The position numbers and the translations under genes were made by a program. 64,000 nucleotides of DNA, from contig JBAZSZ010000002.1 in NCBI GenBank assembly GCA_041662205.1, forward strand, positions 27,957 through 91,956. The letters run 5' to 3'. The notes beneath the pieces were generated by a model. That model had not been told where the DNA came from. It saw nothing but the letters and a program-made list of their open reading frames with translations, and ran no database searches. The stretch comes from Minisyncoccota bacterium (GTDB lineage Bacteria > Patescibacteriota > Minisyncoccia > Phycocordibacterales > UBA9973). This document shows, one piece after another, positions 1 to 64,000 of the stretch; the stretch's first letter is position 1, and each line of letters opens with the position of its first letter.

Positions 1-441
1 AATCGGCACTAAATTAAAAATACCCAGAGCTAGATTCACTATGACAATAGCTGAAGTTATAAAATAAAAACTATCAGGCAAAACAAAACTATAAGAAATA
101 CGAATGATAATACCAAACACAATGGCAATAAAAAAATTGGCTATTACACCAGCAGAAGCGACAGCTATCGTCCCCCATTTTTTATCACTCAAATTATTTG
201 GATTATAAGGTACTGGTTTTGCCCACCCAAAAAGAAAACCAGCTTGTGATAAAATCAAAACTGCTGGTAAAATTATAGAACCAAATAAATCTAAGTGATT
301 AATCGGATTTAAGGTCAAACGACCAGCGTTTCGCGCAGTATCGTCTCCAAAATATTCTGCCATGAAACCATGCGAAACCTCATGGATCACCACAGACATG
401 ATAAGGATAGCTATATAAAAAATTGCGTCAGCGCCTTGCAT
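1..441 (-). CDS. Peptidase M50 / site-2-protease-like membrane metalloprotease, partial; the 3' end runs off the window
   Basis: My minus-strand translation begins MQGADAIFYIAILIMSVVIHEVSHGF, with an HExxH motif in a transmembrane context, and continues to the window edge. It is absent from the ORF table because it is truncated. Confidence 0.5.
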   Translation of the reverse strand, partial: MQGADAIFYIAILIMSVVIHEVSHGFMAEYFGDDTARNAGRLTLNPINHLDLFGSIILPAVLILSQAGFLFGWAKPVPYNPNNLSDKKWGTIAVASAGVIANFFIAIVFGIIIRISYSFVLPDSFYFITSAIVIVNLALGIFNLVPI

Positions 442-473
442 AATGATGTTTCTAATGATAGCATAGAAAAGTT

Positions 474-725
474 ATGAAAAAAATATGTCAAATAACCAAA
501 AAAGGTTCCATTGTCGGAGGAGGATACTCTAACAGAACCCGTGCTACCAAATTCAACCCAACAGGCAAGAAACGCAAATATCCCAATCTTCAAAAGAAAA
601 GGATTTTTGTAACTGAATTAAATAAAACTATCAACATAGAAGTCACTGCCCGTGGCATGCGCACGATGAAAAAGCGAGGCACCTATGCTACTCTTCTCAA
701 GGCTGGACTAATCCAAGCTAAATAA
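474..725 (+). CDS. rpmB: 50S ribosomal protein L28
   Basis: MKKICQITKKGSIVGGGYSNRTRATKFNPTGKKR resembles the L28 N-terminus (xCxxTGK...GNNxSHAxNxTKR). Size is 83 aa. Confidence 0.7.
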   Translation: MKKICQITKKGSIVGGGYSNRTRATKFNPTGKKRKYPNLQKKRIFVTELNKTINIEVTARGMRTMKKRGTYATLLKAGLIQAK

Positions 726-757
726 AAAAACCTCACTTAAAGTGAGGTTTTTTTATT
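725..757. terminator. Bidirectional rho-independent terminator between rpmB and the DEAD-box helicase gene
   Basis: The hairpin cctcacttaaagtgagg is flanked by an A-run and a T-run. Confidence 0.6.
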
Positions 758-2089
758 TTACGCTGGCACGAAGGTTAAGGCTGTTCCCTTTTTGCCACTT
801 CGGCCAGTTCGGCCTATACGGTGCACGTAAGTGTCATAGGTTTGTGGCACGTCGTAGTTGATGACATGAGTAACATCTGGGATATCCAGCCCTCTTGCCG
901 CAACATCTGTAGCAATTAAGATATTTATTTGATCTTTCTTGAATGAATCTAAAATACGAATACGTTCTCGACTTCTTTTATCTCCATGAATTCCTCCAAC
1001 TTTAAAACCCATATGCCCAAGTTCTTTTGCTAGAGTATCCACACTATGTTTCATTTCTCTAAAAATTAAAACTTTATCTGAGCCGTCCTTTTTTAAAACT
1101 TCGTGCAATTTTTCTAATTTTTCTTCTTTTGTTTTCACTCGGATTACATCTTGATCAATATTTTTTGCTGTCTCACCAGAGATCACAGAAATAAAAACGG
1201 GTTTTTTCAAATATTGTTCTGTTAATTTCTTGATTTCTGGAGAAAGAGTCGCTGAAAAGAAAAGAGTTTGACGCTCCGCTGCGGTTTTTCCGATTATATA
1301 AACCATATCATCGCGAAATCCCATGTCGAGCATTCTGTCTGCTTCGTCGAGTACCACGGAATGACAAGTAGATAAATCTAAAACCTTTTTTTCAATCAAG
1401 TCCCGTAGACGCCCTGGAGTTCCGATAACAAAAGAAACTCCCATTTTTATTTCACGAATTTGTTTCATAATTGGTAAGCCTCCCACACAAGCTACTGAAA
1501 ACATTCCAAAACCAAAAGCAAAATTCTTAAAATCAGCTTCGATCTGGAGAGCGAGCTCACGAGTCGGCGCCATTATCAAAACTGTTTCTCTTTTACTCTG
1601 ACCTTTTGTCTTTGCGATTTTCTCAATTAAAGGCAAAAGAAATGCTGCGGTTTTACCTGTACCAGTGTTCGCCATACCGAAAACATCTTTGCCTTCTATT
1701 ACGGCATTCATGGCTTGATCTTGGATAGGACGTGGATTCGTAAACCCTGCTCTCTCAATATTTTTATGAAGCTGTGCATTAAAAGGAAAATCGGCAAAAG
1801 TGTGTTTTGCTACATATGGCTTTTCTTCCACATGCGTTCCTTTTTTAATGAAACGAGAAAAATCTATCCGTTCACCACGGGATCTTTTATTACTTGAAGG
1901 TCTCCCACCTCCAAAGCGAGGTCTAGAATTACTTCTAAATCCACCCGACTTACTAGAACTTGGTCTACTAAACTTCGCGCCAGAGCGAGAAGTACTGTGT
2001 GCAGAAGCCGAAGCTCCACGCACGAAACTGCGTTTGTTAATCATATATTTCTTTGTGTCATGGTAATCAATACCACGACATAAAGCCAT
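758..2089 (-). CDS. DEAD-box ATP-dependent RNA helicase carrying an N-terminal Arg/Ser/Gly-rich low-complexity extension
   Basis: Q-motif, Walker A (TGTGKTAAF), DEAD, SAT and HRIGRTGRSG motifs are all present. The first ~90 aa are an RS/RG-rich tract. The true start may be the internal Met in MINKR. Confidence 0.9.
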   Translation of the reverse strand: MALCRGIDYHDTKKYMINKRSFVRGASASAHSTSRSGAKFSRPSSSKSGGFRSNSRPRFGGGRPSSNKRSRGERIDFSRFIKKGTHVEEKPYVAKHTFADFPFNAQLHKNIERAGFTNPRPIQDQAMNAVIEGKDVFGMANTGTGKTAAFLLPLIEKIAKTKGQSKRETVLIMAPTRELALQIEADFKNFAFGFGMFSVACVGGLPIMKQIREIKMGVSFVIGTPGRLRDLIEKKVLDLSTCHSVVLDEADRMLDMGFRDDMVYIIGKTAAERQTLFFSATLSPEIKKLTEQYLKKPVFISVISGETAKNIDQDVIRVKTKEEKLEKLHEVLKKDGSDKVLIFREMKHSVDTLAKELGHMGFKVGGIHGDKRSRERIRILDSFKKDQINILIATDVAARGLDIPDVTHVINYDVPQTYDTYVHRIGRTGRSGKKGTALTFVPA

Positions 2090-2251
2090 AATTGATTTCC
2101 ATCACTTGCCCGCCTTTGTAGGGAGCGTCAGTCTCGTTATATTAAGCTCGTCCGCCTATGGCGTGAGTTGAGAATGATGTAAAAACAATAGCATTTCTGC
2201 TTTATTTTGTCAATGTTTTATTAATTTGGATAAAAAAGTTATACTAAAAAT

Positions 2252-3124
2252 ATGAAAGCTTACTTGGATGTTGTAAAAAATGTTTTAGAAAATGGAGAAA
2301 AAAAGACTGATCGTACAGGAACAGGAACACTTACTATCTCGGGGGTTATTTTTAAACATGATATGAAAAATGGTTTCCCATTGTTAACTACTAAAAAAAT
2401 TCCTTTCCGTTTAGTTGCTTCTGAATTGGAATTTTTTATCAAAGGAATTACAGACAAAAAGTGGTTACAAGATAGGAACAATCATATCTGGGACGAATGG
2501 TGTACTCCCCTAAAAGTACCTTATGCACACGATGAACAAACAAAAAAAAAGATGTTAGAAGAAAGAGATTTGGGAACTATTTATGGTTGGGAATGGCGAC
2601 ATTTTGGTGCTGAATATAAAGATTATCAAACAGATTATTCTGGACAAGGTATTGATCAATTAAAACGTATAGTAGAAATGTTAAAAACAAAACCGGATAG
2701 TCGACAGATGTTAGTGCTTGCCTGGAATCCAATGGACGTTGAAAAAGCAATTCCACCGTATTGTCATTATGCATTTCAAGTAACAGTTATAAACAATCGT
2801 CTTAATTTATTTTGGAACCAACGTAGTGTCGACGTAGCACTTGGATTACCTTTCAATATTGCGAGTTATGCAACTTTATTACATCTACTCGCTTTAGAAA
2901 CTGGACTAGAAGAAGGAATACTTACTGGATTTCTGGCTGACACACACATATATATAAATCATGTCGATGGATTAAAAGAACAGTTAACACGAGACCCTAA
3001 TAAATATAAATTATCACAAATTAAAACTAATAAATGGACATCTATTTTTGATTGGCAATATACAGATACAGAAATTATTAACTATGAAAGTTATTCTGGA
3101 ATTCCTTTTAAAATAGCAATCTAA
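2252..3124 (+). CDS. thyA: Thymidylate synthase
   Basis: Classic ThyA N-terminus and core: MKAYLDVVKNVLENGEKKTDRTGTGT...LPPCHYAFQ. Confidence 0.95.
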   Translation: MKAYLDVVKNVLENGEKKTDRTGTGTLTISGVIFKHDMKNGFPLLTTKKIPFRLVASELEFFIKGITDKKWLQDRNNHIWDEWCTPLKVPYAHDEQTKKKMLEERDLGTIYGWEWRHFGAEYKDYQTDYSGQGIDQLKRIVEMLKTKPDSRQMLVLAWNPMDVEKAIPPYCHYAFQVTVINNRLNLFWNQRSVDVALGLPFNIASYATLLHLLALETGLEEGILTGFLADTHIYINHVDGLKEQLTRDPNKYKLSQIKTNKWTSIFDWQYTDTEIINYESYSGIPFKIAI

Positions 3125-3126
3125 CT

Positions 3127-3618
3127 ATGATCTCCCTCATTGCAGCCATTGGTAAAAATAATGAACTCGGCAAAGACAATACTTTGCTTTGGCATCTGCC
3201 TGCTGATATAAAATTTTTTAAAGAAACTACCACACTGCACCCAGTAATAATGGGCAGGAAAACTTTTGAATCCATAGGACGCCCCCTCCCCAACAGAAGA
3301 AATATCGTAATTACCAGGGATTTGAATTATAAAAAAGATGGGGTTGAGCTTGTATACTCCCTAGGCGAAGCTTTGGATTTATTCCCAGACCCAAACGAGG
3401 AAATATTTATTATCGGGGGCGCAGAATTATATAGACAAACAATGTCTATCGCAGATAAGCTTTATATCACTCACATAGACGCTGAAGACAAAGACGCAGA
3501 TGCATTTTTCCCTGAAATTATTCCAATTGTTTGGAACGAAGTCTCACACATTGAACACGAGGCAGATGAAAAGAATATTTTTAAATATACTTTTTCAATT
3601 TACGAAAAGTTTCAATAA
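3127..3618 (+). CDS. folA: Dihydrofolate reductase
   Basis: MISLIAAIGKNNELGKDNTLLWHLPADIKFFKETT...IMGRKTFESIG. It sits immediately downstream of thyA. Confidence 0.9.
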   Translation: MISLIAAIGKNNELGKDNTLLWHLPADIKFFKETTTLHPVIMGRKTFESIGRPLPNRRNIVITRDLNYKKDGVELVYSLGEALDLFPDPNEEIFIIGGAELYRQTMSIADKLYITHIDAEDKDADAFFPEIIPIVWNEVSHIEHEADEKNIFKYTFSIYEKFQ

Positions 3619-3621
3619 ACT

Positions 3622-3978
3622 TTAAGGATCCTCGTCTGTCTTGATACGAATAAAAACATCCTTGCCCTCTGGAGATTTTTCTTTTATGTACTTTCTATGC
3701 TTATTTTTTTCTATTTTTTTAACTAATTCTTTTTCTAAATCAAAACCCATAGTTTCACACATGCCAAGGATAAAAATCATCACATCAGCAAATTCTTCCG
3801 CTACTCCAGATTGGTTTTTATTATGCTTAGAAAACGCCTCTGAGAGCTCTTCGTAAGCCCGACAAAATTCTTGAGCGATGTCGGTAGTATTGAACCCATG
3901 TTCAACTTTATTTCTCAACACTTCTTTTTGTAATTCTTTAAGATCCACCATAAAATTATTGGTCGTTATAAGGTTCAA
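3622..3978 (-). CDS. MazG-like nucleotide pyrophosphohydrolase
   Basis: Contains the EExxEL...EEFADVMIFILGMCETMGFDLE motif pair typical of the MazG/NTP-PPase all-alpha family. Confidence 0.6.
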   Translation of the reverse strand: MNLITTNNFMVDLKELQKEVLRNKVEHGFNTTDIAQEFCRAYEELSEAFSKHNKNQSGVAEEFADVMIFILGMCETMGFDLEKELVKKIEKNKHRKYIKEKSPEGKDVFIRIKTDEDP

Positions 3979-4462
3979 TTTTTTTATTTATAATTTCTAA
4001 CTTTACTCCGGCTTGCTTGAAAACAATTTTGGACTGTTTGGTTGCATGATAATCTTTTAAGGAAACAACTCTCTTAATACCTGCATTTATAATTGTTTTT
4101 GCGCAAGTATAACAAGGAACCATTTTGCAATATAATATTGATCCATCAATTGATGCACCGGAGCGCGCAGCATTTGCGATAGCGTTTAATTCTGCGTGAG
4201 CAGTTCTAAGACAATGACGAGAAACTGTTCCGTCTTCTCTGGTGAGAGTATGCATTTCATGACCTATGTCATCACAATGAGCAATACCCATAGGCGAACC
4301 GACATATCCCGTAGCAAGGATTCGTTTATCTTTCACGATTACACACCCACTTCTACCTCTATCACAAGTGCCACGAGTCCCAACCATTTCAACCATTTTC
4401 AAGAAATATTCATCCCAAGATGGTCTTTGGTATTTAGTAGTATTTTTGGCAGCCTTTTTCAT
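3956..4462 (-). CDS. dCMP / cytidine deaminase family protein (ComEB-like)
   Basis: HAELNAIANAAR...PCYTCAKTIINAGIKRVV contains the zinc-binding H(A)E and PCxxC motifs. Confidence 0.8.
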   Translation of the reverse strand: MKKAAKNTTKYQRPSWDEYFLKMVEMVGTRGTCDRGRSGCVIVKDKRILATGYVGSPMGIAHCDDIGHEMHTLTREDGTVSRHCLRTAHAELNAIANAARSGASIDGSILYCKMVPCYTCAKTIINAGIKRVVSLKDYHATKQSKIVFKQAGVKLEIINKKIEPYNDQ

Positions 4463-4484
4463 TTCTTAAATATACTCCCAAAAA

Positions 4485-4520
4485 CACAAAAAGCCAACAA
4501 CTTAATGTTGGCTTTTTTAT
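4485..4520. terminator. Bidirectional terminator downstream of rplK
   Basis: The hairpin agccaacaacttaatgttggct is flanked by an A-run and a T-run. Confidence 0.5.
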
Positions 4521-4528
4521 ATTAAAAT

Positions 4529-4951
4529 TTATATTACATCAATGCCCATAGAACGAGCGGAGCCAGCGACGATGCGAATTGCGCCTTCCATATCTTTGGC
4601 ATTCAAATCAGCCATTTTCTTTTCAGCAATTTCTCCCGCTTGTTTTTTAGTTATCTTGCCCACTTTTGTGGAAGCATTTTTCCCAGAACCTTTTTCTATT
4701 CCAGCAGCTTTTAGGATAAGTCCTGTTACGGGTGGGGTCTTCACAACGAAATCATAACTACGATCTTCGTAAACTGTAATCTTTACAGACACCTTGTCCC
4801 CAGCCATTTTAGATGTGGCGGCGTTGAATTTAGTAACGAAATCTCCAATGTTAATACCAGCTTGTCCAAGTGCGGGCCCAAGTGGTGGCGCAGGAGTGGC
4901 TTTTGCAGCAGCTATTTGTAATTTAATTTTTTTGGTTATTTTCTTTGCCAT
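4529..4951 (-). CDS. rplK: 50S ribosomal protein L11
   Basis: [22 protein letters not shown] is the conserved L11 motif. No rplA follows this gene. Confidence 0.95.
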
Positions 4952-5066
4952 ATATCTTTTGTTATTTTGTTAGATTACTATAAAGTCGTATTAATTGCAA
5001 TTTCCTTAAATTTTCTTGGCCGCCGCCAGGCGGTCGGCATACAGAAATTTATAGTCGCTTTGCTCC

Positions 5067-5612
5067 TTAAATTTTCTTAACTTGCAAGAAGTCAAGCTCC
5101 ACTGGTGTCTCGCGACCAAACATCGAAACCAGCACTTTTACCTTACCACGATCTTGATCAATAGAATTTATCTTACCCTCAAGATCCTTAAATGGTCCAT
5201 CGGTAATGCGAACTGTCTCTCCCACTACCATGTCAATATTATGCCTAGCAGTACCCGCATCCATCTTTTTGAAAAGATAATCAACTTCTTCATTTTTTAA
5301 AGGAACAGGGTTCACTCCCGCTCCAACGAAGCCAGTCACTCGTGGAGTATTGCGTACTACATACCAAGAATCATCCGTTACGATCATGTCCACTAAGACA
5401 TATCCTGGATAAATTTTTTCTTCCACTTCCACTCGCTTACCAGCTTTAATTTTTATTTTCTTTTCAACTGGGACGATCACATTGAAAATTTTATCATTCA
5501 TGCCTAGAGAATCTATGCGCTGTTTCAAATTACGAAGAACAACGTTTTCGTATCCGGCATAAGTATGAATGGCATACCAATTTCTAGTTCCTAATGTTTC
5601 CTGTTTTGACAT
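5067..5612 (-). CDS. nusG: Transcription termination/antitermination factor NusG
   Basis: WYAIHTYAGYENVV marks the NGN domain, and there is a C-terminal KOW motif. Gene order is secE-nusG-rplK. Confidence 0.9.
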   Translation of the reverse strand: MSKQETLGTRNWYAIHTYAGYENVVLRNLKQRIDSLGMNDKIFNVIVPVEKKIKIKAGKRVEVEEKIYPGYVLVDMIVTDDSWYVVRNTPRVTGFVGAGVNPVPLKNEEVDYLFKKMDAGTARHNIDMVVGETVRITDGPFKDLEGKINSIDQDRGKVKVLVSMFGRETPVELDFLQVKKI

Positions 5613-5616
5613 GTTT

Positions 5617-5802
5617 TTAAGGGGTAATTATTTTTTGTAAGCCTAGGGAGAAAATAAAATCAAAGATACCTAGGTAGTATGCAATCACCACAGATAAAAT
5701 AATAACTATCAGGGTATAGTACAAAGTCTGATTTCTAGATGGCCAAATCACGTGTTTTAATTCTGTTTTTGTCTCTTCTAAATATTCTTTAATTTTTGAC
5801 AT
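5617..5802 (-). CDS. secE: Preprotein translocase subunit SecE
   Basis: A 61-aa protein with one TM helix, in the conserved position immediately upstream of nusG. Confidence 0.7.
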   Translation of the reverse strand: MSKIKEYLEETKTELKHVIWPSRNQTLYYTLIVIILSVVIAYYLGIFDFIFSLGLQKIITP

Positions 5803-5837
5803 ACTTGTCCGCCTCTGGCGGATGATTTTTCTTTACC

Positions 5838-5866
5838 TTTTAAAAAAGCCCCCTTTCAAGGGCTCT
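5838..5866 (-). terminator. Rho-independent terminator
   Basis: On the minus strand a hairpin (agccc/gggct) is followed by a T-run, downstream of the SIMPL gene. Confidence 0.45.
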
Positions 5867-5920
5867 TTTAAGAATACTCTTTTTTTCAAAATAGTCAATC
5901 CGTCAAAGTACAGAAGATGT

Positions 5921-6790
5921 TTATCTAATCTCGTAAGTTATCGTTACATCTGAGCTGATTGTGTTCTCTCCTTGCGGAATTACAGCCGGAGCTGGTACTG
6001 CTTCTGCATTATCTTTACTAAATCCAGAAGACGAAAACATGATTGGAAAATTGCCTGATTCACTGAAAGAAGTAATTTTACCTAAACGTACTCCTAAGTC
6101 TTTCGCCAAAACTTCTGCTTTTGCTTTTGCATCATCAATAGCTTTCTTCCTTGCTTCCGCTTTTAAGGTATCTTCTTTATCAATAGCAAAATTAGGACCA
6201 TTTAAATCAGAAACGCCCGTGGTTCCAAGTCCTTGCATCACATCACCCACAGAATCTATGTTACGAATTTTTACCGTGATGCTTTCACTTGCTGTATAGC
6301 CAAGAAGCACTTGTTTTCCGGGAGGACAAAAAAAAGGAGAACTTACTGTACCAGAATTCAATTGAGCTGGTTGCGGACATACAGCATTTCTAAATTCATA
6401 CTTTGGATTAAAAGATGCATTAGTAGTCTTGATATCCTTATCCGCTACCCCTTTTTCTTTCAAAAGATCTAAGGCTTTTTTCTCTATTACCGCTACTCCC
6501 GCCTGAGCATCTTTCACTGTTTTAGCATCTTGGCTAATGGTAAAATAAATATTTGCAATATCAGGCACAGCCGTAACTTCTCCATGACCAGAGAAAGATA
6601 TAGTATTGGGTGTTTTACTTCCATCTCTAAATCCCCTGCCTTCAAATAAAGCATTCGCAGCTACAACAGCTAAAAAGACAATAAGCGCAATTCTTAATCC
6701 ACGATATAATCTAATTTTTTGTTCTTGTAGTATTTCCATATATTTGATTCCGCACTTCACCTCTCCTTGGCGAGGAAAGTAGACGAGCAA
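5921..6790 (-). CDS. SIMPL-domain (DUF541) secreted/periplasmic protein
   Basis: An N-terminal TM or signal segment is followed by GHGEVTAVPDIANIYFTISQDAKTVKDAQAG, typical of the SIMPL family. Confidence 0.65.
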   Translation of the reverse strand: MLVYFPRQGEVKCGIKYMEILQEQKIRLYRGLRIALIVFLAVVAANALFEGRGFRDGSKTPNTISFSGHGEVTAVPDIANIYFTISQDAKTVKDAQAGVAVIEKKALDLLKEKGVADKDIKTTNASFNPKYEFRNAVCPQPAQLNSGTVSSPFFCPPGKQVLLGYTASESITVKIRNIDSVGDVMQGLGTTGVSDLNGPNFAIDKEDTLKAEARKKAIDDAKAKAEVLAKDLGVRLGKITSFSESGNFPIMFSSSGFSKDNAEAVPAPAVIPQGENTISSDVTITYEIR

Positions 6791-6791
6791 G

Positions 6792-7292
6792 TTATTTAAT
6801 TGCTAATAATTCAACATCAAAAATCAATGTGGCATTTGGGGGTATTACTCTCCCAACTCCAGTAGCACCATAAGCATCCTCTGGCTTTATAATAAGAGTT
6901 TTCTTTTCTCCTACTTTCATTCCAACAATCCCTTTATCCCAACCAGGAATCACTTGTCCACCACCTAATTTAAATTCAAAAGGTTGTACATGATTAAATT
7001 TTATATCAACATTTGAATCAAAAACCGTACCATTTTCTAAACGACCGGTGTAATTCACTGAGACTGTATCCCCTGTCTTTGCTATATCTCCTGCGGGAAT
7101 AGTATTCTCGGCTGGAATTGTATTATCAGAAACATTATTTGCAATATCATTCACATTATTATTTGAAGGCATATTTTCATTATTTACTTTATTATTCATA
7201 CTAATAAAAACCAAAACTCCCAAAAAAACTAAACAAATTACTACGGCTAAAACTATATTCATATTATTTTTATTTGTATTTTCTTCTTGCAT
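6792..7292 (-). CDS. FKBP-type peptidyl-prolyl cis-trans isomerase, membrane anchored
   Basis: GDTVSVNYTGRLENGTVFDS...FEFKLGGGQVIPGWDKGIVGMKVGEKKTL is an FKBP signature. The N-terminus is a TM helix. Confidence 0.85.
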   Translation of the reverse strand: MQEENTNKNNMNIVLAVVICLVFLGVLVFISMNNKVNNENMPSNNNVNDIANNVSDNTIPAENTIPAGDIAKTGDTVSVNYTGRLENGTVFDSNVDIKFNHVQPFEFKLGGGQVIPGWDKGIVGMKVGEKKTLIIKPEDAYGATGVGRVIPPNATLIFDVELLAIK

Positions 7293-7345
7293 AACTTTAA
7301 GAATTACTTAAGCTTTTAATAACTTAATTATACACTCTAAAAAAC

Positions 7346-8401
7346 TTAAATCAAATTAACTTCGGGCACTAAATCTACGCCAAATTTTTCTTTTACGGAT
7401 ATGATTATTTTATTCGCTAATTCGAGAATCTCTAAACCAGTCGCTCCTCCATAATTTACCAAAACCAAAGCGTGTTTTTCGTGGACACCTACATTCCCCA
7501 CCTTTTTCCCCTTCCACCCACGCTGTTCAATCAACCAAGCAGCGGGGATTTTTGTTATTCCGCCTTCTTGATAATGTGGCATATCGGGATAAGTTTCCAA
7601 AAGGGTTTGTATTTTTTCTTTTTCTAAAAAAACATTCCTAAAAAAACTCCCAACATTACCAAGAACAGCTGGATCTGGCAATTTAGTTTTGCGCATAAAA
7701 GCTATAGCATTACTTATATCTTTTGAACTATTAAGCCCTATTTTATTTTTTTCCACATACTCTGAAAATCCTCTGTAATTAATATTTTTCATCGAAATTT
7801 TGCTCAGTTTTAGAGTTATGGCAAAAATAAAATATTCTCCCTTAAATTTATTTTTAAAAACACTATCATGATAACTAAACTCGCACTCCTCTTTTTTAAA
7901 AACCGTCTTTTCTTTATTTAAAATTCTATACGCTTCGACACTTTCAAGAACATCTGCCAGCTCTACCCCATAAGCTCCAATATTTTCTATCGGGGCAGCT
8001 CCGACAGTTCCAGGAATTAATGTTAAATTTTCAATACCCCAATACCCTCTATCAACAGAGAACATCACTAGATCATTCCAGTATTCACCCCCCATTGCCC
8101 GAATATAAACATTTTCAGAATCTTCTTCTGTAATATCTATCCCTTTTAATTTATTTAAAATTACTATTCCATCAAAATCTTTAGTAAATAAAATATTACT
8201 TCCTCCTCCAAGAAACATTTTTTTATTATTTTTAAATTCAGAAAGATTAAAAAGTTCTTCTAAATCTTTTTCAGATTTTACTTCCACAAAAAATTTAGCC
8301 TGAACACTGATACCGAAAGTGTTTAATTTTAAAAGGTTGTAGTTCTTAAGAATTTCCATATATATATCATATATCATTAGTGGATGGACATCTAGGCACA
8401 C
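7346..8401 (-). CDS. murB: UDP-N-acetylenolpyruvoylglucosamine reductase
   Basis: Contains the FAD-binding GGGSNILF motif and the MurB C-terminal domain. Confidence 0.9.
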   Translation of the reverse strand: MCLDVHPLMIYDIYMEILKNYNLLKLNTFGISVQAKFFVEVKSEKDLEELFNLSEFKNNKKMFLGGGSNILFTKDFDGIVILNKLKGIDITEEDSENVYIRAMGGEYWNDLVMFSVDRGYWGIENLTLIPGTVGAAPIENIGAYGVELADVLESVEAYRILNKEKTVFKKEECEFSYHDSVFKNKFKGEYFIFAITLKLSKISMKNINYRGFSEYVEKNKIGLNSSKDISNAIAFMRKTKLPDPAVLGNVGSFFRNVFLEKEKIQTLLETYPDMPHYQEGGITKIPAAWLIEQRGWKGKKVGNVGVHEKHALVLVNYGGATGLEILELANKIIISVKEKFGVDLVPEVNLI

Positions 8402-8419
8402 TTCGCATAAACTTTAGAT

Positions 8420-9778
8420 ATGATCGAGTTTCCTGATGAGGCTCTAGCTGATACAGAACAAACTGTTACGTTAGATAAAAAAATTAAAAAAAAGAAAACT
8501 CCAAAACGATTTGGGAATTTTTTGAGAATCCTTGGTCCCGGCATTGTTACTGGAGCAGCAGATGATGATCCTTCAGGTATTGCCACTTACTCTCAGGCGG
8601 GAGCACAGTTTGGTTTTATGATGCCTTGGACTATGCTCTTTACTCTTCCGCTTATGGTGTCTGTGCAAGAAGCTTGTATGCGCATAGGAGCTGTCACCGG
8701 TAAAGGACTAGCAGCAGTAGTCCGTGAAAACTATCCCAAAAAAATATTATATCCAATCGTGTTACTCGTAGTGTGCGCCAATACTCTCAACATCGGTTCA
8801 GATATTGGAGCAATGGCAGCGAGCACTAGACTCATTATTCCCAATATTCCATTTTCAGTTTTGGCGGTTGGTTTTGCTTTGCTTATTATATTATTGGAAG
8901 TACTTATACCTTATCGTACTTATATTCGTATTTTGAAATGGTTAGCAATGACTCTGTTTGCTTATTTTATTACAGCCTTTTTAATTGCCGTTCCTTGGGG
9001 AGAAGTATTAAAAGCTACACTCTTGCCTCAAATTCAATTTAATAAATCTTTTTTATATATTATCGTCGGTATTTTTGGTACAACCATTTCACCGTATTTA
9101 TTCTTCTGGCAAACGAGTAATGTTGTAGAAGACAGTATTGCTAAACATAAAATACCACAACATGGCGGTGTCCCCAAATTAACAAAATCATATTTAAAAG
9201 ATCTGCGCATCGACAATGTTGTAGGCATGTTATTTTCCAATGTTACCGCTTGGTTTATTATCGTCGTCGGAGCTGTAGTACTAAACCATGCTGGAGTGAC
9301 AAACATCAATACTGCTGCTGACGCTGCCCGCGCTCTTGAACCATTAGTGCATACATTTCCCAATGCCGGATTTTTAGCAAAACTTATTTTTGCTATTGGT
9401 ATTATTGGTATTGGTCTTCAGAGTATACCCGTCTTGGCAGGGAGTTCTGCCTATGCTGTAGCAGAAACCTTTAGCTGGAAAGAAGGATTGTTTCGTAAAT
9501 TCAAGCAATCACGTAATTTTTATTTCGTCATAATTGTAGGTACCTTGGTCGGACTGGTTTTTAATTTTATAGGTTTTGATCCTATTAAGGCACTTATCTT
9601 TACAGCAGTATTCAACGGTATAGCCGCCGTCCCCCTCATTTATTTTATCACCCGACTTTCTAGTCGAACTGATGTGATGGGTGAATACAAAAGTGGTTCT
9701 GCTTCCAAGCTCGGACTTTGGACTGCTTTTATAGTCATGGGTCTTTTTGCGATAGCTCTCTTGATATCTTTTCTTTAA
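8420..9778 (+). CDS. NRAMP-family divalent metal transporter
   Basis: GPGIVTGAADDDPSGIATYSQAGAQFGF is an Nramp signature. The protein is polytopic. Confidence 0.8.
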   Translation: MIEFPDEALADTEQTVTLDKKIKKKKTPKRFGNFLRILGPGIVTGAADDDPSGIATYSQAGAQFGFMMPWTMLFTLPLMVSVQEACMRIGAVTGKGLAAVVRENYPKKILYPIVLLVVCANTLNIGSDIGAMAASTRLIIPNIPFSVLAVGFALLIILLEVLIPYRTYIRILKWLAMTLFAYFITAFLIAVPWGEVLKATLLPQIQFNKSFLYIIVGIFGTTISPYLFFWQTSNVVEDSIAKHKIPQHGGVPKLTKSYLKDLRIDNVVGMLFSNVTAWFIIVVGAVVLNHAGVTNINTAADAARALEPLVHTFPNAGFLAKLIFAIGIIGIGLQSIPVLAGSSAYAVAETFSWKEGLFRKFKQSRNFYFVIIVGTLVGLVFNFIGFDPIKALIFTAVFNGIAAVPLIYFITRLSSRTDVMGEYKSGSASKLGLWTAFIVMGLFAIALLISFL

Positions 9779-9810
9779 TCAATACAAGGAAATTTTTATA
9801 TTTACTGTTT

Positions 9811-10425
9811 TTATTCTCTAACAGTAACCACACTCCCATCTTGATTTAATTTGATCACTTTAGATGCTTTGCCTGTGATAGCTCCTCCATCTATATACAA
9901 AGAAATTGAATTGCCAAAATATTTTTTTGCTTCATCTATGTTTTGCGCAGGAGGCATACCTTCGATGTTTGCCGAAGGTGCCACAAGCGGACCTGTTTGC
10001 AATAACAACTTTCTTAAATCTTCATTTATAGGTATTCTAAAAGCGAGAGTGTTTGTTCCTCTATGTAAAAATGAAAGTGTTTTATCTGGGCAATCTAAAA
10101 TAATACTAAGTGGCTCAGAATCTTTAATTCCGCTCAAAGCAAACAAACTTTCTTTTAATTTGCTTTGTTGTTGTTCTGATAAAACAATAGAAAACTTTCC
10201 AAGTTCACCGATATTTCCAATCAATATAATACAAGGCTTATCAGGGCTTCTTTTACGCAAAGCGTAAATATGCTCAACCACTACAAGATCCAGCGCTTTG
10301 CCGACAATCCCATACAAAGTATCAGTCGGCATCACTGCCACCCCACTATTTTGCAAAACCTTTATTAAATTTGGATCATCCCATATCATTGAAATTATTT
10401 TACTCTTAGTGTATTCTTTACACAA
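9811..10425 (-). CDS. tsaC: L-threonylcarbamoyladenylate synthase (YrdC/Sua5 family)
   Basis: MPTDTLYGIVG is the YrdC signature. The true start is probably an internal Met near 10389. Confidence 0.8.
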   Translation of the reverse strand: MCKEYTKSKIISMIWDDPNLIKVLQNSGVAVMPTDTLYGIVGKALDLVVVEHIYALRKRSPDKPCIILIGNIGELGKFSIVLSEQQQSKLKESLFALSGIKDSEPLSIILDCPDKTLSFLHRGTNTLAFRIPINEDLRKLLLQTGPLVAPSANIEGMPPAQNIDEAKKYFGNSISLYIDGGAITGKASKVIKLNQDGSVVTVRE

Positions 10426-10429
10426 GACT

Positions 10430-10846
10430 ATGAAAAGATTTTTAGATTTTTGTGAAAATACGGAAAATAAAATAAGGGTGTTCTTAAGTCGTTATCCTAT
10501 TATTTATGCCTTGATTGGAAGCTTGGGTGTAGTACTTTTTTGGCGAGGAATCTGGCACACCGCAGACGATATTAGTATGAGTAGTAGTGTCTCTCTTCTA
10601 GCTGGAATTTTAATCCTCCTAGCCACAGGATTGCTCGTCTATGAATTTATCGGAAATCGTCTCATCATCTCTGGTCTTATTGGCGAAGAAAAAATTACAA
10701 AAAAAGAAGAAGGTGAGATAAAAAAAGAAGAAAAAGAAATTGAAACAGAAGAAGCCCAGCTTAGAAATCTACAAAGTACTCTTTCAAGGCTAGAGAAAAA
10801 GCTAGACCTCATCGACGGAGAGGTAAAAAACAATCACACTAAATAA
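10430..10846 (+). CDS. Hypothetical membrane protein with a C-terminal coiled coil
   Basis: I trimmed the table ORF 10298..10846 to the internal Met (MKRFL) to avoid a 128-nt overlap with tsaC. It has two TM helices and a charged KEE-rich coiled coil. Confidence 0.4.
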   Translation: MKRFLDFCENTENKIRVFLSRYPIIYALIGSLGVVLFWRGIWHTADDISMSSSVSLLAGILILLATGLLVYEFIGNRLIISGLIGEEKITKKEEGEIKKEEKEIETEEAQLRNLQSTLSRLEKKLDLIDGEVKNNHTK

Positions 10847-11225
10847 TATTATCCGTTATTCTAAATGAAATATATCCAAGTAAGCCAAGCTGAATACTTG
10901 GGGTTAGCCCTATTCCAAGAAATGAAATAATAGGCATCAAAGAATTGTATGCCCATCTATGAGTCGAAAGAGCGTAATATTCAATACCAAAAGAAATAAT
11001 GATTCCCAAAAAAATTATCAGCCAGCTTTTATTTTTAAATGGAGCATAAAAAATAAATGGTAAAGTTATTAAAATTATAATCAAGGCATCCCAAAAAGAT
11101 GCCCTCAATAGAATAAGCTCAGTAATTTTTCCACCCATATAATTTGCATAAAAAACCGAATGCAAATTCTCCCAAACTGCATTCGAAACAAAAGCAATGA
11201 AGAATATAGAAAATATTTTTTTCAT
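10839..11225 (-). CDS. Hypothetical membrane protein
   Basis: 128 aa with four predicted TM segments. No recognisable motif. Confidence 0.4.
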   Translation of the reverse strand: MKKIFSIFFIAFVSNAVWENLHSVFYANYMGGKITELILLRASFWDALIIILITLPFIFYAPFKNKSWLIIFLGIIISFGIEYYALSTHRWAYNSLMPIISFLGIGLTPSIQLGLLGYISFRITDNII

Positions 11226-11226
11226 A

Positions 11227-11718
11227 TTAATGTATTTTTAAAAACTTTTCTTCCACATCTTTATAATGGTGAAGTAAAAAATGACAATTAAAACAAAGCC
11301 ACGCTAGGTTTAAAATAGAACTATTTTTTTTATTACGATCTATGTGGTGTACGGCTAATATTCTAAAATCTGTAGTTTTGCATATTTTGCAAATTTGAGG
11401 AATTTTATGTCTAAACATCGTGCTTCTATAAGAGTGTTTACCGTCTTTCCAGTTTGCATGTTTCGGACCAATAAAAACAGAATTTCTCCATTTTGTCTGG
11501 CAAGATTTTGTACAAAAATAAGTTTTACTTTTTGATAAACGAAGTGCTTTTACTGTTTTATATACCTCTAATCCACAAGAATGACATTTCACAATTTTCC
11601 CAGTCCTACTTCCAACACGCATACATTGTTGTGAACAATATTTAGCATGCCCTTTCTTTAGGAAAAAAGGTTTCCCATAAAATTCTTTTGAACAAATTTT
11701 GCATTTAACGATAGGCAC
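11227..11718 (-). CDS. HNH endonuclease-family zinc-finger protein
   Basis: Cys-rich, with an HNH core: AVHHIDRNKKNSSILNLAWLCFNCHFLLHH. Confidence 0.65.
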   Translation of the reverse strand: MPIVKCKICSKEFYGKPFFLKKGHAKYCSQQCMRVGSRTGKIVKCHSCGLEVYKTVKALRLSKSKTYFCTKSCQTKWRNSVFIGPKHANWKDGKHSYRSTMFRHKIPQICKICKTTDFRILAVHHIDRNKKNSSILNLAWLCFNCHFLLHHYKDVEEKFLKIH

Positions 11719-11762
11719 TCATTAATTTTATAAAATGATTTTACTTATGTAAACAAAATAAG

Positions 11763-11782
11763 TTGTGGATAATATTCCACAA
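11763..11782. promoter_or_regulatory. 7-6-7 palindrome (ttgtgga-taatat-tccacaa) containing a perfect DnaA-box 9-mer, upstream of the HNH gene
   Basis: The palindrome is read directly from the sequence, and tgtggataa is the complement of TTATCCACA. Confidence 0.3.
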
Positions 11783-11970
11783 ACCTTTTATTTTACCAAT
11801 TCAATTTTTATTGGGGGCCTATTCGGTTATGCTCCGAATCCGAGAGCTCCACAAGCTCTAGTGCTACTATTACACCATAAGCCCCATGTATGGTTATTTA
11901 TAACAATAAACGAGGAGTATATGCAAGTTTATTTGCATAATATGTGGCCAAATTACTATAAAAATGCTAC

Positions 11971-12195
11971 TTAAATAGATTTTCTAATTTTTATTAGATC
12001 GTAAACAGCAGAAAGAATAAAAATAATTTGCAAAATTGCAAAGATGGTATCTTTTAAATAAATACTATAGATCTCCAAGCACCCTCCTCCTACGATATAC
12101 AGAATATTTTGATGTTTTCTATTTTTCAACAACAAACCGACAGAAATCAAAAGAAGTCCGACAATTCCTATTAATTTGAAAATATTTATATCCAT
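11971..12195 (-). CDS. Small hypothetical membrane protein
   Basis: 74 aa with two hydrophobic helices. No homology is recognisable. Confidence 0.35.
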   Translation of the reverse strand: MDINIFKLIGIVGLLLISVGLLLKNRKHQNILYIVGGGCLEIYSIYLKDTIFAILQIIFILSAVYDLIKIRKSI

Positions 12196-12203
12196 GAATT
12201 TTG

Positions 12204-12287
12204 TGCCCAGGGGGAGATTTGAACTCCCATGCCCTTGCGGGCGCTACCACCTCAAGGTAGTACGTCTACCAGTTTCGCCACCTGGGC
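12204..12287 (-). tRNA. tRNA-Leu (anticodon GAG)
   Basis: On the reverse complement it folds as a cloverleaf: acceptor GCCCAGG/CCTGGGC, anticodon stem CTACC/GGTAG, loop TTGAGGT, a long variable arm and a GTTCAAATC T-loop. Confidence 0.85.
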
Positions 12288-12326
12288 ATATTAGGAGTAT
12301 AGCAAGAGATTAGAAAAATTAAAAAA

Positions 12327-12737
12327 CTATTCCGCCACTTCTTCGGCTACTTCTTTTTGTTCCTCTGAGTGAGTAACAGAACGCATTTTTTTGCGAACGT
12401 CTTTGACTGCCTTAGTACGAATATAGTAAAGTTTTGATCTGCGAGCGCGAGATCTTTTAGTTATTTTAATTTCCCCTATCATCGGAGAATATAATGGAAA
12501 AATTCTTTCTACTCCAACACCAGAAGCTACCTTTCTAACAGTAAAAGTAGCACCTGCCTCGGTACCGTGTTTACGAGCAAGGACTATCCCTTCAAAAAGC
12601 TGGAAACGAGACTTGCCTTTTTCGTCTATAATTTTTGACGAAACAGAAACTGTATCCCCCGCTTTAAAATTAAGCTTCTTGCGCTCCTCAATATCCACCG
12701 GACTAAATTTTATTTTATTGATTTTATTTCCTGCCAT
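12327..12737 (-). CDS. rplS: 50S ribosomal protein L19
   Basis: FKAGDTVSVSSKIIDEKGKSRFQLFEGIVLARK...RKVASGVGVERIFPLYSP matches L19. There is an acidic C-terminal tail. Confidence 0.9.
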   Translation of the reverse strand: MAGNKINKIKFSPVDIEERKKLNFKAGDTVSVSSKIIDEKGKSRFQLFEGIVLARKHGTEAGATFTVRKVASGVGVERIFPLYSPMIGEIKITKRSRARRSKLYYIRTKAVKDVRKKMRSVTHSEEQKEVAEEVAE

Positions 12738-12767
12738 AGTGGACTTAATCTAACATAAACAGCCTCT

Positions 12768-14471
12768 TTAGGCAAATTCTTGTTGATAACACTTTACGCA
12801 ATAGACTATCTCTGGTCTCTCTGGCGCATAAGAAGTCCTGATAATATCACCACATTTCATACATTCACGATCATACAATCCCGGTTTTTGTAATTTATCA
12901 AAACGAGATTTTTCCCTGCATTTTAGGCATCTAGCCGGCAATGGTAGATTCATCTTTCGTAGTAGATCAAATTCCAAGCTGGCAATTTTATATTTCCTTT
13001 CACAAGTGGCGCAAGAAATTATTTCTTTTAAGATTGATTCATCTACTTCTGCAATAGTTTCAGGTAAATCTTTTCCTGAAAGAGTAGCCTCCGCTTGTTT
13101 TTCTTCTTCATCATTCCAAGCATAGCCATCTTTCTGTGCTTCCTCTTTTGTCTTTGGAAAAAATTTACAAGCGTTAGAATTATTATAAGCAAATTTACTA
13201 AATCCAGGCTGGAAAAATTCTCCATGCGGCCAAGCTCTCCCCTTTTCATCTATGTAAGGATTCTTTTTCATATCCTCAATAATTTTTTCTTTCAAAATTT
13301 CATATTCTTTTTTATTGTATTCTTTATTTAAAATACAATGACTTTTGCGCTTAAGATTCACACAACCAAAATTATTTTTTGACGCTGTGCACCAAAGACA
13401 ATATTCTGTGTTAAGTATTTCAGGGAAACAATAGGCTGAGAATTTCGTATTGCTGACGCTGTCTCCCACACTAGCTGATTCATAAATAAGCTCGGCATTA
13501 GCTCCCCAACCGGAATAATCAAAACAGTCTTTGGTTGATTTCACACTAATAAGCTGACACCATTTGCAATTTTCTAAATGGCTAGCTATATATATTTCCT
13601 TAGAATTTTTTGATTTATAAAGATATTCTCCAGTAACATTTAGATTAAAAGTATCTCCAGTAAAAGAACGATAAGGAAATTTCTGCCAAAATATTTCCGC
13701 CTCTTTTTTAAACACATTAATACCAGAACGAGTATTTAATCTTAACTCTTTCAATTTATTCAAATATTCTTCCTTGGTATACTGAACATTAAAAATTCTA
13801 TAAGAAGCACCACGCAAATTCACACAACCGACACAGCTCATACAACCATAACAATTACGCGAAAAATACACTTCGTTACAATCATCACATTCCTGTGAAT
13901 AAAAAGTATGGTAGCATTTACGTTGGCCTATGGACTCATAACATAATTCAGAACCAAAAATTCGCAAACTATCAGCTGTATCCTTAGCTCCGTTTAAAAT
14001 TGAAGAAAAATAAACATTTTCACAATAATCTGCCGCAGTAATTAAGGTACAATTTTTTGAATAAGCTAAAGCATTGCAATATTCACAATTTTTAAGAGTT
14101 AAATAAGTAGATTCAAGTGCAACATATGGGGTTTTTTCTGAAAGTTCTTTCCATTGTGCTAAAAACGACCGATTATGATTATAATCCATCGCATATTCAG
14201 TGCCATCCCAATCATCCGCCCACCAACATGACTGACAATATACAATAATTTTCTGTGTTGATGGATACATTGAAAGTGTGCGTTTCTTACACTTGTCACA
14301 ATTTCTACAAAAGAGGGACCACCAATTAATAGAAGACATACGCCTTATCATCCGACATTCTGGACACCAAGTCGGTGCTGGCACTTTAATCTTTTCGTAA
14401 AAATTAAAATCTTCCGGTTCAATGGTAAAGTCTTTCTGACAGTTTTTACATACTTTTGTTTCAGCTTCCAT
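12768..14471 (-). CDS. Large Cys-rich protein with terminal zinc-ribbons and repeated C-x2-C-x6-8-S-[KR]-N-C modules; function unknown
   Basis: The 567-aa ORF contains more than 20 CxxC pairs. There is an N-terminal ribbon (CKNCQ...CPEC) and a C-terminal ribbon (CATCE...CLKC). Internal repeats include KNCEYCN..SKNC, NCYGCMSCVGCVN and NCKWCQ..KDC. Confidence 0.6.
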   Translation of the reverse strand: MEAETKVCKNCQKDFTIEPEDFNFYEKIKVPAPTWCPECRMIRRMSSINWWSLFCRNCDKCKKRTLSMYPSTQKIIVYCQSCWWADDWDGTEYAMDYNHNRSFLAQWKELSEKTPYVALESTYLTLKNCEYCNALAYSKNCTLITAADYCENVYFSSILNGAKDTADSLRIFGSELCYESIGQRKCYHTFYSQECDDCNEVYFSRNCYGCMSCVGCVNLRGASYRIFNVQYTKEEYLNKLKELRLNTRSGINVFKKEAEIFWQKFPYRSFTGDTFNLNVTGEYLYKSKNSKEIYIASHLENCKWCQLISVKSTKDCFDYSGWGANAELIYESASVGDSVSNTKFSAYCFPEILNTEYCLWCTASKNNFGCVNLKRKSHCILNKEYNKKEYEILKEKIIEDMKKNPYIDEKGRAWPHGEFFQPGFSKFAYNNSNACKFFPKTKEEAQKDGYAWNDEEEKQAEATLSGKDLPETIAEVDESILKEIISCATCERKYKIASLEFDLLRKMNLPLPARCLKCREKSRFDKLQKPGLYDRECMKCGDIIRTSYAPERPEIVYCVKCYQQEFA

Positions 14472-14475
14472 TTTA

Positions 14476-15216
14476 TTATTCTATAATCTTTTTAAACTCT
14501 TCTGGTATTGGAGATTCTATTTTTATAGTTTCACCTTTAAGATTCTTAAATTCTATAGATTTCGCGTGCAAAGCTAAGCGCGAGATGCCCTTGGGGCAAG
14601 GATTATCAGGATTATAGAGAGAATCACAAGCGACAGGGTGATTTAAGAATTTCATATGCACGCGGATCTGGTGCGTCCGGCCAGTTTTAGGTCTAACTTC
14701 AATATATGTAAAATTTCCAGACAGGAGCTTATGAAAATTTTTATCGGTGTGGGAACCCTTTAGGGAGGAACCGGAAAAATTTTCATAAGCTCCTGTTTTA
14801 AATCTTTTTAATACTCTATATTGAGTTATCGCCTCTCGCATTTCTCCACGCGCTCCACGACCAGCAGAATAACGTCGAAAGTCCTTTGGACTTCTCCCGA
14901 TAGGTTTATTTATTATCCCCCGTTCATTTTTTACATTTCCCGAAACAATAGCATGATAAATCTTTTTTATTTCTCTGTTCTTAAATTGACTCTTGAGAAA
15001 TTCATGAGCTTTTTTATTTTTAGCTATCAGCATTACACCAGAAGTTCCTTTGTCTAACCTATGCACTAATTCTGCTTTTGGATATTTTTTTACAGCCCAA
15101 TCTAAAATAGTTTTTTCCTTACTGGTTTTATCGGGGTGCACCAAAATCCCCGAAGGTTTATCTATGGCTAAAATATTAGTATCCTCATATAAAATTTTTA
15201 TTTTTTCTGGCATCAT
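14476..15216 (-). CDS. RluA-family pseudouridine synthase carrying an in-frame palindromic insertion
   Basis: HRLDKGTSGVMLIAKN has the catalytic Asp, and the C-terminal PKTGRTHQIRVH motif is present. Confidence 0.85.
   Translation of the reverse strand: MMPEKIKILYEDTNILAIDKPSGILVHPDKTSKEKTILDWAVKKYPKAELVHRLDKGTSGVMLIAKNKKAHEFLKSQFKNREIKKIYHAIVSGNVKNERGIINKPIGRSPKDFRRYSAGRGARGEMREAITQYRVLKRFKTGAYENFSGSSLKGSHTDKNFHKLLSGNFTYIEVRPKTGRTHQIRVHMKFLNHPVACDSLYNPDNPCPKGISRLALHAKSIEFKNLKGETIKIESPIPEEFKKIIE
14722..14795. repeat. 74-bp palindromic element inserted in frame in the pseudouridine synthase gene
   Basis: There are perfect 21-bp inverted repeats: caggagcttatgaaaattttt and aaaaattttcataagctcctg. 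They flank a 32-bp GC-rich core. The element encodes an extra peptide, GAYENFSGSSLKGSHTDKNFHKLL. Confidence 0.7.
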
Positions 15217-15854
15217 ATTTCCGCATTGTCTGCAATCAAGATATACACTGTCTTATAAACTGAATATATGAATATACAAAAAATACTCACAAAAACGAGT
15301 GGGGTTCCTGTATGCATAAAATCAGCTAAAATATTAAATAATTGTTTAATCAAATTAAGTGGACTTAGAAACAAATCCCAACTATTCCATCTTTCAAATC
15401 TTCCCAAATATACTCCAAAACTTGAAACAAAACAAATAATAAAAATTATTATCTCAGAAAATAAAATACTTAAATGATTCTTTAAATATTGATGAATATG
15501 AAAAAGAGAAATCATTCCTAAAAATAAACCGATCCAGCCAAAGAAAAAGAAAAGTAAACTATCATACCATACGAGAAGTGGAGGGCTCGAAACTATATGC
15601 ATCACATCCGTCACTAAATATGGAGCATTCGGAAAAAATAAAAGCCATAAAAAAAAGAGTGGTATAAAGATATTTATTGGTGTATCCTTTTTTATAAGAT
15701 ATAAAGATATTAAATATGGTATCCAAGCTAAAAAAAGATTCCAGATTAAATATAAAGGTGTTGTCATCCCTAATAGATCAAGACGAGTCAGATCGAAAAT
15801 AACAGCTACGATCGAAATTATGATGAGTATTTGAGTTATTTTTTTAGTTTTCAT
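15213..15854 (-). CDS. Hypothetical polytopic membrane protein
   Basis: 213 aa with about six TM helices. Confidence 0.45.
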   Translation of the reverse strand: MKTKKITQILIIISIVAVIFDLTRLDLLGMTTPLYLIWNLFLAWIPYLISLYLIKKDTPINIFIPLFFLWLLFFPNAPYLVTDVMHIVSSPPLLVWYDSLLFFFFGWIGLFLGMISLFHIHQYLKNHLSILFSEIIIFIICFVSSFGVYLGRFERWNSWDLFLSPLNLIKQLFNILADFMHTGTPLVFVSIFCIFIYSVYKTVYILIADNAEI

Positions 15855-15890
15855 AATAATTGATTTTCTGATTAAAATTAAAAACTTTCA

Positions 15891-16907
15891 TTACAAAAAT
15901 AATATCGCACTCCCAATAATCATAATGATGATAGCAATAATTTTGGGTATTAAAAAAATTTTTGTTAAGTTTTCTTTGGCAATATTTGGAAAAAATTTAG
16001 TGGTAAATATAGTTAAAAAAAGAACAATTACCGGCTGAAAACTACTTACAAGATAAACCAGAGCAACAGGAGCTAAAAGCAATGCAAAATTTGTCAAAAG
16101 ATTGCCAGCAATTGACATCAATTCGCTTACAGTATTTACAATAAAAATTGTGCTTCCTCCTTTCTTGTTCATATGGAAAAACGACTTTCGATAGTGTGGG
16201 ACAAAAAGAAAAATAAAAAAACCTGACACTCCTAAGCCAAAATATTCCCAAAAAGAAGAAATCCAAAAATTATTTCCTACTGTTACGTATTTAAAAATAA
16301 CTCCAGATATAGCTACCGCAATACATGCAAAAACCATATAAAGCACAGGCTTATGTTTAAAACCTTTTTTTTCTTTACTAAAATCTAAAGAAATCAAAAT
16401 TAAACCTAAAAAAATTATCCCTGATCCAATAAATTGATTGAGTACTAAAGTCTCCCCAAGAAAAAAATAACCTAAAATATATCCAAAAATAGGAACAGAA
16501 AGAAACCATGGAACAACTGTGGAGGTTTCTTCTATTTCTAGGGCAAATAAATATAAAACAATCCAAATAATAGTTAAAATACCACAGACAAAAAGCAAAA
16601 GTTTATCTAAAATTGGAATATTGAATATATCAGGAATGAAAATCCATATTAAAAAAGAAATAAAAATCCCAATTAAACCAGAAAAAAGAACAAGTCCACC
16701 AGAACTATGTTCTTCCTCTTTGTGGGAAAATCTAGTAACTAAATATTTATCAGCCAGATTTACTAATGCCCATAAAAATGGCGCCGCTAAAGCTATAAAA
16801 AACCATTGCATAAGGGTATTATAACATGCATAGTTAAAATATTGACCATTAATTCTTTGCTTAACTAATATAATAATATATGGAAAATATAAACAAAGAA
16901 AGAACAC
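15891..16907 (-). CDS. DMT/EamA-like transporter family membrane protein
   Basis: 338 aa with about ten TM helices and an internally duplicated architecture. Confidence 0.45.
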   Translation of the reverse strand: MFFLCLYFPYIIILVKQRINGQYFNYACYNTLMQWFFIALAAPFLWALVNLADKYLVTRFSHKEEEHSSGGLVLFSGLIGIFISFLIWIFIPDIFNIPILDKLLLFVCGILTIIWIVLYLFALEIEETSTVVPWFLSVPIFGYILGYFFLGETLVLNQFIGSGIIFLGLILISLDFSKEKKGFKHKPVLYMVFACIAVAISGVIFKYVTVGNNFWISSFWEYFGLGVSGFFIFLFVPHYRKSFFHMNKKGGSTIFIVNTVSELMSIAGNLLTNFALLLAPVALVYLVSSFQPVIVLFLTIFTTKFFPNIAKENLTKIFLIPKIIAIIIMIIGSAILFL

Positions 16908-17108
16908 CCGAAAAGCTTGAAAAAGAAAAAAGATCTTATATAAAAAGATAGAAGAAACACCTAAAACAGACCAAGAAACTTATAGTAATTTAAATTTAGC
17001 CCTAACGATTTTAACAAATTTTACTGCATAAAAAATAGATGATGCAATAAAAAATATTGAAGAAATTAGACAAACAGATATCACTGAATAATATGCTTTG
17101 CAATTTTG

Positions 17109-17180
17109 TGCCCTTGGTAGGAATCGAACCTACATCAAAGCCTTAGAAGAGCTTCGTTCTATCCATTGAACTACAAGGGC
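17109..17180 (-). tRNA. tRNA-Arg (anticodon TCT)
   Basis: Cloverleaf on the reverse complement: acceptor GCCCTTG, anticodon stem AAGCT/GGCTT, loop CTTCTAA and a TTCGATT T-loop. Confidence 0.85.
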
Positions 17181-17209
17181 TATTGCCCCGCCAAAAGCGT
17201 GGGTGTGCG

Positions 17210-17282
17210 CGGTGAGGGACTCGAACCCCCGACCTTCTCAGTGTAAATGAGTTGCTCTACCAACTGAGCTAACCGCGCATAT
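17210..17282 (-). tRNA. tRNA-Val (anticodon TAC)
   Basis: Cloverleaf on the reverse complement: acceptor GCGCGGT/ACCGCGC, anticodon loop TTTACAC and a TTCGAGT T-loop. Confidence 0.85.
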
Positions 17283-17452
17283 ATATTTATTGACAAAAGA
17301 ACTAAATAACCAACATTAAGTTAACGACCTACCAAAACAGCTAACCGCGCAAATATTTATACTTTTAAAAAAACAAATATATATTTAAACTAACATTTTT
17401 ACAACAAGGGGTCAACGTATCTATACAAATTCTTTTATGATATCATTAAAGA

Positions 17453-17809
17453 ATGGCACATGAATACATTGATATAAAAGATGATAAAAAGTCTTTAGCT
17501 CTAAACACTATCAAATATAATACTGAAGATATATTTCGCAGGTATGGGAAAACACCGCTTGAATCACTGGATAATAAAACAAAAGAAGCTCTAAAGAGGT
17601 CTATAGCAACAATAATAACAACTCATCTTTCTCCTATAAGAAACGATGATTATTTTAAGAAAAACCCTGGAATGATAACAAACAACATACTCGAAATAAA
17701 GAAAAATATGGAATCAAGCCATGGAGCAACTGCTGGTAAACTTTTTATAGAAGCAGTAGAACTATCCTTAGGTGAAAAGGGGCTCAATACTATTATAATA
17801 AATCAATAA
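17453..17809 (+). CDS. Hypothetical protein
   Basis: 118 aa, soluble, with no recognisable motif. Confidence 0.35.
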   Translation: MAHEYIDIKDDKKSLALNTIKYNTEDIFRRYGKTPLESLDNKTKEALKRSIATIITTHLSPIRNDDYFKKNPGMITNNILEIKKNMESSHGATAGKLFIEAVELSLGEKGLNTIIINQ

Positions 17810-17818
17810 TTAGAAAAA

Positions 17819-18130
17819 TTAGAACGAAGGGTCAGCGACGGGTGCAGAAGAATTTAATATTTCCGCCGACTTCTTTTCTCTTTCAGAAAAATAATTTAAT
17901 ACTTTTTTGATACGCTCTTTGTTGATCATAGGAGATTGTCCGCTATCATTTGTATTCGATAAAATGTGATCTTGGTTTATTTGCATAAAAATACGATAAC
18001 TAAAAAGAAAAGATAGAAAAATTATTACAACGGCGCAAAAGAGAACGATTCTCCAATAAAAATGTGTATGAAAAATAAAATCTTTCTTCTTAAAACTTTT
18101 TTCTTTTTTAAATAAGTTTATTTTTATCAT
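17819..18130 (-). CDS. Small membrane protein at the distal end of the pilMNO operon
   Basis: 103 aa with one TM helix. Its stop overlaps the upstream pilO-like start by 4 nt. Confidence 0.4.
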   Translation of the reverse strand: MIKINLFKKEKSFKKKDFIFHTHFYWRIVLFCAVVIIFLSFLFSYRIFMQINQDHILSNTNDSGQSPMINKERIKKVLNYFSEREKKSAEILNSSAPVADPSF

Positions 18131-18654
18131 GGGATAAAGCTTAAAAGTTGTATTTTAAAAACGGCCTCCCAATTTGAATCTTTAGTATTTGTCTCAGACA
18201 CAGTAAGTTTTTTTATATCCATCGACAGAAACTCAAGTTCATAAGGAGAATTTTCTAAAAGAGTCAAAAATTTATAAATAGCTTCAAATCTGCCTGATAT
18301 TTTCAATCCAACTATTAATTCTGAATTATTTTCTTTCGAATCAACTGAATTTATCTGAATAAAAACTCCAACTTCTGATGCTACCTTTTCTATTAAATTC
18401 AAAAAAGGAACAATATCAGAACTTTTAACAAAATGACTATCAAGTAAAACCTTGTCAGGAGTAATTTCTTGAAGAGATTGGTTGAGAGACGCAATATTGT
18501 TACGCCTAAATGTTTCTGTTTGTAAATTTATCGTATCTTGTTGTGTTTTTTGATTATGATCATTTATTTCTTGATAAAAAAACAAAAAAACAAAACCGAA
18601 CAGCAAAAATGTTAAGGAGGTAAATATTAATATTTTTTGAAAATTATTTTTCAT
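18127..18654 (-). CDS. Type IV pilus assembly protein PilO-like
   Basis: N-terminal TM helix followed by a periplasmic domain. It is translationally coupled to pilN and pilM. Confidence 0.5.
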   Translation of the reverse strand: MKNNFQKILIFTSLTFLLFGFVFLFFYQEINDHNQKTQQDTINLQTETFRRNNIASLNQSLQEITPDKVLLDSHFVKSSDIVPFLNLIEKVASEVGVFIQINSVDSKENNSELIVGLKISGRFEAIYKFLTLLENSPYELEFLSMDIKKLTVSETNTKDSNWEAVFKIQLLSFIP

Positions 18655-18657
18655 ATT

Positions 18658-19200
18658 TTATGCAGGAATTAAACTCAAATTAAAATTAATATTGGATCCT
18701 TTCACAAAATTTGAAATCGGTAAATTGACATTTTTGAAAGCTAGGCTATTTTCTAATGCCTCACGAAACAAAAGCAGAACTTCCCGAGACGGCGACACTC
18801 CGCTAATGTTTATTTTTCTTCCACTTATTCCTTTGTTTTCATATGAAATATAAGTGATTTTAATATCAGATCTTTTATTTAAAAGAATGGCATTGATTAC
18901 TTTAACAGAAAGAGGAAATTTATTTTTTTCAAAATTTTCAACTAAAATAATTTTATTATTTATATCTTTTACTAAGGCAAGAGAGCTTTCTTCTGCAGTA
19001 GGCAACGGTTCTAATTTTTGATTCTCTAATTTTGCGACAATTAAAGAATGTTTCATAGAAGAAATAAAATAAGACGGTAATAAAGAAACAAAAGCGACTA
19101 GAATACAAAGGTCCAACATAACTACAAACAAAACTGCAAGTCTATAATAAAAATCTATAACTATTTTCTTTTTTTCTTCTGTTGGAATTAAATTAATCAT
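18658..19200 (-). CDS. pilN: Type IV pilus assembly protein PilN
   Basis: The N-terminus MINLIPTEE resembles the conserved INLLP motif, followed by a TM helix. It sits immediately downstream of pilM. Confidence 0.6.
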   Translation of the reverse strand: MINLIPTEEKKKIVIDFYYRLAVLFVVMLDLCILVAFVSLLPSYFISSMKHSLIVAKLENQKLEPLPTAEESSLALVKDINNKIILVENFEKNKFPLSVKVINAILLNKRSDIKITYISYENKGISGRKINISGVSPSREVLLLFREALENSLAFKNVNLPISNFVKGSNINFNLSLIPA

Positions 19201-19205
19201 TTATT

Positions 19206-20303
19206 TTAATTATTACTATCAAAGTCTCCTAAGGCTAATCCTATCGCCGTAGCAAATGAAAGCGACTGCTTGAAACTCATTTCTGGAATATAATTTTTTG
19301 TATCTGATATATTGATCCAGACATTTGCCATCTCCACAGTATTTTTCATACTGACAGAAATATAATCAGCCAACCCTATCAAATTGGAATCTCCACCACA
19401 AAAAATTATTTTTTTTATCAGTGGATTATTTTTCCCCTCCTCATCTTTATGCGTCTGCCAATATAAAAAATGCTTTACTATTTCATCACGCAAGATAGAA
19501 ACACTATTTAGGAGCACTGCGAATATTTCTTTATTGTCTGTATTTCTCTCCAACCCATACTTTTCTTTATTTTTTTCTGCTTCTTCAAAGCTGATATTAA
19601 AGTTTTTCTGAATCATCTGAGTCAGCGTCACCCCTCCTAAATCAAGAGTAGATGTAAATACCACAATCCCTTTTGAAACAATAAAAATACCAGTCCGTCT
19701 TTTGCCAAAATCCACAATCATATAAGTATCCATATCTCCTTTTTTAACAACCGCCCTAGAAACTGCTTGTGCCTCCAATTCAAATGATTTAACTGATATT
19801 CTTGATTGCTTAAAAATTGATAAATAATTTTCAATTATATTTTTGGGAACAGCAGTAACTTGAACTTCCAAATTTTGAATATTTTCACTGACTAATTCAT
19901 AATCAAAAATAGCATCCTCAGCCGATATTGGTACATGGTCTTCGAGGGCAAACTCTATTCCTTCTCGAACATTTTTCAAACCTGTTTTTTCTAATTTGAG
20001 CGCAAAAAGATACGCTTGTTCTTCCGGTAGAGAAACACGTACAGATTTTATTTTTTCCTCTTTTCTCATTAACGTTAAAATTTCCTCCATTTTTTTTGAG
20101 TTTTTAATCTTTCCAGACTCAATAACCCCGAGAGGGATGCTTCTCTCTCCATATCGCCCTACCCTAATGCCATTTTTAGTAGAAACAAGTTCAACAAATT
20201 TTAACGATTCATCTGAGATATCTAAACCAAAAAAAGGTTCTGAAAGAAATTTAGGTAGAGGAAAAAATCTTAAAAAGAATTTATTAAATAAATCACCAAG
20301 CAT
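19206..20303 (-). CDS. pilM: Type IV pilus assembly protein PilM (actin-like ATPase fold)
   Basis: DISDESLKFVEL...DFGKRRTGIFIVSKG...LDLGG matches the PilM family. Confidence 0.8.
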   Translation of the reverse strand: MLGDLFNKFFLRFFPLPKFLSEPFFGLDISDESLKFVELVSTKNGIRVGRYGERSIPLGVIESGKIKNSKKMEEILTLMRKEEKIKSVRVSLPEEQAYLFALKLEKTGLKNVREGIEFALEDHVPISAEDAIFDYELVSENIQNLEVQVTAVPKNIIENYLSIFKQSRISVKSFELEAQAVSRAVVKKGDMDTYMIVDFGKRRTGIFIVSKGIVVFTSTLDLGGVTLTQMIQKNFNISFEEAEKNKEKYGLERNTDNKEIFAVLLNSVSILRDEIVKHFLYWQTHKDEEGKNNPLIKKIIFCGGDSNLIGLADYISVSMKNTVEMANVWINISDTKNYIPEMSFKQSLSFATAIGLALGDFDSNN

Positions 20304-20346
20304 ATTAATAATTATATCAATAAACGAGGAGCATAAACAAGCTTGA
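20304..20346 (-). promoter_or_regulatory. Copy a of a conserved promoter-like motif (TTGTTT-atgCTCCTCGTTTattga-TATAAT) immediately upstream of the pilM ATG
   Basis: The same motif occurs at 11900-11936 (minus) and 53856-53890 (plus). The -10 ends 7 nt before the ATG, which would give a leaderless transcript. Confidence 0.35.
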
Positions 20347-20363
20347 TGCTCTATTTATTTATT

Positions 20364-20819
20364 TTATCCCTCTATTTGTCGGGATCTTCGATCTAAGTAT
20401 CTTTGTAAAATGAGCGCGGCTGCCGATGCATCTACTCGGCCAGACTTTATTTGCTTTACCTTACTATGAGACTGTGAAGGATTAAAACTTTTTTTATTAA
20501 TACCTATTTTTCTAGCCTCTACCGAAGTCAAAAATTCTTTTTGTTTATGCACTGGCAATTTAAAATGCTCTTTTAATTCTAAGATAAAAACCTCAATCCT
20601 ACCGGACAAAGCATTTAATTTCCCTGAAAAATCAACAGACTCTCCGACTACGATTTCCATCACTTTTTCTTTTTTTATTATGTCGTTGAGCTTTTTAAAA
20701 GTATTTGAATCATTTAAAACAATTTCTTTTGGAAAAGCCAAGGTCCCGTTTTCATCCGAGATTGCTACCCCAATTCTTTTTGTTCCATAATCAATACCTA
20801 AAAATCTTCCTGTAGTCAT
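20364..20819 (-). CDS. ruvX: Holliday-junction resolvase-like protein RuvX/YqgF
   Basis: LGIDYGTKRIGVAISD is the YqgF signature. I took the start at the internal Met in MTTGR. Confidence 0.85.
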   Translation of the reverse strand: MTTGRFLGIDYGTKRIGVAISDENGTLAFPKEIVLNDSNTFKKLNDIIKKEKVMEIVVGESVDFSGKLNALSGRIEVFILELKEHFKLPVHKQKEFLTSVEARKIGINKKSFNPSQSHSKVKQIKSGRVDASAAALILQRYLDRRSRQIEG

Positions 20820-20866
20820 ATTGGGAATATAGCACAAAAATTTATTTCTGGTATAATGTTTATATT

Positions 20867-21118
20867 ATGATGAATCAATATAATGTTTTGTTTGCAAATA
20901 GTGGTTGGGGTTGGGGATTATTATTACCAATTTTAATATGGTCTCTGTTTTGGAAAGGTTGTGCTCTATGGACAGCCTCCAAGAATAATCAAAAAGGGTG
21001 GTTCCTCGCTCTTCTTGTATTAAACACCGTTGGGATTTTAGAAATTATTTATATTTTCTATATTGCAAAAAAGAAGTGGGCTGACATAAAAGAAATTCTG
21101 ACTGTAAGTAAAAACTGA
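20867..21118 (+). CDS. Small hypothetical membrane protein
   Basis: 83 aa with two TM helices. Confidence 0.35.
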   Translation: MMNQYNVLFANSGWGWGLLLPILIWSLFWKGCALWTASKNNQKGWFLALLVLNTVGILEIIYIFYIAKKKWADIKEILTVSKN

Positions 21119-21214
21119 AGTTAAATAAAAAAAACAAAAAAAATACTCCAAACAATTGGGGTATTTTTTTGTTTAAACTTGAAAAAAGAATGGAATTACA
21201 GTAATGTAAACAAC

Positions 21215-21299
21215 GGAGGTGTCGCATAGAGGCTTAGTGCATCGGTCTTGAAAACCGAAGTCCTGAAAGGGACCGTGAGTTCGAATCTCACCACCTCCG
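21215..21299 (+). tRNA. tRNA-Ser (anticodon TGA)
   Basis: Acceptor GGAGGTG/CACCTCC, anticodon stem TCGGT/ACCGA, loop CTTGAAA, a long variable arm and a TTCGAAT T-loop. Confidence 0.85.
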
Positions 21300-21337
21300 C
21301 AAAAATTAGTAATTAAAATTCTTTCTTGTATAACTTT

Positions 21338-22582
21338 CTATTCATATCGCATAGCCTCAACAGGATCCATTTTGGCAGCTGATTTGGCAGGAAAAACTCC
21401 AAAAGAGATTCCAATTATCGCCGAAACACTAAAGGCAAGCACAATAGCATAAAATGGCACAGAAAATGTCCACGCGAGATTTGCTCCTTTAGCAATAAGT
21501 GAAATAATAAATCCTAAAAATGATCCAAACCCTATTCCAATTATTCCTCCTAAAATAGTGACCAGCACCGCCTCTACTAAAAACTCTTTTAAAATATCCG
21601 ACTCTCTGGCTCCTAGAGCTTTTTTTAATCCGATCTCTGCTGTCCGCTCCGTCACCACCACATACATTATATTCATAATTCCAACACCACCAACTAAAAG
21701 AGAAATAGTGGCGATAGCAATAAGCAAAAAAGTAATTCCATCAAAAATGACATTAAAGGTTTCCAAGGCTTGTGCTTGCGTTTGAACAATAAAATCATCT
21801 TTAGCTGAATCATTTATATTATGATTATTTCGCAAAGCAATTTTTATTTGTTCTGCAGTTGCTTCAGCATCATTTATATCATTCAAGGCCACTATCCCGA
21901 CAGAGATATAATCAATTCCGAGCAATTTTTTCTGAGCCGTATTGAGCGGAATAAAAACAATTCCATCATTTTCAGAAAGCGCTCCCTGTGGGGCATAAAC
22001 ACCAATCACTTGAAAATTTAAAGCGCCAAGCTTAAATAATTTTCCCACAGGATCATCTTGCCCAAAAAGATCTTCAGCAATAGTAGAACCAAGTATAGCC
22101 ACTTGCGCCCCACTTGAATCTTCAGCCTTAGTAAAAAATCTTCCGGTAGAAAGTTTTGTTTTATCTATATTGAACCTATCTGCTCCGACTCCATAATATA
22201 TTGCGCTTTTTTTATTATTTCTATAAAGAGAAACAGCTTGACCGGTAATAATGCCATAACTCCCAACAACATTTTGTAATTTATTTATGCTGTCTAAATC
22301 TCTTTGTTTTAAACTGGTGATGACAACCCCGACTACCGCTCCTCCGGGTCCATCTGTCGCTTCGCTCCGTTTCTTTGTAGCAGAAGGAATATGTGTTTGA
22401 ACAAATAAAGTATTACTTCCAAGCGTAGCAACTTGAGAATCAATGAGCGAACGAAAACCAGCTCCGGTAGATAGCACTAAAACAACTGTCCCAATGCCTA
22501 TGATAATACCAAGCATTGTTAAAACAGTTCTGCCTTTATTGGCTCTCAGTGCTTTAATAGATTGTTTAAGTATTTTTATCAT
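21338..22582 (-). CDS. ABC transporter permease, FtsX/MacB family
   Basis: N-terminal TM helix, a large extracytoplasmic domain, then a C-terminal 3-TM FtsX domain. Confidence 0.8.
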   Translation of the reverse strand: MIKILKQSIKALRANKGRTVLTMLGIIIGIGTVVLVLSTGAGFRSLIDSQVATLGSNTLFVQTHIPSATKKRSEATDGPGGAVVGVVITSLKQRDLDSINKLQNVVGSYGIITGQAVSLYRNNKKSAIYYGVGADRFNIDKTKLSTGRFFTKAEDSSGAQVAILGSTIAEDLFGQDDPVGKLFKLGALNFQVIGVYAPQGALSENDGIVFIPLNTAQKKLLGIDYISVGIVALNDINDAEATAEQIKIALRNNHNINDSAKDDFIVQTQAQALETFNVIFDGITFLLIAIATISLLVGGVGIMNIMYVVVTERTAEIGLKKALGARESDILKEFLVEAVLVTILGGIIGIGFGSFLGFIISLIAKGANLAWTFSVPFYAIVLAFSVSAIIGISFGVFPAKSAAKMDPVEAMRYE

Positions 22583-22591
22583 AAATATAAT

Positions 22592-23863
22592 TTACTCATA
22601 ACGAAGCGCATCGATCGGATTCAGTCTAGAAGCTTTTAATGAAGGATAGAGACCAAAAATAACACCAGTCAAAACAGACACACCAACAGCCAAAAGAATA
22701 GAAGATATTGAAATAACAAAATCCCAATCAAAATTTAAATATTTCATAAGTACTGCCATTAAATATGAAATTATCACACCGACAATAATACCAATCATTC
22801 CGCCAATCAAAGTCACAGCTCCAGCTTCAAGTAAAAATTGCTTCATAATAACAGTGTTCGTTGCGCCTACTGCTTTTCTTAAGCCAATTTCCCGTGTTCT
22901 CTCCGCTACGGTTGCCAGCATAATATTTAAAATTCCGATACCTCCTACAACCAGAGCAATCGCCGCCATCGATGTTAAAAACAAACTAAGAGCATCAGTA
23001 ATAGTTTTTAAAATATCTACAGCTGTTGCTTGATTTCTCACAGTAAAATCAATATCATCATCAGTCAGTATGTGATGCCTTTGTTTCAATACACTCGTTA
23101 CGTCATTTATAGTTTGATCTATATTGAGAGCTGAGTCCACTTTTATATTTATTGCCTGCAAATAATGTATGCCTAAAAGCTGACCTTGCGCAACGGAAAG
23201 TGGTACAAAAATTTGATCATCTTGATCCTGAAAAAAAGCGCTACCTCTCTTTTCTATAACTCCAACAATCCTCAAGGGCACTCCGCCTGCATTTGTTTGA
23301 GAACTATTTTTAACTTTTACAACTTGTCCAATCGGATCTACTCCCGTGCCAGCAAATAAAGCATCTGCAACCTTGGAACCCAAGACTACGACTTTCGCTC
23401 CTCCCCTATTTGCTGTTTCATCAATAAATGTTCCAGAGCTCATTGTAAAATTAACCACACTGGCATATCCATAATCAGTACCGATGAAACTCGTATCTGT
23501 ACTTTTATTTTGCCAAAGTACAGTACCTGCTCCACGAACCATGGCATTCACTGCCACTGCATGTGGAACTTGAACTGATGAACGTAAAATCTCAGCATCT
23601 GACTCCACTAAAGTAGTAACGACAACACCAAAAACTTGCGCCGGTGGGCCCTTTGGATCACTTTTGCCAGGTTGAATAGAAAGAAGATTAGAACCAAGCT
23701 TATTTACTTGTCCAAGAACAAGAGACTGCGCTCCAGCACCGAGAGATATTATGATTATCACCCCTGCCACACCAATAACAATCCCAAGCATAGTCAAAAA
23801 AGATCTTCCTTTTCTAGAAAGCAGATTACGAATGGTCATTTTTATTATTGAAAAAAAATTCAT
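22592..23863 (-). CDS. ABC transporter permease, FtsX/MacB family (second copy)
   Basis: Paralogue of the adjacent permease with the same architecture. Confidence 0.8.
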   Translation of the reverse strand: MNFFSIIKMTIRNLLSRKGRSFLTMLGIVIGVAGVIIIISLGAGAQSLVLGQVNKLGSNLLSIQPGKSDPKGPPAQVFGVVVTTLVESDAEILRSSVQVPHAVAVNAMVRGAGTVLWQNKSTDTSFIGTDYGYASVVNFTMSSGTFIDETANRGGAKVVVLGSKVADALFAGTGVDPIGQVVKVKNSSQTNAGGVPLRIVGVIEKRGSAFFQDQDDQIFVPLSVAQGQLLGIHYLQAINIKVDSALNIDQTINDVTSVLKQRHHILTDDDIDFTVRNQATAVDILKTITDALSLFLTSMAAIALVVGGIGILNIMLATVAERTREIGLRKAVGATNTVIMKQFLLEAGAVTLIGGMIGIIVGVIISYLMAVLMKYLNFDWDFVISISSILLAVGVSVLTGVIFGLYPSLKASRLNPIDALRYE

Positions 23864-23864
23864 T

Positions 23865-24581
23865 CTATTTCTTTAGCTCTCCATCACCTTTTGCTATCGT
23901 TCTTTTCAAAACTTTTTCATCTCCAACAATCATTCCATCTTTAATATAAATTATTCTCTTGGCATGATTCGCAGTATCCATCTCATGAGTCACTAGAATA
24001 ATAGTATGGCCTCTATCATTTAGTTTCTGTAAAATTTCTAAAACAGCGTTCCCAGATTTTGAATCGAGGTTACCGGTAGGCTCATCGGCAAAGATAACAG
24101 CTGGATCGCAAACCAAAGCTCTCGCTATAGCCACGCGTTGTTTTTCTCCTCCAGAAATTTGATTCGTAAAATAATCCAAACGATGGGAAAGACCCACATC
24201 TGCTAAAGCTTTCTTTGATAAATTATCATGATCTTTTTTTTTACTATAAAGTAATGGTAATTTCACATTGTCTAAGACGGTAGTGCGCGCAAGCAGATTA
24301 AAGGATTGAAAAACGAAACCAATACGCTCGTTTCGTAGTTTCGCCAGATAATCTTTGTCAAAATCTTTTGTGTCCTGCCCTTCAAATTCATAAAGACCTG
24401 AGGTAGACTTGTCTAAAAAACTCAAAATATGCATGAGTGTTGATTTGCCGGATCCAGATGGGCCCATGATTGCCACAAATTCTCCTTGTTCCATACTAAA
24501 ATCAACTCCACGAAGAACGGACGTGACTATTCCCCCACTTTCGTAATCCTTTGTTAAATTTTCTATTTTTATCAAAGGCAT
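23865..24581 (-). CDS. ABC transporter ATP-binding protein (MacB/LolD-like)
   Basis: Walker [13 protein letters not shown] signature [15 protein letters not shown] and Walker [10 protein letters not shown]. Confidence 0.9.
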
Positions 24582-24598
24582 AATCTAAAATTTAAAAT

Positions 24599-26065
24599 CT
24601 ATTTTACAAAAGTTACTATCTCCTGCCCCACACTCAATCCAGATGTAATTTCCGTCAGCCCTCCATCCGCTTCAAGCCCAGTTGCTACTTCTACTTCACT
24701 ATAAGTTTTATTTTTTGGATCATTAATTACTCTAACAATATGTTTGCCATTCTTATTTATTACTGCACTATTTGGAACGACTAAAACGTTTTTTTTCTCC
24801 GCCACTTTTATCGTCATATTGTCAGTCATACCAGGTTTAATTTCTGGAATTTTTTCTAAACTGCCGGTCACTTTATAATTAACCACGCCAGAAATAATAG
24901 TTGAAGCGGGATTTATCGTAAGTACTTTAGTTATAAAATGCTTATCAGGACCAAGCGCATCAAAAGTATTATCAATAGATTGACCAGGAGCGACAGCTGC
25001 AATATCAGCTTCACTAACCAAAGCCTCAGTGTGCAACTCTCCCACATTTAGTAATTTCATCGCCACTTTTGTTGCTGATGCTAATTCTCCAACTTTTATA
25101 TCCACTTCTGTAATCGTCCCATTAGAAGGAGCAATCAGTCTAGCTTTCTTTATGTTTAAATTAATACCATCCACACTAGCTTGAGCTTGGGCTATTTGAG
25201 CATCAACTACCGAAGAACCAAAACTTCCCACATTCGCTTGCGCCACCGCGATAGCAGAATCCCGAGTCTGCAAAGCAAGCTGATAAAGGTTGTAATTTGT
25301 ATTATAGTTCGAAGCATTTTTATTAGGTATATTTATTTTAAATTCTACTCCTGCTTGTAGAGTTTTTGTTTTATCAAAAGACAAAAAAAGTCCACAGCTT
25401 CCTATGGGTCTAGAAATATCCGTCAAAAGAAAAGCTCCTTGTTCCAACCCAGAGTAATTTACAGAAATACCACTTGTTGAACCATAAGTTTTTATATTAT
25501 AAGTTCCTTCTTGATCACAAGCGTAAGTCCCAGAAACTAAAGGAGTATCCGAACCACTAAGATCACCCACCGCAACAGCAGTGAGAATTGAATTGAGAAG
25601 AGTACGATGAGCATTTGAAACTAAAATATTTTGTTCCGCAGTCACATTTGCAAGATTTTTTTTTGAAGCAAATGCGCGCTGCTCTGCAAGCACCAGACCA
25701 GCTTGTGCATTATGCAGTTGTGCTACAAGATCACTTGTGTCTTGTTCCGCTAACAACTGCCCAGCAAAAACCACATCTCCTTCTTTTACTAAAACTCTCT
25801 TAACTACACCACTCGATTGCCAACTTAAATTCAAATCCGTAGAACTCACAACTTGCCCAGTGACAAGGACCGTTTTTTCTATATCCTGCTGTTTAACTAG
25901 ATTAGTTTGAATATTATTAGTATCGGATTTTTTGCCAAAAAGAAACCAGCCTCCAAGCAATAAAAGTAATATTACCAAGGCCCATATAATCTTTTTCTTA
26001 GTAAAGAATGTTTTTATCTTCATTAAAATTTGGATCATTTTCATTTTTTTATTATATATAAACAT
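24599..26065 (-). CDS. HlyD/MacA-like periplasmic adaptor subunit
   Basis: N-terminal TM anchor, a coiled-coil hairpin and a beta-barrel C-terminus. It is the first gene of the ABC efflux operon. Confidence 0.7.
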   Translation of the reverse strand: MFIYNKKMKMIQILMKIKTFFTKKKIIWALVILLLLLGGWFLFGKKSDTNNIQTNLVKQQDIEKTVLVTGQVVSSTDLNLSWQSSGVVKRVLVKEGDVVFAGQLLAEQDTSDLVAQLHNAQAGLVLAEQRAFASKKNLANVTAEQNILVSNAHRTLLNSILTAVAVGDLSGSDTPLVSGTYACDQEGTYNIKTYGSTSGISVNYSGLEQGAFLLTDISRPIGSCGLFLSFDKTKTLQAGVEFKINIPNKNASNYNTNYNLYQLALQTRDSAIAVAQANVGSFGSSVVDAQIAQAQASVDGINLNIKKARLIAPSNGTITEVDIKVGELASATKVAMKLLNVGELHTEALVSEADIAAVAPGQSIDNTFDALGPDKHFITKVLTINPASTIISGVVNYKVTGSLEKIPEIKPGMTDNMTIKVAEKKNVLVVPNSAVINKNGKHIVRVINDPKNKTYSEVEVATGLEADGGLTEITSGLSVGQEIVTFVK

Positions 26066-26106
26066 TTATTAATAACAAGTCTAAATAAATATGGTACAAT
26101 TACTTT

Positions 26107-26601
26107 ATGGAAATCTTGGAAAGATCAGATGAAAAACTAATTTGGTCTGCTTTAGAATATGAAGAGAAATATCGAACTTCAGATTGGTTTTGGGCACTCG
26201 GTGTCATCGTGGTTACGAGCTCTATCGCCTCGATTATTTTTGAAAATTATTTTTTTGCGGCGTTGATTATTCTCTCTGGAATCCTGCTCGGATTTTTCGC
26301 CATCAAGAAACCTGATACCGTTACCTATGAATTAAATAAAAAAGGATTAATCATCCGACATCGCCTTTACCCCTATGAAAATATAAAATCTTTTTGGATT
26401 CAAATCGGTGAGCACCCTGAGACGAACATCAAGCCAATACTTTTCATCCATTCAGAAAGAGCCTTTATGCCAATTCTTGCAATTCCGATAAATGAAACGA
26501 TCGTGGAAGATATCCACTCCATAATGCTTTCAAGAGATATTGCTGAAGTAGAAATGAAAGAGCACGCTTCAGAAAAAATAATGGAAGCTCTAGGGTTTTA
26601 A
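26107..26601 (+). CDS. Hypothetical membrane protein (possible bacterial PH-domain protein)
   Basis: Two TM helices followed by a small soluble domain. Confidence 0.4.
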   Translation: MEILERSDEKLIWSALEYEEKYRTSDWFWALGVIVVTSSIASIIFENYFFAALIILSGILLGFFAIKKPDTVTYELNKKGLIIRHRLYPYENIKSFWIQIGEHPETNIKPILFIHSERAFMPILAIPINETIVEDIHSIMLSRDIAEVEMKEHASEKIMEALGF

Positions 26602-26637
26602 TAGACTTTTTTTCAAAAACTGGTAATCTTCAAAGAT

Positions 26638-26709
26638 GCCTTCGTCGTTCAATGGATAGGACGCAACTTTGCGGAAGTTGTGATGCAGGTTCGATTCCTG
26701 CCGAGGGCA
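26638..26709 (+). tRNA. tRNA-Arg (anticodon GCG as read; uncommon)
   Basis: Acceptor GCCTTCG/CGAGGGC, perfect 5-bp anticodon stem CAACT/AGTTG, loop TTGCGGA and a TTCGATT T-loop. Confidence 0.7.
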
Positions 26710-26930
26710 CAAAATAAATTTTTTTCTAAAAATTCAAATTTAATCACAAATTTAATAACTTTTTATAAAGATAAAGAGAAATAACTCTGCACCTTGTAAA
26801 TCTTCACCCAAACCCCATGCATTGACATTTTTGTCAAGGTATGATACAATCCTATTTGAAGAGAAGTTCTCTGTAAAAAAAATAAATAGGGTCGTAGACC
26901 CTAAAAAAATTCAAGAAAGGAGAAAATATC

Positions 26931-27800
26931 ATGAAAAAGTTGATATTTCTCGCCATCCTTGCGGTGGCAACAATGTTTTTCTCCGCGCCGGTTGGCGCGG
27001 AGGTAGACCACTGGAAAACGGGAGATGAGTGCCTGGCGGCACCAGTTACCGCCATGAACTATTTTCCAACAATCCTTAGCAAGCAAACGCCTGCTAAGGG
27101 TGAAATTGCAGGAGGGTTTCCCAGCCCCCGCTGCGTAAAAATGGACCTACCCGACAGATGGGGTGGTATAGGCTGGGTTCGCATCGGAAGTGATCGCAAA
27201 ATCATTTTCGATGAGAAAACTGGCAAGCCACTCCGGCTTGCCGAGTGTAACAACAAAATTTATGAAGTTGTTGCGCTACCCGCAGTCGCGGGTACACCAG
27301 GAGCAACAGGAGCCCCCGGACCACAAGGTCCTCAGGGTATCCCTGGTCCCCCTGGACCAGCCGGTCCTGCAGGAAGGGATGGATATGACGGTCGTGACGC
27401 AAGTTACGACCAAGAGTACGAACAACCCTCCCAAGTCCCAGCTTTTTTAGGAGGAGTTCTGGGAGGAATAGTTGGGGGTTATGTAAACCCCAACTATGGC
27501 CAGCAACAGCAGTATCGCACCGGTAGCCACCGCCGTGTTGGCGGAGGTTACCGTGGTGGCAATTATCGCCACCAACGGCAATACCAGCCGAGGCAGTCAC
27601 ACATGCGGCAGCATAATGTACGGCCGCCTCACCAACCGCAACCGCGGTTCGTCGGAGTTCCTCCAGGAGGAAGAACCGGTCCCGCCATTAACATTGGTGG
27701 CACCCCTCCTCCTTCAGGAGGAGGCGGAGGCGGCCGTGGCCCCGGTGGCAACACCGGCGGCGGAAACGGTTCCGGTGGTCGCACCGGAAACGCATTCTGA
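26931..27800 (+). CDS. Secreted collagen-like (Gly-X-Y repeat) protein with a Gly/Arg/Gln-rich low-complexity tail; GC-rich gene
   Basis: A signal peptide (MKKLIFLAILAVATMFFSAPVGA) is followed by GTPGATGAPGPQGPQGIPGPPGPAGPAGRDGYDGRD and later a GGGYRGGNYR...GGGGGGRGPGG tail. An RBS (aggag) lies upstream. Local GC is far above the window norm. Confidence 0.7.
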   Translation: MKKLIFLAILAVATMFFSAPVGAEVDHWKTGDECLAAPVTAMNYFPTILSKQTPAKGEIAGGFPSPRCVKMDLPDRWGGIGWVRIGSDRKIIFDEKTGKPLRLAECNNKIYEVVALPAVAGTPGATGAPGPQGPQGIPGPPGPAGPAGRDGYDGRDASYDQEYEQPSQVPAFLGGVLGGIVGGYVNPNYGQQQQYRTGSHRRVGGGYRGGNYRHQRQYQPRQSHMRQHNVRPPHQPQPRFVGVPPGGRTGPAINIGGTPPPSGGGGGGRGPGGNTGGGNGSGGRTGNAF

Positions 27801-27848
27801 TTTATCGATAACATTCTTCAATTTTTATTTCGAAGAATGCCATCACCT

Positions 27849-27890
27849 AGGGGAGGTTTGTGTGTTTTTATACACAAACTTCCCCTACTT
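27849..27890 (+). terminator. Long RNA hairpin downstream of the collagen-like gene
   Basis: aggggaggtttgtgtg-ttttta-tacacaaacttcccct forms a 16-bp stem. It has two G-U pairs that are only valid on the plus-strand RNA. Confidence 0.4.
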
Positions 27891-28023
27891 TCCAAAGTTA
27901 TTAATCTAGAATTTATTATCTATGATTTATAATTCCGGAAAGTAGAAATGTCGAATTTTTACTTTAAATTATAATTAAATTAGCTCTATTGACAACAAAG
28001 AGCTACTATGCTAAAATAAGAAT

Positions 28024-30027
28024 ATGAAAAATATATACACAAAATTTTTAATATTAAGTATCTTCGTGTTTTTTGGTTTTTTTAATATGGTAACTCCAGC
28101 TTCCGCCATGACTTGCGGCAGCGCCACTTTGACTGGAGACGTTATTACAGGTACCCCGCCTGCTCGTGCCCGATTTACCTATGGTACAGATTTTAATACT
28201 GTAGCAAATGGTGGAGGAACACCGACGACAGTCCAGACTTTTTTCTCAGACGGACCTATTCAGCAATTTATTTCTGGTCTAGCTGAAAATACCACTTACT
28301 ACTTTAGATTAGAAGTAACAAATAATTTTGGAACAGCACTTTTGAATATTAATAATTTTACCACTCCAAGTTGTCAGGTTCCAGTTCCACAAAATCCTAC
28401 CGTCACCATTTCCGCTAATCCTTCTTCTATTCAGGCTGGGCAAAGTTCTGTCTTGAGTTGGAGTTCTCAGAATGCGACTTCTTGTTCTATTTCTCAACTT
28501 GGAAGTGTTAGTCTCTCAGGAAGCCGAAGTGTTTCTCCAGCAAATACCACTACCTATACTATTACTTGTACCGGTTCTACGGGCTTGAGTGCTTCCGCTT
28601 CCGCTACTGTTTTTGTAAATCAAGTGCAACAGCAAAACCCTACCGTTAATATTTCCGCTAATCCTTCCACTATTCAAGCTGGACAGAGTTCTGTTCTAAC
28701 CTGGAATTCTCAAAATGCTAATTTTTGTTCTATCTCCCAGCTTGGTGGTAGTGTCGCTCTCTCTGGAAGTCAAACCGTTTCTCCTTCCTTTACCACTACC
28801 TATACTATTACTTGTACCGGTTCTACGGGCTTGAGTGCTTCCGCTTCCGCTACTGTTTTTGTAAATCAAGTGCAACAGCAACAGCCAACGGTTAATCTCT
28901 TTGCTAGTCCCGTAAATATTCAAACTGGACAAAACTCCACACTTTCTTGGAGTTCTAGCAACACTTCTTCTTGTTCCGCTTTCTGGACAGGTAGCACCGC
29001 TACGAGTGGCTCCGGTATTGTCGTACCAAACGTTACCACTACTTACAGTATTACCTGTTTCGGTACTAATGGACAGCAAGTTTCCGCTTCCGCTACTGTT
29101 TTTGTAAATCAAATACAACCAATTAATAATCGACCTACCGTAGTAGTTTTCTCTGACCAAGTCAGTGTACCTTTTAATGGATCAGCTACTATTCGCTGGA
29201 TCACCACTAATGCAACCTCTTGTTTTGCAAGCAATGGGTCTACCGGCTGGGCAGGAGTGAAAAGTATTGGCCCCGGAAGTTTCTTCACTGGATCCTTAAC
29301 AAGTACTAAAACTTATACACTTACATGTAGTAATAGTGTAGGATCTGACACTGATTCAGAAACCATAACCGTTCGCGCACAAACAATCAACAATCCAAGA
29401 CCTACTCCAACCTCCCTCGTACTCATCACTTCTTCTATTGATCGAAATCAACCAATAGTTCCTACTATTGATAACACGAGACCACGCCCAGGAGATGAAA
29501 TTAATTACACTGTAAGTTACCAAAATATCGGCACAGGATCGATTACCAATCTCAGATTGCAAGTAAATCTTCCTTTTGAAGTAGATTATCTATCTTCAAA
29601 TCCAAGCAACCCAACTATTTCTGGCAACACTTTGGTTTTCAACTTAGGTACGCTTCGAGCAAATGGCCAAGGCACAGTAACCATCAGAACACGAGTAAGA
29701 GAAAACATTCCTGCTGGAACAAACTTAAACTTCCCTGCTACTTTAAGCTATGTTGATCCTTCTGGTAATCCCCAATCAGTAAATGCAAATGTTTCCGCAC
29801 AAGTATTTAGCGCACCAGAAAATCAAATTGTCGTACCTCTCGGAGCAAATGTTTTCGGAGCTGGATTTCTTCCAACAAATATATTCGGCTGGCTCTTACT
29901 TCTTGCTCTCATACTTCTACTAGCATTTCTAGCTAAACACCTTTTTGATCAATCTTTCCGTAAAAAAACTACGGTGATTACTGATCAACCATCAGGTAAG
30001 AAAGTTACGACTACTACCTTAGAATAA
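28024..30027 (+). CDS. Large cell-surface protein with tandem ~81-aa Ig-like/DUF11-like repeats and a C-terminal TM anchor
   Basis: Signal peptide, then 3-4 repeats of NPTV.ISANPS.IQAGQSSVL.W.SQNA..CSISQLG...SVSP..TTTYTITC, then a TM helix (IFGWLLLLALILLLAFLA) and a basic tail. Confidence 0.75.
   Translation: MKNIYTKFLILSIFVFFGFFNMVTPASAMTCGSATLTGDVITGTPPARARFTYGTDFNTVANGGGTPTTVQTFFSDGPIQQFISGLAENTTYYFRLEVTNNFGTALLNINNFTTPSCQVPVPQNPTVTISANPSSIQAGQSSVLSWSSQNATSCSISQLGSVSLSGSRSVSPANTTTYTITCTGSTGLSASASATVFVNQVQQQNPTVNISANPSTIQAGQSSVLTWNSQNANFCSISQLGGSVALSGSQTVSPSFTTTYTITCTGSTGLSASASATVFVNQVQQQQPTVNLFASPVNIQTGQNSTLSWSSSNTSSCSAFWTGSTATSGSGIVVPNVTTTYSITCFGTNGQQVSASATVFVNQIQPINNRPTVVVFSDQVSVPFNGSATIRWITTNATSCFASNGSTGWAGVKSIGPGSFFTGSLTSTKTYTLTCSNSVGSDTDSETITVRAQTINNPRPTPTSLVLITSSIDRNQPIVPTIDNTRPRPGDEINYTVSYQNIGTGSITNLRLQVNLPFEVDYLSSNPSNPTISGNTLVFNLGTLRANGQGTVTIRTRVRENIPAGTNLNFPATLSYVDPSGNPQSVNANVSAQVFSAPENQIVVPLGANVFGAGFLPTNIFGWLLLLALILLLAFLAKHLFDQSFRKKTTVITDQPSGKKVTTTTLE
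28393..29125 (+). repeat. Three tandem ~246-bp coding repeats; units 1 and 2 share an identical 82-bp stretch
   Basis: ctatactattacttgtaccggttctacgggcttgagtgcttccgcttccgctactgtttttgtaaatcaagtgcaacagcaa occurs at both 28555-28636 and 28799-28880. Confidence 0.7.
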
Positions 30028-30090
30028 TAAGCAATAAATAAAACTAAGTAAATTATTTAATTTTTTAAAAAGATAATTTACTTAGTTTTT

Positions 30091-31356
30091 TTATTTTCTA
30101 ACAGAATAATTACCCATGGCTATCCATTTATAAGTGGTCATTTCTTTGGCTCCCATCGGACCACGAGCGTGGAGCTTGGAAGTAGCAATGCCAATCTCTG
30201 AACCAAGTCCGAATATGGCGCCATCAGAAAATCTAGTAGAAGCATTGACATACACTACCGCCGCATCCACTTCATCTAAAAATTTTTGGCAATTCTGCTT
30301 ACTCTCAGATAGAATTGCTTCCGAGTGTTTAGAGGAATATTTATTAATATGCTGGATAGCTTCGTCAACATTAGAAACAATTTTTACTGACATTTTTTGA
30401 CTTAAGAATTCCCTTCCAAAGTCTCCTATTGTCGCCTTTTTCAAAAGACTAGCCGGATAACTTTTTCTTAATATTTTAAAACTTGATAAATCAGCAAAAA
30501 TTTCTACATTCTTTTGGATTAAAAATCCAGCAAGTATTGGCAGAAATTTTTGCGCTACTTTCTGATGTACTAATAATGTATCCAAGGCATTACAAACGCT
30601 GGGACGTTGTGTTTTAGCATTAAAAACAATCTTGGCAGAAGCATCGAGCTTGGCAGATTTGTCCACAAAAGTATGACAAACTCCAGCCCCTGTTTCAATT
30701 ACCGGCACCGTAGCATTATTTCTCACAAAATTTATTAAATTAGAACTTCCACGCGGAATAATAACATCCACTAAACCTTCAGCTGAAACAATATCCAAAA
30801 CAACATCTTTTATTTTTGGATCTATAAATTGAACTACTTCAGGACTAGCCCCAGATAATACTAAAGCATTTTTTATAATTTTATGCAGAATTACACAGCT
30901 TTCTCTTGCCTCTTTCCCCCCTTTCAGAATCACCGCATTGCCAGACTTGATACAGATAGCAGCCACATCCGTGGTTACATTGGGCCTTGATTCGTAAATA
31001 ACACCGATCACTCCTATCGGCACTCTTTTTTTGCAGATCTTAAGTTCTTTATTCTCTATGTTATCGCGACAATCAAAAATTTCACCAATTGGATCTTTCA
31101 TCTTTATCAAACTTTCAATTTCTTTTGCCATACTTTCAATGCGTACATCATTCAATAAAAGACGGTCCCGCATCGGATCATTTAAAGTAATTTTTTTTAA
31201 ATCTTTCAAATTTGCTTTAATAATTAATTTTTTATTTTTACGTAATTCTTTGGCTAAATTTTTCAAAATTAAAGTTCTCTGAGCGTAGGATAAAAGACTG
31301 AATTTTTTAGAAGCTTTTTTGGCTTTATTCAATTGTTGTAATATTTTTTTATTCAT
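30091..31356 (-). CDS. proA: Gamma-glutamyl phosphate reductase
   Basis: Aldehyde dehydrogenase fold with the ProA C-terminus (VYVNASTRFSDGAIFGLGSEIGIATSKLHARGPMG). Confidence 0.9.
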   Translation of the reverse strand: MNKKILQQLNKAKKASKKFSLLSYAQRTLILKNLAKELRKNKKLIIKANLKDLKKITLNDPMRDRLLLNDVRIESMAKEIESLIKMKDPIGEIFDCRDNIENKELKICKKRVPIGVIGVIYESRPNVTTDVAAICIKSGNAVILKGGKEARESCVILHKIIKNALVLSGASPEVVQFIDPKIKDVVLDIVSAEGLVDVIIPRGSSNLINFVRNNATVPVIETGAGVCHTFVDKSAKLDASAKIVFNAKTQRPSVCNALDTLLVHQKVAQKFLPILAGFLIQKNVEIFADLSSFKILRKSYPASLLKKATIGDFGREFLSQKMSVKIVSNVDEAIQHINKYSSKHSEAILSESKQNCQKFLDEVDAAVVYVNASTRFSDGAIFGLGSEIGIATSKLHARGPMGAKEMTTYKWIAMGNYSVRK

Positions 31357-32117
31357 TATTTGTTTTGACCTAATTCCTGTGCTCTTTTGTATGCAGAGAG
31401 AACAGCTTTTGACACAATTCCGCTGAAATTTTCTTTCTGAAAAATATTCAGAGCGGCTTCTGTAGTGCCACCTTTTGAAGCAACTTTTTTTATAAGAGAA
31501 GAATAATCGCTCTCTTTACTCAAAATAGCAGCAGCTGAAAAAGTTTTTTCTACGAGTTGCTGGCTTTCATTTTTATTCAATCCAAGATTATCGCAAGCTT
31601 TTATTAAACAATCTGCTAAAAGAAAAAAATATGCTGGCCCACTACCAGAGATGGCTGTTACTTTATTTATAGTATCTTCATTTTTAACTTCAAAATTTTC
31701 TGTAATTTTATTTATGAAATTTTTAACTTTCTTTTTCTCCAAAAGAGATATACCTACCCCTCTCCAAGCCGCAATGCCATAACCCACTGAAAGTCCTAAA
31801 TTTGGCATCATTCTTATGATCTTTTTGTGACCAGAGAGATGTATGAGTTCTTTGATTGATACACCAGCCATAATTGAAATTAATATTGTTTTTTTGTTTA
31901 AATAATTTTTAATTTCCACAAAAGCTTCTTTTGCTTCTTGTGGTTTTACCGCAAAAATAATAAAATCAGATTTTTTTACTTTCTCAATAAAATTCTTTAA
32001 ATTTGGCTTATCTTTATCAATGCTAAAAACAGCAATTTTAGGATCTTTTTTAGAAATCGCTTTAGCAATAGCTTTGCCCATCGTACCAAAACCAATAATT
32101 GTTACTTTTGTACTCAT
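31356..32117 (-). CDS. proC: Pyrroline-5-carboxylate reductase
   Basis: Rossmann motif IIGFGTMGKAI and the P5CR C-terminal dimerisation domain. Confidence 0.85.
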   Translation of the reverse strand: MSTKVTIIGFGTMGKAIAKAISKKDPKIAVFSIDKDKPNLKNFIEKVKKSDFIIFAVKPQEAKEAFVEIKNYLNKKTILISIMAGVSIKELIHLSGHKKIIRMMPNLGLSVGYGIAAWRGVGISLLEKKKVKNFINKITENFEVKNEDTINKVTAISGSGPAYFFLLADCLIKACDNLGLNKNESQQLVEKTFSAAAILSKESDYSSLIKKVASKGGTTEAALNIFQKENFSGIVSKAVLSAYKRAQELGQNK

Positions 32118-32122
32118 AAAAT

Positions 32123-32881
32123 TTATTTCCTCTTTTGAGCTAAAAATCTTGTGCCTGAAAAATTTTCACTGATAGCTTTTATTATCGTTCCTCTTTTTTC
32201 CCCATTACCAACGAGTGTTTCTATTCCTTTCTTGGTAGCATAATCAACAGAGGTAATTTTGGCGCACATTCCCCCTACCCCGAGATCAGACTTTCCGACT
32301 GAACATACTGCTTTTATCTTAGCATCGATTTTACACACATTTTTTATTAATTCTGCATCCTTATTGTGATCAGGATTGTCTGTAAAAAGTCCATTTTGAT
32401 TTGTTAAAATCAAAAGCTTGTCCGCTTTTAATCCTACCGCCACCATGGCGCTCAACATATCGTTGTCATTTACTCTCAGATCTTCTCTCTTCATAACATC
32501 ATTCTCGTTTATAATTGGCAAAACTTTATGTGAGAGCATCGCTTCTATATTCAAAACAAAATTATTAAAATGCTCTTTGTTTGTAAAGTCATCACTCAAT
32601 ATAAGAATTTGACCGACAATAATTTTATATTTTTTAGCTTCATTAATATAATTATGCATTAACATCGGCTGACCGACAGATGCAGCTACTTTCTTCTGAA
32701 GTGGACTTGAAAAATTAACCAGTGGTAACCCTGTACCGATGGCACCAGAGGTCACTAAGATAATTTCATGTCCAAGTTTTAAAAGCTCAGCAATTTCTTT
32801 AATAATTTGCCTAATTCGCTCCTTTTTTAGTCCTTTTTTATCAGAAATTACTTGAGTACCGATCTTTATTACTATACGCAT
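32123..32881 (-). CDS. proB: Glutamate 5-kinase (no PUA domain)
   Basis: Amino-acid kinase fold with MRIVIKIGTQVISDKKG. Gene order is proB-proC-proA. Confidence 0.85.
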   Translation of the reverse strand: MRIVIKIGTQVISDKKGLKKERIRQIIKEIAELLKLGHEIILVTSGAIGTGLPLVNFSSPLQKKVAASVGQPMLMHNYINEAKKYKIIVGQILILSDDFTNKEHFNNFVLNIEAMLSHKVLPIINENDVMKREDLRVNDNDMLSAMVAVGLKADKLLILTNQNGLFTDNPDHNKDAELIKNVCKIDAKIKAVCSVGKSDLGVGGMCAKITSVDYATKKGIETLVGNGEKRGTIIKAISENFSGTRFLAQKRK

Positions 32882-32947
32882 ACAATTACTTTATATTAAT
32901 AAGGTATTATCTGCAAATGCATAATAGTGATATACTAAGAAAAATAT

Positions 32948-33628
32948 ATGCCTAACGAAACAACTGAAAAATACCCAATGAGAATAAATAAGTATCTTGC
33001 TTTAAAAAAAATCTCCACAAGACGTGGCGCTGATCTTCTGATAAAAAACAAAAAAGTATTTATTAATAAAAAATTAGCTGTTCTCGGTAGTCAGGTAAAT
33101 GAAAACGATTTAGTAGAAGTAAAAGGCGCAAAGCCCACAGAATACAAATATTTTGCTTACAACAAACCAAAAGGAATTGAAACAGATTCTCCTAAAGAAG
33201 GGCTTTTCCCTTTGGGAAGATTAGATAAAGCTTCTCATGGACTTTTAATCCTTACTAATGATGGACGCATCACTGATCAACTGCTAAATCCAAAATACTT
33301 TCATGAAAAAGAATATGTCGTCCGCACGAAAGAAAAACTCCGCTCAAATTTCAAACAAAAAATGGAAGCGGGGGTAGATATAGAAGGCTACATGACAAAA
33401 CCATGCAAAGTAAAAATAATGAGTGAAAATACTTTTAAAGTAATTTTAACTGAAGGCAAAAAACACCAAATCCGCCGAATGTGCGCCAACCTTTTCCAAG
33501 AAGTCGCTGACTTGAAACGCGAAAGAATCTTGAATATCAAACTAAATAACTTAAAACCAAACGCTCTGAGAGAAATAAAAGGAGAAGAATTAACTATTTT
33601 TCTAAATCAAGTACTTCATCAATCCTAA
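32948..33628 (+). CDS. RsuA/RluB-family rRNA pseudouridine synthase with an S4 domain
   Basis: S4-like N-terminus (RINKYLALKKISTRRGADLLI) and a GRLDKASHGLLILTNDG catalytic motif. Confidence 0.8.
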   Translation: MPNETTEKYPMRINKYLALKKISTRRGADLLIKNKKVFINKKLAVLGSQVNENDLVEVKGAKPTEYKYFAYNKPKGIETDSPKEGLFPLGRLDKASHGLLILTNDGRITDQLLNPKYFHEKEYVVRTKEKLRSNFKQKMEAGVDIEGYMTKPCKVKIMSENTFKVILTEGKKHQIRRMCANLFQEVADLKRERILNIKLNNLKPNALREIKGEELTIFLNQVLHQS

Positions 33629-35114
33629 TTTGTTTTACAAATTCAGGCACGTGAGAAACTAAAATCATCGCTCCTTTGTATTCATCTAATGCTTTAGCGA
33701 TTATTGGCAAATGACGGAAATTTATGTGATTTGTCGGCTCGTCTAAGATTAAAAGTCCAGGTTTTTGGAGTACCAGCCTTGCAAAAGCTACTAGCCCTTT
33801 CTGTCCCTCTGAAAGACTCCCTATTTTTGTACGAATAAATTCTCCAGTAATTAAAAACCCTGCGGCTATAGAACGCATCCTCTCTTCATCTAATCTTTCT
33901 CCTCCTTCGCGCATAGCGTCTGCTAAAGATTGATAAACTGTATCTTCAAAATTAAGAGTAGAAAAATCTTGTCGATAATACCCTATCCGAATTCCTTCTC
34001 TTACTTTTTCGCCATCAGCATGACCACTCGCGAGTCTCTCCAAGAGAGTTGTTTTACCAATACCGTTCGGACCCTGTAACAATAAATGATGATTTTTATT
34101 CAAAGAAATTTTGGCTTTATGTTTTACAATTTTTCCATTTTTCATCGTAGTAAAAGAAGAAATATTTAAAATTTCTCCAATCAAATCTGGTTGAGAAGGA
34201 ATAATAAAAGGTCTGATAGCTTTGTCTTCTTTTCGCACGTCCACCATCTCCTCTTCCAATTCTTCCGCTTTTTCGCGCATCCGTTTGGCCACCAAACGCA
34301 ACCTTCCACCTTTGTAAGCAAAAACATTGGCTTGATCTTTTTTTGCTTGAATTTCCTTTTGCAATTGGGCATTTTTCATATTTTCTTTTTCTACCCGAGC
34401 AGTGATGTCTTTAACCACATTAAAATAATTACCGACATATTGTTCAATCTTTTTTGTATAAACATCTAAATAAAGCACCCCTTGCGTAAAAGCATTTAAA
34501 AATTCTGCATCATGAGAAATAACTAAAACTGTTTTTTTATAATCAATTAAGAATTTTGTTAGATGCGCTATCCCAGCTTTGTCCAAATTATTCGTTGGTT
34601 CGTCTAGGAGAAGTAAGTCTGGATCTTGGATAAGGGCTGAAGCTAAAAGCAAGCGAGCTTGTTGCCCGCCAGAAAATGTTTTTATAATCCTATCATGAAT
34701 CTTTGTATGTCCTTTCAAATTTACAACTTCTAAAACTTCATCGATCCTTGGATCAATATTATAAATCTTAGCTAATGTTTTATTTTGAAAACACTTCTCA
34801 AAAAATTCTCTTACTGTTAAACTTAATTCTTCTCTAGGAATAACTTGCCTAGATGAGGCAATAGTAATTCCATTCACAACATTTATAATTCCTGATTCTG
34901 GAATATTTTTCCCTAAAATAAGGCCAAAGATGGTGCTCTTGCCTGCACCATTTTGTCCCATAAGAGCAAATTTTGACCCACGCCTCAAAGTAAAAGACAC
35001 CTGCTCTAAAATAGGCTTATTCACCCCCCACTCAAATGAAACTTTATCAAATCTAACTATTGTTTCTTGAGTCTTTTGAGTTTTTTGATTATCTTTCATT
35101 TCTTTAGACATCAT
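33594..35114 (-). CDS. ABC-F family ATPase (two ABC domains, no TMD)
   Basis: Two Walker A motifs (GQNGAGKST and GPNGIGKTT) and two signature motifs with a linker between them. Confidence 0.85.
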   Translation of the reverse strand: MMSKEMKDNQKTQKTQETIVRFDKVSFEWGVNKPILEQVSFTLRRGSKFALMGQNGAGKSTIFGLILGKNIPESGIINVVNGITIASSRQVIPREELSLTVREFFEKCFQNKTLAKIYNIDPRIDEVLEVVNLKGHTKIHDRIIKTFSGGQQARLLLASALIQDPDLLLLDEPTNNLDKAGIAHLTKFLIDYKKTVLVISHDAEFLNAFTQGVLYLDVYTKKIEQYVGNYFNVVKDITARVEKENMKNAQLQKEIQAKKDQANVFAYKGGRLRLVAKRMREKAEELEEEMVDVRKEDKAIRPFIIPSQPDLIGEILNISSFTTMKNGKIVKHKAKISLNKNHHLLLQGPNGIGKTTLLERLASGHADGEKVREGIRIGYYRQDFSTLNFEDTVYQSLADAMREGGERLDEERMRSIAAGFLITGEFIRTKIGSLSEGQKGLVAFARLVLQKPGLLILDEPTNHINFRHLPIIAKALDEYKGAMILVSHVPEFVKQIRIDEVLDLEK

Positions 35115-35282
35115 CGTACATTAGCCTATTTTAAACAAAATAGCGAGTGAAAATACTACTTGCTTGACAAATTGGGTTGTTTTGTGACATACTTAAGAAA
35201 CAAAGTAGGTGCAAGGAGAGTTTTAAAGAGTCGATTTCTTAAGTATATCTATTTGTATTTAATAATTTTAACCAAAAAATCA

Positions 35283-35483
35283 ATGACCGGTACAATAAAA
35301 AAGATGGTAAGTGAAAAAGGTTTTGGCTTTATAACAGCTGAAGGACTACAGAAGGATTTATTCTTCCACAGTAATTCTCTTGTTGGCGTAACCTTTGATG
35401 AACTCAAAGAAGGTGATACTGTTTCTTTTGAAACAGAAGAATCTCCAAAAGGATTGAATGCTACAAACGTACAACGCGTGTAA
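35283..35483 (+). CDS. cspA: Cold-shock protein (CspA family)
   Basis: MTGTIKKMVSEKGFGFITAEG has the RNP1 motif KGFGFI. The table ORF 35160..35483 is trimmed to this Met. Confidence 0.85.
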   Translation: MTGTIKKMVSEKGFGFITAEGLQKDLFFHSNSLVGVTFDELKEGDTVSFETEESPKGLNATNVQRV

Positions 35484-35496
35484 TATTCTCTAAATA

Positions 35497-35523
35497 AAAA
35501 AAGCCCCAAACGGGGCTTTTTTT
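35497..35523. terminator. Bidirectional rho-independent terminator
   Basis: aaaaaagccccaaacggggcttttttt. Confidence 0.6.
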
Positions 35524-35535
35524 ATTTATATATTT

Positions 35536-35814
35536 TTATTGAGTAAATTCTTCTCCCTTCGCCCACTTTTTTAATATATCATAATCAGTATCTCCGCAAA
35601 TAAATTTCTTCGTTTTTGTATTATAGAAAAAAGGAACTCCTCCGCACAATTCTCCGTTATCAATCTCGAGTAAACGCTTTTCATTTTCTTTATTGTGCCA
35701 AACTTCCAAACCTTCAATCTTTATCCCCTCCTCTTTTTCTAGACGTTCCACTAGCTCGTGCATATTTACGCAATGAGGGCATTCTGTTCCATAAAATTCA
35801 AGTAAATGATTCAT
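35536..35814 (-). CDS. Glutaredoxin/thioredoxin-like small redox protein
   Basis: CPHC active site within YGTECPHCVNM. Size is 92 aa. Confidence 0.7.
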   Translation of the reverse strand: MNHLLEFYGTECPHCVNMHELVERLEKEEGIKIEGLEVWHNKENEKRLLEIDNGELCGGVPFFYNTKTKKFICGDTDYDILKKWAKGEEFTQ

Positions 35815-35843
35815 AAAATTTAAAAGAAATTAGAATTTGTTGT

Positions 35844-35919
35844 TTAGAAAGCCTTGCGACCAGCTACCGAGCCGAGCAGTTCGCTGGCGTAATAACGCCA
35901 GATAGATTGCTTTATAAAT
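35844..35919 (-). repeat. GC-rich ~75-nt intergenic element, copy 1, 16 nt 3' of rpsT; candidate structured RNA or REP-like element
   Basis: Near-identical to 37691-37764. Hairpin ctggcg-taataa-cgccag and shared termini ttagaaagccttgcg / gatagattgctttataaat. Confidence 0.5.
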
Positions 35920-35935
35920 AACAAATTCGAATTTC

Positions 35936-36199
35936 TTACTTAACTAATTTTGATAAGCGAGATTTCTTACGAGCGGCGTTATTTTTCTTTATTACTCCTT
36001 TTTGCGCTGATTTATCGATAGCCTGAAAAGCGCTTGGGAGCATCTTTTTAGCTTCAGCTTTACCTGTTTCTTTATTTGTTTTAACAACTTTCTCGATTTT
36101 CTTGATTATTTCCTTCATCACCTTCTTGCGTTGGTCATTAAAAGCCTTCTTTCGAAGAGAACCACGAATTGCTTTTTTAGCTGATTGTGTTATTGGCAT
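35936..36199 (-). CDS. rpsT: 30S ribosomal protein S20
   Basis: MPITQSAKKAIRGSLRKKAFNDQRKK resembles the S20 N-terminus. Basic and all-alpha. Confidence 0.85.
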   Translation of the reverse strand: MPITQSAKKAIRGSLRKKAFNDQRKKVMKEIIKKIEKVVKTNKETGKAEAKKMLPSAFQAIDKSAQKGVIKKNNAARKKSRLSKLVK

Positions 36200-36252
36200 A
36201 TATGTAATATATCAAAAAACCCAAAAAAATGCAATTATGTTATGATTATTCT

Positions 36253-36819
36253 ATGATTGGAAGCATTAAGGGAAAAATTATATTAAAAACAGAAAAATTT
36301 TTAATTGTAGAAACTGGCGGAGTCGGCTATAAAATAAGTGTCTCGCCAGATATACTATCTAAGACAAAAAAAATAAATGAGGAAATATCCCTTTGGACAC
36401 ATACTCAAGTTCGCGAAGATGCTTTAGATTTGTATGGATTTTTGGAACGCCCAGAATTAGAATTTTTTGAATTGCTTTTGAATGTATCTGGTATAGGACC
36501 AAGATCAGCTTTAGCAATTTTAGGAATTGCTTCCATCGAAACGTTAAGAAAAGCAATAGGAACTGGAGACACCAGCTATCTCACAAAAATATCTGGAATC
36601 GGTAAAAAAACTGCAGAAAGAATTGTAATTGAATTACGTGATAAAATGGGAACAGAGTTAGAAGGAAGTTCCCTCCGTGAAGAATTAGATGCCTTAGAAG
36701 CACTGAAATCTCTCGGTTATTCTCAAAATGAGGCACGCGAAGCATTGAAAAAAGTTTCTCCTAATGTAAATACCAATACAAAAATACGTGAAGCGTTAAA
36801 AATTTTAGGTGGAAAATAA
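36253..36819 (+). CDS. ruvA: Holliday junction DNA helicase RuvA
   Basis: MIGSIKGKI...VETGGVGYKI is the RuvA N-terminus, with HhH motifs (VSGIGPRSA, ISGIGKKTAE). Start taken at the internal Met. Confidence 0.85.
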   Translation: MIGSIKGKIILKTEKFLIVETGGVGYKISVSPDILSKTKKINEEISLWTHTQVREDALDLYGFLERPELEFFELLLNVSGIGPRSALAILGIASIETLRKAIGTGDTSYLTKISGIGKKTAERIVIELRDKMGTELEGSSLREELDALEALKSLGYSQNEAREALKKVSPNVNTNTKIREALKILGGK

Positions 36820-36820
36820 A

Positions 36821-37672
36821 ATGCCTGAATTACCAGAAGTAGAAACGACAGTGCGAGGTCTTAAAAAGACTATAGTGAATCTTGTAATAAAAAACGTCTG
36901 TACTGACTTAGTAACAAAAGATAAGCGTAAACATGATAGTGTAGCCAACCCTAAATTTTTCAAAATTTTTAAAAAAGAAATTCTAAACAAAAGAATTCTA
37001 TCAATAGAAAGACGTGCTAAAAATATCCTAATAAACTTATCAGGAAATAAAACCATTTTGATTCACCTGAAGATGACTGGATATTTGTTTTATGGCAAAG
37101 ATCCAAAAATAAAATTTGCCCATGTTGTTTTTACACTCTCAAATAAACATTATTTAGTTTTTTCGGATATACGTAAATTTGGGAAAATCACTTTATTTGA
37201 TACTAAAATTGCGCATGATAGTAGACACTTAAACAATATCGGGCCAGAACCTCTTGATAAAAATTTTACTTTAAAAAAATTAGAAGAATGCTTAAATAAA
37301 AAACTAAACGGAAAGATTAAAACAGTTTTAATGGATCAAAGTGTTATTGCTGGTATTGGTAATATTTATTCGGATGAAATACTTTGGCGCGCTGGCGTGC
37401 ATCCAGAAAGAAAAGTTTCCAGTTTAAAAGAAAAAGAATTTAAATTAATTTTCAAAGCCATTAAAGAAACTCTAAAAAAAGGCATAGATTTCGGTGGAGA
37501 TTCAATGTCAGACTATAAAAATATTTACGGCTTGCCCGGTAAATTCCAACTACATCATGAAGCGTACAGACGCACTGGAGAAAAATGTCGAAAGAAAAAT
37601 TGTAAAGGAATAATAATAAGAAAAATAATAAACAGCCGCAGCGCGCACTTTTGCTATGTGCATCAGAAATAA
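36821..37672 (+). CDS. mutM: Formamidopyrimidine-DNA glycosylase
   Basis: The N-terminus MPELPEVET has the catalytic Pro2. There is an H2TH motif and a C-terminal zinc finger. Confidence 0.9.
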   Translation: MPELPEVETTVRGLKKTIVNLVIKNVCTDLVTKDKRKHDSVANPKFFKIFKKEILNKRILSIERRAKNILINLSGNKTILIHLKMTGYLFYGKDPKIKFAHVVFTLSNKHYLVFSDIRKFGKITLFDTKIAHDSRHLNNIGPEPLDKNFTLKKLEECLNKKLNGKIKTVLMDQSVIAGIGNIYSDEILWRAGVHPERKVSSLKEKEFKLIFKAIKETLKKGIDFGGDSMSDYKNIYGLPGKFQLHHEAYRRTGEKCRKKNCKGIIIRKIINSRSAHFCYVHQK

Positions 37673-37690
37673 AATAAGAAAATATAAAAT

Positions 37691-37764
37691 TTAGAAAGCC
37701 TTGCGCAGCCGGGTAGGCGAGCAGTTCGCTGGCGAAGCTTCGCCAGATAGATTGCTTTATAAAT
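37691..37764 (-). repeat. GC-rich ~75-nt intergenic element, copy 2, 30 nt 3' of the TrmH-family gene
   Basis: Hairpin ctggcgaagcttcgccag. The loop and stem differ from copy 1, but pairing is preserved. Confidence 0.5.
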
Positions 37765-37794
37765 TTTTATATTTTCTTATTTTAAATACTAAAA

Positions 37795-38274
37795 TTATAA
37801 AATCCCAAAAAGCGTTATCCCTAAAGCTACAGAAACATTTAGGGATTCTTTTTTGCCCCGCATGGGAATTTCAGCGATTATGTCGCATTTTTTAAGATTA
37901 ACTTTAGAAATTCCGGCTACCTCTTCCCCTACTAAAAATGCATTTTTATCTTTTATTTTTACTTTTTTATAATCAATAGAGTTTTTATTTTGCTCTATTC
38001 CAATAATCAAATATTTTTCTTTCTTTAATTTGGCTAAAAGTGGTGAAATATTTTTTTTCTGCTCCCAAGACACAAATTCTTCTGCCCCTAATGCTGATTT
38101 TGCTAAGTCTCCCCTTTTCCTCCCGAATCTATCCAGAGGCGTCGGTGTGTAACCCGTCAAATAGATCTTATCTATACCCGCCGCGTCAGCTGTCCGAAAC
38201 ATCGCTCCAACGTTCTCCACGCTTCGGATATTATGTAAGATTACTATATTCTCTTTTTGATTTTCTTTTTTCAT
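37795..38274 (-). CDS. SpoU/TrmH-family RNA 2'-O-methyltransferase
   Basis: SVENVGAMFRTADAAGIDKIYL...NVSVALGITLFG are the SPOUT motifs. Confidence 0.8.
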   Translation of the reverse strand: MKKENQKENIVILHNIRSVENVGAMFRTADAAGIDKIYLTGYTPTPLDRFGRKRGDLAKSALGAEEFVSWEQKKNISPLLAKLKKEKYLIIGIEQNKNSIDYKKVKIKDKNAFLVGEEVAGISKVNLKKCDIIAEIPMRGKKESLNVSVALGITLFGIL

Positions 38275-38292
38275 TATTTTCTACATTTATTT

Positions 38293-39498
38293 TTATAAAA
38301 AGTTTTTATTCCGCATATTTTTGTGATACGCGATGGCAAATCTATGTGCTTCACTGTTCGCTAATAGAATTTCCCTTTTATATTTTAATCCAAAATCCCT
38401 ATCTCCCATGATGGCTTTCGGTTTATGGCGTTCATCTTTAACTACAGAAACTACAGGGATATTTATACCCATTTTTTTTAATATATTTTTTACTACATTT
38501 ATTTGCGCCACACCACCATCTACAACTATTAAATTTGGGAACATCCATTCTCTGTGAATTAACCTCCTTTCTAAAACTTCCGCCAGCGCACCAGTATCAT
38601 TTGCTTTATTCTGAGTCTTGATCTTAAATTTTCTATATTCATTCTTTGCCACTTCTCCGTCTTCTAAAACTGTCATTACCCCAACCATATTTTTACCAGC
38701 CATATGAGCTATATCATAAGATTCAATTCTAAAATTCCCCCTCTCCTTGATAAGGAGAGGGTTGGGGTGAGGTGAATTTTTTATCAACGCTACATCATTT
38801 ATGTGCTGCAAGGCGAAGAGTTGTTTTTTTAATTCTTGTGCTTTCTCAAATTCTTTCTCTTTTGCTTTTTGCATCATCAATTTTTTCAAATCCTTTACAA
38901 TATCTTTCTTTTTACCATTAAAGAAAAGTTTCAAATATTTAATATTGTCCAAATAAATTTTACTCGGAGACAATGCATCTGGAGTTAATCCAAGTTGCTT
39001 ATAAAATTCATAATTTTGTTTTTTACTAGATTTATCATCAATGAAAGGAAAAATTTTACGTAAAATTTTTAATGCCTCATGCAACTGTGTACCGCTAGTA
39101 AATGGACCGAAGATACTACCTTTGTAATTTTTTAAAACTCTGCCTCTGACTACCAATACCCTTGGTAATTTCTCTTTTGTAATACAAACATAATTAAAAC
39201 TTTTATCATCTTTTTCTTTCGTATTGTAATATGGCTGATATTTTTTTATCAGATTCGCTTCTAAAATAATTGCTTCTAAAACAGAGTCAGTGACTTCCCA
39301 TTTTATATTATCTGATTTAAAAACCATATCTAAAACAAGCGGACCTCTGGTATTTATTAAGTCCTTACTAAAATAACTCTTTATGCGATCTCGTAGAGAC
39401 GTCGCTTTACCAATATATAAAATCTTCTTATTTTTTAAAAAAAAATATACACCGGGTTTATCTGGTAATTTCAATTTTTTTAATGTACCTATTTCCAT
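38293..39498 (-). CDS. uvrC: Excinuclease ABC subunit C, short form lacking the C-terminal HhH
   Basis: GIY-YIG N-terminus (KPGVYFFLKNKKILYIGKATSLRDR), a UVR-like helix pair and the UvrC RNase-H-like endonuclease domain (LIVVDGGVAQ). Confidence 0.8.
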   Translation of the reverse strand: MEIGTLKKLKLPDKPGVYFFLKNKKILYIGKATSLRDRIKSYFSKDLINTRGPLVLDMVFKSDNIKWEVTDSVLEAIILEANLIKKYQPYYNTKEKDDKSFNYVCITKEKLPRVLVVRGRVLKNYKGSIFGPFTSGTQLHEALKILRKIFPFIDDKSSKKQNYEFYKQLGLTPDALSPSKIYLDNIKYLKLFFNGKKKDIVKDLKKLMMQKAKEKEFEKAQELKKQLFALQHINDVALIKNSPHPNPLLIKERGNFRIESYDIAHMAGKNMVGVMTVLEDGEVAKNEYRKFKIKTQNKANDTGALAEVLERRLIHREWMFPNLIVVDGGVAQINVVKNILKKMGINIPVVSVVKDERHKPKAIMGDRDFGLKYKREILLANSEAHRFAIAYHKNMRNKNFL

Positions 39499-39504
39499 AT
39501 AATT

Positions 39505-42156
39505 TTATCTTTTCAACACTCTTTTAAGATATTTTCCAGTATAACTCTTTGCATTGTTCGCTATTTCTTCAGGCGTACCTTTGGCAACAATCTTGCCTCC
39601 ATTTACTCCACCCTCTGGGCCAATGTCTATAATATAGTCGGAGCTTTTTACAATATCAAGATTATGTTCAATCAAAACGATAGTATTCCCATGAGATACT
39701 AATTTATTTAAAACTTCCAAAAGTTTTTGCACATCATCATAATGAAGCCCCACGGTCGGCTCATCTAAAAGATAAATTGTTTTTTCTAAATGCGGTCGAT
39801 AAAGCTCACTACTAATTTTTACCCGTTGCGCTTCCCCTCCAGAGAGCGTGGTAGCTGATTGTCCGAGCTCTAAATAACCAAGGCCTACATCAGATAGAGT
39901 TTGAAGCCTGTCAGAAATTGCGGGAATATCTTTAAAAAAGATTAACCCATTTTCTACAGTCATGTGTAACACTTCATAAATATTTTTTTTCTTATATTTT
40001 ACAGTAAGCGTCTCTTTGTCAAAACGTTTTCCATTACAAACATCACAAGTCACATAAACTGTGGGTAAAAAATGCATTTCAACGGCTATTTCCCCATTAC
40101 CCTCGCAAGCTTCACATCGTCCGCCTTTTACATTAAAAGAAAAACGATTCGCTTTCCAGCCTCGCAAACGAGCTTCTTCTGTAGAAGCAAAAAGGTCCCG
40201 AATGTGCGTAAAAGCACCAGTATAAGTGACAATGTTTGAGCGTGGGGTCCTGCCAATCGGCGACTGATCAATTAAAATGACTCTTGATAAATATTCAGTT
40301 CCAGAAAAAGAAGAACAATTAAATATTTTTGCCGTACGATATTTTCTTTCAAAACGGGCTTGAAGATTTTTATAAAGAATCTCATACATTAGAGAACTTT
40401 TTCCAGAACCAGAAACTCCAGTAATAGAGGTCATCACTCCGAGTGGCACTTCTACATTTAAATTATTTATATTAAAAATATTTCCGCCTACTATGCGAAG
40501 TACGCCTTTCGGATGGCGTCGCTTATTTGGAATTTCTATTCTAGTTTCATCCCGCAAGTAACTAAGCGTACGAGAATTATTCGTATTCTTTTTTGCAGTT
40601 AATAAATCTTCAAGATAACCAGAAACAATAACTTCTCCGCCGTGCACTCCAGCCTTAGGGCCGATATCCACTATAAAATCCGAAGCATAAATAGTATCTT
40701 CGTCGTGTTCTACAATTAAGATGGTATTACCAAGATCACGCAAGTTTTGAAGGGTTTTAATCAAGCGATCATTGTCTCTTTGATGAAGTCCGATAGTCGG
40801 CTCATCTAACACATAAAGCGCACCGACGAGCCTAGAGCCAAGCTGAGAAGCTAAGCGTATACGTTGCGCTTCTCCACCAGAGAGAGTGTTTGCCTTGCGA
40901 GATAATTGCAAATAATCTAAACCCACATCCAGCATAAATTGGAGCCTGGCTTCTATCTCCTTTACCACTGGCACAGATATTTCTTTCTCTTGTTCTGAAA
41001 GTTTTAAGTTTTTAAAAAAATCGTGCGCATCTTTTATGGAAAGAGAAGATAATTCTAAAATATTTACCTTCCCCGAAACCAGGTTTAGGGACTTTTGTTT
41101 TTTGCTATCTGCCCCTAAACCTGGTTTCGGGGAAATAGAAGAATACAAAAACACATTTAGCGCTTCAGGACGTAATCGCGCTCCATGACAAACTTCACAT
41201 GGTTCATCTCCCATAAAATATTTTGAACCAAGACCGTTACATTCCGGACAGGCACCATAAGGTGAATTAAAAGAAAATAATCTAGGCTCTACTTCTGGAA
41301 AAGAAAAACCATCATTCTTGCAAGCAAATTTTGATGACATTATAAACTCTTCAGCACCAATCTTTATAGCTACCAAACCATCTGATTCAAGAAGTGCCCG
41401 TTCTAGAGCTTCAGCAAGGCGCATTCTACTATTATCTTTATTATCTTCAAACTCATGTACTGCAAAATGATCAACAAGAATATCAATATTGTGAGCTTTG
41501 TTTTTTGAAAGAGTTATTTGTTCGCGAAGCTTTTTCATTACCCCATCAAGACGAATTTCTGCAAAACCTTTTCCAAGTAAATCATAAAGTAATTGATAAT
41601 ATTCGCCCTTTCGTCCGCGCACTATCGGGGAAAAAATACTTATTTCAGTTTCATCCCATTCTACTCCCATAACTTTTTTATTTTTCTTAGAATTTTTACC
41701 TAAGGTATTAATTTTTTCTAAAACAAAATTTAAAATTTCTTCGTTAGAAAGTTTTTTAATTTCCTCACCGCACAAAGGACAATGCGGGTGCCCAATGCGT
41801 GCATACATCACTCGCAGGTAATCATAGATTTCTGTAATCGTCGCCACTGTCGAGCGTGGATTGTTTGAACGAGATTTTTGGTCAATCGAAATTGCTGGTG
41901 AAAGACCTGTGATCTCATCCACGTTAGGCTTTGGCATTTGATTCAAAAATTGTCGAGCATAAGAAGAAAGAGATTCCACATATCGGCGTTGACCTTCAGC
42001 AAAAATGGTATCAAAAGCCAGAGACGATTTTCCGGAACCAGAAACCCCAGTAATGGCTATCATCTTGTTACGTGGCATTTCCAATGAAATATTCTTCAGA
42101 TTATGCGTCCGTGCCCCTTTAACTATTATTTTATCTATATTTTGTTGATTTTTCAT
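39505..42156 (-). CDS. uvrA: Excinuclease ABC subunit A
   Basis: Two ABC ATPase modules, zinc fingers ([25 protein letters not shown]) and conserved UvrA signatures throughout. Confidence 0.95.
41067..41136. repeat. ~70-bp palindromic element inserted in frame in uvrA
   Basis: Inverted repeats ttccccgaaaccaggtttaggg(ac) and (g)cccctaaacctggtttcggggaa flank a T-rich spacer. It encodes an extra [21 protein letters not shown] segment. E. coli UvrA has no such stretch after ARLRxEA. Confidence 0.65.
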
Positions 42157-42266
42157 TTAAATTTATCTATATAACAGTTAATACACCCACCAATGTTCAT
42201 AGGGGGTGTCAATGACTTTCTTTATAATATTAAGTAAGAATATTATAACACAAAATAGTAAAAATA

Positions 42267-43343
42267 CTAATTATTTTGGTATGGAGTATATTCTATTTCA
42301 AAACCAAGCTTGGCAGCTTCCGTTTTATATTTTTCTATTAAATCATCGAGTGTTTGGGTCTTTTTATAATCAGAACCTGCTCTAGTATAACTACTAATTT
42401 TATAACCAGTTTCATTTATCCCATTCATTCCCTCAATAGTTTGAATGTATTGTTTAGAAATTTTCTCAAGTTCTACCATTGCAACTTTTTCCAGCTTTTC
42501 GCCCAAGGCATGAGTCTCTGGATTTTGTTTTAAAATTTGCATAATTTTTTCCTGATGAATACCAATTGCATATTTTTTAAATAATTCTTTTTCTTCATTT
42601 GAAAAAGACTCAGTGATTTTAGTACCTATTTCAGGAATTTTTTCAATCAGTTCTTTGTATTTCTTAAACGTCTCAGTATTTTTATCACTTACTCTGTATT
42701 CCCAGACACCAGTTGCATCAAAAACTTTTCCATTTATTTTTATTTCTTTCTCTTCAAGAGAACGGAAAATCTGGGCCATGCCCTGAAAATCAACAATACT
42801 TGGTGCCATTGGGGGTGGTTGTAATTCACCTGACTGCATCTTTTTTATTTCTTCATCATCATATCCAACACTTGAATAAACAGAAATTGGATGTGTGTGA
42901 GTTAAAAATACATCTTTAATTTTTTGTTCTTCACAAAATTTTTCTATTTCTTCTAAAGGAACTACCCCATTATCTCCATTATTTTTAAAATCATTTGGTG
43001 TAAAATAGGAATCTTCATTTTCCTTACTCAAAAAAGCCTTCTCATTTTTATCTAAAAAAACAAAACCTTTTATGATTTCAGAATTTACTGGTAAATTTTC
43101 TTTATTACTTACAGTAGCGGGTGTTTCTATAGAAACAGTAGATGAAATATTCCCTCTGTTATTTTCTCCGGGTTCTTTTGCTGTACCACTCTCCACTTGT
43201 TGTCCAGCTGCCTCACCCAAAGAACCATAAGTTAATAAAGCACTAATTAGACTAGCTCTAAGAAATTTTTTTACTGTTTCTGATATGCTCAAAGAATTTT
43301 CTGGTTTTTTTATTGGTTTTATTACAGGGAATCCTTCATTCAT
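42267..43343 (-). CDS. Hypothetical secreted/membrane-anchored protein between uvrA and uvrB, with a possible JAMM-like HxHP..S..D motif
   Basis: N-terminal hydrophobic segment and a low-complexity linker. The segment FLTHTHPISVYSSVGYDDEE resembles the HxHPx5-6Sx2-3D pattern of JAMM/MPN/RadC proteins. Confidence 0.5.
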   Translation of the reverse strand: MNEGFPVIKPIKKPENSLSISETVKKFLRASLISALLTYGSLGEAAGQQVESGTAKEPGENNRGNISSTVSIETPATVSNKENLPVNSEIIKGFVFLDKNEKAFLSKENEDSYFTPNDFKNNGDNGVVPLEEIEKFCEEQKIKDVFLTHTHPISVYSSVGYDDEEIKKMQSGELQPPPMAPSIVDFQGMAQIFRSLEEKEIKINGKVFDATGVWEYRVSDKNTETFKKYKELIEKIPEIGTKITESFSNEEKELFKKYAIGIHQEKIMQILKQNPETHALGEKLEKVAMVELEKISKQYIQTIEGMNGINETGYKISSYTRAGSDYKKTQTLDDLIEKYKTEAAKLGFEIEYTPYQNN

Positions 43344-43372
43344 CTAATAAATATACCATAAATAATAAGTTA

Positions 43373-45679
43373 CTATTTCTTTTCCAATTTCAAACGAAGT
43401 ACTCCAATTTCGTCTCTTAAGATCGCCGCTGTTTCAAAATCTAACTCTTTTACCGCTTTATTCATTTCTTTTTCCTTCATTTTAATTATTTTTTCGTAAA
43501 TTAAATTACCAATTTCTTCATCAGATAAATAAGACTGTCCAAGACTGGTGTTTGGTATTTTTTTATTAATTTTTTTATCTTTTTTAAATTCTTTCGCATA
43601 AGCCCGCTTGAAAACTTCTAGATCAAGCTTGAGTTCCGCATTCACCACTTTGCCATGCTCACTCTCCATTTCTTCAGTAATGTCTTTTATCTTTTTTATA
43701 ATTGTTTTCGGAGTAATGCCATGCTTTTTGTTATAAGCAAGCTGAATGTTTCTACGACGAGCAGTTTCCTTTAGAGCATAATCCATTGCTCCCGTCATGA
43801 TATCAGCATAGAGAATAACCTTTCCCTCACTATTGCGAGCTGCGCGACCAATAGTTTGGATTAAGGATGTTTCGGATCGTAAAAATCCAGCTTTATCAGC
43901 ATCCAAAATTCCAATCAGAGCAACTTCTGGCAAATCGAGCCCTTCACGCAACAGATTAACTCCGACCAAAACATCAAATTCTCCTTTTCGAAACTGAGTC
44001 AGAATTTTAATTCTATCCATCGTCTTTATATCACTATGTAAATATTCTGCTTTTATTTTTTTATCCTTCAGATAAACAGAAAGGTCTTCTGCCATTTTTT
44101 TTGTTAGTGTTGTAGCCAACACTCTGAAACCTTTTTTAATTGTTTTTTCTGTTTCACTTATAAAGTCTTGAATTTGACCAGGGTAGTGCTCAAGATGATG
44201 CTCAGAGGAGTATTCGCTACGACCAGAAAGAACTTTCCCTTCCAAGATAGAGTGCGAACGACGGCGAGTATCATCTTGAGCGCTACCTTCAGAAACGGGA
44301 CGAACTATGGTTTCTGGATCTACCAGTCCGGTTGGGCGAATTATTTGTTCTACTATTTGTTCGCTTTCTTTTCTTTCCACATCACTCGGGGTCGCACTCG
44401 TATAAATCACTGGACCAATTCGTTCTTGAAATTCCTTATATTTAAGTGGTCTATTGTCTTTGGCTGAAGGTAAACGAAAACCATATTCGACAAGAGTGTT
44501 TTTACGTGAAGCATCACCAGCGTACATTCCATTTAATTGAGGCAAAGTAACATGCGATTCATCAATAATGGTAAGGAAATCTGGAACATACTCAGAGGAG
44601 TATTCGCTACGACCAGAAAGAACTTTCCCTTCCAAGATAGAGTGCGAACGACGGCGAGCATGTTCCTGGTTTTCTACATGGGGGAAATAAGACAACAATG
44701 TCTCTGGCGGTTCACCTTCTTCTTTTCCAGATAAATGCCTAGAATAATTTTCTATCCCATTACAATATCCAACTTCTTTTATCATCGCTAAATCATAATT
44801 TGTCCTCCTTTTTATGCGCTCAGCTTCTAAAAGTTTTCCTTCTTTTTCAAATTTCTTTAACTGCTGTGCCAATTCTTTTTTAATTTCAATAAGCGCTTTT
44901 TTCTTTTTTACATCTTCTGTAATAAAATGCTTTGCTGGAAAAATAAAAATATTTTTTTCTTCTCTAATTATGCGCGAAGAAGTTGGATCAACTTTTGTTA
45001 TTTTTGAAATGCTCCCGCCAAGCATTTCAACCTGGTACATAACACTTTCAGACACTGGCATAAATTCTACCCGAGAACCAATAGAGCGAAAAGTTCCCGG
45101 ACTGAGGTCTGCATTAGTACGTTCAAAATAAATACTAATTAATTTTTTCATTAAAGTAAGGCGATCTATTTTCATTCCTATCTCAAGTTTTAAATTAACT
45201 TTTTCATATTCTTCTGGAGAACCCAAACCATAAATACAGGAAACTGAAGCTACTATTATCACATCCCGTCTTGTTAAAAGTGCTTGGGTGGAAGCATGAC
45301 GAAGCATATCTATTTCTTTATTTATAGATGCATCTTTCTCAATATAAGTATCTGAAGCGGGCACATAAGCTTCTGGTTGATAATAATCATAATAAGAAAC
45401 AAAATAATTCACCGCGGAATCTGGAAAAAATTCTCGAAACTCTTGCGCTAGCTGAGCGGCGAGAGTTTTGTTGTGGGCGATCACTAAAGTCGGTTTATTG
45501 TACTGCGCTATCACGTTCGCCATAGTAAAAGTCTTGCCTGTGCCTGTAGCTCCTAGGAGTGTCTGCTTCTTCATCCCCTTAGACAGGCCTTGCACTAATG
45601 CTGAAATAGCCTCGGGCTGATCTCCGGCAGGCTCAAAAGGTTTATGTAATTTAAAGATACTTCCTTGATTTTTCAACAT
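43373..45679 (-). CDS. uvrB: Excinuclease ABC subunit B, with two in-frame repeat insertions
   Basis: Conserved GDQPEAI, GATGTGKTFTMAN and DESH motifs plus a C-terminal UVR domain. At 768 aa it is longer than typical UvrB (~660-670 aa). Confidence 0.95.
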   Translation of the reverse strand: MLKNQGSIFKLHKPFEPAGDQPEAISALVQGLSKGMKKQTLLGATGTGKTFTMANVIAQYNKPTLVIAHNKTLAAQLAQEFREFFPDSAVNYFVSYYDYYQPEAYVPASDTYIEKDASINKEIDMLRHASTQALLTRRDVIIVASVSCIYGLGSPEEYEKVNLKLEIGMKIDRLTLMKKLISIYFERTNADLSPGTFRSIGSRVEFMPVSESVMYQVEMLGGSISKITKVDPTSSRIIREEKNIFIFPAKHFITEDVKKKKALIEIKKELAQQLKKFEKEGKLLEAERIKRRTNYDLAMIKEVGYCNGIENYSRHLSGKEEGEPPETLLSYFPHVENQEHARRRSHSILEGKVLSGRSEYSSEYVPDFLTIIDESHVTLPQLNGMYAGDASRKNTLVEYGFRLPSAKDNRPLKYKEFQERIGPVIYTSATPSDVERKESEQIVEQIIRPTGLVDPETIVRPVSEGSAQDDTRRRSHSILEGKVLSGRSEYSSEHHLEHYPGQIQDFISETEKTIKKGFRVLATTLTKKMAEDLSVYLKDKKIKAEYLHSDIKTMDRIKILTQFRKGEFDVLVGVNLLREGLDLPEVALIGILDADKAGFLRSETSLIQTIGRAARNSEGKVILYADIMTGAMDYALKETARRRNIQLAYNKKHGITPKTIIKKIKDITEEMESEHGKVVNAELKLDLEVFKRAYAKEFKKDKKINKKIPNTSLGQSYLSDEEIGNLIYEKIIKMKEKEMNKAVKELDFETAAILRDEIGVLRLKLEKK
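44191..44278. repeat. In-frame palindromic element in uvrB, copy A
   Basis: The 68-bp core (ctcagaggagtattcgctacgaccagaaagaactttcccttccaagatagagtgcgaacgacggcgag) is identical to 44591-44658. Its flanks caagatgatg / tatcatcttg are mutually inverted. It encodes RRRSHSILEGKVLSGRSEYSSE. Confidence 0.7.
44581..44669. repeat. In-frame palindromic element in uvrB, copy B
   Basis: Same 68-bp core. Its flanks ctggaacata / catgttcctgg are mutually inverted, but they differ from the copy A flanks. Confidence 0.7.
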
Positions 45680-45722
45680 ATTTCTTATACTATCATAAGA
45701 TATTGATTTTTTAAGAAAATAT

Positions 45723-45795
45723 GCGCCCGTAGCTCAGCTGGTAGAGCAGATCCCTTTTAAGGATAAGGTCGTTGGTTCGATCCCAACCGGGCGCA
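45723..45795 (+). tRNA. tRNA-Lys (anticodon TTT)
   Basis: Acceptor GCGCCCG/CGGGCGC, anticodon stem GATCC/GGATA, loop CTTTTAA and a TTCGATC T-loop. Confidence 0.9.
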
Positions 45796-45805
45796 CAGCG
45801 TTAAA

Positions 45806-45836
45806 AAAATCTGCAGTAATGCAGATTTTTTTTGGG
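45806..45836. terminator. Bidirectional terminator after tRNA-Lys
   Basis: aaaaaaatctgcagtaatgcagatttttttt. Confidence 0.6.
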
Positions 45837-45846
45837 ATTATAAATA

Positions 45847-46212
45847 CTAAGCTTTAATTCTTTCTCTTAATATCAATGACAAATCAACTCTATCACATAT
45901 CTCCATAGCTTGGGCAGCTATTTCAAGGAGAGAATTAATATCCATCGGGTCTTCATCGATTAAACGACCCGCCTCAATAGAAATTTTGTCTAATTTTTTA
46001 ATTTTTAATTCGTCTTCTGTTGTCACCTTTTCTTTAAAAGGTACTCCAAAAACGGTATTGTTTGGATATTTATCAGAAAAACTTTTTGGTTTGCCTGGTT
46101 TTTCACTTATATGGTTGAGAAACATAAAAAACGAAATATACTCATTGGGATAATCACCCCTCATAAGTTCCGCCACACCATATCTTTTACTTTCGTAGGG
46201 TTTATTTTCCAT
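45847..46212 (-). CDS. Hypothetical protein
   Basis: 121 aa with no recognisable motif. It is the first gene of the islet next to tRNA-Lys. Confidence 0.4.
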   Translation of the reverse strand: MENKPYESKRYGVAELMRGDYPNEYISFFMFLNHISEKPGKPKSFSDKYPNNTVFGVPFKEKVTTEDELKIKKLDKISIEAGRLIDEDPMDINSLLEIAAQAMEICDRVDLSLILRERIKA

Positions 46213-46424
46213 GCCTTAATTATTAATCGATTATTGCTTACTAGATAATACCAAATTTTTTCTCCTTCTGTATAGCATTCAAAAAAAATCCTGTCGCACA
46301 AACTTTCCATATACGAACAGTCGAAGAAAATAGTTATAATGTTCTCCTGTTATTCGCACAACGTAAAGAAAAACAAAACCCCGCCTAGACGAGCTTGGGG
46401 CTTTGTCTAAAACGGGGTTGATAC

Positions 46425-46739
46425 TTAAGGCAACATTAATGCGATAGCCTTATCACATACCTCCCTACTTGTGTTAAGGATATTAATATAAAATATTTCC
46501 ATTCCTTTTGTAAAATCTTTTTTTACAGTTTCATTTAGAGGAACTAGGGGTTCCTCTTTTGAATAATCGGAAGATACAGAAATTCCAATTTTCAAAAAAC
46601 AAAAGCGGATTCCCTCGGCTGTTGCTTGGGCACTGTGTTGGCTCACAAAATCGTGGAAGCCCTTATATCCCCTGGTTCCATTTTTGTGAAGACATACAAA
46701 ATACTTTTTACCGTCATACCTGATTTCAATTCGCATCAT
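46425..46739 (-). CDS. Hypothetical protein
   Basis: 104 aa in a higher-GC context. It overlaps the plsY stop by 14 nt. Confidence 0.4.
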   Translation of the reverse strand: MMRIEIRYDGKKYFVCLHKNGTRGYKGFHDFVSQHSAQATAEGIRFCFLKIGISVSSDYSKEEPLVPLNETVKKDFTKGMEIFYINILNTSREVCDKAIALMLP

Positions 46740-47472
46740 TGATCTCCTTTTGTTCTTCAGGTTCTGTTCCCGCTCTTATACGAGCGATGTTTTCTAGGTG
46801 TAAGAATGTGATAAAAATTAATGAACTGAAACCTAGAATTTTGATCTCATATCCTCCGTCAAAGATTACCGCGAGCGAGGCAATGATTAAGCAAGCGGTT
46901 AATGAACGAACAGATGACATCCTGCAAAATCGAGCCAGCGGCATGGAGCGAAATTTTTTCCCATAAAGGGCAATCAGTACATAGCAAAGCAACGCTACGA
47001 GTGTAATTTTGGGAGCTATCACCAAGAATACTCCCAGAGATGTAGCAACTGCTTTTCCTCCGCGATGCCCCATGAGCAGATAAAAAAACGGGAACGCATG
47101 GCCTATCATAGCGAGAAAGCCAGATAGAGCAACTGCCCAGAGAGGAAAATGAAAAGCGAGTGCTCCAGCTACTACCATGGCTCCTTTTGTGGCATCTAGT
47201 AAAATTGTCAGAGCTTTACCTTTTCCTCCAACTCCAGCAACTCTCCCAACATTTGTTCCGCCAGGGCTGTGACTTCCGCATCTGAAGAGATAAAAGATGC
47301 TTACCTTTTCACCGTGTTTGCGTTTGAACCACCAAACGACAATGGGCCCCCAGAGGAACGAGCCAAGTGTATAACTCACCCACCACCACAACAAAAACAA
47401 CCCCCATGAATCAGAAATCAAACGTGAGCTTTCCATCATTACTCCTTTCGTAAGGTTATGTGCAAATTGCAC
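46726..47472 (-). CDS. plsY: Glycerol-3-phosphate acyltransferase PlsY
   Basis: GSHSPGGTNVGRVAGVGGKGKALTILLDATKG...HAFPFF are PlsY signatures. There is an N-terminal extension, and GC is higher than in the surroundings. Confidence 0.75.
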   Translation of the reverse strand: MQFAHNLTKGVMMESSRLISDSWGLFLLWWWVSYTLGSFLWGPIVVWWFKRKHGEKVSIFYLFRCGSHSPGGTNVGRVAGVGGKGKALTILLDATKGAMVVAGALAFHFPLWAVALSGFLAMIGHAFPFFYLLMGHRGGKAVATSLGVFLVIAPKITLVALLCYVLIALYGKKFRSMPLARFCRMSSVRSLTACLIIASLAVIFDGGYEIKILGFSSLIFITFLHLENIARIRAGTEPEEQKEINDAN

Positions 47473-47675
47473 GGGTTTATATATGAAAAGAACTACACCT
47501 GTTTAGCATAATCTAGCAACAATGGTGGTTTTGTCAAACATTTATTTCAAGCACACTTCGACTCATTACATTCGCTCAGTGTAAACAGAAACAATGAAAG
47601 GCAGTTCACATATTGTGCTCTGCCTTTTTTTTAATTGGGAAAACAAATTGGCTATTTGCTCCCCGTCGTGATTGT

Positions 47676-48044
47676 TTAAGATACCTGGAAACTCTCGAAC
47701 TCAGATTCGGGAGAGCTATTCTGCGTCAGCATCCTGTCGACGAAATCATCGTACTTCTTCATGAAATCGTCATAAGACATCTCCTGACAAGAAACTCCCG
47801 TCAGGTTAGTGTCTCTGCTATAGCAGGCGACGTAAATTTTTCCTGCCTTTTCGGTCCAGTCTCCGCCTTTTGCTAAGTCCTCCTCACTGTGAACATATGC
47901 CCTCTCAATACCAAGCTGGTTTGGACCTACCTTTGAACCGCGAGTGCTGTGTTTTACGAATCTTTTTCCTCTACTGAGAAAACGATTACCTTTCCCATCC
48001 ATTTGGACGACGTAACCTGCGACTAATACTGAAACTTTTGTCAT
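47676..48044 (-). CDS. Hypothetical protein
   Basis: 122 aa and soluble, in a higher-GC context. Confidence 0.4.
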   Translation of the reverse strand: MTKVSVLVAGYVVQMDGKGNRFLSRGKRFVKHSTRGSKVGPNQLGIERAYVHSEEDLAKGGDWTEKAGKIYVACYSRDTNLTGVSCQEMSYDDFMKKYDDFVDRMLTQNSSPESEFESFQVS

Positions 48045-48153
48045 TGGCGTCTCCTCTTTTTAAATTGTTTTTAGTTTCAGGAACAAATAGCCAAAAATAC
48101 TTTACTATAAAAGTACGATATTGTAAATAAATACTAGATATTCTAGGGATTAT

Positions 48154-48825
48154 TCAAAAAGCCTCAAGTAAAAACTGCTCAAAGGCAGACTCGGCATCAA
48201 TACCTTTTTTGCGGGCTTCAGGGAGAAGATAAGAAATACGAGAAGCAAAAGTTTTGAGTTGCTCGGGTGAAAATTTATTAAAATTATTTTTTAAAAGCAT
48301 ATCTTTGATTTTCCAGAAAAGCACACCAATAATTTCTTCCATAATTACTCCGGCATCCATCGCTTGTCTGAAATAAATCCAAGTATTTAATTTGTCTTTA
48401 TTCGCAAAAGCATTGGCTACTAAAAAATTATCAAATTTCTCCAACTTTACTTTTGGTAATTCAAAAATATTGAGCTGAACTTTTTTTGACCCAACTTTTT
48501 TAAAAGCATCAAGTATTGGCTTATTTAACTTCCCTTCTAAAAATATAAAAAGATTATCCGACTCAGCCATTTGTTTTAATTTATCTAAAACAAAATCTCT
48601 CGTTTCCTCATACTCAAGAATATTTTGAAAAACTACCACTGATAAAGCTGAGAAAAGACTGGCTCCGGAATAAAAGCTCTCTATTTGGATAGGATTAAAA
48701 TCATTTCTATTTATAAAAAAAATCTCCGAAGAAAGTATCCCTGCCTGTTCAGGTAGAACTTTTATGAATTTTTCATAATTTAAAATTTTATTTTTAGAGT
48801 CATCTCCAGAAAAAAGGTATAACAT
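48154..48825 (-). CDS. Possible DNA polymerase III delta subunit (HolA-like), short
   Basis: The N-terminus MLYLFSGDD resembles the HolA YLLYGED start, and the gene sits next to polA. The assignment is weak. Confidence 0.3.
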   Translation of the reverse strand: MLYLFSGDDSKNKILNYEKFIKVLPEQAGILSSEIFFINRNDFNPIQIESFYSGASLFSALSVVVFQNILEYEETRDFVLDKLKQMAESDNLFIFLEGKLNKPILDAFKKVGSKKVQLNIFELPKVKLEKFDNFLVANAFANKDKLNTWIYFRQAMDAGVIMEEIIGVLFWKIKDMLLKNNFNKFSPEQLKTFASRISYLLPEARKKGIDAESAFEQFLLEAF

Positions 48826-48846
48826 AAATATTCAACAAAAAAATGA

Positions 48847-49338
48847 TTAAAGTTTGACAGACTTTATGTACTCTAAATAAGGCTCTCCGTATTTCGCAGT
48901 TAGAATTTTTTCTTCTTTTTCTAAAAAGGCAAACTTTACTACTAAAGAAGAAATGAGCGCAAAAAAAATAACAAAAAAAGAATTCGCTATAATACCGAAT
49001 CCCACTACCATCAGAAAAATTCCAAGATTGGTTGGATTTCTAACATAATGATAAGGTCCATGGGAAAAAGATTCTTTTGTGATATTTTCATCAGGTAAAT
49101 GATGTGAAGTATATTGTGCCCAAAATATCAACGCACTACCGAATATCAAAAAAACAACACCAGCCCCTGTCAACAACGTAGAATCTGTAAAAATTTTAAT
49201 ACTAAATACTATATCTAAAAAAACAGCAAATAAAAATAAAACGAGCTGGGTAGCGTGTGAATGCGCTAAAATTTTGTGTATATTTTGTTTTTGAATACTG
49301 TCTTTATTATTGCTTTCCATATTTATACTATAACACAA
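48847..49338 (-). CDS. Isoprenylcysteine carboxyl methyltransferase / phospholipid methyltransferase family membrane protein
   Basis: GPYHYVRNPTNLGIFLMVVGFGI resembles the ICMT/PEMT motif. About four TM helices. Confidence 0.6.
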   Translation of the reverse strand: MCYSINMESNNKDSIQKQNIHKILAHSHATQLVLFLFAVFLDIVFSIKIFTDSTLLTGAGVVFLIFGSALIFWAQYTSHHLPDENITKESFSHGPYHYVRNPTNLGIFLMVVGFGIIANSFFVIFFALISSLVVKFAFLEKEEKILTAKYGEPYLEYIKSVKL

Positions 49339-49343
49339 TTATA

Positions 49344-51818
49344 TCATTTTACTTCCTGTAGATTGTCTCCAAAACCATAGTGTACTTCTAATGGAATGTC
49401 CGTTTTATAATGTAAATATGATTTTTGCAACACTCCCTCCATGGCCTCTTTTATTATTTTTTCAGCTTTTACTAATACACTTTCTTCCACTTCGTAAACT
49501 AATTCATCGTGGATTTGAAGTATTAAATGAACACTCTCTAATAAACCAGCTTCTTTCAGACCTTCTTCTGCATACCTGATAGCTAATTTAATAATGTCGG
49601 CTGCTGTTCCTTGGAGGGGGGCATTGGTCGCAGTCCGCTCTGCCATGTTTTTCAAAAATGGAATTCTGGAATTTATATTTGGGAAATTTCGGCATCTACC
49701 AAATAAAGTTTCAGTATAAGAATTTTTTAATACGAACTTTTTTACTTCTTCTAGATAATCCCGTACACCAGAAAATTGATTAAAATAATTATCATAGAAC
49801 TTTTGTGCCTCTTCGCGTGTTCCACCTAAGTTTTTTCTTAAAGCAGAAACTCCCATACCATAAATAATTCCAAAATTTATAACTTTGGCTTTACGTCGCA
49901 TTTCTTTGTCCACTTTTTCTATCGGTACACCGAAAACAAATGAAGCCACTCCCGCATGAATATCTTTTTTCTCATAAAAAACTTGGGTCATTTTTTTATC
50001 CCCTGAAAGCATTGCCGCTACCCGTAATTCAATCTGGCTATAGTCAAAAGCAACGAGCTTAAAACCTTTTGGTGCAATAAAACCACCTCGGATTCTCCTA
50101 CCAAGCTCTGTTTTAATTGGTAAATTTTGTAAATTAGGATCCTGTGAGGCAAACCTTCCCGTCGTGGTGCCATTTTGTAAAAATTTAGCATGTAAACGAT
50201 TACCAGCGTCTACCATTTTGGGTATAACATCAATATAAGTAGAGAGTAATTTTTGCAACTCTCGATAAAATAATATTTCTTTTATAATTGGATTTTCTTC
50301 TTCTAATTCTTCCAATACTGACACCTTGGTAGAAAATCCACCACTCGCATTTTTCTTTATTTTGTTTTTCCCTGGTGCTTTCATTCCCATTTTGCCAAAA
50401 AGCACTTCTCCTAATTGTTTAGGTGAATTTATATTAAATTCTGTGCCTGCTTGCTCATATATTTTTTTAGTCAAAATATCTAATTCTGTATGATATTCAA
50501 CTGACAATTTTTCAAAATATTTTTTATCTATTAAAATTCCATAATCTTCCATCTCTTTTACTATAGGAATAATAGGTTTTTCTATTTCTTCATAAACTTT
50601 TTCTAAATTATTTTCTTTTAATTTTTTGAAAATATATTCATAAGCTGTTTCAAAAGAGTTCGTGTGAGTAAAAAATAAAATATCTTCCAAATTTGGATTT
50701 GGAAGATCAGAATTAATGAGCCAGAGAGCGATACTAGCTTCTTGAAGTTTTTGTGGGTCTACGTTAGAAGAAGACTCCAGAGAATTTTTGAGCTGGTCTG
50801 GTTGAGCCCGCTCATTCAAAGAATCCTGTGCGGGCGACCCGAGGACCCGAGAAAATTCTGCTGGAGTCTTCTTCTCACCATTCTCAAAAAAATTTTTCAG
50901 CCGTGTTAATAAACTTCTAAATTCAAAAGTTGAAAAAACTTGTTCAATTTTTTTAAAATCTACACTTTCCCAAAAAGTTTTTGACGGCATTGTAAAATCT
51001 ATTGGTGTATCGGTTCTGATGGTCGCCAAAATCTTTGAAAACAAAGCTTCTTCTTCGTTGTGTTTAAGTAATTCAATCATCCTAGGACTGATGCCCGCTT
51101 TTTTAAAAATTTCTTCATCTTGTTTAATTTTTTTGTAAATTTCTTCAATAGTTCCAAATTTTGAAATTAAAATTTCAGCTGTTTTTTCACCAACTCCTTT
51201 TATGCCAATAATATTATCTGAAGGGTCTCCACGTAGGCCTTTATAGTCCGGTAAAAGTTTCGGCTTAAAATGAAACCGATTTACCATGGCATCTTCATCA
51301 TATAAAATAGTATCGTTGATTCCCTTTTTCAAAGTGTAAACCTGTACTTTTTTACCATCTACCAATTGCATAGTATCCATATCACCTGAGGCAATAATAA
51401 TTTTTATATTTTTATCTTTTTTATATTTCTCCACAATTGTTCCCAAAACATCATCCGCTTCAAAGCCAGGCGCATCATATATCGGTATGTCAAAAGCCTC
51501 AAAAATCTGACGGGAGTTTTTTAATTGAATTATTAAGGCATCCTCTGTCTTTGCTCGGCCTGCCTTGTATCCATCATGAGCTTCATGTCTAAAAGTTTTT
51601 TGGGGTAGGTCATAACAAGCCACAATATAATCTGGCTTTAATTCGGTAATTATTTTCATCAACATACTAGAAAGTCCATACAACGCTCCTGTCGGCTCAC
51701 CCGAAGATGACAGAAACTCTGGTAAGGCATGATACGCGCGGTGGATTATGGCATGGGCATCTAGTAATACTAAAGTTTTACTATTATTTATGTCACTATT
51801 TATTTTGGTTTTTGGCAT
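49344..51818 (-). CDS. polA: DNA polymerase I (5'-3' exonuclease plus polymerase; the 3'-5' exonuclease region is replaced by a linker)
   Basis: N-terminal 5'-nuclease fold, then polymerase motifs DYSQIELR (A), RRKAKVINFGIIYG (B) and QIHDELV (C). Confidence 0.95.
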   Translation of the reverse strand: MPKTKINSDINNSKTLVLLDAHAIIHRAYHALPEFLSSSGEPTGALYGLSSMLMKIITELKPDYIVACYDLPQKTFRHEAHDGYKAGRAKTEDALIIQLKNSRQIFEAFDIPIYDAPGFEADDVLGTIVEKYKKDKNIKIIIASGDMDTMQLVDGKKVQVYTLKKGINDTILYDEDAMVNRFHFKPKLLPDYKGLRGDPSDNIIGIKGVGEKTAEILISKFGTIEEIYKKIKQDEEIFKKAGISPRMIELLKHNEEEALFSKILATIRTDTPIDFTMPSKTFWESVDFKKIEQVFSTFEFRSLLTRLKNFFENGEKKTPAEFSRVLGSPAQDSLNERAQPDQLKNSLESSSNVDPQKLQEASIALWLINSDLPNPNLEDILFFTHTNSFETAYEYIFKKLKENNLEKVYEEIEKPIIPIVKEMEDYGILIDKKYFEKLSVEYHTELDILTKKIYEQAGTEFNINSPKQLGEVLFGKMGMKAPGKNKIKKNASGGFSTKVSVLEELEEENPIIKEILFYRELQKLLSTYIDVIPKMVDAGNRLHAKFLQNGTTTGRFASQDPNLQNLPIKTELGRRIRGGFIAPKGFKLVAFDYSQIELRVAAMLSGDKKMTQVFYEKKDIHAGVASFVFGVPIEKVDKEMRRKAKVINFGIIYGMGVSALRKNLGGTREEAQKFYDNYFNQFSGVRDYLEEVKKFVLKNSYTETLFGRCRNFPNINSRIPFLKNMAERTATNAPLQGTAADIIKLAIRYAEEGLKEAGLLESVHLILQIHDELVYEVEESVLVKAEKIIKEAMEGVLQKSYLHYKTDIPLEVHYGFGDNLQEVK
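50767..50875. repeat. ~109-bp palindromic element inserted in frame in the polA interdomain linker
   Basis: Arms gaagaagactccagagaatttt and aaaattctgctggagtcttcttc are inverted with one indel. The GC-rich core has a nested gcccgc/gcgggc inverted repeat. It encodes GEKKTPAEFSRVLGSPAQDSLNERAQPDQLKNSLESSS. Confidence 0.6.
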
Positions 51819-51855
51819 TGTATAAATTATACCATTTAGGATATACTTTAATATA

Positions 51856-53553
51856 ATGGCTTTATTTGATGAAGAAAAACAAAATAAACAATTAGATGAA
51901 TTGCATAAACAAGAAGAAGAGCAATTAGTAGCAACACTAGCAGAATCAAAATACGGCTTACCTTATATTGATCTTTCTCGTTTGGGAATAGACAATGAAG
52001 CGCTTCGTGCCATATCTGAAAAAGATTCTAGAGAACTAAAGATAGCGCCTTTTAAACTTTTTGGAAAAAATATTTTTGTGGCCCTGCATTCCCCCACCGA
52101 TGATCTAATAAAAAGATTAAAGGATGATCTAGAAAGACATAACCTCGTGCCGACTTTTTATATGGCATCTACCGCTAGTATAAATAAAGTCTGGGAAAGA
52201 TATAAAGAACTTTCAATGGCGGAAAATTCTATCGTTGGGGGAATAGATATTTCTGGGGAAATCTTGAGAGAAACTTCAAAAAAAATAGATAAAATGCAGG
52301 ATATCCAGAAAATGGTTACCGAAGCGTTAGAAGGAAATAAAATTCATAAAATTTCTCGTCTGCTTGAAATAATTTTAGCCGGCGCAATTGCTATAAAAGC
52401 CTCTGATATCCACATCGAGCCAGAACAAAACAGGGGTAGATTAAGATTGCGTCTTGATGGAATACTTCAAGATATAAACTTTTTTGGATTGGATGTTTAT
52501 CATCTACTTAATTCTCGCATTAAATTATTAGCTGGGATGAAGCTAACATCCAAGATAGCCCAAGACGGGCGTTTTAGTATTGTTGAAGATAAAGAAGAAA
52601 TAAATATTCGTGCTTCTCTTATTCCTGGTGCATATGGGGAATCAATAGTAATGCGTATTTTGGATCCAAAATCCATCCAAGTAAAACTCGAAGAGATAGG
52701 AATAGAACCTTTCCTTTTTTCTATTATCCAAGAAGAAATTGCAAAACCAAATGGACTTATTTTAGTCACTGGACCGACTGGTTCCGGAAAAACCACTACT
52801 CTTTATGCATTTCTTCGAAAAATTTACTCTCCGGAAATAAAAATAATAACCATCGAAGACCCAGTCGAATATCATTTACCCGGAGTAACTCAAACCCAAA
52901 CCAATGAAGAGAAAGGTTACACTTTTGTCGAGGGCTTACGTTCTGCTCTACGCCAAGACCCAGATGTCGTAATGGTTGGAGAAATTCGTGACAAAGAAAC
53001 CGCTGAGATCGCCGTCCAATCAGCACTCACTGGGCATATAGTTTTCTCTACTTTACATACTAACAATGCAGCTGGGGTCATCCCCCGTCTAATTGACCTT
53101 GGGGTAAATCCTAAAATATTAGTTTCTGCTTTATCTCTTTCTATCGCTCAACGATTGGTTCGCAAATTGTGTGCTTTTTGTAAAAAAGAAAAAGTACCTA
53201 CTGAAGAAGAACTAAAAACTATTAAATTAGTTATGGAAAGTATAAAAAATGAAGGAAAAAGTCTTTCTAATTATAATATAAATCCGGATGCACCGATAAA
53301 ATTATTTTCAATTACAGGTTGTGACAAATGCAATATGACTGGTTATAAAGGACGCATTGGTATTTTTGAAGCAATAAAAACTGATGAAACTATTGAAAAA
53401 ATAATGCCTGAAAATCCAAGCGAAAGAGAAATAAAAAAAGTAGCAAGTACCCAAGGAATACTTTCTATGCGCCAAGATGGCATTGTTAAAATAATAAACG
53501 GTATTACTTCTTTTGAAGAAGTGCAAAGCGTGGTTGACTTGAAAGAGGAATAA
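51856..53553 (+). CDS. pilB: Type IV pilus / type II secretion assembly ATPase (PilB/GspE family)
   Basis: N-terminal MshEN-like domain, Walker A GPTGSGKTTT, Asp/His boxes and a CxxC...CxxC tetracysteine motif. Confidence 0.9.
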   Translation: MALFDEEKQNKQLDELHKQEEEQLVATLAESKYGLPYIDLSRLGIDNEALRAISEKDSRELKIAPFKLFGKNIFVALHSPTDDLIKRLKDDLERHNLVPTFYMASTASINKVWERYKELSMAENSIVGGIDISGEILRETSKKIDKMQDIQKMVTEALEGNKIHKISRLLEIILAGAIAIKASDIHIEPEQNRGRLRLRLDGILQDINFFGLDVYHLLNSRIKLLAGMKLTSKIAQDGRFSIVEDKEEINIRASLIPGAYGESIVMRILDPKSIQVKLEEIGIEPFLFSIIQEEIAKPNGLILVTGPTGSGKTTTLYAFLRKIYSPEIKIITIEDPVEYHLPGVTQTQTNEEKGYTFVEGLRSALRQDPDVVMVGEIRDKETAEIAVQSALTGHIVFSTLHTNNAAGVIPRLIDLGVNPKILVSALSLSIAQRLVRKLCAFCKKEKVPTEEELKTIKLVMESIKNEGKSLSNYNINPDAPIKLFSITGCDKCNMTGYKGRIGIFEAIKTDETIEKIMPENPSEREIKKVASTQGILSMRQDGIVKIINGITSFEEVQSVVDLKEE

Positions 53554-53586
53554 GATGTACCTTGTTTGTTGAAATAAAAAAAGATG

Positions 53587-53760
53587 ACTAGCAACACCGT
53601 AGAATGTTGCTAGTCAAGATGGCAGAGAGCTAAGAGCTCTCTGCCGGGGGAGGGATTTTTTTCTTTTTTTTCTTTTTTTTCTTGGGAGGTTTTTTCTCCC
53701 AATTTAATGGTCCGTTGCACATAATGGACCACCTCCTTTTTTCTTTTAAAATTTAAAAAC
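53587..53760 (+). terminator. Four tandem strong hairpins with T-runs downstream of pilB
   Basis: gactagcaaca..tgttgctagtc (11 bp), ggcagagagct-aag-agctctctgcc (11 bp) followed by a T-run, ttgggag..ctcccaa, and ggtcc..ggacc followed by a T-run. Confidence 0.5.
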
Positions 53761-53855
53761 TATTTCTTTTAAGATAATACTATTATGTTTGAAAAAGTAA
53801 ATAGGAAATATAGAGTACTATATTTCGACGGCACTCGGACATTAAACAAATAAAT

Positions 53856-53890
53856 TTGTTTATGCTCCTCGTTTGTCGAAATAAAAAAAG
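53856..53890 (+). promoter_or_regulatory. Copy c of the promoter-like motif (TTGTTT-atgCTCCTCGTTTgtcga-AATAAA)
   Basis: Shares 19 contiguous nt (ttgtttatgctcctcgttt) with copy a. Confidence 0.3.
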
Positions 53891-54217
53891 CATTAATCTC
53901 TAAACAATCCTTTCAGAGCTGAGCTCCAAAAGTAATAAAATATTATAGGATAGCCCCAGAAACTAATAAAAGCTCCAAAACGTCCTATGCAAATTCATAT
54001 AACCTATGGCTGATTGCTTAGAGATTAATGCCTTATTTAAATATCAATAAAAAACTTCTAACAATATTATACTATATGCTAAAGCAAGCAAATGCTATAA
54101 TGTTGATAGCTATGTTGATACCCTGTTGATAAATGTACTACATATACAACATAGCATATAAAAAAATTAATGTCAACCCCCATCATTAGTAAATGATAGA
54201 TTTAACAAAAAACCCTT

Positions 54218-55243
54218 ATGAAAAAAGACAAAGAACAAGATAAGAAAAAAGAAACAACGGATAATTCATTTCTAGATCAAACTCTCCGTCCTACCAAATG
54301 GAATGAATATATCGGTCAAAAACACATAAAAGACAACGTTAAAATCTTGCTACGGGCAGCTCTTGAACGTGGACATATTCCTGAACACATTCTTTTTTAT
54401 GGACCTCCTGGATTAGGAAAAACTACTTTGGCACACTTAATCGCCAAAGAAACGGGCAGACAAATGAAAATCACTTCTGGACCAGCAATTGAAAAAGTGG
54501 GTGACCTAGCTTCTATCCTGACGAATCTAGCTTCCGGTGACATTCTTTTTATAGATGAAATTCATCGACTCAATAAAATGGTTGAAGAAATACTCTACCC
54601 TGCTATGGAGTCTGGGGTTTTAGATATTATTATCGGTAAGGGTCCCTCTGCGCGCACCATCCAGCTCGACCTACCACCCTTTACTTTGATAGCTGCCACT
54701 ACTCGAGTAGCGATGGTTTCCTCCCCGCTTCGTTCCCGTTTCTCTGGCGGAGTTTTTCGCTTGGAATTTTATTCCAATGAAGAAATTGGAGAAATTGTAA
54801 AAAGATCAAGTGATCTTTTGAAAATAACTTTAGAAGAAGATGCCTTAAAAGAAATCGCTAAAAGAAGTAGATTCACCCCTCGTACAGCAAATTATTTTTT
54901 GAAGCGTTGTCGTGATTTTGCTCAAGTAAGTAAAAAAAATTTAGATAAAAAAACAATTAGAGAAGCTCTCGACATGCTCGCGATCGATGACATTGGTTTA
55001 AATTCTTCAGATAGAAAGTTTTTAGAAATATTAATTGAAAAATTTGGTGGCGGGCCTGTAGGATTAAAAACTGTCGCTGCAGCGATGTCAGAAGAAGAAG
55101 CAACCGTAGAAGAAGTGATAGAACCATATTTAATCCAACTTGGCTTATTAGAACGCACTGCTCGCGGAAGAATAGCTACAAAGAAAGCATATGTACATTT
55201 AGATTTTCAGTTACCTGAAGAAAAACAAAGTAAATTAATCTAG
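54218..55243 (+). CDS. ruvB: Holliday junction DNA helicase RuvB
   Basis: AAA+ Walker A GPPGLGKTTLA, Walker B ILFIDEIHRL and a winged-helix C-terminus. Confidence 0.95.
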   Translation: MKKDKEQDKKKETTDNSFLDQTLRPTKWNEYIGQKHIKDNVKILLRAALERGHIPEHILFYGPPGLGKTTLAHLIAKETGRQMKITSGPAIEKVGDLASILTNLASGDILFIDEIHRLNKMVEEILYPAMESGVLDIIIGKGPSARTIQLDLPPFTLIAATTRVAMVSSPLRSRFSGGVFRLEFYSNEEIGEIVKRSSDLLKITLEEDALKEIAKRSRFTPRTANYFLKRCRDFAQVSKKNLDKKTIREALDMLAIDDIGLNSSDRKFLEILIEKFGGGPVGLKTVAAAMSEEEATVEEVIEPYLIQLGLLERTARGRIATKKAYVHLDFQLPEEKQSKLI

Positions 55244-55265
55244 GCAAGGCCTAGATAAAAATATT

Positions 55266-55772
55266 ATGAGAATTTTAGGAATAGATCCAGGATATGAGAG
55301 GTTGGGAATTGCTGTACTAGACCCCGTCACTCATGAGCGACGGGGTGAAAAACAACACACCGTTGTTTTTTCTAAATGTTTTAAAACTTCAGCTAAATTA
55401 GAATTCAATGAAAGATTGAAATTAATCGGTGAGGAAGTAAAAAAAATAATAAAAAAATATAAACCAGAAGTTTTAGCTATTGAAACTTTATTTTTAAATA
55501 CTAATCATAAGACTGTTATGAAAGTCGCCGAAGCACGAGGAGTAGTGATTTACGAAGCCTCCTGCGCGAGGCTTGAAATATTTGAAGCTTCTCCTCCCCA
55601 AATAAAAATAGCCACTACTGGTTATGGTAAAGCCAATAAAGAACAAATAATCAAAATGGTAAAAATTTTAGTGGATATGAATAATAAAATTTCCCCGCTG
55701 GGGCGGGAATCTGATGATGAACTAGACGCTATCGCAATAGCACTGACGGCTTCTGCTTGTATGAGACCTTGA
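55266..55772 (+). CDS. ruvC: Crossover junction endodeoxyribonuclease RuvC
   Basis: MRILGIDPGYERLGIAVLD has the catalytic Asp, and the protein has an RNase-H-like fold. Confidence 0.9.
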   Translation: MRILGIDPGYERLGIAVLDPVTHERRGEKQHTVVFSKCFKTSAKLEFNERLKLIGEEVKKIIKKYKPEVLAIETLFLNTNHKTVMKVAEARGVVIYEASCARLEIFEASPPQIKIATTGYGKANKEQIIKMVKILVDMNNKISPLGRESDDELDAIAIALTASACMRP

Positions 55773-56483
55773 GATAATGTTCATCAACCTAGAAAAGTTT
55801 TAAAATGCAGAATCATTGCTATAAAAATAGAAAAAATGTTATTTCTATTTACTTTTTTACCTTTTATCACTAAACCGCTACCAGTAATTATCAAAAAGGC
55901 ATTACATTTTTTACAAGAAAAATCATCAAAATCGTGCGGATATTGAATCTTACATTTACTAAAATAAATCATTTTGAAAAATTTCGGGTTGAATAAACAA
56001 AATACCGCCTTGTCGGCGGGAAAACCTCATGAATAATCCTCAAATAGAGAACAAAGAAACACAAGATCTATTTTTTATTTTAATTTAACAACTTAATAAG
56101 GTTAATTTATAATTTTTAATTATCTTTTATTGCTCTCGTAAATTCCGTCTACATATAATAACAAATTTTTTTTAAAAACAAAAGAAAAGATAAAATATTC
56201 TTTTTAATTATATTATTTCTGCTTTTTTGTGATAAATTACAATATTATTTAGAGTTATCCACACTTGCTATTGCCAAGCTTTTTATATTTTGATACAAAG
56301 TAGGCATTAGTAGTTTATTTAATATAAAAATAAATTTTTATGTATGATGAGGATGAAGAAATAAAAGATAATTTTAAGTTTGGGGTAGATGAGGACGAAC
56401 CTTTAGATATGTTGGACGAAATAAATGATTTTGGTTTAGACGAAGAAGACCCGGATAGAGATGGATAGTGTTGTAAAGTAAAA

Positions 56484-56510
56484 ATCCGCCGTGAGTGGCG
56501 GATTTTTTTA
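56484..56510. terminator. Bidirectional terminator downstream of tyrS
   Basis: aaaatccgccgtgagtggcggattttttt. Confidence 0.6.
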
Positions 56511-57686
56511 TTTTATTCTTATGAATCTATGCTTACCGATCTTATAAGCTCCAGGAGATGCAATAATTTTAAAATCAGTAATTTTTTCTTCTCCATTTTC
56601 ACTAAGTCTTTTAACTGCCCCTCCGTCAACGAGTCTTCGCCACTCACTCATAGAAGCTACAATTTTTTTTAATACTAAAATTACACCAAGGTTACCTGAC
56701 CCTTTTATTTCTATTTCTTCCATTTCTTCTGGAATTTCCTTTTTTGAAAAGGTATTTATGAAGTTTTCTTGAGCTTCTTTGGCTTTTTTCTCCCCGTGAT
56801 AAATTTTCACAATCTCATGTGCAAGTCGCATCTTAGCATCACGCGGATTTATTTGTTTTATTTTTTCTATTTCAGACACTGAAACACGAGTACAAATTTC
56901 AAAAGCTAAATTAATTAATGAATCTGGCCAACTCATTATTTTTCCAAACATATTATCTGGAGCATCTGCCAAAGTGACCATATTGCCCTCACTCTTTCCC
57001 ATTTTTTTACCAGTTGGATCTACTAAAAGTTTCGTTGTTAAAACATATTTTTCTTTTCCTCGATTTTTCATCATCGTGCGACCGACAAGCATGTTGAAGG
57101 TTTGATCATTGCCACCGATTTCCATATCTACATTCATTGCAACTGAATCATAACCTTGCATTAGTGGATAAAAAAATTCATGCAAATAAATTGGTTGCCC
57201 TTCTTTCATTCTTTTTTCAAACATATCTCTTTCAATCATTTGTTGTAAGGTAAATTCAGAAGCAATCTCCATCCCTTCTTCAAAAGAAAGTTTGGAAAGC
57301 CATTTGCTGTTAAATTTAACTTGTACTTTTTTCATATCCAAAATTCTACCGGCTTGTTTGGTATATTGTTTTAGATTTTCTTTTATTTCTTTTACGGAAA
57401 GCTGTTTTCTGGTGGCTGTTTTATCAGTAGGATCACCTATCCTTCCAGTAAAGTCCCCAATGAGTAAAATTACTTTATGTCCCAAATCCTGCAATTCGCG
57501 CAATTTAAGAAGTGTAGCGCCATGTCCGATGTGAAGAGATGGTCCAGTAGGATCAATGCCATTGTAAATGGAAAGCATTTTACCAGACAAAAAAACTTTT
57601 TTTACTTCTTCTTTTGAAGGATAAACATTTTCTACACCACGATTTAGGGCGTCATCAATTTTCTTTTCATCTGTGACAACTTTCAT
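56508..57686 (-). CDS. tyrS: Tyrosyl-tRNA synthetase
   Basis: HIGH motif (PSLHIGHG), KMSKS-like KKMGKSEGN and a C-terminal S4 domain. I took the start at the internal Met in MKVV, to avoid overlapping the divergent PBP gene. Confidence 0.9.
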   Translation of the reverse strand: MKVVTDEKKIDDALNRGVENVYPSKEEVKKVFLSGKMLSIYNGIDPTGPSLHIGHGATLLKLRELQDLGHKVILLIGDFTGRIGDPTDKTATRKQLSVKEIKENLKQYTKQAGRILDMKKVQVKFNSKWLSKLSFEEGMEIASEFTLQQMIERDMFEKRMKEGQPIYLHEFFYPLMQGYDSVAMNVDMEIGGNDQTFNMLVGRTMMKNRGKEKYVLTTKLLVDPTGKKMGKSEGNMVTLADAPDNMFGKIMSWPDSLINLAFEICTRVSVSEIEKIKQINPRDAKMRLAHEIVKIYHGEKKAKEAQENFINTFSKKEIPEEMEEIEIKGSGNLGVILVLKKIVASMSEWRRLVDGGAVKRLSENGEEKITDFKIIASPGAYKIGKHRFIRIK

Positions 57687-57714
57687 ATTTCTGGATTCTA
57701 CCACATTTTCTGCT

Positions 57715-60246
57715 ATGATTAAAGAGATGAAGAGATTTCGCATAAAAGACAAAAAAGTAAAGAATTTATTACTGCTTGGCGGAGGCCTTTTTGTTTTTGG
57801 GATTGGATTTGTTGTTGTGATGTTATCTTCTTTGAGTATTCCTGATTTTCATTCATTTGAAGAAAGAAAAATTATGAATTCTACCCAAATATATGACCGC
57901 ACAGGGGAAATTTTACTTTACGATATTCACCAAAACATAAAAAGAACCGAAGTGCCTTTTGAGCAAATGGGTTCAAATATAAAAAATGCGACTGTGGCCA
58001 TCGAAGATGCTGAATTTTACACTCACGGTGGAATCAAAATAACTTCTACCATCCGAGCTCTTTTTTCTAATTTATTTCATATTGGGGTAGGTGGTGGTGG
58101 TTCGACCATAACTCAGCAATTAGTAAAAAATACTCTTTTAACAACAAAAAGAAGTTATATTAGAAAAATAAAAGAATGGGTTTTGGCAATTAAAATAGAC
58201 AACTCTATGTCTAAAGATAAAATCCTAGAAGCTTATTTAAATGAAATTCCCTATGGAGGAACTATTTATGGCATAGAAACTGCAAGTAAAACTTACTTCA
58301 ATAAAAAAGCATCTGATTTAACGCTAGCTGAAGCAGCGTATTTGGCATCTATCCCAAATTCTCCAACAAAACTTTCTCCGTACGGAAAAAATAGAGTTAG
58401 TTTAGATGCAAGAAAAAATTTAGTATTATCTAGAATGCTAGACCTTAAATTCATCACCAAAGAAGAATATGGCCAAGCAAAAAGTGAAATAGTTACTTTT
58501 ATTCCACAAGCCATCTTGGGCATCAAGGCGCCACATTTTGTTTTTTGGATTAAAGATTATCTTGAACAAAAATATGGAACTGATGTAGTGGAAAACGGCG
58601 GGCTGAAAGTTACCACTACCATAGATACAGACCTACAAGACAAAGCTGAGCAAATTGTAAAAGATGGCGCATTCCAAAACGAAAAAGATTGGAACGGAAG
58701 CAATGCGGGATTAGTAGCGATAGACCCAAAAACAGGGCAAATTTTGACGATGGTCGGCTCTAGAGATTATTTTGATAAAAATATTGATGGTAATTTCAAC
58801 ATAGCGACAGCCAACAGACAGCCAGGGTCCTCTTTTAAGCCTTTTATTTACGCCACAGCCTTCAATAAGGGCTTTACCCCAGACACAGTACTATTTGACC
58901 TACCGACAGAATTTCAATCAACCTGTGATCCTTATGGAAAGGCTCTTCCTGGTCATAGCCAACAAGATTGTTATAAGCCCGACAATTATGATGGAAAATT
59001 TCGTGGACCACTGAGCCTGCGGGATGCACTAGCACAATCAATAAACATTGTCGCAGTAAAACTTTTCTATTTAGCTGGACTTTCTGATTCATTAAAAACA
59101 GCAAAAGATATGGGGATCACTTCTCTAAAAGATATTAATCAATATGGTCTCACTCTCGTTATTGGGGGTGGAGAAGTTTCACTTTTGGATATAACGGGGG
59201 CTTATGGAGTTTTTGCAAATGATGGAGTTAAAAATCCTTATACCGGGATTTTAAAAGTGGAAGACTCTCGCGGAAAAGTTTTAGAAGAATTTCAGCCCAG
59301 AACACAAGAAATCCTACCTAAAAACACCGCTTTAATTGTTTCAGATATTCTTTCTGATGAAAAAGCTCGTGAGCCAACTTTTGGAGTGCATTCTGTTTTA
59401 TATATTCCCAATAAAGATGTGGCTGTAAAAACTGGAACGACAAATAATAATAAAGATGCTTGGACTATTGGGTACTCTCCTTCAATCGTCGTCGGTGTTT
59501 GGGCTGGAAATAATGACAACAAACCAATGAAAAAGGGTGGTGTGTCAGTAGCAGGACCGATTTGGAATAAATTTATAAATGAAGCCCTGAAAAAAATGCC
59601 TGTTGAAAGTTTTGAGAAACCAGATCTAGTAACTGATCCAACTAAAGTAAAACCAATTCTTCGTGGACAATGGCTCGGAAATGAAAACTTTTTTATAGAT
59701 AAAATCTCTGGGCTCTTGGCAACTACTTTTACACCAAAAGAAACCTTGCAAGAAAAAGTAATAACAAATGTACATTCAATTTTATACTGGGTGGATCGAA
59801 GTGATATTTTAGGGGAAGCTCCTCTGGGGGGAGGAGATAATAACTCTCAATTTAATCACTGGGAAATACCAGTACAAAACTGGTGGGCACAAAATAAAGG
59901 AAAATATCCAACAACGACTTGGAATGAAAAACCAAATGAATCAGACAACGTACATACCCCCTCATCAAAACCAATAATCTCAATTCTTGAACCAAATAAT
60001 ACAAATACCTACTCCCTTGATCAAAAAATAAATTTAAGGATCTTAAGTTCTGGAATTTTTCCTTTACAAAAAATGGATATTTTTATAAATGGAGTGTATT
60101 TAGAAACAGTAAAATCTCCTTTTAACTTTTCTTTTACGCCCAAGGAGTTGGGAACCATCCAAAATGATAATGAGTTAAAAATAATCTCTTATGATACTAT
60201 TTTTAATAACAGTGAAACTAATTTAATTTTTAAAGTAAGCCAGTAG
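57715..60246 (+). CDS. Class A penicillin-binding protein (bifunctional transglycosylase/transpeptidase)
   Basis: TM anchor, GT51 motifs (EDAEFYTHGGI, GGSTITQQL) and transpeptidase motifs SSFKP, SIN and KTGTT. The start was chosen at an internal Met. Confidence 0.85.
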   Translation: MIKEMKRFRIKDKKVKNLLLLGGGLFVFGIGFVVVMLSSLSIPDFHSFEERKIMNSTQIYDRTGEILLYDIHQNIKRTEVPFEQMGSNIKNATVAIEDAEFYTHGGIKITSTIRALFSNLFHIGVGGGGSTITQQLVKNTLLTTKRSYIRKIKEWVLAIKIDNSMSKDKILEAYLNEIPYGGTIYGIETASKTYFNKKASDLTLAEAAYLASIPNSPTKLSPYGKNRVSLDARKNLVLSRMLDLKFITKEEYGQAKSEIVTFIPQAILGIKAPHFVFWIKDYLEQKYGTDVVENGGLKVTTTIDTDLQDKAEQIVKDGAFQNEKDWNGSNAGLVAIDPKTGQILTMVGSRDYFDKNIDGNFNIATANRQPGSSFKPFIYATAFNKGFTPDTVLFDLPTEFQSTCDPYGKALPGHSQQDCYKPDNYDGKFRGPLSLRDALAQSINIVAVKLFYLAGLSDSLKTAKDMGITSLKDINQYGLTLVIGGGEVSLLDITGAYGVFANDGVKNPYTGILKVEDSRGKVLEEFQPRTQEILPKNTALIVSDILSDEKAREPTFGVHSVLYIPNKDVAVKTGTTNNNKDAWTIGYSPSIVVGVWAGNNDNKPMKKGGVSVAGPIWNKFINEALKKMPVESFEKPDLVTDPTKVKPILRGQWLGNENFFIDKISGLLATTFTPKETLQEKVITNVHSILYWVDRSDILGEAPLGGGDNNSQFNHWEIPVQNWWAQNKGKYPTTTWNEKPNESDNVHTPSSKPIISILEPNNTNTYSLDQKINLRILSSGIFPLQKMDIFINGVYLETVKSPFNFSFTPKELGTIQNDNELKIISYDTIFNNSETNLIFKVSQ

Positions 60247-60487
60247 GAGCCCTTTTACCAAAAGATGTTTCTAATTTTGATAGGATTTGCTCTTGTTTTA
60301 AAAAAACTTCGTTTTTATAAATTGGTTTAATATTTAAATAAATTATATTATTTTTTATTTGGATATCCTGAGATTTTATTTCTATTTTAATAATTTCAGA
60401 AATAGTTTTTCTAATCACTTCTTTTTTAGCTTCTTCTCCTAAAAGGATATGACTAAATCTAACCAATAAATCTTTAATCTCAATCAT
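60230..60487 (-). CDS. Small hypothetical protein downstream of dnaN (possibly DUF721/DciA-like)
   Basis: 85 aa. Its position after dnaA-dnaN is where DUF721 genes commonly sit. No motif confirms it. Confidence 0.3.
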   Translation of the reverse strand: MIEIKDLLVRFSHILLGEEAKKEVIRKTISEIIKIEIKSQDIQIKNNIIYLNIKPIYKNEVFLKQEQILSKLETSFGKRAPTGLL

Positions 60488-60488
60488 G

Positions 60489-61586
60489 CTATCTATTCAT
60501 CGGCATTATTAGATAAGTAAATGATGGGTCAGAAACAGGAGAAATAACCATAGGACGGGAAGCCCCAGATAATTTTATAGAAACACTATCGGTATTAATT
60601 GATTGGAAACAATCTAAAAAATACTTATAATTAAAACTTAATTCAACAATTTCCCCTTTAAGAACAGCGTCTAAATATGTTCTATTTTCTCCAATATCAT
60701 TATTAGCAGAGGAAAGTTCTAAAACTTTTTCTTTAGGTGAAATCTTTAAATTAACTTGATTAAATTTATCTGAAAAAATATTAGAAAGTTTTAACGCATT
60801 TAATAAATCTTGTTTGAGCACCACAGCATCCGTCAGTGAATCTTTTGGAATGATTTGTTTATAGTCTGGGAAAATTCCATCAATGATTCTTGAGGTTAAG
60901 TAAATATTATCAGAAGAAAAAGAAATTTGATTTTTATTAAAACAAACTTTTATAATACCTTTAAATTCTCCAAAAACTTTTAATATTTCTCCTATGTTTT
61001 TATATGGGATAAGAATCCCTAAAATTTCCTCAAGTCCTTTTACTTTAACTTTTTTTTCAGCCAACCTAAAAGAATCTGTGGAAACAAAAATTAAATTATC
61101 CTCATTGGTATAAACAAAAACACTCGAGATTTCAGGCTTAATATCTGAAACAGATGAGCTATAATAAACTGCTTTGATACCATCTATTAATTTAGATGAC
61201 TCTATTTCAAAACTACTTCCTGTAACTTTTGGTATTGTCGGAAAATCTTCATGAGGTTGGCTTTTGATTTTAATTTGGCTTTTTTTTGTTTTAATTAACA
61301 AATTACCGTCAATATTTTCAAAAAAAACATTTTCATTTTGAGAAACATTTGAAAAAACAGCATTTAAAATTAACCCTGAAACGGCAAGGGTCCCCTCTTT
61401 TTCTATTTTAGCTGGAATTTCAATTTCAATTCCAAGATTTAGATTAGTGGATCTAAGTTTCAATGAGTTATTAGAGGCAATCAATAAAATTGAACTTAAA
61501 ATTGGTAAAGTTAAATTTTTACCAGTAACCCTTTCTACTTGTGAAATAGCATTTTTTATTTTCTCCACAGAGCATTCTAGTTTCAT
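60489..61586 (-). CDS. dnaN: DNA polymerase III beta subunit (sliding clamp)
   Basis: 365 aa with a three-domain clamp architecture. It lies immediately downstream of dnaA. Confidence 0.9.
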   Translation of the reverse strand: MKLECSVEKIKNAISQVERVTGKNLTLPILSSILLIASNNSLKLRSTNLNLGIEIEIPAKIEKEGTLAVSGLILNAVFSNVSQNENVFFENIDGNLLIKTKKSQIKIKSQPHEDFPTIPKVTGSSFEIESSKLIDGIKAVYYSSSVSDIKPEISSVFVYTNEDNLIFVSTDSFRLAEKKVKVKGLEEILGILIPYKNIGEILKVFGEFKGIIKVCFNKNQISFSSDNIYLTSRIIDGIFPDYKQIIPKDSLTDAVVLKQDLLNALKLSNIFSDKFNQVNLKISPKEKVLELSSANNDIGENRTYLDAVLKGEIVELSFNYKYFLDCFQSINTDSVSIKLSGASRPMVISPVSDPSFTYLIMPMNR

Positions 61587-61731
61587 ATGTTTATATTTTA
61601 TATATTTAAATTATTAATAATATTAAGTGTGTTAATAAGTGTATAAGTATTTTTAATGTTGTTTTTTGTTATTGTTTTTTTTAATTTTAATTTTAATTAA
61701 AGGCTAATAACTTTCTAATAACTATTTTAAA

Positions 61732-63069
61732 TTATTTAAACATAATTCTGATTTGTTCTAATTCTTGTATTAACTGTGGATCATTTTTTAAATCTTCTTT
61801 TATTTTTACACATGAATGCATCACTGTTGTATGGTCTTTTCCACCTAATTTTTGTCCTATAAGTGGATAAGAAACACTGAAATCTTCCCGAAGTAAATAC
61901 ATTATAATTTGTCTAGTTTTCACTATTTCTTTTTTTCTAGTTTTTTCATAAATAGAGTTTTCTTCTAATTTATAATATTCAGCCACAATTTTTACAACAT
62001 CTTTTATTGCCATATTCTTTTTTGGCTTCATATTGTTTTTTAATAGATTTTTAACTTCTGCAAGAGAAGGAGCCTTATTTTTTAAGCGATATTGGCAAAC
62101 AATAAGATTAAGACTGCCTTCGAGCTCACGAACATTTCCTTGGATTGATGTCGCAACATATTCTATTATATCCTCCTCAAGGACTATGTTGAGCTCACGA
62201 AGCCTCACTTTTATAATTGCGATACGAGACTCATATTCTGGTTCTATGACGTCTACGATCATTCCGGCAGCAAAACGGGATTTTAAACGATCAGCTAATT
62301 CTGGAATATAATTAGGATGCTTATCGGAAGAAAAAATAATTTGTTTGTTGTTTTCATAAAAAGTATTAAAGGTGTGGAAAAGTTCTTCCTGAATTTTTTC
62401 CATTTTACCAATAAATTGAATATCATCTATAATTAAAAGATCATACTTTCGATATTTTTCTTTAAAAGAATTTGCTTTATTGCTTTGAAGAGAGTTTATA
62501 AAATCTGTTGCAAACTTTTCTAAAGTCATATAATGTACTTTTTTATCAGGATGCTTGTCTTTTATTGAATTTCCTACAGCTTGAATTAAATGAGTTTTCC
62601 CAAGACCAGTACCACCGTAAATAAAAAATGGATTATATTTAGTTCCTGGTGATTCTATTATTGCTTGAGATGCGGCGTACGCGAGTTCATTAAAGGTTCC
62701 CACAATAAAGGAATTGAAATGATAGCGTGGATTTAGATTATTTTCTGGATTTATATATAAATCTCTCAAAGGCAGTTCTTTTTCAATAGTTTCACTTATT
62801 ATTACTTCTTGTTTAGAATTTTCTATTTTTGTAATAACATATTCCACAGCTCGCATATTTTCATAATTTTCGGCTATAGTTTTGGTTATGAGTTTATGGT
62901 ATTTATTTATAAGCCAATCCCGGACAAATTCATTTGGTACCCCTATATAAACAATCCCATTCTCTTCTTTTGCAATAGATGTGTTCTTAAACCAAGTACT
63001 AAAATTGGCTTTAGACATGTCAGACTCGATTCTCAGTAAGCAACTCTTCCACAATTGGTTTGTGTTCAT
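61732..63069 (-). CDS. dnaA: Chromosomal replication initiator protein DnaA
   Basis: AAA+ Walker A GGTGLGKTHL, Walker B LLIIDDIQF and a C-terminal DnaA-box-binding helix-turn-helix. Confidence 0.95.
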   Translation of the reverse strand: MNTNQLWKSCLLRIESDMSKANFSTWFKNTSIAKEENGIVYIGVPNEFVRDWLINKYHKLITKTIAENYENMRAVEYVITKIENSKQEVIISETIEKELPLRDLYINPENNLNPRYHFNSFIVGTFNELAYAASQAIIESPGTKYNPFFIYGGTGLGKTHLIQAVGNSIKDKHPDKKVHYMTLEKFATDFINSLQSNKANSFKEKYRKYDLLIIDDIQFIGKMEKIQEELFHTFNTFYENNKQIIFSSDKHPNYIPELADRLKSRFAAGMIVDVIEPEYESRIAIIKVRLRELNIVLEEDIIEYVATSIQGNVRELEGSLNLIVCQYRLKNKAPSLAEVKNLLKNNMKPKKNMAIKDVVKIVAEYYKLEENSIYEKTRKKEIVKTRQIIMYLLREDFSVSYPLIGQKLGGKDHTTVMHSCVKIKEDLKNDPQLIQELEQIRIMFK

Positions 63070-63125
63070 AGTTTCATATTATACTATTAATAAAATAGAA
63101 GGCATCTTTTAAAGCTTATTAACTC

Positions 63126-63146
63126 TGTTGATAAGCTGTGGATAAA
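63126..63146. promoter_or_regulatory. Two adjacent DnaA boxes in the dnaA/rpmH intergenic region (candidate oriC or dnaA autoregulation site)
   Basis: tgttgataa (one mismatch) and tgtggataa (perfect) are complements of TTATCCACA. They lie 57-77 nt upstream of the dnaA start. Confidence 0.5.
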
Positions 63147-63259
63147 AAACTTAACCTCTCCTAGCCTTCCCTTGTTAGGGGAGAAAGAATTCTGAAAGTC
63201 CCCTTGATAAGGGGGATTAGGGGGTTGTATTTTTATATTTTTTATTATAGACTAACTTT

Positions 63260-63394
63260 ATGTCAGTTACATACCAACCTAAAAAAAGAAAAAGAGCAAG
63301 AGCCCATGGTTTTTTAGTTAGATCTAGAATAAAGACCGGAAAAAAGGTTCTAAAAAGAAGACGCCAAAAAGGTAGAAAAAAATTGGCGGTTTAA
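63260..63394 (+). CDS. rpmH: 50S ribosomal protein L34
   Basis: My translation [44 protein letters not shown] matches the L34 pattern. The ORF is shorter than 60 aa, so it is absent from the table. Confidence 0.85.
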
Positions 63395-63396
63395 CC

Positions 63397-63720
63397 ATGC
63401 TACCTAAAAAGAATAGAGTAAACACCAAAGAAGTAGATAAAATCTTCAAGGAGGGTAGATTTCTTGTTTCTTCTAGTTTTACCTTTAAATACTTTAAAAG
63501 CGCCAATAAAGGGGTAAAAATTTCTTTTATAGCTCCAAAAAGTGTCGCCAAGCTCGCTGTTAAGAGGAATTTGCTACGACGTCGAGGATATACAGCTCTT
63601 GCCAAATATATAGATCAATTCCCTGCTGGGCTTATGGGGGTTTTTATATTTAAAAAATATCAAGACGATATTTCTATAATCAAAGATGAAATCAAGAACA
63701 TATTTAAAAAAATTAATTAG
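63397..63720 (+). CDS. rnpA: Ribonuclease P protein component
   Basis: Basic 107-aa protein immediately after rpmH. It has the RNR-like basic motif KLAVKRNLLRRR. Confidence 0.85.
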   Translation: MLPKKNRVNTKEVDKIFKEGRFLVSSSFTFKYFKSANKGVKISFIAPKSVAKLAVKRNLLRRRGYTALAKYIDQFPAGLMGVFIFKKYQDDISIIKDEIKNIFKKIN

Positions 63721-63901
63721 TTTTTATCAAAAACATATTTCTATTTTCTTAAAACCAAGTTGTGTTTTTTATCCTTCTTGTTCAGAATATACAAAACAAG
63801 CAATAGAAAAATATGGTGTATTAAAAGGTATTTATTTAGGATTTTTGCGTATTTTGCGCTGTCATCCTTGGCAAAAGAACCATATAGATCCAGTGAAATA
63901 A
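63686..63901 (+). CDS. yidD: Membrane protein insertion efficiency factor YidD
   Basis: YPSCSEYTKQAIEKYG...RCHPW is the YidD signature. Gene order is rnpA-yidD. Confidence 0.8.
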   Translation: MKSRTYLKKLISFYQKHISIFLKPSCVFYPSCSEYTKQAIEKYGVLKGIYLGFLRILRCHPWQKNHIDPVK

Positions 63902-64000
63902 CAGACGTCGGGCATCAGGATTCCTAGATGTTCGACGCTTTGAGAATAGCATTTTTTTACTTTTTCATATAGAATGAGGAAATGTTCTCATATATTTGGA

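What the first reader, a model, noticed from the sequence alone, without database searches (positions are those of the whole stretch)
14722..14795. A perfect-arm palindromic element is inserted in frame in the RluA-family pseudouridine synthase gene
The 21-bp arms are perfect reverse complements and flank a 32-bp GC-rich core. The element encodes an extra peptide (GAYENFSGSSLKGSHTDKNFHKLL) just before the conserved ...PKTGRTHQIRVH motif, where RluD-type enzymes have no insert. The perfect arms imply a recent insertion or strong structural constraint. It is a different sequence family from the uvrA, uvrB and polA elements. That points to several MITE-like or RPE-like families, or to a shared insertion mechanism that selects for in-frame outcomes.
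Basis: seen in the sequence. Interest (0 to 1): 0.75.

Follow-up and report, generated by a model that had tools for sequence, protein, structure and literature searches.

The report
In-frame hairpin repeat in RluA gene
A small hairpin-forming DNA repeat sits in frame inside a pseudouridine-synthase gene of a candidate-phyla-radiation bacterium; its conserved core recurs in other genes and genomes, each time with different arms, so it resembles the selfish palindromic elements of Rickettsia and is tolerated in a surface loop of the protein.

Summary
Perfect 22-nt arms (14721-14742 / 14775-14796) flank a 32-nt GC-rich core, in frame in an RluA-family gene of a Paceibacterota (CPR) genome. They add about 25 residues that solved homologues lack.

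It is not a one-off. Of 113 orthologues, 31 lack an insert at this loop. About 68 carry this element, 6 of them inverted, and about 14 carry other hairpin families. The same core (AAAATTTTT stem, 4-bp inner stem, CCC/GGG, tip hairpin) also lies in frame at two other RluA sites and in RecJ, UvrC-like, PGK and IscS-like genes.

The repeated unit is the core. All helices covary, and the frame is kept in 20 of 20 DNA copies. I found no target-site duplication, transposase or Rfam match.

One empty allele equals a filled allele minus 81 nt and keeps the 5' arm as native codons. In another copy an arm covers conserved Lys-Phe codons. The arms therefore look like inverted copies of host flank, which points to replication template switching.

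Verdict: an RPE-like, translated, selfish hairpin element that is not a classical MITE. How it disperses, and why the core is so conserved, remain open.

The parts
14476..15216 (-). Host gene: RluA-family pseudouridine synthase, 246 aa
   Evidence: ORF. PF00849 E = 1.3e-33. 100% identical to P0001, named RluA family pseudouridine synthase of a Candidatus Paceibacterota MAG.
14721..14796 (-). Whole palindromic element, 76 nt. It encodes T141-L165 plus the first base of S166.
   Evidence: Perfect 22-nt arms and 32-nt centre. Fold z = -9. Model R1 scores 65.4 bits, E = 3.4e-12, on the - strand.
14784..14796 (-). 5' outer arm in coding orientation, ACAGGAGCTTATG. Specific to this copy.
   Evidence: Pairs perfectly with 14721-14733. 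No counterpart in other copies of the family. It may be native loop codons (TGAY against TDAK in the empty orthologue P0046). That is an inference.
14775..14783 (-). 5' AT stem AAAATTTTT, conserved across the family
   Evidence: Present in all 20 DNA copies with few variants. 176 of 182 cells are Watson-Crick paired.
14743..14774 (-). Core, short-tip form: C, inner stem CGGT, loop TCCT, CCC, loop TAAA, GGG, loop TTCCCAC, inner stem ACCG, AT
   Evidence: With the two AT stems it is identical over 50 nt to L081, although third-codon identity of the two genes is 0.44. The inner stem covaries across copies: CGGT/ACCG, CTCC/GGAG, CCGC/GCGG, CCCC/GGGG, CGGC/GCCG, CTCG/CGAG.
14734..14742 (-). 3' AT stem AAAAATTTT, conserved across the family
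14721..14733 (-). 3' outer arm CATAAGCTCCTGT, the inverted copy of the 5' outer arm
   Evidence: Perfect complement. By analogy with L217 against L212, it is probably an inverted duplicate of host flank. That is an inference.

Best explanation
The element is one copy of a family of small, non-autonomous, hairpin-forming selfish DNA elements of Paceibacterota (CPR bacteria). They live inside protein-coding genes and are translated as part of the host protein.

The conserved unit is about 50-62 nt. It consists of an AAAATTTTT/AAAAATTTT stem, a 4-bp inner stem, a CCC/GGG helix and a short or long tip hairpin. Copies survive only where they keep the frame and fall in a permissive surface loop. Here that loop is the tip of a beta-hairpin just before the KTGRTHQIR motif. 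For this reason the same loop is occupied again and again, by this family and by others.

The outer arms are not brought in by the element. They are inverted copies of the adjacent host sequence. They were most likely made by snap-back or template switching of the replicating strand at the hairpin. The same process later re-perfects the arms, producing 'compensatory' changes at the DNA level, and can flip the core in place.

Shown: the anatomy, the dispersal across genes, covariation, frame conservation, the absence of target-site duplications, and one arm present in an empty allele.
Inferred: the template-switch mechanism, selfishness, and actual translation.
For: - Same core in other genes. 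RluA site 1 in many lineages, RluA sites 2 and 3, and RecJ. UvrC-like, PGK and IscS-like genes by profile search, with the DNA confirmed for UvrC-like and PGK. Model R1 scores these copies at 52-95 bits.
- Site 1 occupancy in 113 orthologues: 31 empty, about 68 with this family (6 inverted), about 14 with other hairpin families. The distribution on an NJ tree is patchy: 28 state changes against 37.7 for random labels.
- The RecJ DHH loop behaves the same way, with at least 5 insert families.
- Structure is conserved with covariation: 94.5% of cells paired against 75.7% in shuffles, 16 pairs changed on both sides, score 0.386 against 0.095, and sliding the partners drops pairing to 34-56%.
- Outer arms pair with their own partner (179 of 240 Watson-Crick) but not with arms of other copies (82.5 +/- 9.2, maximum 119 in 2000 shuffles). 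Their mismatches show no strand bias (GT 10, AC 15), as expected for a DNA-level process.
- The frame is kept in 20 of 20 DNA copies, and tip-length differences are 9 or 12 nt.
- The AlphaFold model puts the insert at the end of a long beta-hairpin (strands 127-147 and 160-176) with a low-confidence tip at 147-159.
- Host-derived arm. Empty allele L212 reads GCGGAGCATTGT|AAATTTACT. Filled allele L217 reads GCGGAGCATTGT|[81 nt: AT stem, core, AT stem, ACAATGCTCCGC, TAAGT]|AAATTTACT.
- In L083b the 3' arm GAGAAGTTTT covers the conserved Lys-Phe codons of the F[TS]Y motif.
- Several filled loops equal a native EAPxK loop plus one contiguous insert at different positions.
- Inverted copies exist at the same site, in the mirror frame that an in-place flip predicts (L084).
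- No target-site duplication. No transposase among 55 ORFs of the window.
- Template switching is documented to create and maintain perfect hairpins (PMC8794818).
Against: - Copy number looks low. There is no second copy in the 64-kb window. In about 790 kb of CPR loci the only hits were the loci fetched because of the element. Five of six unbiased DNA hits were in RluA. A typical selfish repeat is more evenly spread.
- The core, including its unpaired loops, is far more conserved than neutral sites (50 of 50 nt against third-codon identity of 0.44). That fits selection on a function better than decay of junk.
- The core folds better on the strand antisense to most hosts (GU 60 against 24).
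- Nineteen of 20 DNA copies use one frame although five frames are open.
- The L217/L212 pair can also be read as a deletion that left one arm. GT/AAATTT microhomology lies at both ends.
- The way the core reaches distant genes is unknown.
- Translation is inferred, not observed.
Confidence: 0.62

Rival explanations
1. The core is a functional nucleic-acid motif kept by selection: a structured RNA (possibly an antisense transcript), or a DNA or RNA binding site for a host factor. The hairpin serves regulation, processing or replication rather than its own spread.
For: - The core is identical over 50 nt between genomes with saturated synonymous sites.
- All four helices covary.
- The fold is stronger on the antisense strand in 14 of 16 copies, with conserved U.G pairs there.
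- Copy number is low, with enrichment in one gene.
Against: - It occurs in both orientations at the same site.
- Its hosts are unrelated genes: RluA, RecJ, UvrC-like, PGK, IscS-like.
- Thirty-one of 113 orthologues do without any insert, and about 14 carry a different family at the same loop.
- Tip length and loop sequences vary: TAAA, AGTA, TTC, TGC.
- Outer-arm mismatches are strand-neutral.
- No Rfam family reaches its threshold on either strand.
Confidence: 0.15
2. The insert is selected at the protein level. A beta-hairpin extension (NFSSCALPRVRGGTLGDKNF and variants) adds a useful surface, for example for binding nucleic acid, and spreads by recombination. The DNA palindrome is secondary.
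For: - One reading frame is used in 19 of 20 DNA copies, although five frames are open.
- AlphaFold builds the arms as two paired strands.
- Three hosts act on nucleic acids: RluA, RecJ and UvrC-like.
Against: - The peptide changes wherever the stems covary (SGS/SSC/SRF, SHTD/TLGD/TYAD), while base pairing is kept.
- Inverted copies encode a different peptide, QNFYLRGSHPVLGEGRRRKNF.
- PGK and IscS-like hosts do not bind nucleic acid.
- The tip has pLDDT below 50.
- Many orthologues have no insert.
Confidence: 0.1
3. It is a purely local hairpin made once in an ancestral RluA gene by template switching and inherited vertically. It is not a mobile or repeated element.
For: - Arms are lineage-specific and at least partly host-derived.
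- There is no target-site duplication and no transposase.
- The window holds a single copy.
Against: - The same 44-62-nt core, at 81-95 bits with model R1, lies in RecJ, UvrC-like and PGK genes and at two further RluA sites.
- One gene carries a tandem double copy (L083).
- Filled loops fit insertions at different positions of the native loop.
Confidence: 0.05
4. The segment is not translated. It is removed from the mRNA like an intron, or hopped over by the ribosome as in T4 gene 60 or the mitochondrial 'byp' elements, using the matching AAT TTT codons on both sides.
For: - Identical Asn-Phe codons flank the core.
- A stable GC-rich hairpin sits in an AT-rich gene.
Against: - The ORF stays open and in phase through all 20 DNA copies and about 68 orthologous inserts.
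- Length differences are multiples of three.
- No stop follows a putative take-off codon.
- No intron or ribozyme model matches.
Confidence: 0.03

Closest known systems
Rickettsia palindromic elements (RPE; Ogata et al. 2000, as summarised in PMC10969869)
   Same: Both are palindromic repeat families of a reduced-genome bacterium. Both are inserted in frame in unrelated housekeeping genes. Each family encodes a recognisable peptide and is tolerated in the protein. Several families coexist.
   Different: - RPEs are about 100-150 bp; this core is 50-62 nt.
- In R. conorii, 44 RPE copies were first reported in one genome, many of them in genes. Here density looks low and one gene is strongly favoured.
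- The terminal arms here are specific to each copy and apparently host-derived.
- The lineage is unrelated (CPR against Alphaproteobacteria).
- Sequence similarity to RPEs was not tested.
Bacterial MITEs (Correia/CREE, ERIC, RUP and others; PMC10969869)
   Same: Both are small, non-autonomous and hairpin-forming. MITEs are sometimes intragenic and give in-frame fusions.
   Different: MITEs are defined by terminal inverted repeats shared by all copies, target-site duplications and a parent IS. Here the termini differ between copies, there is no duplication and no IS was seen.
Hairpins created and maintained by replication template switching (PMC8794818; inverted-repeat expansion, PMC13100816)
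   Same: One arm pre-exists and the other is its inverted copy. Perfect stems arise in one step. Apparent compensatory changes and arm homogenisation need no selection.
   Different: Template switching alone does not explain a conserved core shared by unrelated genes and genomes.
Coding palindromes in Nematomorpha mitochondrial genes (PMC6649704)
   Same: Both are long perfect inverted repeats inside translated genes, with both arms encoding protein.
   Different: There both arms encode conserved native protein regions and no dispersed core family exists. Here the palindrome is an extra loop segment.
REP/BIME elements mobilised by RAYT transposases; IS200/IS605-type hairpin recognition (own knowledge)
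   Same: Both are short imperfect hairpins recognised as single-stranded DNA. Neither makes target-site duplications.
   Different: REPs are extragenic and usually abundant, carry a conserved 5' tetranucleotide, and go with a RAYT gene. None of this was seen here.
Translational bypass elements (T4 gene 60; 'byps' of Magnusiomyces mitochondria; own knowledge)
   Same: Both are GC-rich hairpin inserts in AT-rich coding sequence, flanked by identical codons.
   Different: Bypass elements need not keep the frame and often carry stops. Here the frame is always kept.

Membership tests
RPE-like in-frame palindromic repeats (as a kind) | The same element sequence recurs at unrelated loci | tested here: met
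   The core occurs in RluA (3 sites), RecJ, UvrC-like, PGK and IscS-like genes. Copy number within one genome was not testable.
RPE-like in-frame palindromic repeats (as a kind) | Inserted in frame in protein-coding genes and encodes a family-specific peptide | tested here: met
   20 of 20 DNA copies are in frame. The peptide is NFS(G/S/R)..L(K/PRVRG)G...DKNF.
RPE-like in-frame palindromic repeats (as a kind) | Insert lies where the protein fold tolerates it | tested here: met
   The AlphaFold model puts it at the tip of a beta-hairpin, with pLDDT below 50 for residues 147-159. It is absent from solved homologues. Thirty-one orthologues lack it.
Rickettsia RPE families proper | Sequence homology to RPE-1 to RPE-10, and a size of about 100-150 bp | not tested
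   No RPE sequences were available in the tools. The size here (76 nt, core 50-62 nt) is smaller.
MITE | Terminal inverted repeats shared by all copies | tested here: not met
   The outer 12 nt pair only within a copy: 179 of 240 against 82.5 +/- 9.2 with arms of other copies. Only the internal AT stem is shared.
MITE | Target-site duplication flanking the element | tested here: not met
   No direct repeat longer than 3 nt flanks any of the 20 copies, and most have none.
MITE | Parent IS or transposase with matching ends | tested here: inconclusive
   No transposase Pfam hit among 55 ORFs of the window. The window is only part of the genome.
REP/BIME with RAYT | Extragenic location, high copy number, associated RAYT gene | tested here: not met
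   All copies seen are intragenic. The 64-kb window holds one copy. No Y1-transposase hit.
Template-switch-generated hairpin | One arm identical to pre-existing flank, the other its inverted copy | tested here: met
   L212 (empty) keeps GCGGAGCATTGT. L217 adds ACAATGCTCCGC 3' of the core. The 3' arm of L083b covers conserved Lys-Phe codons. For the window copy itself this is only suggestive.
Known structured RNA (Rfam 15) | Score at or above a family's gathering threshold | tested here: not met
   Only sub-threshold generic miRNA-precursor hairpin matches: 31.5 bits at most, against thresholds of 72-211.
Translational bypass or intron-like insert | Insert need not preserve the frame; stops or frameshifts inside | tested here: not met
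   The frame is preserved in every copy, and length variants differ by multiples of 3.

The most novel reading that the evidence does not exclude
This would be a previously undescribed kind of mobile hairpin element in CPR bacteria. It would spread without a transposase, by replication template switching, and build its own terminal arms from the host flank at each insertion. It would flip in place and be kept in phase with the host reading frame. Alternatively, or in addition, its unusually conserved core may be a functional strand-specific nucleic-acid motif that the cell or the element needs.
Probability: 0.3. Interest if true: 0.8.

Novelty: new variant of a known kind. Interest (0 to 1): 0.62.

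Why it matters
If this holds, genes of CPR bacteria, including core DNA-repair and RNA-modification enzymes, are repeatedly invaded by several families of translated hairpin elements at a few permissive loops.

This matters in four ways:
- It would account for some of the length variation seen here among CPR orthologues: 210-296 aa for RluA and 547-610 aa for full-length RecJ.
- It offers a second, independent natural example beside Rickettsia of selfish DNA inside coding sequence.
- It gives a tractable case, with many filled, empty and inverted alleles in public metagenomes, for testing whether template switching can create, extend and maintain perfect hairpins.
- The inserts can split or distort gene calls and alignments. 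They can also seed deletions between copies, as the sequence of P0121 suggests.

Tried and rejected
Only L001 was useful.
It gave 6 true copies among the 80 loci returned, from 120 matching stretches.
A five-frame concatenated peptide query found only 6 candidates, so the word index is unsuitable for a motif census.
- Viral-contig scans for both core types found nothing.
- tblastn of the window's UvrA, UvrB and PolA against the fetched loci found nothing.
- Rfam at permissive thresholds gave only generic hairpin hits.
- A Pfam scan of the window's ORFs gave no transposase.
- The RecJ orthologue comparison did not settle whether an arm is native there.
- The NJ tree of this short protein is too weak to count gains and losses reliably.
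- Considered and rejected: BHB-type intron (no matching bulge-helix-bulge geometry, frame always kept), intein (far too short, no intein motifs), assembly artefact (present in many independent assemblies from NCBI, JGI, ENA and Logan).

Full report
**1. The observation**

On the + strand, 14721-14742 (ACAGGAGCTTATGAAAATTTTT) and 14775-14796 are exact reverse complements. They enclose 32 nt of 59% G+C in a window that averages about 34%. The 21-mer occurs only as these two arms, where 0.02 matches are expected by chance. As RNA the segment folds at -40.2 kcal/mol, z = -9.0.

The element lies in ORF 14476-15216 on the - strand. This ORF is a PF00849 pseudouridine synthase and is 100% identical to an RluA-family protein of a Candidatus Paceibacterota MAG. 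The palindrome starts on the first base of codon T141 and is read through as TGAYENFSGSSLKGSHTDKNFHKLL. Solved homologues align to residues 3-144 and 170-242 with nothing opposite 145-169. An AlphaFold model (pLDDT 85.5) shows the insert as the outer end of a long beta-hairpin (strands 127-147 and 160-176) with a low-confidence tip at 147-159.

**2. Orthologues**

The 120 best homologues (64-84% identity) range from 210 to 296 aa. At this loop, 31 of 113 have no insert, only 2-7 loop residues. About 68 carry inserts with related peptides, such as NFSGSSLKGSHTDKNF, NFSRFTLKGSDTDKNF, NFSSCALPRVRGGTLGDKNF and ISSRSSLPRVRGGSHTDKKF. Six carry the same element inverted (QNFYLRGSHPVLGEGRRRKNF type). 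About 14 carry unrelated hairpin-type inserts such as SPQPSPYKGEG, PLLNKEG and DPSGLKATSPSQG. On an NJ tree presence is patchy: 28 changes against 37.7 for random labels. The tree is weak, however.

**3. Anatomy from DNA**

I recovered 20 DNA copies. All share one plan:
- an outer arm specific to the copy, with 0-14 nt of perfect pairing beyond the AT stem;
- the stem AAAATTTTT/AAAAATTTT;
- one unpaired C opposite AT;
- a 4-bp inner stem;
- an internal loop;
- a CCC/GGG helix;
- a tip that is either short (TAAA, as in the window) or a further 5-bp helix with a tetraloop (CCNCG AGTA CGNGG).

On the alignment, 94.5% of cells pair against 75.7% in shuffles. Sixteen pairs change on both sides. The covariation score is 0.386 against 0.095. 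Sliding the 3' partners by 1-3 columns lowers pairing to 34-56%. The inner stem occurs as CGGT/ACCG, CTCC/GGAG, CCGC/GCGG, CCCC/GGGG, CGGC/GCCG and CTCG/CGAG. Outer arms pair with their own partner (179 of 240) but not with those of other copies (82.5 +/- 9.2).

The AT stems plus core are identical at 50 of 50 nt between the window and L081. Their genes are 72% identical in nucleotides and 0.44 at third codon positions.

**4. A dispersed family**

Three are at the canonical RluA site. One RluA gene has a copy at a second site plus the canonical one (L141). One copy is at a third RluA site (L149). One is in RecJ after the DHH motif (L090).

A profile of the peptide, run against 1.84 billion representatives, found the element in an IscS/NifS-like protein, a PGK and a UvrC-like protein. 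The PGK and UvrC-like DNA copies were confirmed, each with its own arms. One RluA gene has two tandem copies (L083). A covariance model scores all of these at 52-95 bits. In the window it finds only the one copy, and it finds no further copies in about 790 kb of CPR loci. Two viral-contig scans were negative. No Rfam family matches.

RecJ orthologues show the same pattern of one permissive loop. Sixty-eight of 117 are empty and at least five insert families occur. One of them has the peptide of the window's polA insert.

**5. Translation**

Every one of the 20 DNA copies keeps the host frame. Tip variants differ by 9 or 12 nt. The six hits of the DNA scan were not selected for an open frame, so this is not an ascertainment effect. 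The peptide is not conserved where stems covary. The constraint therefore lies on pairing and on frame, not on a particular peptide.

**6. Origin of the arms**

No target-site duplication flanks any copy. The window contains no transposase.

The empty allele L212 reads ...GAAGCGGAGCATTGT|AAATTTACT.... The filled allele L217 reads the same with 81 extra nt at the bar. These are the AT stem, the core, the AT stem, ACAATGCTCCGC (the reverse complement of the native GCGGAGCATTGT) and TAAGT. So the 5' arm is native coding sequence (A-E-H-C) and the 3' arm is its inverted copy.

In L083b the perfect 18-nt 3' arm (AAAATTTTGAGAAGTTTT) covers the conserved Lys-Phe codons that every orthologue has. Several filled loops can be written as a native EAPxK loop with one contiguous insert at different positions.

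The simplest reading is this. The nascent strand copies the core, folds back on its AT stem, copies some host flank in reverse, and returns to the template. That is template switching, which is known to create and maintain perfect hairpins (PMC8794818). The alternative is a deletion that left one arm, using the GT/AAATTT microhomology at both ends. It cannot be excluded.

The native site has AAATTT (Lys/Asn-Phe codons) next to the insertion point. This may add to the hot-spot behaviour. That is an inference.

Inverted copies at the same site use exactly the mirror frame expected if the symmetric palindrome flips in place. That too is an inference.

**7. What does not fit a simple selfish repeat**

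- Density is low and RluA is strongly favoured.
- The core is much more conserved than neutral sites.
- The core folds better on the strand antisense to most hosts, with conserved U.G pairs there. The outer arms show no strand bias.
- Almost all copies use one of five open frames.

These points keep a functional-motif reading alive.

**8. Comparison with known kinds**

The behaviour matches Rickettsia palindromic elements: in-frame, translated, several families, tolerated in proteins (PMC10969869). It fails the defining MITE features of shared termini and target-site duplication. It is not a REP/RAYT system, an intron, an intein or a bypass element. The host-derived arms match template-switch hairpins.

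I found no paper describing such elements in CPR or Patescibacteria in the held library. That is not proof of absence.

**9. Verdict**

'Recent insertion', 'arms as the repeated unit' and 'MITE with target-site duplication' are not.

The best explanation is a translated, selfish hairpin element with a conserved core and arms built from host flank (confidence about 0.6). I rate it a new variant of a known kind, of moderate to high interest.

Noticed in passing
window 41069-41134 (uvrA, - strand gene 39505-42156): Perfect 22-nt arms TTCCCCGAAACCAGGTTTAGGG with a 22-nt centre. In frame, encoding [23 protein letters not shown]. The sequence is unrelated to the RluA element.
   Followed up: partly
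window 44182-44287 (uvrB, gene 43373-45679): Inverted repeat with 22-nt arms, 91% complementary, and a 62-nt centre. In frame (GSAQDDTRRRSHSILEGKVLSGRSEYSSEHHLEHYP).
   Followed up: no
window 50763-50878 (polA, gene 49344-51818); P0159, P0129, P0131: The polA insert peptide PAEFSRVLGSP...PDQLKNS recurs in the DHH loop of RecJ orthologues of other Paceibacterota. It is therefore a second dispersed in-frame family.
   Followed up: partly
window 30494-30553 (Aldedh-like gene 30091-31356): Perfect 12-nt arms GCAAAAATTTCT/AGAAATTTTTGC around an AT-rich 36-nt centre. Weak hit of the element model (19 bits, E = 0.13). It may be a decayed relative or chance.
   Followed up: no
window 53882-54039 (between the T2SSE/PilB-like gene and ruvB): Intergenic inverted repeat with 28-nt arms, 89% complementary, 102 nt apart.
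   Followed up: no
P0121 (RluA fragment, 150 aa): The protein runs from the site-3 element copy straight into the sequence downstream of site 1, and so lacks the catalytic HRLD region. This is either a deletion by recombination between two element copies in one gene or an assembly collapse.
   Followed up: no
L212 4603-5271 against L214 6263-6994: The two RluA genes are identical for about 230 nt upstream of the element site but differ at 17 mostly synonymous positions in the 100 nt downstream. A recombination breakpoint coincides with the element.
   Followed up: partly
RluA orthologues P0007, P0008, P0045, P0077, P0020, P0121: Further GC-rich hairpin-type inserts lie at other loops of the same enzyme: KPASTRGGS...STRGG and AEQARNGAGP after HPD, LPAGKAG near the C-terminus, and PIPLPNLPLIKGEEKGG.
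   Followed up: no
L211 1100-1524 (PGK): The PGK reading frame carries an in-frame TAA (…LNKGE*NNSP…) shortly after the element, and homology continues beyond it. This may be a sequencing error, a pseudogene or something else.
   Followed up: no
window 60489-63069: dnaN and dnaA lie on the - strand at the right end, and GC skew is negative across the window. The origin is probably just right of 63 kb. Most genes, RluA included, are co-oriented with the leftward fork, so the RluA sense strand is the lagging-strand template.
   Followed up: partly
window 12768-14471: A 567-aa Cys-rich protein with no Pfam match lies directly downstream of RluA. The same neighbour (567-569 aa) is kept in related genomes (L082, L083, L084, L086).
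   Followed up: no

What the first reader, a model, noticed from the sequence alone, without database searches (positions are those of the whole stretch)
26931..27800. A strongly GC-rich collagen-like secreted protein gene sits in an AT-rich genome
The gene has a signal peptide and about 12 Gly-X-Y triplets rich in Pro. Its C-terminal half is a Gly/Arg/Gln/Tyr low-complexity region (GGYRGGNYRHQRQYQPRQ...GGGGGGRGPGGNTGGGNGSGG). GC content here is visibly about double the window norm. GC-rich synonymous choices such as GGC and CGC are used even where AT-rich codons would do. This suggests foreign origin or a mutational hotspot. Collagen-like proteins in bacteria are typically surface adhesins, and in an episymbiotic CPR-type cell this gene would be a candidate host-attachment factor.
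Basis: partly seen in the sequence, partly recalled or inferred. Interest (0 to 1): 0.55.

Follow-up and report, generated by a model that had tools for sequence, protein, structure and literature searches.

The report
GC-rich, hairpin-rich variable surface-protein gene
This is a real gene for a secreted, collagen-stalked surface protein of a groundwater Patescibacteria bacterium; it is not a recent foreign import but sits in a conserved chromosomal slot where relatives carry very different versions, all unusually GC-rich and with synonymous codons placed so that the sequence is predicted to fold into many local hairpins.

Summary
Observation confirmed: ORF 26931-27800 (289 aa) has a signal peptide, exactly 12 Gly-X-Y triplets and a Gly/Arg/Gln/Tyr tail. 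GC is 0.57 against 0.345 for the window.

Recent foreign origin is not supported. The gene is syntenic in relatives (164-aa membrane protein, tRNA-Arg(GCG), this gene, DUF11 surface protein). There are no att repeats and no mobility genes. Every homologue is a GC outlier in its own AT-rich genome, with GC3 tracking host GC3 at a constant offset of about +0.29.

About two-thirds of the GC excess is amino-acid composition. The rest is a synonymous shift (z about 8) that stops at the CDS ends and does not follow ribosomal-protein codon preferences.

New findings:
- The slot is hypervariable. About half of 41 related loci carry a GC-rich secreted gene there, often with unrecognisably different head domains on shared stalk/anchor modules, between flanks about 80% identical.
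- Codon placement creates local hairpins: z about -11 against synonymous shuffles for this gene, mean -3.9 for 22 slot genes, -0.6 for controls.
- The roughly 95-aa head domain defines an unnamed family (135 clusters). Its model is confident (pLDDT 89) and has no Pfam, PDB or viral match.

An adhesin role is plausible from the architecture but untested.

The parts
26107..26601 (+). Conserved 164-aa membrane protein gene, the left anchor of the slot
   Evidence: 65-89% aa identity in 80 metagenome loci. 77-84% nt identity to relatives. No Pfam family.
26638..26710 (+). tRNA-Arg (anticodon GCG), conserved next to the anchor gene
   Evidence: ARAGORN and Rfam. Adjacent to the anchor in 38 of 41 non-redundant loci, in either orientation. 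No downstream repeat of its sequence.
26822..26850 (+). Near-consensus sigma-70-type promoter (TTGACA-17-TACAAT, with TG extension)
   Evidence: 11 of 12 matches. This is a consensus match only; function was not shown.
26887..26903 (+). 7-bp stem-loop in the predicted 5' UTR
   Evidence: Inverted repeat TAGGGTC-GTA-GACCCTA. A role in mRNA protection is inferred.
26917..26922 (+). Shine-Dalgarno AAGGAG, 8 nt before the ATG
   Evidence: Read from the sequence. It is predicted to pair with codons 5-8.
26931..26999 (+). Signal peptide, residues 1-23 (cleavage after VGA)
   Evidence: Sequence pattern, conserved 'SAP.SA|E' in homologues. Helix in the AF2 model. GC3 0.65.
27000..27287 (+). Head domain, residues 24-119: a beta-rich domain of an uncatalogued family (motifs DHW, MDLPDR, GRGWVRIG, LAECNN)
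   Evidence: 135 clusters at 50% identity. AF2 pLDDT 88.7, pTM 0.79, and above 90 in the full-length model. No Pfam, NCBIfam, PDB-sequence, PDB-Foldseek or BFVD match. C106 is invariant in 72 sequences. C34 and C68 are lost together in two members.
27291..27398 (+). Collagen-like stalk: 12 Gly-X-Y triplets (residues 121-156)
   Evidence: 36 of 72 family members reach Pfam Collagen at E no greater than 0.01, but the window protein does not. GC3 only 0.26 and no excess folding here.
27441..27491 (+). Gly-zipper hydrophobic segment AFLGGVLGGIVGGYV, at the position of the transmembrane helix of homologues
   Evidence: Kyte-Doolittle 1.66 over 17 residues, against 1.8-2.5 with Trp/basic flanks in homologues. 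Not predicted helical by AF2 (pLDDT below 50), so membrane anchoring of this particular protein is uncertain.
27501..27797 (+). Disordered Gly/Arg/Gln/Tyr/His/Pro tail ending in ...GPGGNTGGGNGSGGRTGNAF, the family's C-terminal 'GPGGNTGPAF'-type motif
   Evidence: pLDDT about 50. The motif recurs at the C-terminus of about 25 of 140 family members and in slot proteins with other head types. No NCBIfam sorting-signal model matches.
26931..27800 (+). Whole CDS as a GC-enriched, hairpin-rich nucleic-acid block
   Evidence: GC3 z = 8. MFE -421.5 against -321.8 +/- 9.1 kcal/mol for synonymous shuffles (z = -11). Local 90-nt folding z = -10.8 and -11.1 under two nulls. Median pair span 20 nt.
27848..27887 (+). 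18-bp stem-loop after the stop codon (terminator-like, weak U tract)
   Evidence: MFE -38.7 kcal/mol for 27795-27900, z = -7.8. The downstream intergenic region is about 80% identical in relatives, even those with unrelated slot genes.
28024..30027 (+). DUF11/CLIPPER-repeat surface protein with signal peptide and C-terminal TM, the right neighbour of the slot
   Evidence: Pfam PF01345 at 4.8e-11 and TIGR01451. Follows the slot in 21 of 41 loci. 50-77% aa identity, normal GC3, no excess folding.

Best explanation
The gene encodes a Sec-exported surface protein built as a 'lollipop'. A disulfide-containing, beta-rich head of about 95 residues belongs to an uncatalogued family. It sits on a short collagen-like stalk of 12 Gly-X-Y triplets, which would be trimeric if it forms a triple helix. 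After the stalk comes a hydrophobic segment, which is a clear transmembrane helix in most homologues and a weaker Gly-zipper here, and then a disordered Arg/Gly/Tyr-rich tail that ends in a family-specific motif.

The gene is resident in the lineage, not newly acquired. It occupies a conserved slot between a 164-aa membrane-protein gene plus tRNA-Arg(GCG) and a DUF11 surface-protein gene. In related Patescibacteria this slot holds alternative head domains on shared stalk/anchor modules, or nothing. The flanks stay about 80% identical, so the content is probably exchanged by recombination in the flanks and within shared modules.

Its high GC has two layers. One is a Gly/Pro/Ala/Arg-rich protein. 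The other is a synonymous GC shift positioned so that the sequence forms many short local hairpins, with local folding stability evened out along the CDS.

I infer that the base-paired state of this CDS is selected. The most likely target is a nuclease-resistant, long-lived transcript of a surface protein, framed by a consensus promoter, a 5' stem-loop and a strong 3' stem-loop.

Shown here: gene, family, synteny, hypervariability, the composition statistics and the predicted folding excess. Inferred: trimer formation, membrane anchoring, surface-interaction function, and RNA stability as the selected trait.
For: Gene and family:
- ORF and features.
- 20 word-based hits, then 135 clusters by exhaustive HMM search.
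- Confident head model.
- Invariant C106, with C34 and C68 lost together.

Residency:
- Synteny with flanking genes at 77-92% aa identity in L002, L008 and L004.
- Anchor plus tRNA-Arg(GCG) in 38 of 41 loci.
- Homologues are GC outliers in each host.
- GC3 against host GC3: r = 0.55, slope 1.08, intercept +0.26.
- No att repeats or mobility genes; no viral relatives.

Hypervariable slot:
- 21-22 of 41 loci carry a GC-rich signal-peptide gene there.
- Only 8 were recognised by the first head HMM, and 5 more after profile iteration. The L015/L029, L019/L021, L027, L070, L055 and L086 types were not significantly recognised.
- C-terminal modules are shared across head types.
- The CDS has no nucleotide similarity in relatives while the flanks keep about 80%.

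Composition:
- Amino-acid composition predicts GC 0.49 of the observed 0.57; GC3 z = 8.
- The GC step falls at the CDS ends: 0.39 | 0.55-0.59 | 0.37.
- Local GC3 is anticorrelated with local GC12 (-0.35 and -0.31). Controls give +0.21 and the synonymous-shuffle null gives -0.11 +/- 0.05, reached by 0 of 1000 shuffles.

Folding:
- z = -11 for this gene.
- 9 of 10 other slot genes tested have z between -3.3 and -11.4, against -2.9 to +1.5 for controls.
- The signal is also present in the globular head region.
- It is local and absent from the Gly-X-Y stretch.
- With the block-shuffle null, mean z is -3.85 against -0.63, p = 3.5e-6.
- Sense gain exceeds antisense gain in 8 of 10 genes, p = 0.02.

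Transcript frame: promoter, SD and hairpins.
Against: - All folding evidence is thermodynamic prediction; there are no structure-probing or half-life data.
- Most of the folding gain is also seen on the antisense strand (mean -41 against -54 kcal/mol). A DNA-level cause is therefore not excluded, and the RNA-sense bias is weak (p = 0.02, n = 10).
- Other GC-rich lipoprotein genes on some contigs show a weaker version (z -2.5 to -4.8). The property may belong to a wider gene class rather than to this slot.
- A few slot genes show little excess (L042, L048, L070, L084; z -0.8 to -1.3).
- The window protein's hydrophobic segment is weak and not helical in AF2.
- Twelve triplets is short for a stable bacterial collagen helix, and Pfam Collagen is not reached by this protein.
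- No expression data support abundance, and the codon bias does not resemble that of ribosomal-protein genes (r = 0.05).
Confidence: 0.55

Rival explanations
1. DNA-level explanation. The hairpin-forming, GC-rich sequence is a recombination- or mutation-promoting structure, or the footprint of one, such as template switching at quasi-palindromes. That process would both diversify the gene and create self-complementarity. This is analogous in logic to the G-run-rich vls antigenic-variation locus of AT-rich Borrelia.
For: - The slot is hypervariable between conserved flanks.
- Antisense folding gain is almost as large as sense gain.
- At least one hairpin includes non-synonymous positions: IVGGY|VNPNY is encoded by a 14-nt, 93%-complementary palindrome at 27468-27497. 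That looks like a DNA-level inverted duplication.
- The tRNA next to the slot flips orientation between relatives.
- Precedent for unusual codon-borne DNA structure in a variable surface-antigen locus: PMC3585125.
Against: - The arms are short and imperfect (10-15 nt, 80-93% complementary), more RNA-like than cruciform-like.
- Sense gain exceeds antisense gain (p = 0.02).
- Template switching does not explain the GC3 offset or the levelling of local folding energy.
- There are no silent cassettes or other copies in the 64-kb window.
- There is no strand-specific G-run excess.
Confidence: 0.2
2. GC-biased gene conversion. Frequent allelic exchange at this surface-protein locus raises GC at synonymous sites without any selection on structure.
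For: - Both C3 (0.36 against 0.16) and G3 (0.25 against 0.15) are raised.
- The locus shows cassette-like replacement.
- The offset tracks host GC3, as expected for a shifted equilibrium.
Against: - The GC step is confined to the CDS, although the conserved flanks are where exchange would have to start.
- Local GC3 falls where GC12 is high, beyond what codon-family effects give (0 of 1000 shuffles). Conversion bias would not do this.
- Conversion bias does not predict that codon placement increases pairing.
Confidence: 0.1
3. Recent horizontal acquisition from a GC-richer donor, landing next to a tRNA gene.
For: - Strong compositional outlier.
- Immediately downstream of a tRNA gene.
- Presence/absence polymorphism among relatives.
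- The neighbourhood is plastic: MacAB and proBCA blocks are absent in L002 and L008.
Against: - Same position and neighbours in relatives whose flanking proteins have diverged 10-35%.
- All versions are outliers by a constant offset that follows each host's own GC3.
- No att repeat, integrase or phage gene.
- No viral contigs carry the family.
- The GC block has no non-coding margins.
Confidence: 0.05
4. Translational selection. The gene is very highly expressed and uses the organism's optimal codons, which happen to be C-ending.
For: - In the window gene the shift is mainly NNT to NNC (AAC 82% against 18%, CAC 83% against 29%).
- Ribosomal proteins L28 and S20 rank next for NNC use.
- Consensus promoter and strong SD.
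Against: - Pooled over 22 slot genes and 11 ribosomal-protein genes, the two codon biases are uncorrelated (r = 0.05).
- Ribosomal-protein genes prefer GCT, TCT, CTT and CCA, while slot genes prefer GCC/GCG, TCC/TCG, CTC/CTG, CCC/CCG, GAG, AAG and CAG.
Confidence: 0.05

Closest known systems
Streptococcal collagen-like proteins Scl1/Scl2 (NCBIfam NF038330, NF038329)
   Same: Signal peptide, N-terminal variable globular head, collagen-like Gly-X-Y stalk and C-terminal cell anchoring. The head is the fast-evolving part. Known adhesins (my own knowledge).
   Different: - No LPXTG sortase signal.
- Matches are confined to the Gly-X-Y stretch at 17-27 bits, against cut-offs of 325-400.
- The head domain is unrelated.
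- The stalk has only 12 triplets.
- The anchor is a TM-like segment plus a tail with its own terminal motif.
Legionella collagen-like adhesin Lcl (NF046116); Bacillus exosporium BclA
   Same: Bacterial surface proteins with collagen-like repeats of variable length.
   Different: - Lcl match of 17-26 bits against a cut-off of 500.
- BclA carries its globular (C1q-like) domain at the C-terminus, whereas here the head is N-terminal (BclA architecture from my own knowledge).
- No sequence or structural relation of the head to anything in the PDB.
Phage collagen-like tail fibre proteins (PHROGs 10972, 1806 and others)
   Same: Gly-X-Y repeats; E-values of 3e-6 to 1e-4.
   Different: - Matches cover only residues about 111-167, the repeat itself.
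- The family is absent from 2.9 million viral contigs.
- The head has no match in BFVD.
- The genomic context is chromosomal housekeeping genes.
Borrelia vls antigenic-variation locus (PMC3585125)
   Same: A hypervariable surface-protein gene in an AT-rich genome whose coding sequence uses codons that are rare for the genome to carry a conserved nucleic-acid structural feature, proposed to act mechanistically.
   Different: - There the feature is strand-specific G-runs (G4) with silent donor cassettes and gene conversion.
- Here there is no G-run asymmetry and no silent copies in 64 kb.
- The feature here is local Watson-Crick hairpins plus a general GC3 rise.
Hypervariable PTD-repeat surface gene of a Gracilibacterium (PMC6851277)
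   Same: A CPR bacterium with one surface-protein gene showing exceptional nucleotide-level behaviour, interpreted as an attachment factor.
   Different: There the variation is within-population variation of synonymous 9-mer repeats with a conserved peptide repeat. Here the heads are replaced between lineages, with a GC and folding signature.

Membership tests
Bacterial collagen-like surface proteins (general architecture class) | Export signal | tested here: met
   N-terminal MKK + hydrophobic core + VGA|E, conserved across homologues; helix at residues 2-16 in AF2. No dedicated signal-peptide predictor was available.
Bacterial collagen-like surface proteins (general architecture class) | Uninterrupted Gly-X-Y repeats able to form a triple helix | tested here: inconclusive
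   12 perfect triplets. Pfam Collagen PF01391 is not reached by this protein at E no greater than 0.1, but it is reached by 36 of 72 family members. Trimer formation is not testable here.
Bacterial collagen-like surface proteins (general architecture class) | Non-collagenous globular domain flanking the repeats | tested here: met
   Head domain, residues 24-119, pLDDT 88.7, pTM 0.79.
Scl1/Scl2 (LPXTG-anchored collagen-like adhesins) | LPXTG sortase motif and a family-level HMM score | tested here: not met
   No LPXTG in the sequence. No NCBIfam hit for the window protein. Homologues score 17-27 bits against cut-offs of 325-400.
tRNA-adjacent genomic island (recent HGT) | Atypical composition next to a tRNA gene | tested here: met
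   GC 0.57 against 0.345; tRNA-Arg(GCG) lies 220 nt upstream.
tRNA-adjacent genomic island (recent HGT) | Direct repeat of the tRNA 3' end (att) and integrase or other mobility genes | tested here: not met
   No tRNA-derived repeat of 10 nt or more, and no 20-mer with 5 or fewer mismatches, in 26711-28200. The flanking genes encode a MacAB-like efflux system, proline synthesis and housekeeping functions.
tRNA-adjacent genomic island (recent HGT) | Absent from the same site in close relatives, with composition independent of the host | tested here: not met
   A GC-rich secreted gene lies at the same site in 21-22 of 41 related loci. GC3 tracks host GC3.
Diversity-generating retroelement target | Template repeat nearly identical to a variable region; reverse transcriptase nearby | tested here: not met
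   No copy longer than 21 nt of any part of the CDS elsewhere in the 64-kb window. No RT was noticed among the window ORFs that were scanned (not all ORFs were scanned). The rest of the genome was not available.
Cassette-based antigenic variation (vls or pilE type) | Silent donor cassettes and G4-forming G-runs | tested here: not met
   No silent copies in the window. G-runs at 11.5 per kb against C-runs at 16.1 per kb, so no strand bias. Only 64 kb was examined.
Head-domain family 'DHW...MDLPDR...LAECNN' (unnamed, defined here) | HMM match over the full domain of about 95 residues, with the invariant Cys | tested here: met
   The window protein is the seed. 135 clusters with E no greater than 1e-3, of which 108 have E no greater than 1e-10. 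C106 is invariant in 72 sequences.

The most novel reading that the evidence does not exclude
A clade of Patescibacteria keeps a dedicated chromosomal slot for an exchangeable surface 'head-on-a-stalk' protein. The coding sequences in it are under selection for a nucleic-acid property (GC buffered to about 0.55-0.6 and dense local hairpins) that is re-established in every head variant. This would be a gene-specific 'structured CDS' strategy, for transcript longevity or for recombinational head swapping, that has not been described for bacterial surface-protein genes.
Probability: 0.3. Interest if true: 0.75.

Novelty: new variant of a known kind. Interest (0 to 1): 0.6.

Why it matters
Patescibacteria/CPR are mostly uncultured epibionts, and their host-contact molecules are largely unknown. 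This locus offers three things:

- **A candidate contact protein.** It is a concrete, widely recurring candidate: an unnamed head-domain family with 135 clusters and a confident model that had no significant Foldseek match in the PDB or BFVD.
- **A way to track strain-level surface variation.** The slot lies between conserved flanks that could be amplified or mapped in metagenomes.
- **A caution for island detection.** It is a clean natural example in which a strong GC and codon anomaly is not horizontal transfer. The anomaly is a gene-specific property linked to predicted nucleic-acid folding.

If the folding signature is functional, it would make a testable case that synonymous sites in a bacterial surface-protein gene are selected for global transcript or DNA structure.

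Tried and rejected
- **High-expression codon adaptation.** It looked promising from the window alone (NNC preference, with L28 and S20 ranking next). It was rejected when pooled codon biases of slot genes and ribosomal-protein genes proved uncorrelated (r = 0.05).
- **Phage origin.** PHROG hits are confined to the Gly-X-Y repeat. There are no relatives on viral contigs and no BFVD structural match.
- **Known C-terminal sorting signals.** None in NCBIfam.
- **DGR or silent-cassette mechanisms.** No repeat of the CDS in the window.
- **att sites and mobility genes.** None.
- **G-quadruplex analogy to vls.** No strand-specific G-runs.
- **Hairpin covariation between the window gene and its 58%-identical homologue.** The core is retained but the result is not decisive.
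- **Translation-initiation region structure.** Only slightly more structured than in other genes (-8.7 against -6.9 kcal/mol, p = 0.015); not pursued.
- **First genome scan with the 16-sequence alignment.** It failed for lack of a conserved stretch. A tighter alignment found one GTDB genome.
- **Literature.** No report of Patescibacteria collagen-like proteins. No source names the protein.
Full report
**1. The observation**

The ORF at 26931..27800 (+) exists as described: 289 aa, ATG start. Its N-terminus (MKKLIFLAILAVATMFFSAPVGA|EVDHW) has the pattern of a Sec signal peptide. Residues 121-156 are 12 uninterrupted Gly-X-Y triplets, and the C-terminal 100 residues are the quoted Gly/Arg/Gln/Tyr/His/Pro low-complexity sequence.

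Gene GC is 0.570 against 0.342 for the rest of the window. GC3 is 0.48 against about 0.25 for the other ORFs.

Given the protein sequence and the window's own codon usage, the expected GC3 is 0.27 +/- 0.026, so z = 8.0. This is the strongest outlier among the window's ORFs of at least 100 aa.

Two refinements are needed:
- Amino-acid composition alone would give GC 0.49, so about two-thirds of the excess is not synonymous.
- The collagen stretch has only background GC3 (0.26). The synonymous excess lies in the signal peptide (0.65), the N-domain (0.50) and the tail (0.54).

**2. Is it foreign?**

In a 173-kb contig of an NCBI genome (L002) the order is RuvX, DUF5652, tRNA-Ser, 164-aa protein, tRNA-Arg(GCG), collagen-like gene, DUF11 protein, S4/pseudouridine synthase, S20, RuvA. 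This is the same order as in the window. The same holds in L008, from a GTDB genome titled 'Patescibacteria group bacterium'. Flanking proteins are 75-92% identical, but the collagen-like protein is only 51-65% identical over part of its length.

Every homologue is a GC outlier in its own AT-rich contig: 0.62 against 0.40, 0.56 against 0.37, and 0.51 against 0.36.

Across 22 such genes, GC3 follows the GC3 of neighbouring genes (r = 0.55, p = 0.008, slope 1.08, intercept +0.26, mean offset +0.29). This is a constant offset above each host, not a fixed donor composition.

The GC step coincides with the CDS ends. Mean GC is 0.39 in the 150 nt upstream, 0.55 to 0.59 inside, and 0.37 in the 150 nt downstream.

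No part of the tRNA is repeated downstream. The neighbours encode a MacAB-like efflux system, proline biosynthesis and housekeeping functions, with no integrase or phage genes. No relative lies on IMG/VR viral contigs.

Recent horizontal acquisition is therefore not supported.

**3. What the slot looks like in relatives**

I used the conserved 164-aa neighbour as an anchor, independently of the gene in question, and fetched 80 metagenome loci.

Among 41 non-redundant loci with at least 1.8 kb after the anchor:
- 38 keep tRNA-Arg(GCG) beside it, in either orientation.
- 21 have a DUF11 homologue downstream.
- 21 carry a GC-rich (at least +0.08) signal-peptide gene in the slot, or 22 counting L073, which my filter missed.
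- About 19 carry none.

Only 8 of the slot genes were recognised by the first head-domain HMM.

The others have the same layout: a signal peptide ending ...SAP.SA|, a Cys-containing head of about 100 aa, a Gly-X-Y or Pro/Thr-rich linker, a Trp-flanked transmembrane segment, and a short tail ending in GNTG.AF-, GDGNTI- or TGGAF-like motifs. Their head sequences, however, are very different.

A broader, iterated profile connects five more (L084, L053, L048, L066, L042) as distant relatives. The L015/L029, L019/L021, L027, L070, L055 and L086 types are not significantly recognised.

C-terminal modules cross head types. L029 has a different head but a Gly-zipper segment and Arg/Gly/Tyr tail like the window's. 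L021's TM and tail (...YLICKNNCGGDV...) match those of P0003, which has the window-type head.

At the nucleotide level, window against relatives gives:

| Segment | Identity |
|---|---|
| Anchor gene | 77-84% |
| Downstream intergenic region | about 80% over 130-180 nt |
| DUF11 gene | 72-83% |
| Slot CDS | mostly no detectable match |

The same holds for relatives whose anchor protein is 80-89% identical.

This is the pattern of a hypervariable cassette between conserved flanks, with module shuffling. It is not ordinary divergence, and it is not a one-off insertion.

**4. The protein**

The head (residues 24-119) defines a family with no Pfam, NCBIfam or PHROG model and no name in any source.

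An exhaustive profile search of 1.84 billion representatives finds 135 clusters, of which 108 have E no greater than 1e-10. Most members are 200-290 aa with the domain directly after a signal peptide.

About half carry at least 4 Gly-X-Y triplets, and 36 of 72 reach Pfam Collagen. About 25 of 140 end in the GPGGNTGPAF-type motif.

Cys106 (LAECNN) is the only invariant residue in 72 sequences. Cys34 and Cys68 are lost together in two members, which suggests a disulfide and hence an extracytoplasmic location. This is an inference.

In the window protein the segment at the TM position is a weaker Gly-zipper (AFLGGVLGGIVGGYV). The whole C-terminal half is predicted to be disordered, so anchoring of this particular member is uncertain.

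Weak NCBIfam matches of homologues to Lcl, Scl1 and Scl2 cover only the Gly-X-Y stretch, at 17-27 bits against cut-offs of 325-500. The protein works like an Scl-type 'lollipop' but is not a member of those families.

**5. Why is it GC-rich at synonymous sites?**

I tested four ideas.

(a) Translational selection. The window gene prefers NNC over NNT (AAC 82% against 18%), and L28 and S20 rank next. Pooled over 22 slot genes and 11 ribosomal-protein genes, however, the two biases are uncorrelated (r = 0.05). Ribosomal-protein genes prefer GCT, TCT, CTT and CCA, while slot genes move to C- and G-ending codons generally (C3 0.36 against 0.16, G3 0.25 against 0.15). Rejected.

(b) HGT. Rejected in section 2.

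(c) Biased gene conversion. This fits the raised G3 and C3 and the recombining nature of the locus. It does not fit the CDS-exact boundaries, nor the following.

(d) A nucleic-acid-level constraint.
- Within slot genes, local GC3 is anticorrelated with local GC at codon positions 1 and 2 (pooled r = -0.35; 19 of 22 genes negative). In neighbouring genes the correlation is +0.21.
- Shuffling synonymous codons within each gene gives -0.11 +/- 0.05, against -0.31 observed in the same setup (0 of 1000 shuffles reach it). So the same amino acids take AT-ending codons where positions 1 and 2 are GC-rich, and GC-ending codons where they are not.
- The CDS folds at -421.5 kcal/mol, against -321.8 +/- 9.1 for shuffles that keep the protein and the codon usage (z = -11).
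- Nine of ten other slot genes tested, including unrelated head types, give z of -3.3 to -11.4. Eight window controls give -2.9 to +1.5.
- The excess is present in the globular head region alone (z down to -8.8). It is absent from normal-GC DUF11 genes.
- It is local: median pair span 20 nt, and summed 90-nt window energies give z = -10.8.
- It is absent exactly where GC3 is at background, in the Gly-X-Y stretch. Native 90-nt windows mostly fold at about -30 to -43 kcal/mol (full range -25 to -54), while the shuffle-null window means range from -10 to -40.
- With a stricter null (shuffling only within 30-codon blocks), 22 slot genes average z = -3.85 (17 below -2). Nineteen matched controls average -0.63 (3 below -2). 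Mann-Whitney p = 3.5e-6. The window gene is the extreme at -11.1.

So the synonymous GC is placed to make hairpins.

**6. RNA or DNA?**

Sense-strand gains exceed antisense gains in 8 of 10 genes (mean -54 against -41 kcal/mol, p = 0.02). This is weak support for selection on the transcript. Most of the gain is plain Watson-Crick complementarity and would also exist in single-stranded DNA.

The gene is framed by a near-consensus promoter (11 of 12 matches, with TG), a 5' UTR stem-loop, AAGGAG, and an 18-bp 3' stem-loop (z = -7.8). That framing fits a stabilised monocistronic transcript.

One hairpin includes non-synonymous positions: IVGGY|VNPNY is a 14-nt palindrome. Its core persists in the 58%-identical homologue. 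This hints at DNA-level inverted duplication.

There is no template-repeat or silent copy of the CDS in the window and no strand-specific G-run excess. DGR- or vls-type mechanisms are therefore not supported within 64 kb.

Three other GC-rich lipoprotein genes on related contigs show a weaker folding excess (z -2.5 to -4.8). The property may extend to a class of surface-protein genes.

I favour selection for a heavily paired, long-lived transcript. I keep a DNA-structure/recombination model as the main rival.

**7. Comparison with known systems**

- **Architecture:** closest to Scl1/Scl2-type collagen-like adhesins, but not a member (no LPXTG, unrelated head).
- **Genomic behaviour:** closest to variable surface-antigen loci between conserved flanks.
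- **Codon-borne structural signature:** the nearest documented analogue I could verify is the Borrelia vls locus. There, G-rich codons that are rare for the AT-rich genome create conserved, strand-specific G-runs proposed to act through DNA structure (PMC3585125). The feature here is different: hairpins, no strand bias, and no cassettes seen.
- **CPR literature:** I found no report of collagen-like proteins in Patescibacteria. The hypervariable PTD-repeat surface gene of a Gracilibacterium is only a loose parallel (PMC6851277).

**8. Verdict**

The 'foreign origin' reading is not supported. 'Hotspot' and 'surface/attachment candidate' are partly supported.

What is really there is a member of an unnamed, widespread head-on-collagen-stalk surface-protein family. 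It occupies a conserved, hypervariable slot, and it carries a gene-specific GC and hairpin signature at synonymous sites.

All folding results are predictions, and the function is inferred from architecture and evolutionary behaviour.

Noticed in passing
window 45723-48100: A second compositional anomaly lies next to a tRNA (tRNA-Lys, 45723-45796). A PlsY-like gene at 46726-47472(-) has GC 0.45 and GC3 0.40. An unknown 122-aa ORF at 47676-48044(-) has GC3 0.48, NNC ratio 0.57 and z = 5.4. The gene content after tRNA-Lys differs from L002 and L008, so this may be a small island.
   Followed up: partly
window 26638-26710; L002 9473-9545; L004 8863-8935; L006 673-745; L008 7332-7404: tRNA-Arg(GCG) stays beside the 164-aa gene in 38 of 41 loci but is on either strand in different relatives. 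In a few loci it lies 400-620 nt away. This points to repeated local inversion or rearrangement at the slot's left edge.
   Followed up: partly
window 21338-26065 and 30091-32881: A four-gene MacAB-type efflux block (HlyD-like, ABC ATPase, two MacB/FtsX permeases) and a proline-synthesis-like block (amino-acid kinase, P5C reductase, aldehyde dehydrogenase) flank the locus in the window. Both are absent at the corresponding positions in L002 and L008. The wider neighbourhood is plastic.
   Followed up: partly
window 28024-30027: The DUF11/CLIPPER-repeat surface protein next door is also fast-evolving (50-77% aa identity, against 80-92% for housekeeping neighbours). It has its own near-consensus promoter (27989-28017). 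Its GC3 is normal (0.27) and it shows no excess folding.
   Followed up: yes
window 26919-26952: A predicted hairpin pairs the Shine-Dalgarno sequence and the first base of the start codon with codons 5-8 (GGAGAAAATATCA / TGATATTTCTC). Initiation regions of slot genes are only slightly more structured than those of other genes (-8.7 against -6.9 kcal/mol, p = 0.015).
   Followed up: partly
L034 2027-2620(-), L064 7585-8463(-), L073 7800-8729(+): Other GC-rich (0.63-0.65) lipoprotein genes with Pro/Thr-rich linkers, on related contigs, also fold more stably than their synonymous shuffles (z -2.5 to -4.8). The GC and hairpin signature may mark a wider class of surface-protein genes in these bacteria.
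   Followed up: partly
L034 804-1850, L064 6414-7418; P0011: Some slot proteins and family member P0011 end in a longer C-terminal domain of about 200 aa (...YGYS.G...W..KK / ...LQLTYWPNRKGK) instead of the TM-plus-tail module. This would be a third kind of anchor module.
   Followed up: no
window 60489-63069: DnaN-like and DnaA-like genes lie at the right end of the window, so the locus is about 35 kb from the probable replication origin region.
   Followed up: no

What the first reader, a model, noticed from the sequence alone, without database searches (positions are those of the whole stretch)
35844..37764. A ~75-nt GC-rich intergenic element occurs twice with a covarying hairpin, always just 3' of minus-strand genes
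Copy 1 (35844-35919) lies 16 nt after the rpsT stop, and copy 2 (37691-37764) lies 30 nt after the TrmH-family gene stop, both in minus-strand sense. The ends are nearly identical (ttagaaagccttgcg... and ...cagttcgctggcg-loop-cgccagatagattgctttataaat). The hairpin differs between copies while pairing is preserved: ctggcg-TAATAA-cgccag in copy 1 versus ctggcgAAGCTTcgccag in copy 2. The upstream ccagc/gctgg stem is also maintained. This covariation argues for a structured RNA, such as a 3'-UTR stability element, a small RNA or a REP-like element, rather than chance.
Basis: seen in the sequence. Interest (0 to 1): 0.55.

Follow-up and report, generated by a model that had tools for sequence, protein, structure and literature searches.

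The report
Interspersed branched-hairpin element of Nomurabacteria
The two GC-rich repeats belong to a previously undescribed family of about 100-137-nt branched hairpins scattered between genes in one group of ultra-small (CPR) bacteria; base-pair covariation strongly supports the fold, but its function is still unknown.

Summary
The repeat is real. Both copies sit where stated. Each is the tip of a longer hairpin of about 115 nt whose AT-rich outer stem differs between the copies but stays complementary. Collection scans plus model searches gave about 180 copies with both conserved blocks, about 150 of them distinct. The named genome hits are all Patescibacteria MAGs, mostly labelled Nomurabacteria or Paceibacterota. 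None was found in viral, phage or plasmid collections, in Rfam 15, or in the papers searched.

The fold is a long outer stem closed by a three-way junction. About 97% of pair cells are standard pairs, against 35-46% when partners are slid, and 29 of 31 pairs show compensatory changes. G·U greatly outnumbers A·C, and the forward RNA is more stable than its reverse complement in 147 of 149 copies.

Elements are gained and lost as whole units at gene junctions that otherwise abut or overlap. They occur in both orientations and in every type of intergenic region. Their unpaired core stays about 97% identical while neighbouring fourfold-degenerate codon positions are saturated.

Function is unknown. 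My leading inference is a direction-specific RNA processing or insulator module. The rivals are a REP/MITE-like mobile element and a trans-acting RNA or ribozyme.

The parts
35824..35937 (+). Copy 1, the whole hairpin unit. It fills nearly all of the gap between orf92 (35536-35814, minus strand) and rpsT (35936-36199, minus strand), and its last pairs overlap the rpsT stop codon.
   Evidence: The minimum-free-energy fold is -43 kcal/mol with z = -7.9. The covariance model scores 91.2 bits on the + strand. The orthologous site is empty in L022, L042, L138 and L096.
35824..35847 (+). Copy 1, the 5' arm of the locus-specific AT-rich outer stem (aagaaattagaatttgttgtttag). It pairs with 35914-35937.
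   Evidence: All outer-stem pairs covary across the family.
35848..35913 (+). Copy 1, the conserved three-way-junction core. Its parts are P1 AAAGC (35848-35852) with GCUUU (35909-35913); P2 UUGC (35854-35857) with GCAG (35876-35879), carrying an atypical tip at 35858-35875; the J2/3 linker UUCG; P3 CUGGCGU-AAUA-ACGCCAG (35884-35901); and the J3/1 linker AUAGAUU (35902-35908).
   Evidence: Alignments A2 and A3 and the structure counts. The same tip variant is found at the orthologous copy L011:334-433.
35914..35937 (+). Copy 1, the 3' arm of the outer stem.
37670..37784 (+). Copy 2, the whole hairpin unit. It makes up nearly all of the spacer between the convergent genes fpg (36821-37672, plus strand) and SpoU methylase (37795-38274, minus strand). 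Its 5' arm starts at the fpg stop codon.
   Evidence: The fold is -44.1 kcal/mol with z = -5.8. The inverted arms 37670-37692 and 37762-37784 are 96% complementary. The model scores 101.5 bits on the + strand. The orthologous site in L098 has no spacer at all, and the two stop codons overlap there.
37695..37758 (+). Copy 2, the conserved core. Its parts are P1 at 37695-37699 with 37754-37758; P2 UUGC (37701-37704) with GCAG (37721-37724); the P2 tip hairpin GCC-GGGUA-GGC (37708-37718); P3 CUGGCGA-AGCU-UCGCCAG (37729-37746); and the J3/1 linker AUAGAUU (37747-37753).
   Evidence: Orthologous copies after fpg (L004, L005, L011, L040, L119 and others) keep P3 paired through multiple double substitutions.

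Best explanation
**What it is (shown).** The two copies belong to a lineage-specific family of self-contained structured modules embedded in intergenic DNA. All named genome hits are Patescibacteria MAGs, mostly labelled Nomurabacteria or Paceibacterota.
- Each unit is an imperfect hairpin of 100-137 nt.
- A 20-35-bp AT-rich outer stem differs from locus to locus but stays paired.
- The stem is closed by a GC-rich three-way junction whose unpaired nucleotides are almost invariant.
- P1 is AAAGC/GCUUU.
- P2 is UUGC/GCAG. It carries a G·A mismatch, a bulged A and a tip of variable length.
- P3 is a 7-bp helix with an A-N-C-N tetraloop.
- The fold is optimised on one strand only, which is the window's plus strand.
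- Units are gained and lost whole, and each copy is under purifying selection.

**How it works (inferred).**
- The active form is RNA, made whenever transcription crosses the element in that direction. The source would be read-through from an upstream gene or divergent transcription from a neighbour's promoter.
- The long double-stranded stem, together with the conserved junction, then acts in cis as a direction-specific signal for transcript ends or processing. The junction is presumably the docking site of a protein, and the stem is an RNase III-type substrate.
- The effect would be to insulate tightly packed genes from each other's transcripts.
- In the opposite direction the fold is about 8 kcal/mol weaker, so operon transcription could pass.
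- How new copies arise is not known.
For: **Structure**
- In 51 copies from genomes, 96.7% of pair cells are standard pairs, against 35-44% when partners are slid. Eighteen of 31 pairs show compensatory changes, and 0 of 500 shuffles reach the observed values.
- In 104 distinct metagenome copies retrieved with a different pattern, 97.0% of cells are paired and 29 of 31 pairs are compensatory. This includes P1, where A-U, U-A and G-C all occur.
- Mutual information over the cores recovers only these helices.

**One strand is favoured**
- G·U versus A·C is 51:14 in the genome set and 69:14 in the metagenome set. The genome count excludes the invariant U·G; the metagenome count also excludes the class-A G·U. 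G·U exceeds A·C in 20 pair columns against 2 in the metagenome set.
- One class-A pair toggles between G-C, G·U and A-U with almost no A·C.
- The forward RNA is more stable than its reverse complement in 145 of 149 cores and in 147 of 149 when 25 nt of flank is added on each side. The mean differences are -5.5 and -7.9 kcal/mol.

**Selection on each copy**
- Fourfold-degenerate third codon positions of the flanking fpg and spoU genes are only 21-53% identical between the window and its relatives (27-53% among relatives at 69% or higher protein identity).
- The conserved blocks of the orthologous elements are about 97% identical. This includes blocks the search patterns did not require and copies found only by the model.

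**Position**
- The element makes up essentially the whole spacer at junctions that are otherwise 0-10 nt long or overlapping. Examples are rpsT/orf92, rpsO/NYN, which shares an ATGA stop/start overlap when empty, and fpg/spoU, whose stop codons overlap in L098.
- In 84 of 137 scorable contexts (my tally of the tables), the forward element faces the 3' end of an oncoming gene.
- At the rpsO/NYN site it lies directly beside a symmetric TATAAT/ATTATA -10 element.
Against: - There are no expression data, so neither transcription nor the transcribed strand is shown.
- Neither copy is called as an intrinsic terminator. No U-tract consistently follows the hairpin: the T fraction in the next 8 nt is 0.32.
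- About a quarter of the metagenome copies lie between divergent genes. In L057 the element sits upstream of both promoters, which an insulator role does not obviously need.
- The orientation preferences are weak: 84 of 137 facing an oncoming gene, and 49 antisense versus 25 sense in tandem contexts. They are also inflated by orthologous, non-independent loci.
- A plain hairpin would not need about 25 invariant junction nucleotides, so the recognition partner I postulate is entirely inferred.
- G·T pairs are also tolerated in single-stranded DNA, so RNA is favoured but not proven.
- Truncated remnants and nested insertions look like mobile-element decay.
Confidence: 0.35

Rival explanations
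1. The element is a selfish, non-autonomous mobile element of the REP/REPIN, MITE or PATE kind. It is copied into intergenic DNA by an enzyme encoded elsewhere in the genome. That enzyme would recognise the folded junction on one strand, as single-stranded DNA or as an RNA intermediate. Any effect on neighbouring genes would be incidental.
For: - There are several copies per small genome, up to 5 exact-pattern matches per MAG.
- Whole units are present or absent at many orthologous sites. The window itself is empty at about 3605-3612 and 4482-4513, where the relative L071 carries copies.
- The distribution over tandem, convergent and divergent spacers (39, 17 and 17 in the metagenome set) shows no preference for gene 3' ends and is roughly what unbiased insertion would give.
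- Subfamilies exist with different outer stems and core types.
- The same junction can be occupied by different subfamilies. The SpoU site carries class B in the window and class D in L048.
- There are 5'-truncated remnants and a nested insertion.
- L143 keeps only a 16-nt remnant after a deletion.
Against: - The terminal inverted repeats are the variable part and the interior is the conserved part, which is the reverse of a transposase-driven MITE.
- No target-site duplication could be defined.
- No transposase, reverse transcriptase or HUH gene appears among the recurrent neighbours. No copy is split by an ORF.
- Orthologous copies are retained, with compensatory changes, across species whose fourfold-degenerate codon positions are saturated. 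This argues for selection on every copy rather than on a few master copies.
- Orientation shows no replication-strand bias in contexts where gene direction is neutral, 12 versus 13. IS200/IS605-type elements do show such a bias.
- The element is absent from the viral, phage and plasmid collections.
Confidence: 0.25
2. The elements are a family of independently expressed, trans-acting structured small RNAs, or a new small ribozyme. The three-way junction would be the functional centre, binding a protein or ligand or cleaving itself. The long stem would protect the RNA ends.
For: - Invariant junction and loop nucleotides sit beside freely covarying helices, and the peripheral P2 arm varies in length. 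It is a 4-bp tip, a conserved arm of about 50 nt, or that arm with a further 70-nt insertion. This is the pattern typical of aptamers and ribozymes.
- The fold is strand-specific, while orientation is independent of the neighbouring genes.
- Each copy is under purifying selection.
- At the rpsO/NYN site a -10-like TATTAT lies 3 nt upstream of the first hairpin nucleotide, so a start a few nucleotides inside the hairpin is plausible.
Against: - No -10-like motif sits at a fixed distance from the hairpin base. Counts in the critical interval are 24 for the forward orientation and 23 for the reverse-complement control.
- There is no terminator tail.
- Rfam ribozyme and small-RNA models give nothing, even at E = 10.
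- The hammerhead-like string CUGACGA is not conserved. Its U and A belong to a covarying pair.
- No pseudoknot or loop-loop covariation was found.
Confidence: 0.2
3. The element would be a minus-sense 3'-UTR stability element or intrinsic terminator serving rpsT and the SpoU/TrmH gene.
For: - Both window copies follow minus-strand stop codons, by 16 and 30 nt.
- In the genome set, 37 of 50 copies have a gene ending against their 3' side.
- The genes that end there include highly expressed ones: S15 nine times, S20, and ATP synthase.
Against: - In minus sense the wobble pairs become A·C mismatches, and the RNA is about 8 kcal/mol less stable in 147 of 149 copies.
- In the independent metagenome set the four gene contexts are about equally frequent, including divergent promoter gaps.
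- There is no U-tract.
- The genome uses canonical terminators elsewhere, for example at 35491-35528.
Confidence: 0.08

Closest known systems
REP/BIME elements and REPINs of Enterobacteria and Pseudomonas
   Same: Both are interspersed extragenic imperfect palindromes that occupy spacers between genes in either orientation and fold as hairpins. In both, copies are gained and lost between relatives. REP elements are known to affect the stability of upstream mRNA and to act as barriers within operons; that statement rests on established knowledge and was not tested here.
   Different: - REPs are 20-40 nt, are present in hundreds of copies, and are defined by a short conserved palindrome with a GTAG-type motif recognised by a RAYT transposase. 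A REPIN is a symmetric inverted doublet.
- Here the unit is 100-137 nt and copy number is low.
- The tip is an asymmetric three-way junction, and the P2 and P3 sequences are unrelated to each other.
- No RAYT-like gene was seen near any copy.
Correia (Neisseria) and ERIC/IRU (Enterobacteria) MITE-like repeats
   Same: Both are elements of about 100-150 nt that fold as long hairpins when transcribed, insert at gene junctions, and come in subfamilies with internal insertions or deletions. From the literature, not tested here, Correia and ERIC can carry promoters and be cut by RNase III or RNase E, with orientation-dependent effects.
   Different: - In Correia and ERIC the terminal inverted repeats are the conserved part, and a TA duplication marks each insertion.
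- Here the termini vary with compensatory changes, the interior junction is conserved, and no duplication could be defined.
Phage T7-type intercistronic RNase III processing hairpins
   Same: Both are long irregular hairpins placed exactly between cistrons. The double-stranded stem would be the processing determinant and would leave a protective 3' hairpin.
   Different: T7 sites are simple bulged hairpins in a fixed sense orientation and have no conserved branched tip. RNase III cleavage of this element has not been tested.
Small junction-type ribozymes and aptamers (hammerhead, twister-sister, purine riboswitch)
   Same: Both have three-way-junction architecture, invariant junction nucleotides and covarying helices with a variable-length peripheral arm. 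The ribozymes also show multi-copy, orientation-independent dispersal.
   Different: No Rfam model matches. The hammerhead core CUGANGA...GAAA is not present as conserved sequence. The element has no fixed position upstream of genes, as a riboswitch would.

Membership tests
Any Rfam 15 family | A covariance-model match at or near the family's gathering score | tested here: not met
   The whole window at gathering thresholds gives only 6 tRNAs. Permissive scans of both copies, of long-type copies and of type-2 copies give only chance-level hits far below the gathering scores.
Intrinsic (Rho-independent) terminator | A GC-rich stem immediately followed by a U-tract on the transcribed strand | tested here: not met
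   The terminator scan calls the canonical site at 35491-35528 but neither element. After the full hairpins, the T fraction in the next 8 nt is 0.32, and the corresponding value on the other strand is 0.375. The base of the hairpin is AT-rich.
REP / REPIN | Extragenic, interspersed, imperfectly palindromic repeats | tested here: met
REP / REPIN | A short (20-40 nt) unit, or a symmetric inverted doublet of such units | tested here: not met
   The unit is 100-137 nt. The two inner hairpins, P2 and P3, are unrelated in sequence.
REP / REPIN | A cognate RAYT (IS200-like Y1/HUH) gene in the genome, often flanked by REPs | tested here: inconclusive
   None appears among the recurrent gene clusters within 8-14 kb of about 170 copies. 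Whole genomes could not be scanned.
MITE (for example Correia or ERIC) | Presence/absence polymorphism of the whole unit at orthologous sites | tested here: met
   Empty sites were found at the rpsT/orf92, rpsO/NYN and fpg/spoU junctions, and in the window at about 3605-3612 and 4482-4513.
MITE (for example Correia or ERIC) | Terminal inverted repeats conserved in sequence across the family | tested here: not met
   Outer stems differ completely between classes and change by compensatory substitution. All 11 outer-stem pairs have changes on both sides.
MITE (for example Correia or ERIC) | A target-site duplication flanking the insertion | tested here: inconclusive
   The best filled/empty pairs have only 83-87% flank identity, and no clear duplication is visible.
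IS200/IS605-derived PATE | Orientation tied to the direction of replication, with the active strand on the lagging-strand template | tested here: not met
   GC skew simply follows local gene orientation. In convergent and divergent contexts the split is 12 versus 13.
Hammerhead ribozyme | The conserved core CUGANGA ... GAAA ... UH around three helices | tested here: not met
   CUGACGA occurs in some copies only. Its U and A belong to a covarying pair (U-A, G-C and C-G all occur). GAAA is not at the required junction, and there is no Rfam hit.
Kink-turn | A 3-nt bulge followed by tandem sheared G·A and A·G pairs | tested here: not met
   The non-bulged strand (NGCC-GA-GCAG) fits. On the other strand, however, position 2b is a G that forms a covarying Watson-Crick pair in the P2 tip helix.
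   Both orientations and all intergenic types occur. The fold is optimised on the opposite strand.
Integron attC site | R''/L''...L'/R' boxes (RYYYAAC...GTTRRRY) in co-oriented arrays that separate gene cassettes | tested here: not met
   No such boxes are visible in the aligned copies. The copies are solitary and lie among housekeeping genes.

The most novel reading that the evidence does not exclude
The conserved three-way junction would be the active centre of a new functional RNA class. It would be either a small self-processing ribozyme or a high-affinity docking site for a CPR-specific protein. The element would propagate as a portable unit through the intergenic junctions of ultra-compact Patescibacteria genomes. 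In other words, it would be a domesticated, mobile structured-RNA gene rather than a passive repeat.
Probability: 0.12. Interest if true: 0.85.

Novelty: new variant of a known kind. Interest (0 to 1): 0.62.

Why it matters
Candidate Phyla Radiation bacteria have tiny, tightly packed genomes in which neighbouring genes often overlap. I found no published description of their non-coding RNA repertoire in the papers searched.

A 100-137-nt element kept under purifying selection at many gene junctions is therefore conspicuous. It comes with a fully covariation-supported fold, a clear strand preference and about 25 invariant unpaired nucleotides.

If it is a direction-specific insulator or processing site, it would show how these organisms separate transcription units without conventional terminators. 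If the junction binds a protein or is catalytic, it is a new RNA class with an unusually well-defined consensus that can go straight into biochemical tests. At the least, it is a new family that could be added to RNA and repeat databases and that marks a specific CPR lineage.

Tried and rejected
- **Known RNA families.** Four Rfam scans found nothing.
  - SRP, 5S, 6S and Y RNA were considered on size and shape and rejected: there is no model hit and the branching is wrong.
  - The hammerhead resemblance (CUGACGAG) was rejected because those positions covary as a helix.
  - An alternative CAG-UUCG-CUG hairpin was rejected because it conflicts with the strongly covarying P3.
  - A kink-turn in P2 was rejected because position 2b is Watson-Crick paired.
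It is not conserved in the family.
- **An own promoter.** No -10-like hexamer peaks at a fixed distance from the core or from the hairpin base. Forward and reverse-complement controls are equal.
- **A conserved 'tattatagcagat' upstream of some copies.** This turned out to be the TATAAT promoter of the neighbouring leaderless NYN gene on the other strand.
- **An intrinsic terminator.** It is not called by the scan and has no U-tract.
- **Replication-strand bias.** An apparent 40:13 skew bias disappears in contexts where gene direction is neutral.
- **Genome-specific P3 sequences** (concerted evolution or co-evolution with a trans factor). Suggestive cases were seen in the JANPIZ and JBAZSF assemblies, but overall the effect is not significant, with 437 of 2000 permutations at least as extreme.
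- **Pseudoknots or loop-loop contacts.** Mutual information recovers only the nested helices.
- **An autonomous parent element.** No left and right halves are separated by an ORF, and the neighbours are housekeeping genes.
- **Phage, plasmid or viral origin.** No matches.
- **Literature.** Five searches found nothing relevant.
- **Source organism.** An exact look-up of the Fpg protein returned only a 1.1-kb contig.
- **Target-site duplication.** It could not be defined, because the closest filled/empty pairs share only about 85% identity.
Full report
**1. The observation**

They share three identical blocks: TTTAGAAAGCCTTGCG, GAGCAGTTCGCTGGCG and CGCCAGATAGATTGCTTTATAAAT. The 18-mer CGCCAGATAGATTGCTTT occurs twice, against 0.10 expected by chance.

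- an unannotated 92-aa ORF at 35536-35814 (minus strand);
- rpsT at 35936-36199 (minus);
- ruvA;
- fpg at 36821-37672 (plus);
- a SpoU-family methylase at 37795-38274 (minus).

The real units are hairpins of about 115 nt, at 35824-35937 and 37670-37784. Their folding z-scores are -5.4 to -7.9. A full covariance-model search with filters off finds only these two copies in the window.

Between the two copies alone, covariation amounts to one swapped closing pair. The proposed ccagc/gctgg stem is not supported by the family.

**2. The family**

- A two-block pattern scan of one genome per species returned 52 stretches, 49 of them genuine. All genuine hits are Patescibacteria MAGs, mostly labelled Nomurabacteria or Paceibacterota, with up to five matches per MAG.
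Some contig names indicate groundwater samples.
- A covariance model (R1) found further copies that the patterns had missed.
- There are no matches in viral contigs, phage genomes or plasmids, in Rfam 15, or in the searchable literature.

**3. Structure**

The consensus has these parts:
- **Outer stem.** It has at least 11 aligned pairs, often 20-35 bp in all, and its sequence is specific to each class of copies.
- **Mismatch.** A conserved G·A mismatch separates the outer stem from P1.
- **P1.** AAAGC pairs with GCUUU.
- **P2.** UUGC pairs with GCAG. P2 also contains a G·A mismatch, a C-G pair that covaries to U-A, a bulged A, and a tip hairpin (GGCN-GACG-NGCC).
- **J2/3 linker.** UUCG.
- **P3.** A 7-bp helix with an A-N-C-N tetraloop.
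- **J3/1 linker.** AUAGAUU.

| Measure | 51 genome copies | 104 distinct metagenome copies |
|---|---|---|
| Pair cells forming standard pairs | 96.7% | 97.0% |
| Same measure with partners slid | 35-44% | 35-46% |
| Pairs with compensatory changes | 18 of 31 | 29 of 31, including P1 |
| Shuffles reaching the observed values | 0 of 500 | 0 of 500 |

Mutual information over the cores recovers only these helices and gives no sign of a pseudoknot.

Several subtypes exist:
- **Long type.** It is 136-137 nt, and the P2 tip is replaced by a conserved AU-rich arm of about 50 nt with its own covarying apical hairpin.
- **Nested insertion.** One copy carries a further insertion of about 70 nt in that arm.
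- **Types 2 and 3.** These keep only the P2 module and the A-N-C-N loop.
- **Remnants.** Some copies are truncated at the 5' end.

**4. Which strand folds**

- G·U pairs outnumber A·C mismatches 51:14 in the genome set and 69:14 in the metagenome set. The genome count sets aside the invariant U·G; the metagenome count also sets aside the class-A G·U. G·U exceeds A·C in 20 pair columns against 2 in the metagenome set.
- One class-A pair toggles between G-C, G·U and A-U with almost no A·C.
- In fixed windows, the forward RNA is more stable than its reverse complement in 145 of 149 cores (mean -5.5 kcal/mol). With 25 nt of flank on each side it is more stable in 147 of 149 (mean -7.9 kcal/mol).

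The fold is therefore selected on one strand. In the window that strand is the plus strand. It is antisense to rpsT, orf92 and the SpoU gene, and sense only to fpg. Single-stranded DNA cannot be formally excluded, but conserved wobble pairs favour RNA.

**5. Genomic behaviour**

*Orientation and context.* These figures come from crude ORF calls.

| Context of the element | Genome set | Metagenome set |
|---|---|---|
| Tandem genes, element antisense | 24 | 25 |
| Convergent genes | 12 | 17 |
| Tandem genes, element sense | 11 | 14 |
| Divergent genes | 3 | 17 |

- One divergent case was checked by eye. In L057 the element lies between two leaderless-type promoters that point away from it or start downstream of it.
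- An apparent bias with GC skew is explained by local gene orientation. In contexts where gene direction is neutral the split is 12 versus 13.

*Gain and loss.* Whole units are present or absent at orthologous junctions.
- rpsT/orf92 is empty in L022, L042, L138 and L096.
- rpsO/NYN is empty in L099, L135 and L139, where the two genes share an ATGA stop/start overlap. In L143 the site is reduced to a 16-nt remnant.
- fpg/spoU is empty in L098, where the two stop codons overlap.
- The window itself is empty at about 3605-3612 and 4482-4513, where the relative L071 (83-87% identity) carries copies.

The unit of gain and loss is the whole hairpin including its outer stem. No target duplication could be defined.

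*Neighbours.* The neighbouring genes are housekeeping genes: S15, S20, the NYN nuclease, Fpg, SpoU, ATP synthase, DnaK, RecA, FtsK, ComEC and SSB. No transposase or reverse transcriptase recurs among them.

**6. Selection**

Between the window and its relatives, fourfold-degenerate third codon positions of the flanking fpg and spoU genes are only 21-53% identical, which means they are saturated. Among relatives at 69% or higher protein identity the range is 27-53%.

The conserved blocks of the orthologous elements are about 97% identical. This includes blocks the search patterns did not require and copies found only by the model. Orthologous P3 helices differ by up to four fully compensated pairs.

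Each copy is therefore maintained. Decay of neutral relics is excluded, although gene conversion between copies cannot be ruled out. A test for genome-specific P3 sequences was not significant.

**7. Interpretation**

*Shown:* this is a real, lineage-specific, interspersed branched-hairpin element. Its fold is strand-specific, each copy is under purifying selection, and whole units turn over between relatives.

*Inferred:* the active form is RNA. The conserved junction is a specific recognition site or catalytic centre, and the long stem is a double-strand determinant.

My leading model, at about 0.35 confidence, is a direction-specific, cis-acting signal for transcript ends or processing that insulates abutting genes. 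In its favour:
- the element supplies the entire spacer at junctions that are otherwise absent;
- by my tally, it faces the 3' end of an oncoming gene in 84 of 137 contexts;
- it sits beside a symmetric -10 element at the rpsO/NYN junction;
- it folds about 8 kcal/mol less well in the opposite direction.

Against it:
- there is no U-tract and no terminator call;
- many copies lie in divergent contexts;
- there are no expression data;
- a simple barrier would have no need for about 25 invariant nucleotides.

The rivals are these:
- **REP/MITE-like selfish element (0.25).** This is supported by the turnover, the subfamilies and the remnants. It is weakened by the variable termini, by selection on every copy and by the absence of a candidate mobilising gene.
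- **Trans-acting small RNA or ribozyme (0.20).** This fits the conservation pattern. It is weakened by the lack of any promoter or terminator signature.

**8. Comparison and novelty**

The closest known kinds are REP/BIME-REPIN elements, Correia and ERIC repeats, T7-type RNase III sites and junction-type ribozymes. The element fails at least one defining feature of each; the membership table gives the details.

I class it as a new variant of a known kind, namely the interspersed structured extragenic element. I could find no earlier description of it in the resources available here. Its value lies in an unusually clean consensus that can be tested directly, in a poorly explored bacterial radiation.

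Noticed in passing
window:14710-14807: A 22-bp perfect inverted repeat (ACAGGAGCTTATGAAAATTTTT / AAAAATTTTCATAAGCTCCTGT) surrounds a GC-richer centre of about 35 nt. It lies inside the 246-aa ORF 14476-15216 (minus strand). It is unrelated in sequence to the element studied and gave a weak 16.9-bit hit to model R1 only because it is a hairpin.
   Followed up: partly
window:53554-54217 (hairpin 53882-54039): A 660-nt gene-free gap contains a long hairpin with 28-nt arms, 89% complementary and 102 nt apart. There is no Rfam match at gathering score. It could be another unannotated structured RNA.
   Followed up: no
window:41069-41134: A perfect 22-nt inverted repeat (TTCCCCGAAACCAGGTTTAGGG / CCCTAAACCTGGTTTCGGGGAA) lies inside the 883-aa ORF 39505-42156 (minus strand).
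   Followed up: no
window:44182-44287 and 44588-44668: An 81-nt direct repeat is present at 44198-44278 and 44588-44668, with 94% identity. The first copy is overlapped by a 22-nt inverted repeat.
   Followed up: no
window:28390-29119: Tandem repeats of about 245 nt with 79-99% identity between units. They are probably a repetitive coding region.
   Followed up: no
window:3605-3612 and 4482-4513: These are empty sites. The related contig L071 (83-87% identical flanks) carries a class-A copy (L071:4736-4833) and a type-2 copy (L071:3744-3841) at exactly these junctions.
   Followed up: yes
L023, L015, L050 (NYN gene start) and L057:4811-4860: A TATAAT-like hexamer ends 6 nt before the ATG of the gene next to the element. 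This suggests leaderless mRNAs in these bacteria. At the rpsO/NYN junction the hexamer is symmetric (TATAAT/ATTATA) and belongs to the DNA that is absent from empty sites.
   Followed up: partly
L139:~6661 and L098:~300: Where the element is absent, neighbouring genes have no spacer at all. rpsO and NYN share an ATGA stop/start overlap, and the stop codons of the convergent fpg and spoU genes overlap.
   Followed up: yes
window:35491-35528: A canonical bidirectional intrinsic terminator (AAAAAAAGCCCC-AAAC-GGGGCTTTTTTT) lies between the cold-shock gene and orf92. The genome therefore does use ordinary terminators.
   Followed up: yes
L133:~1660-1900 (minus strand): A long-type copy carries an extra insertion of about 70 nt at the base of the P2 arm. 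L102, L104 and L112 hold 5'-truncated copies that begin inside the P2 arm.
   Followed up: partly
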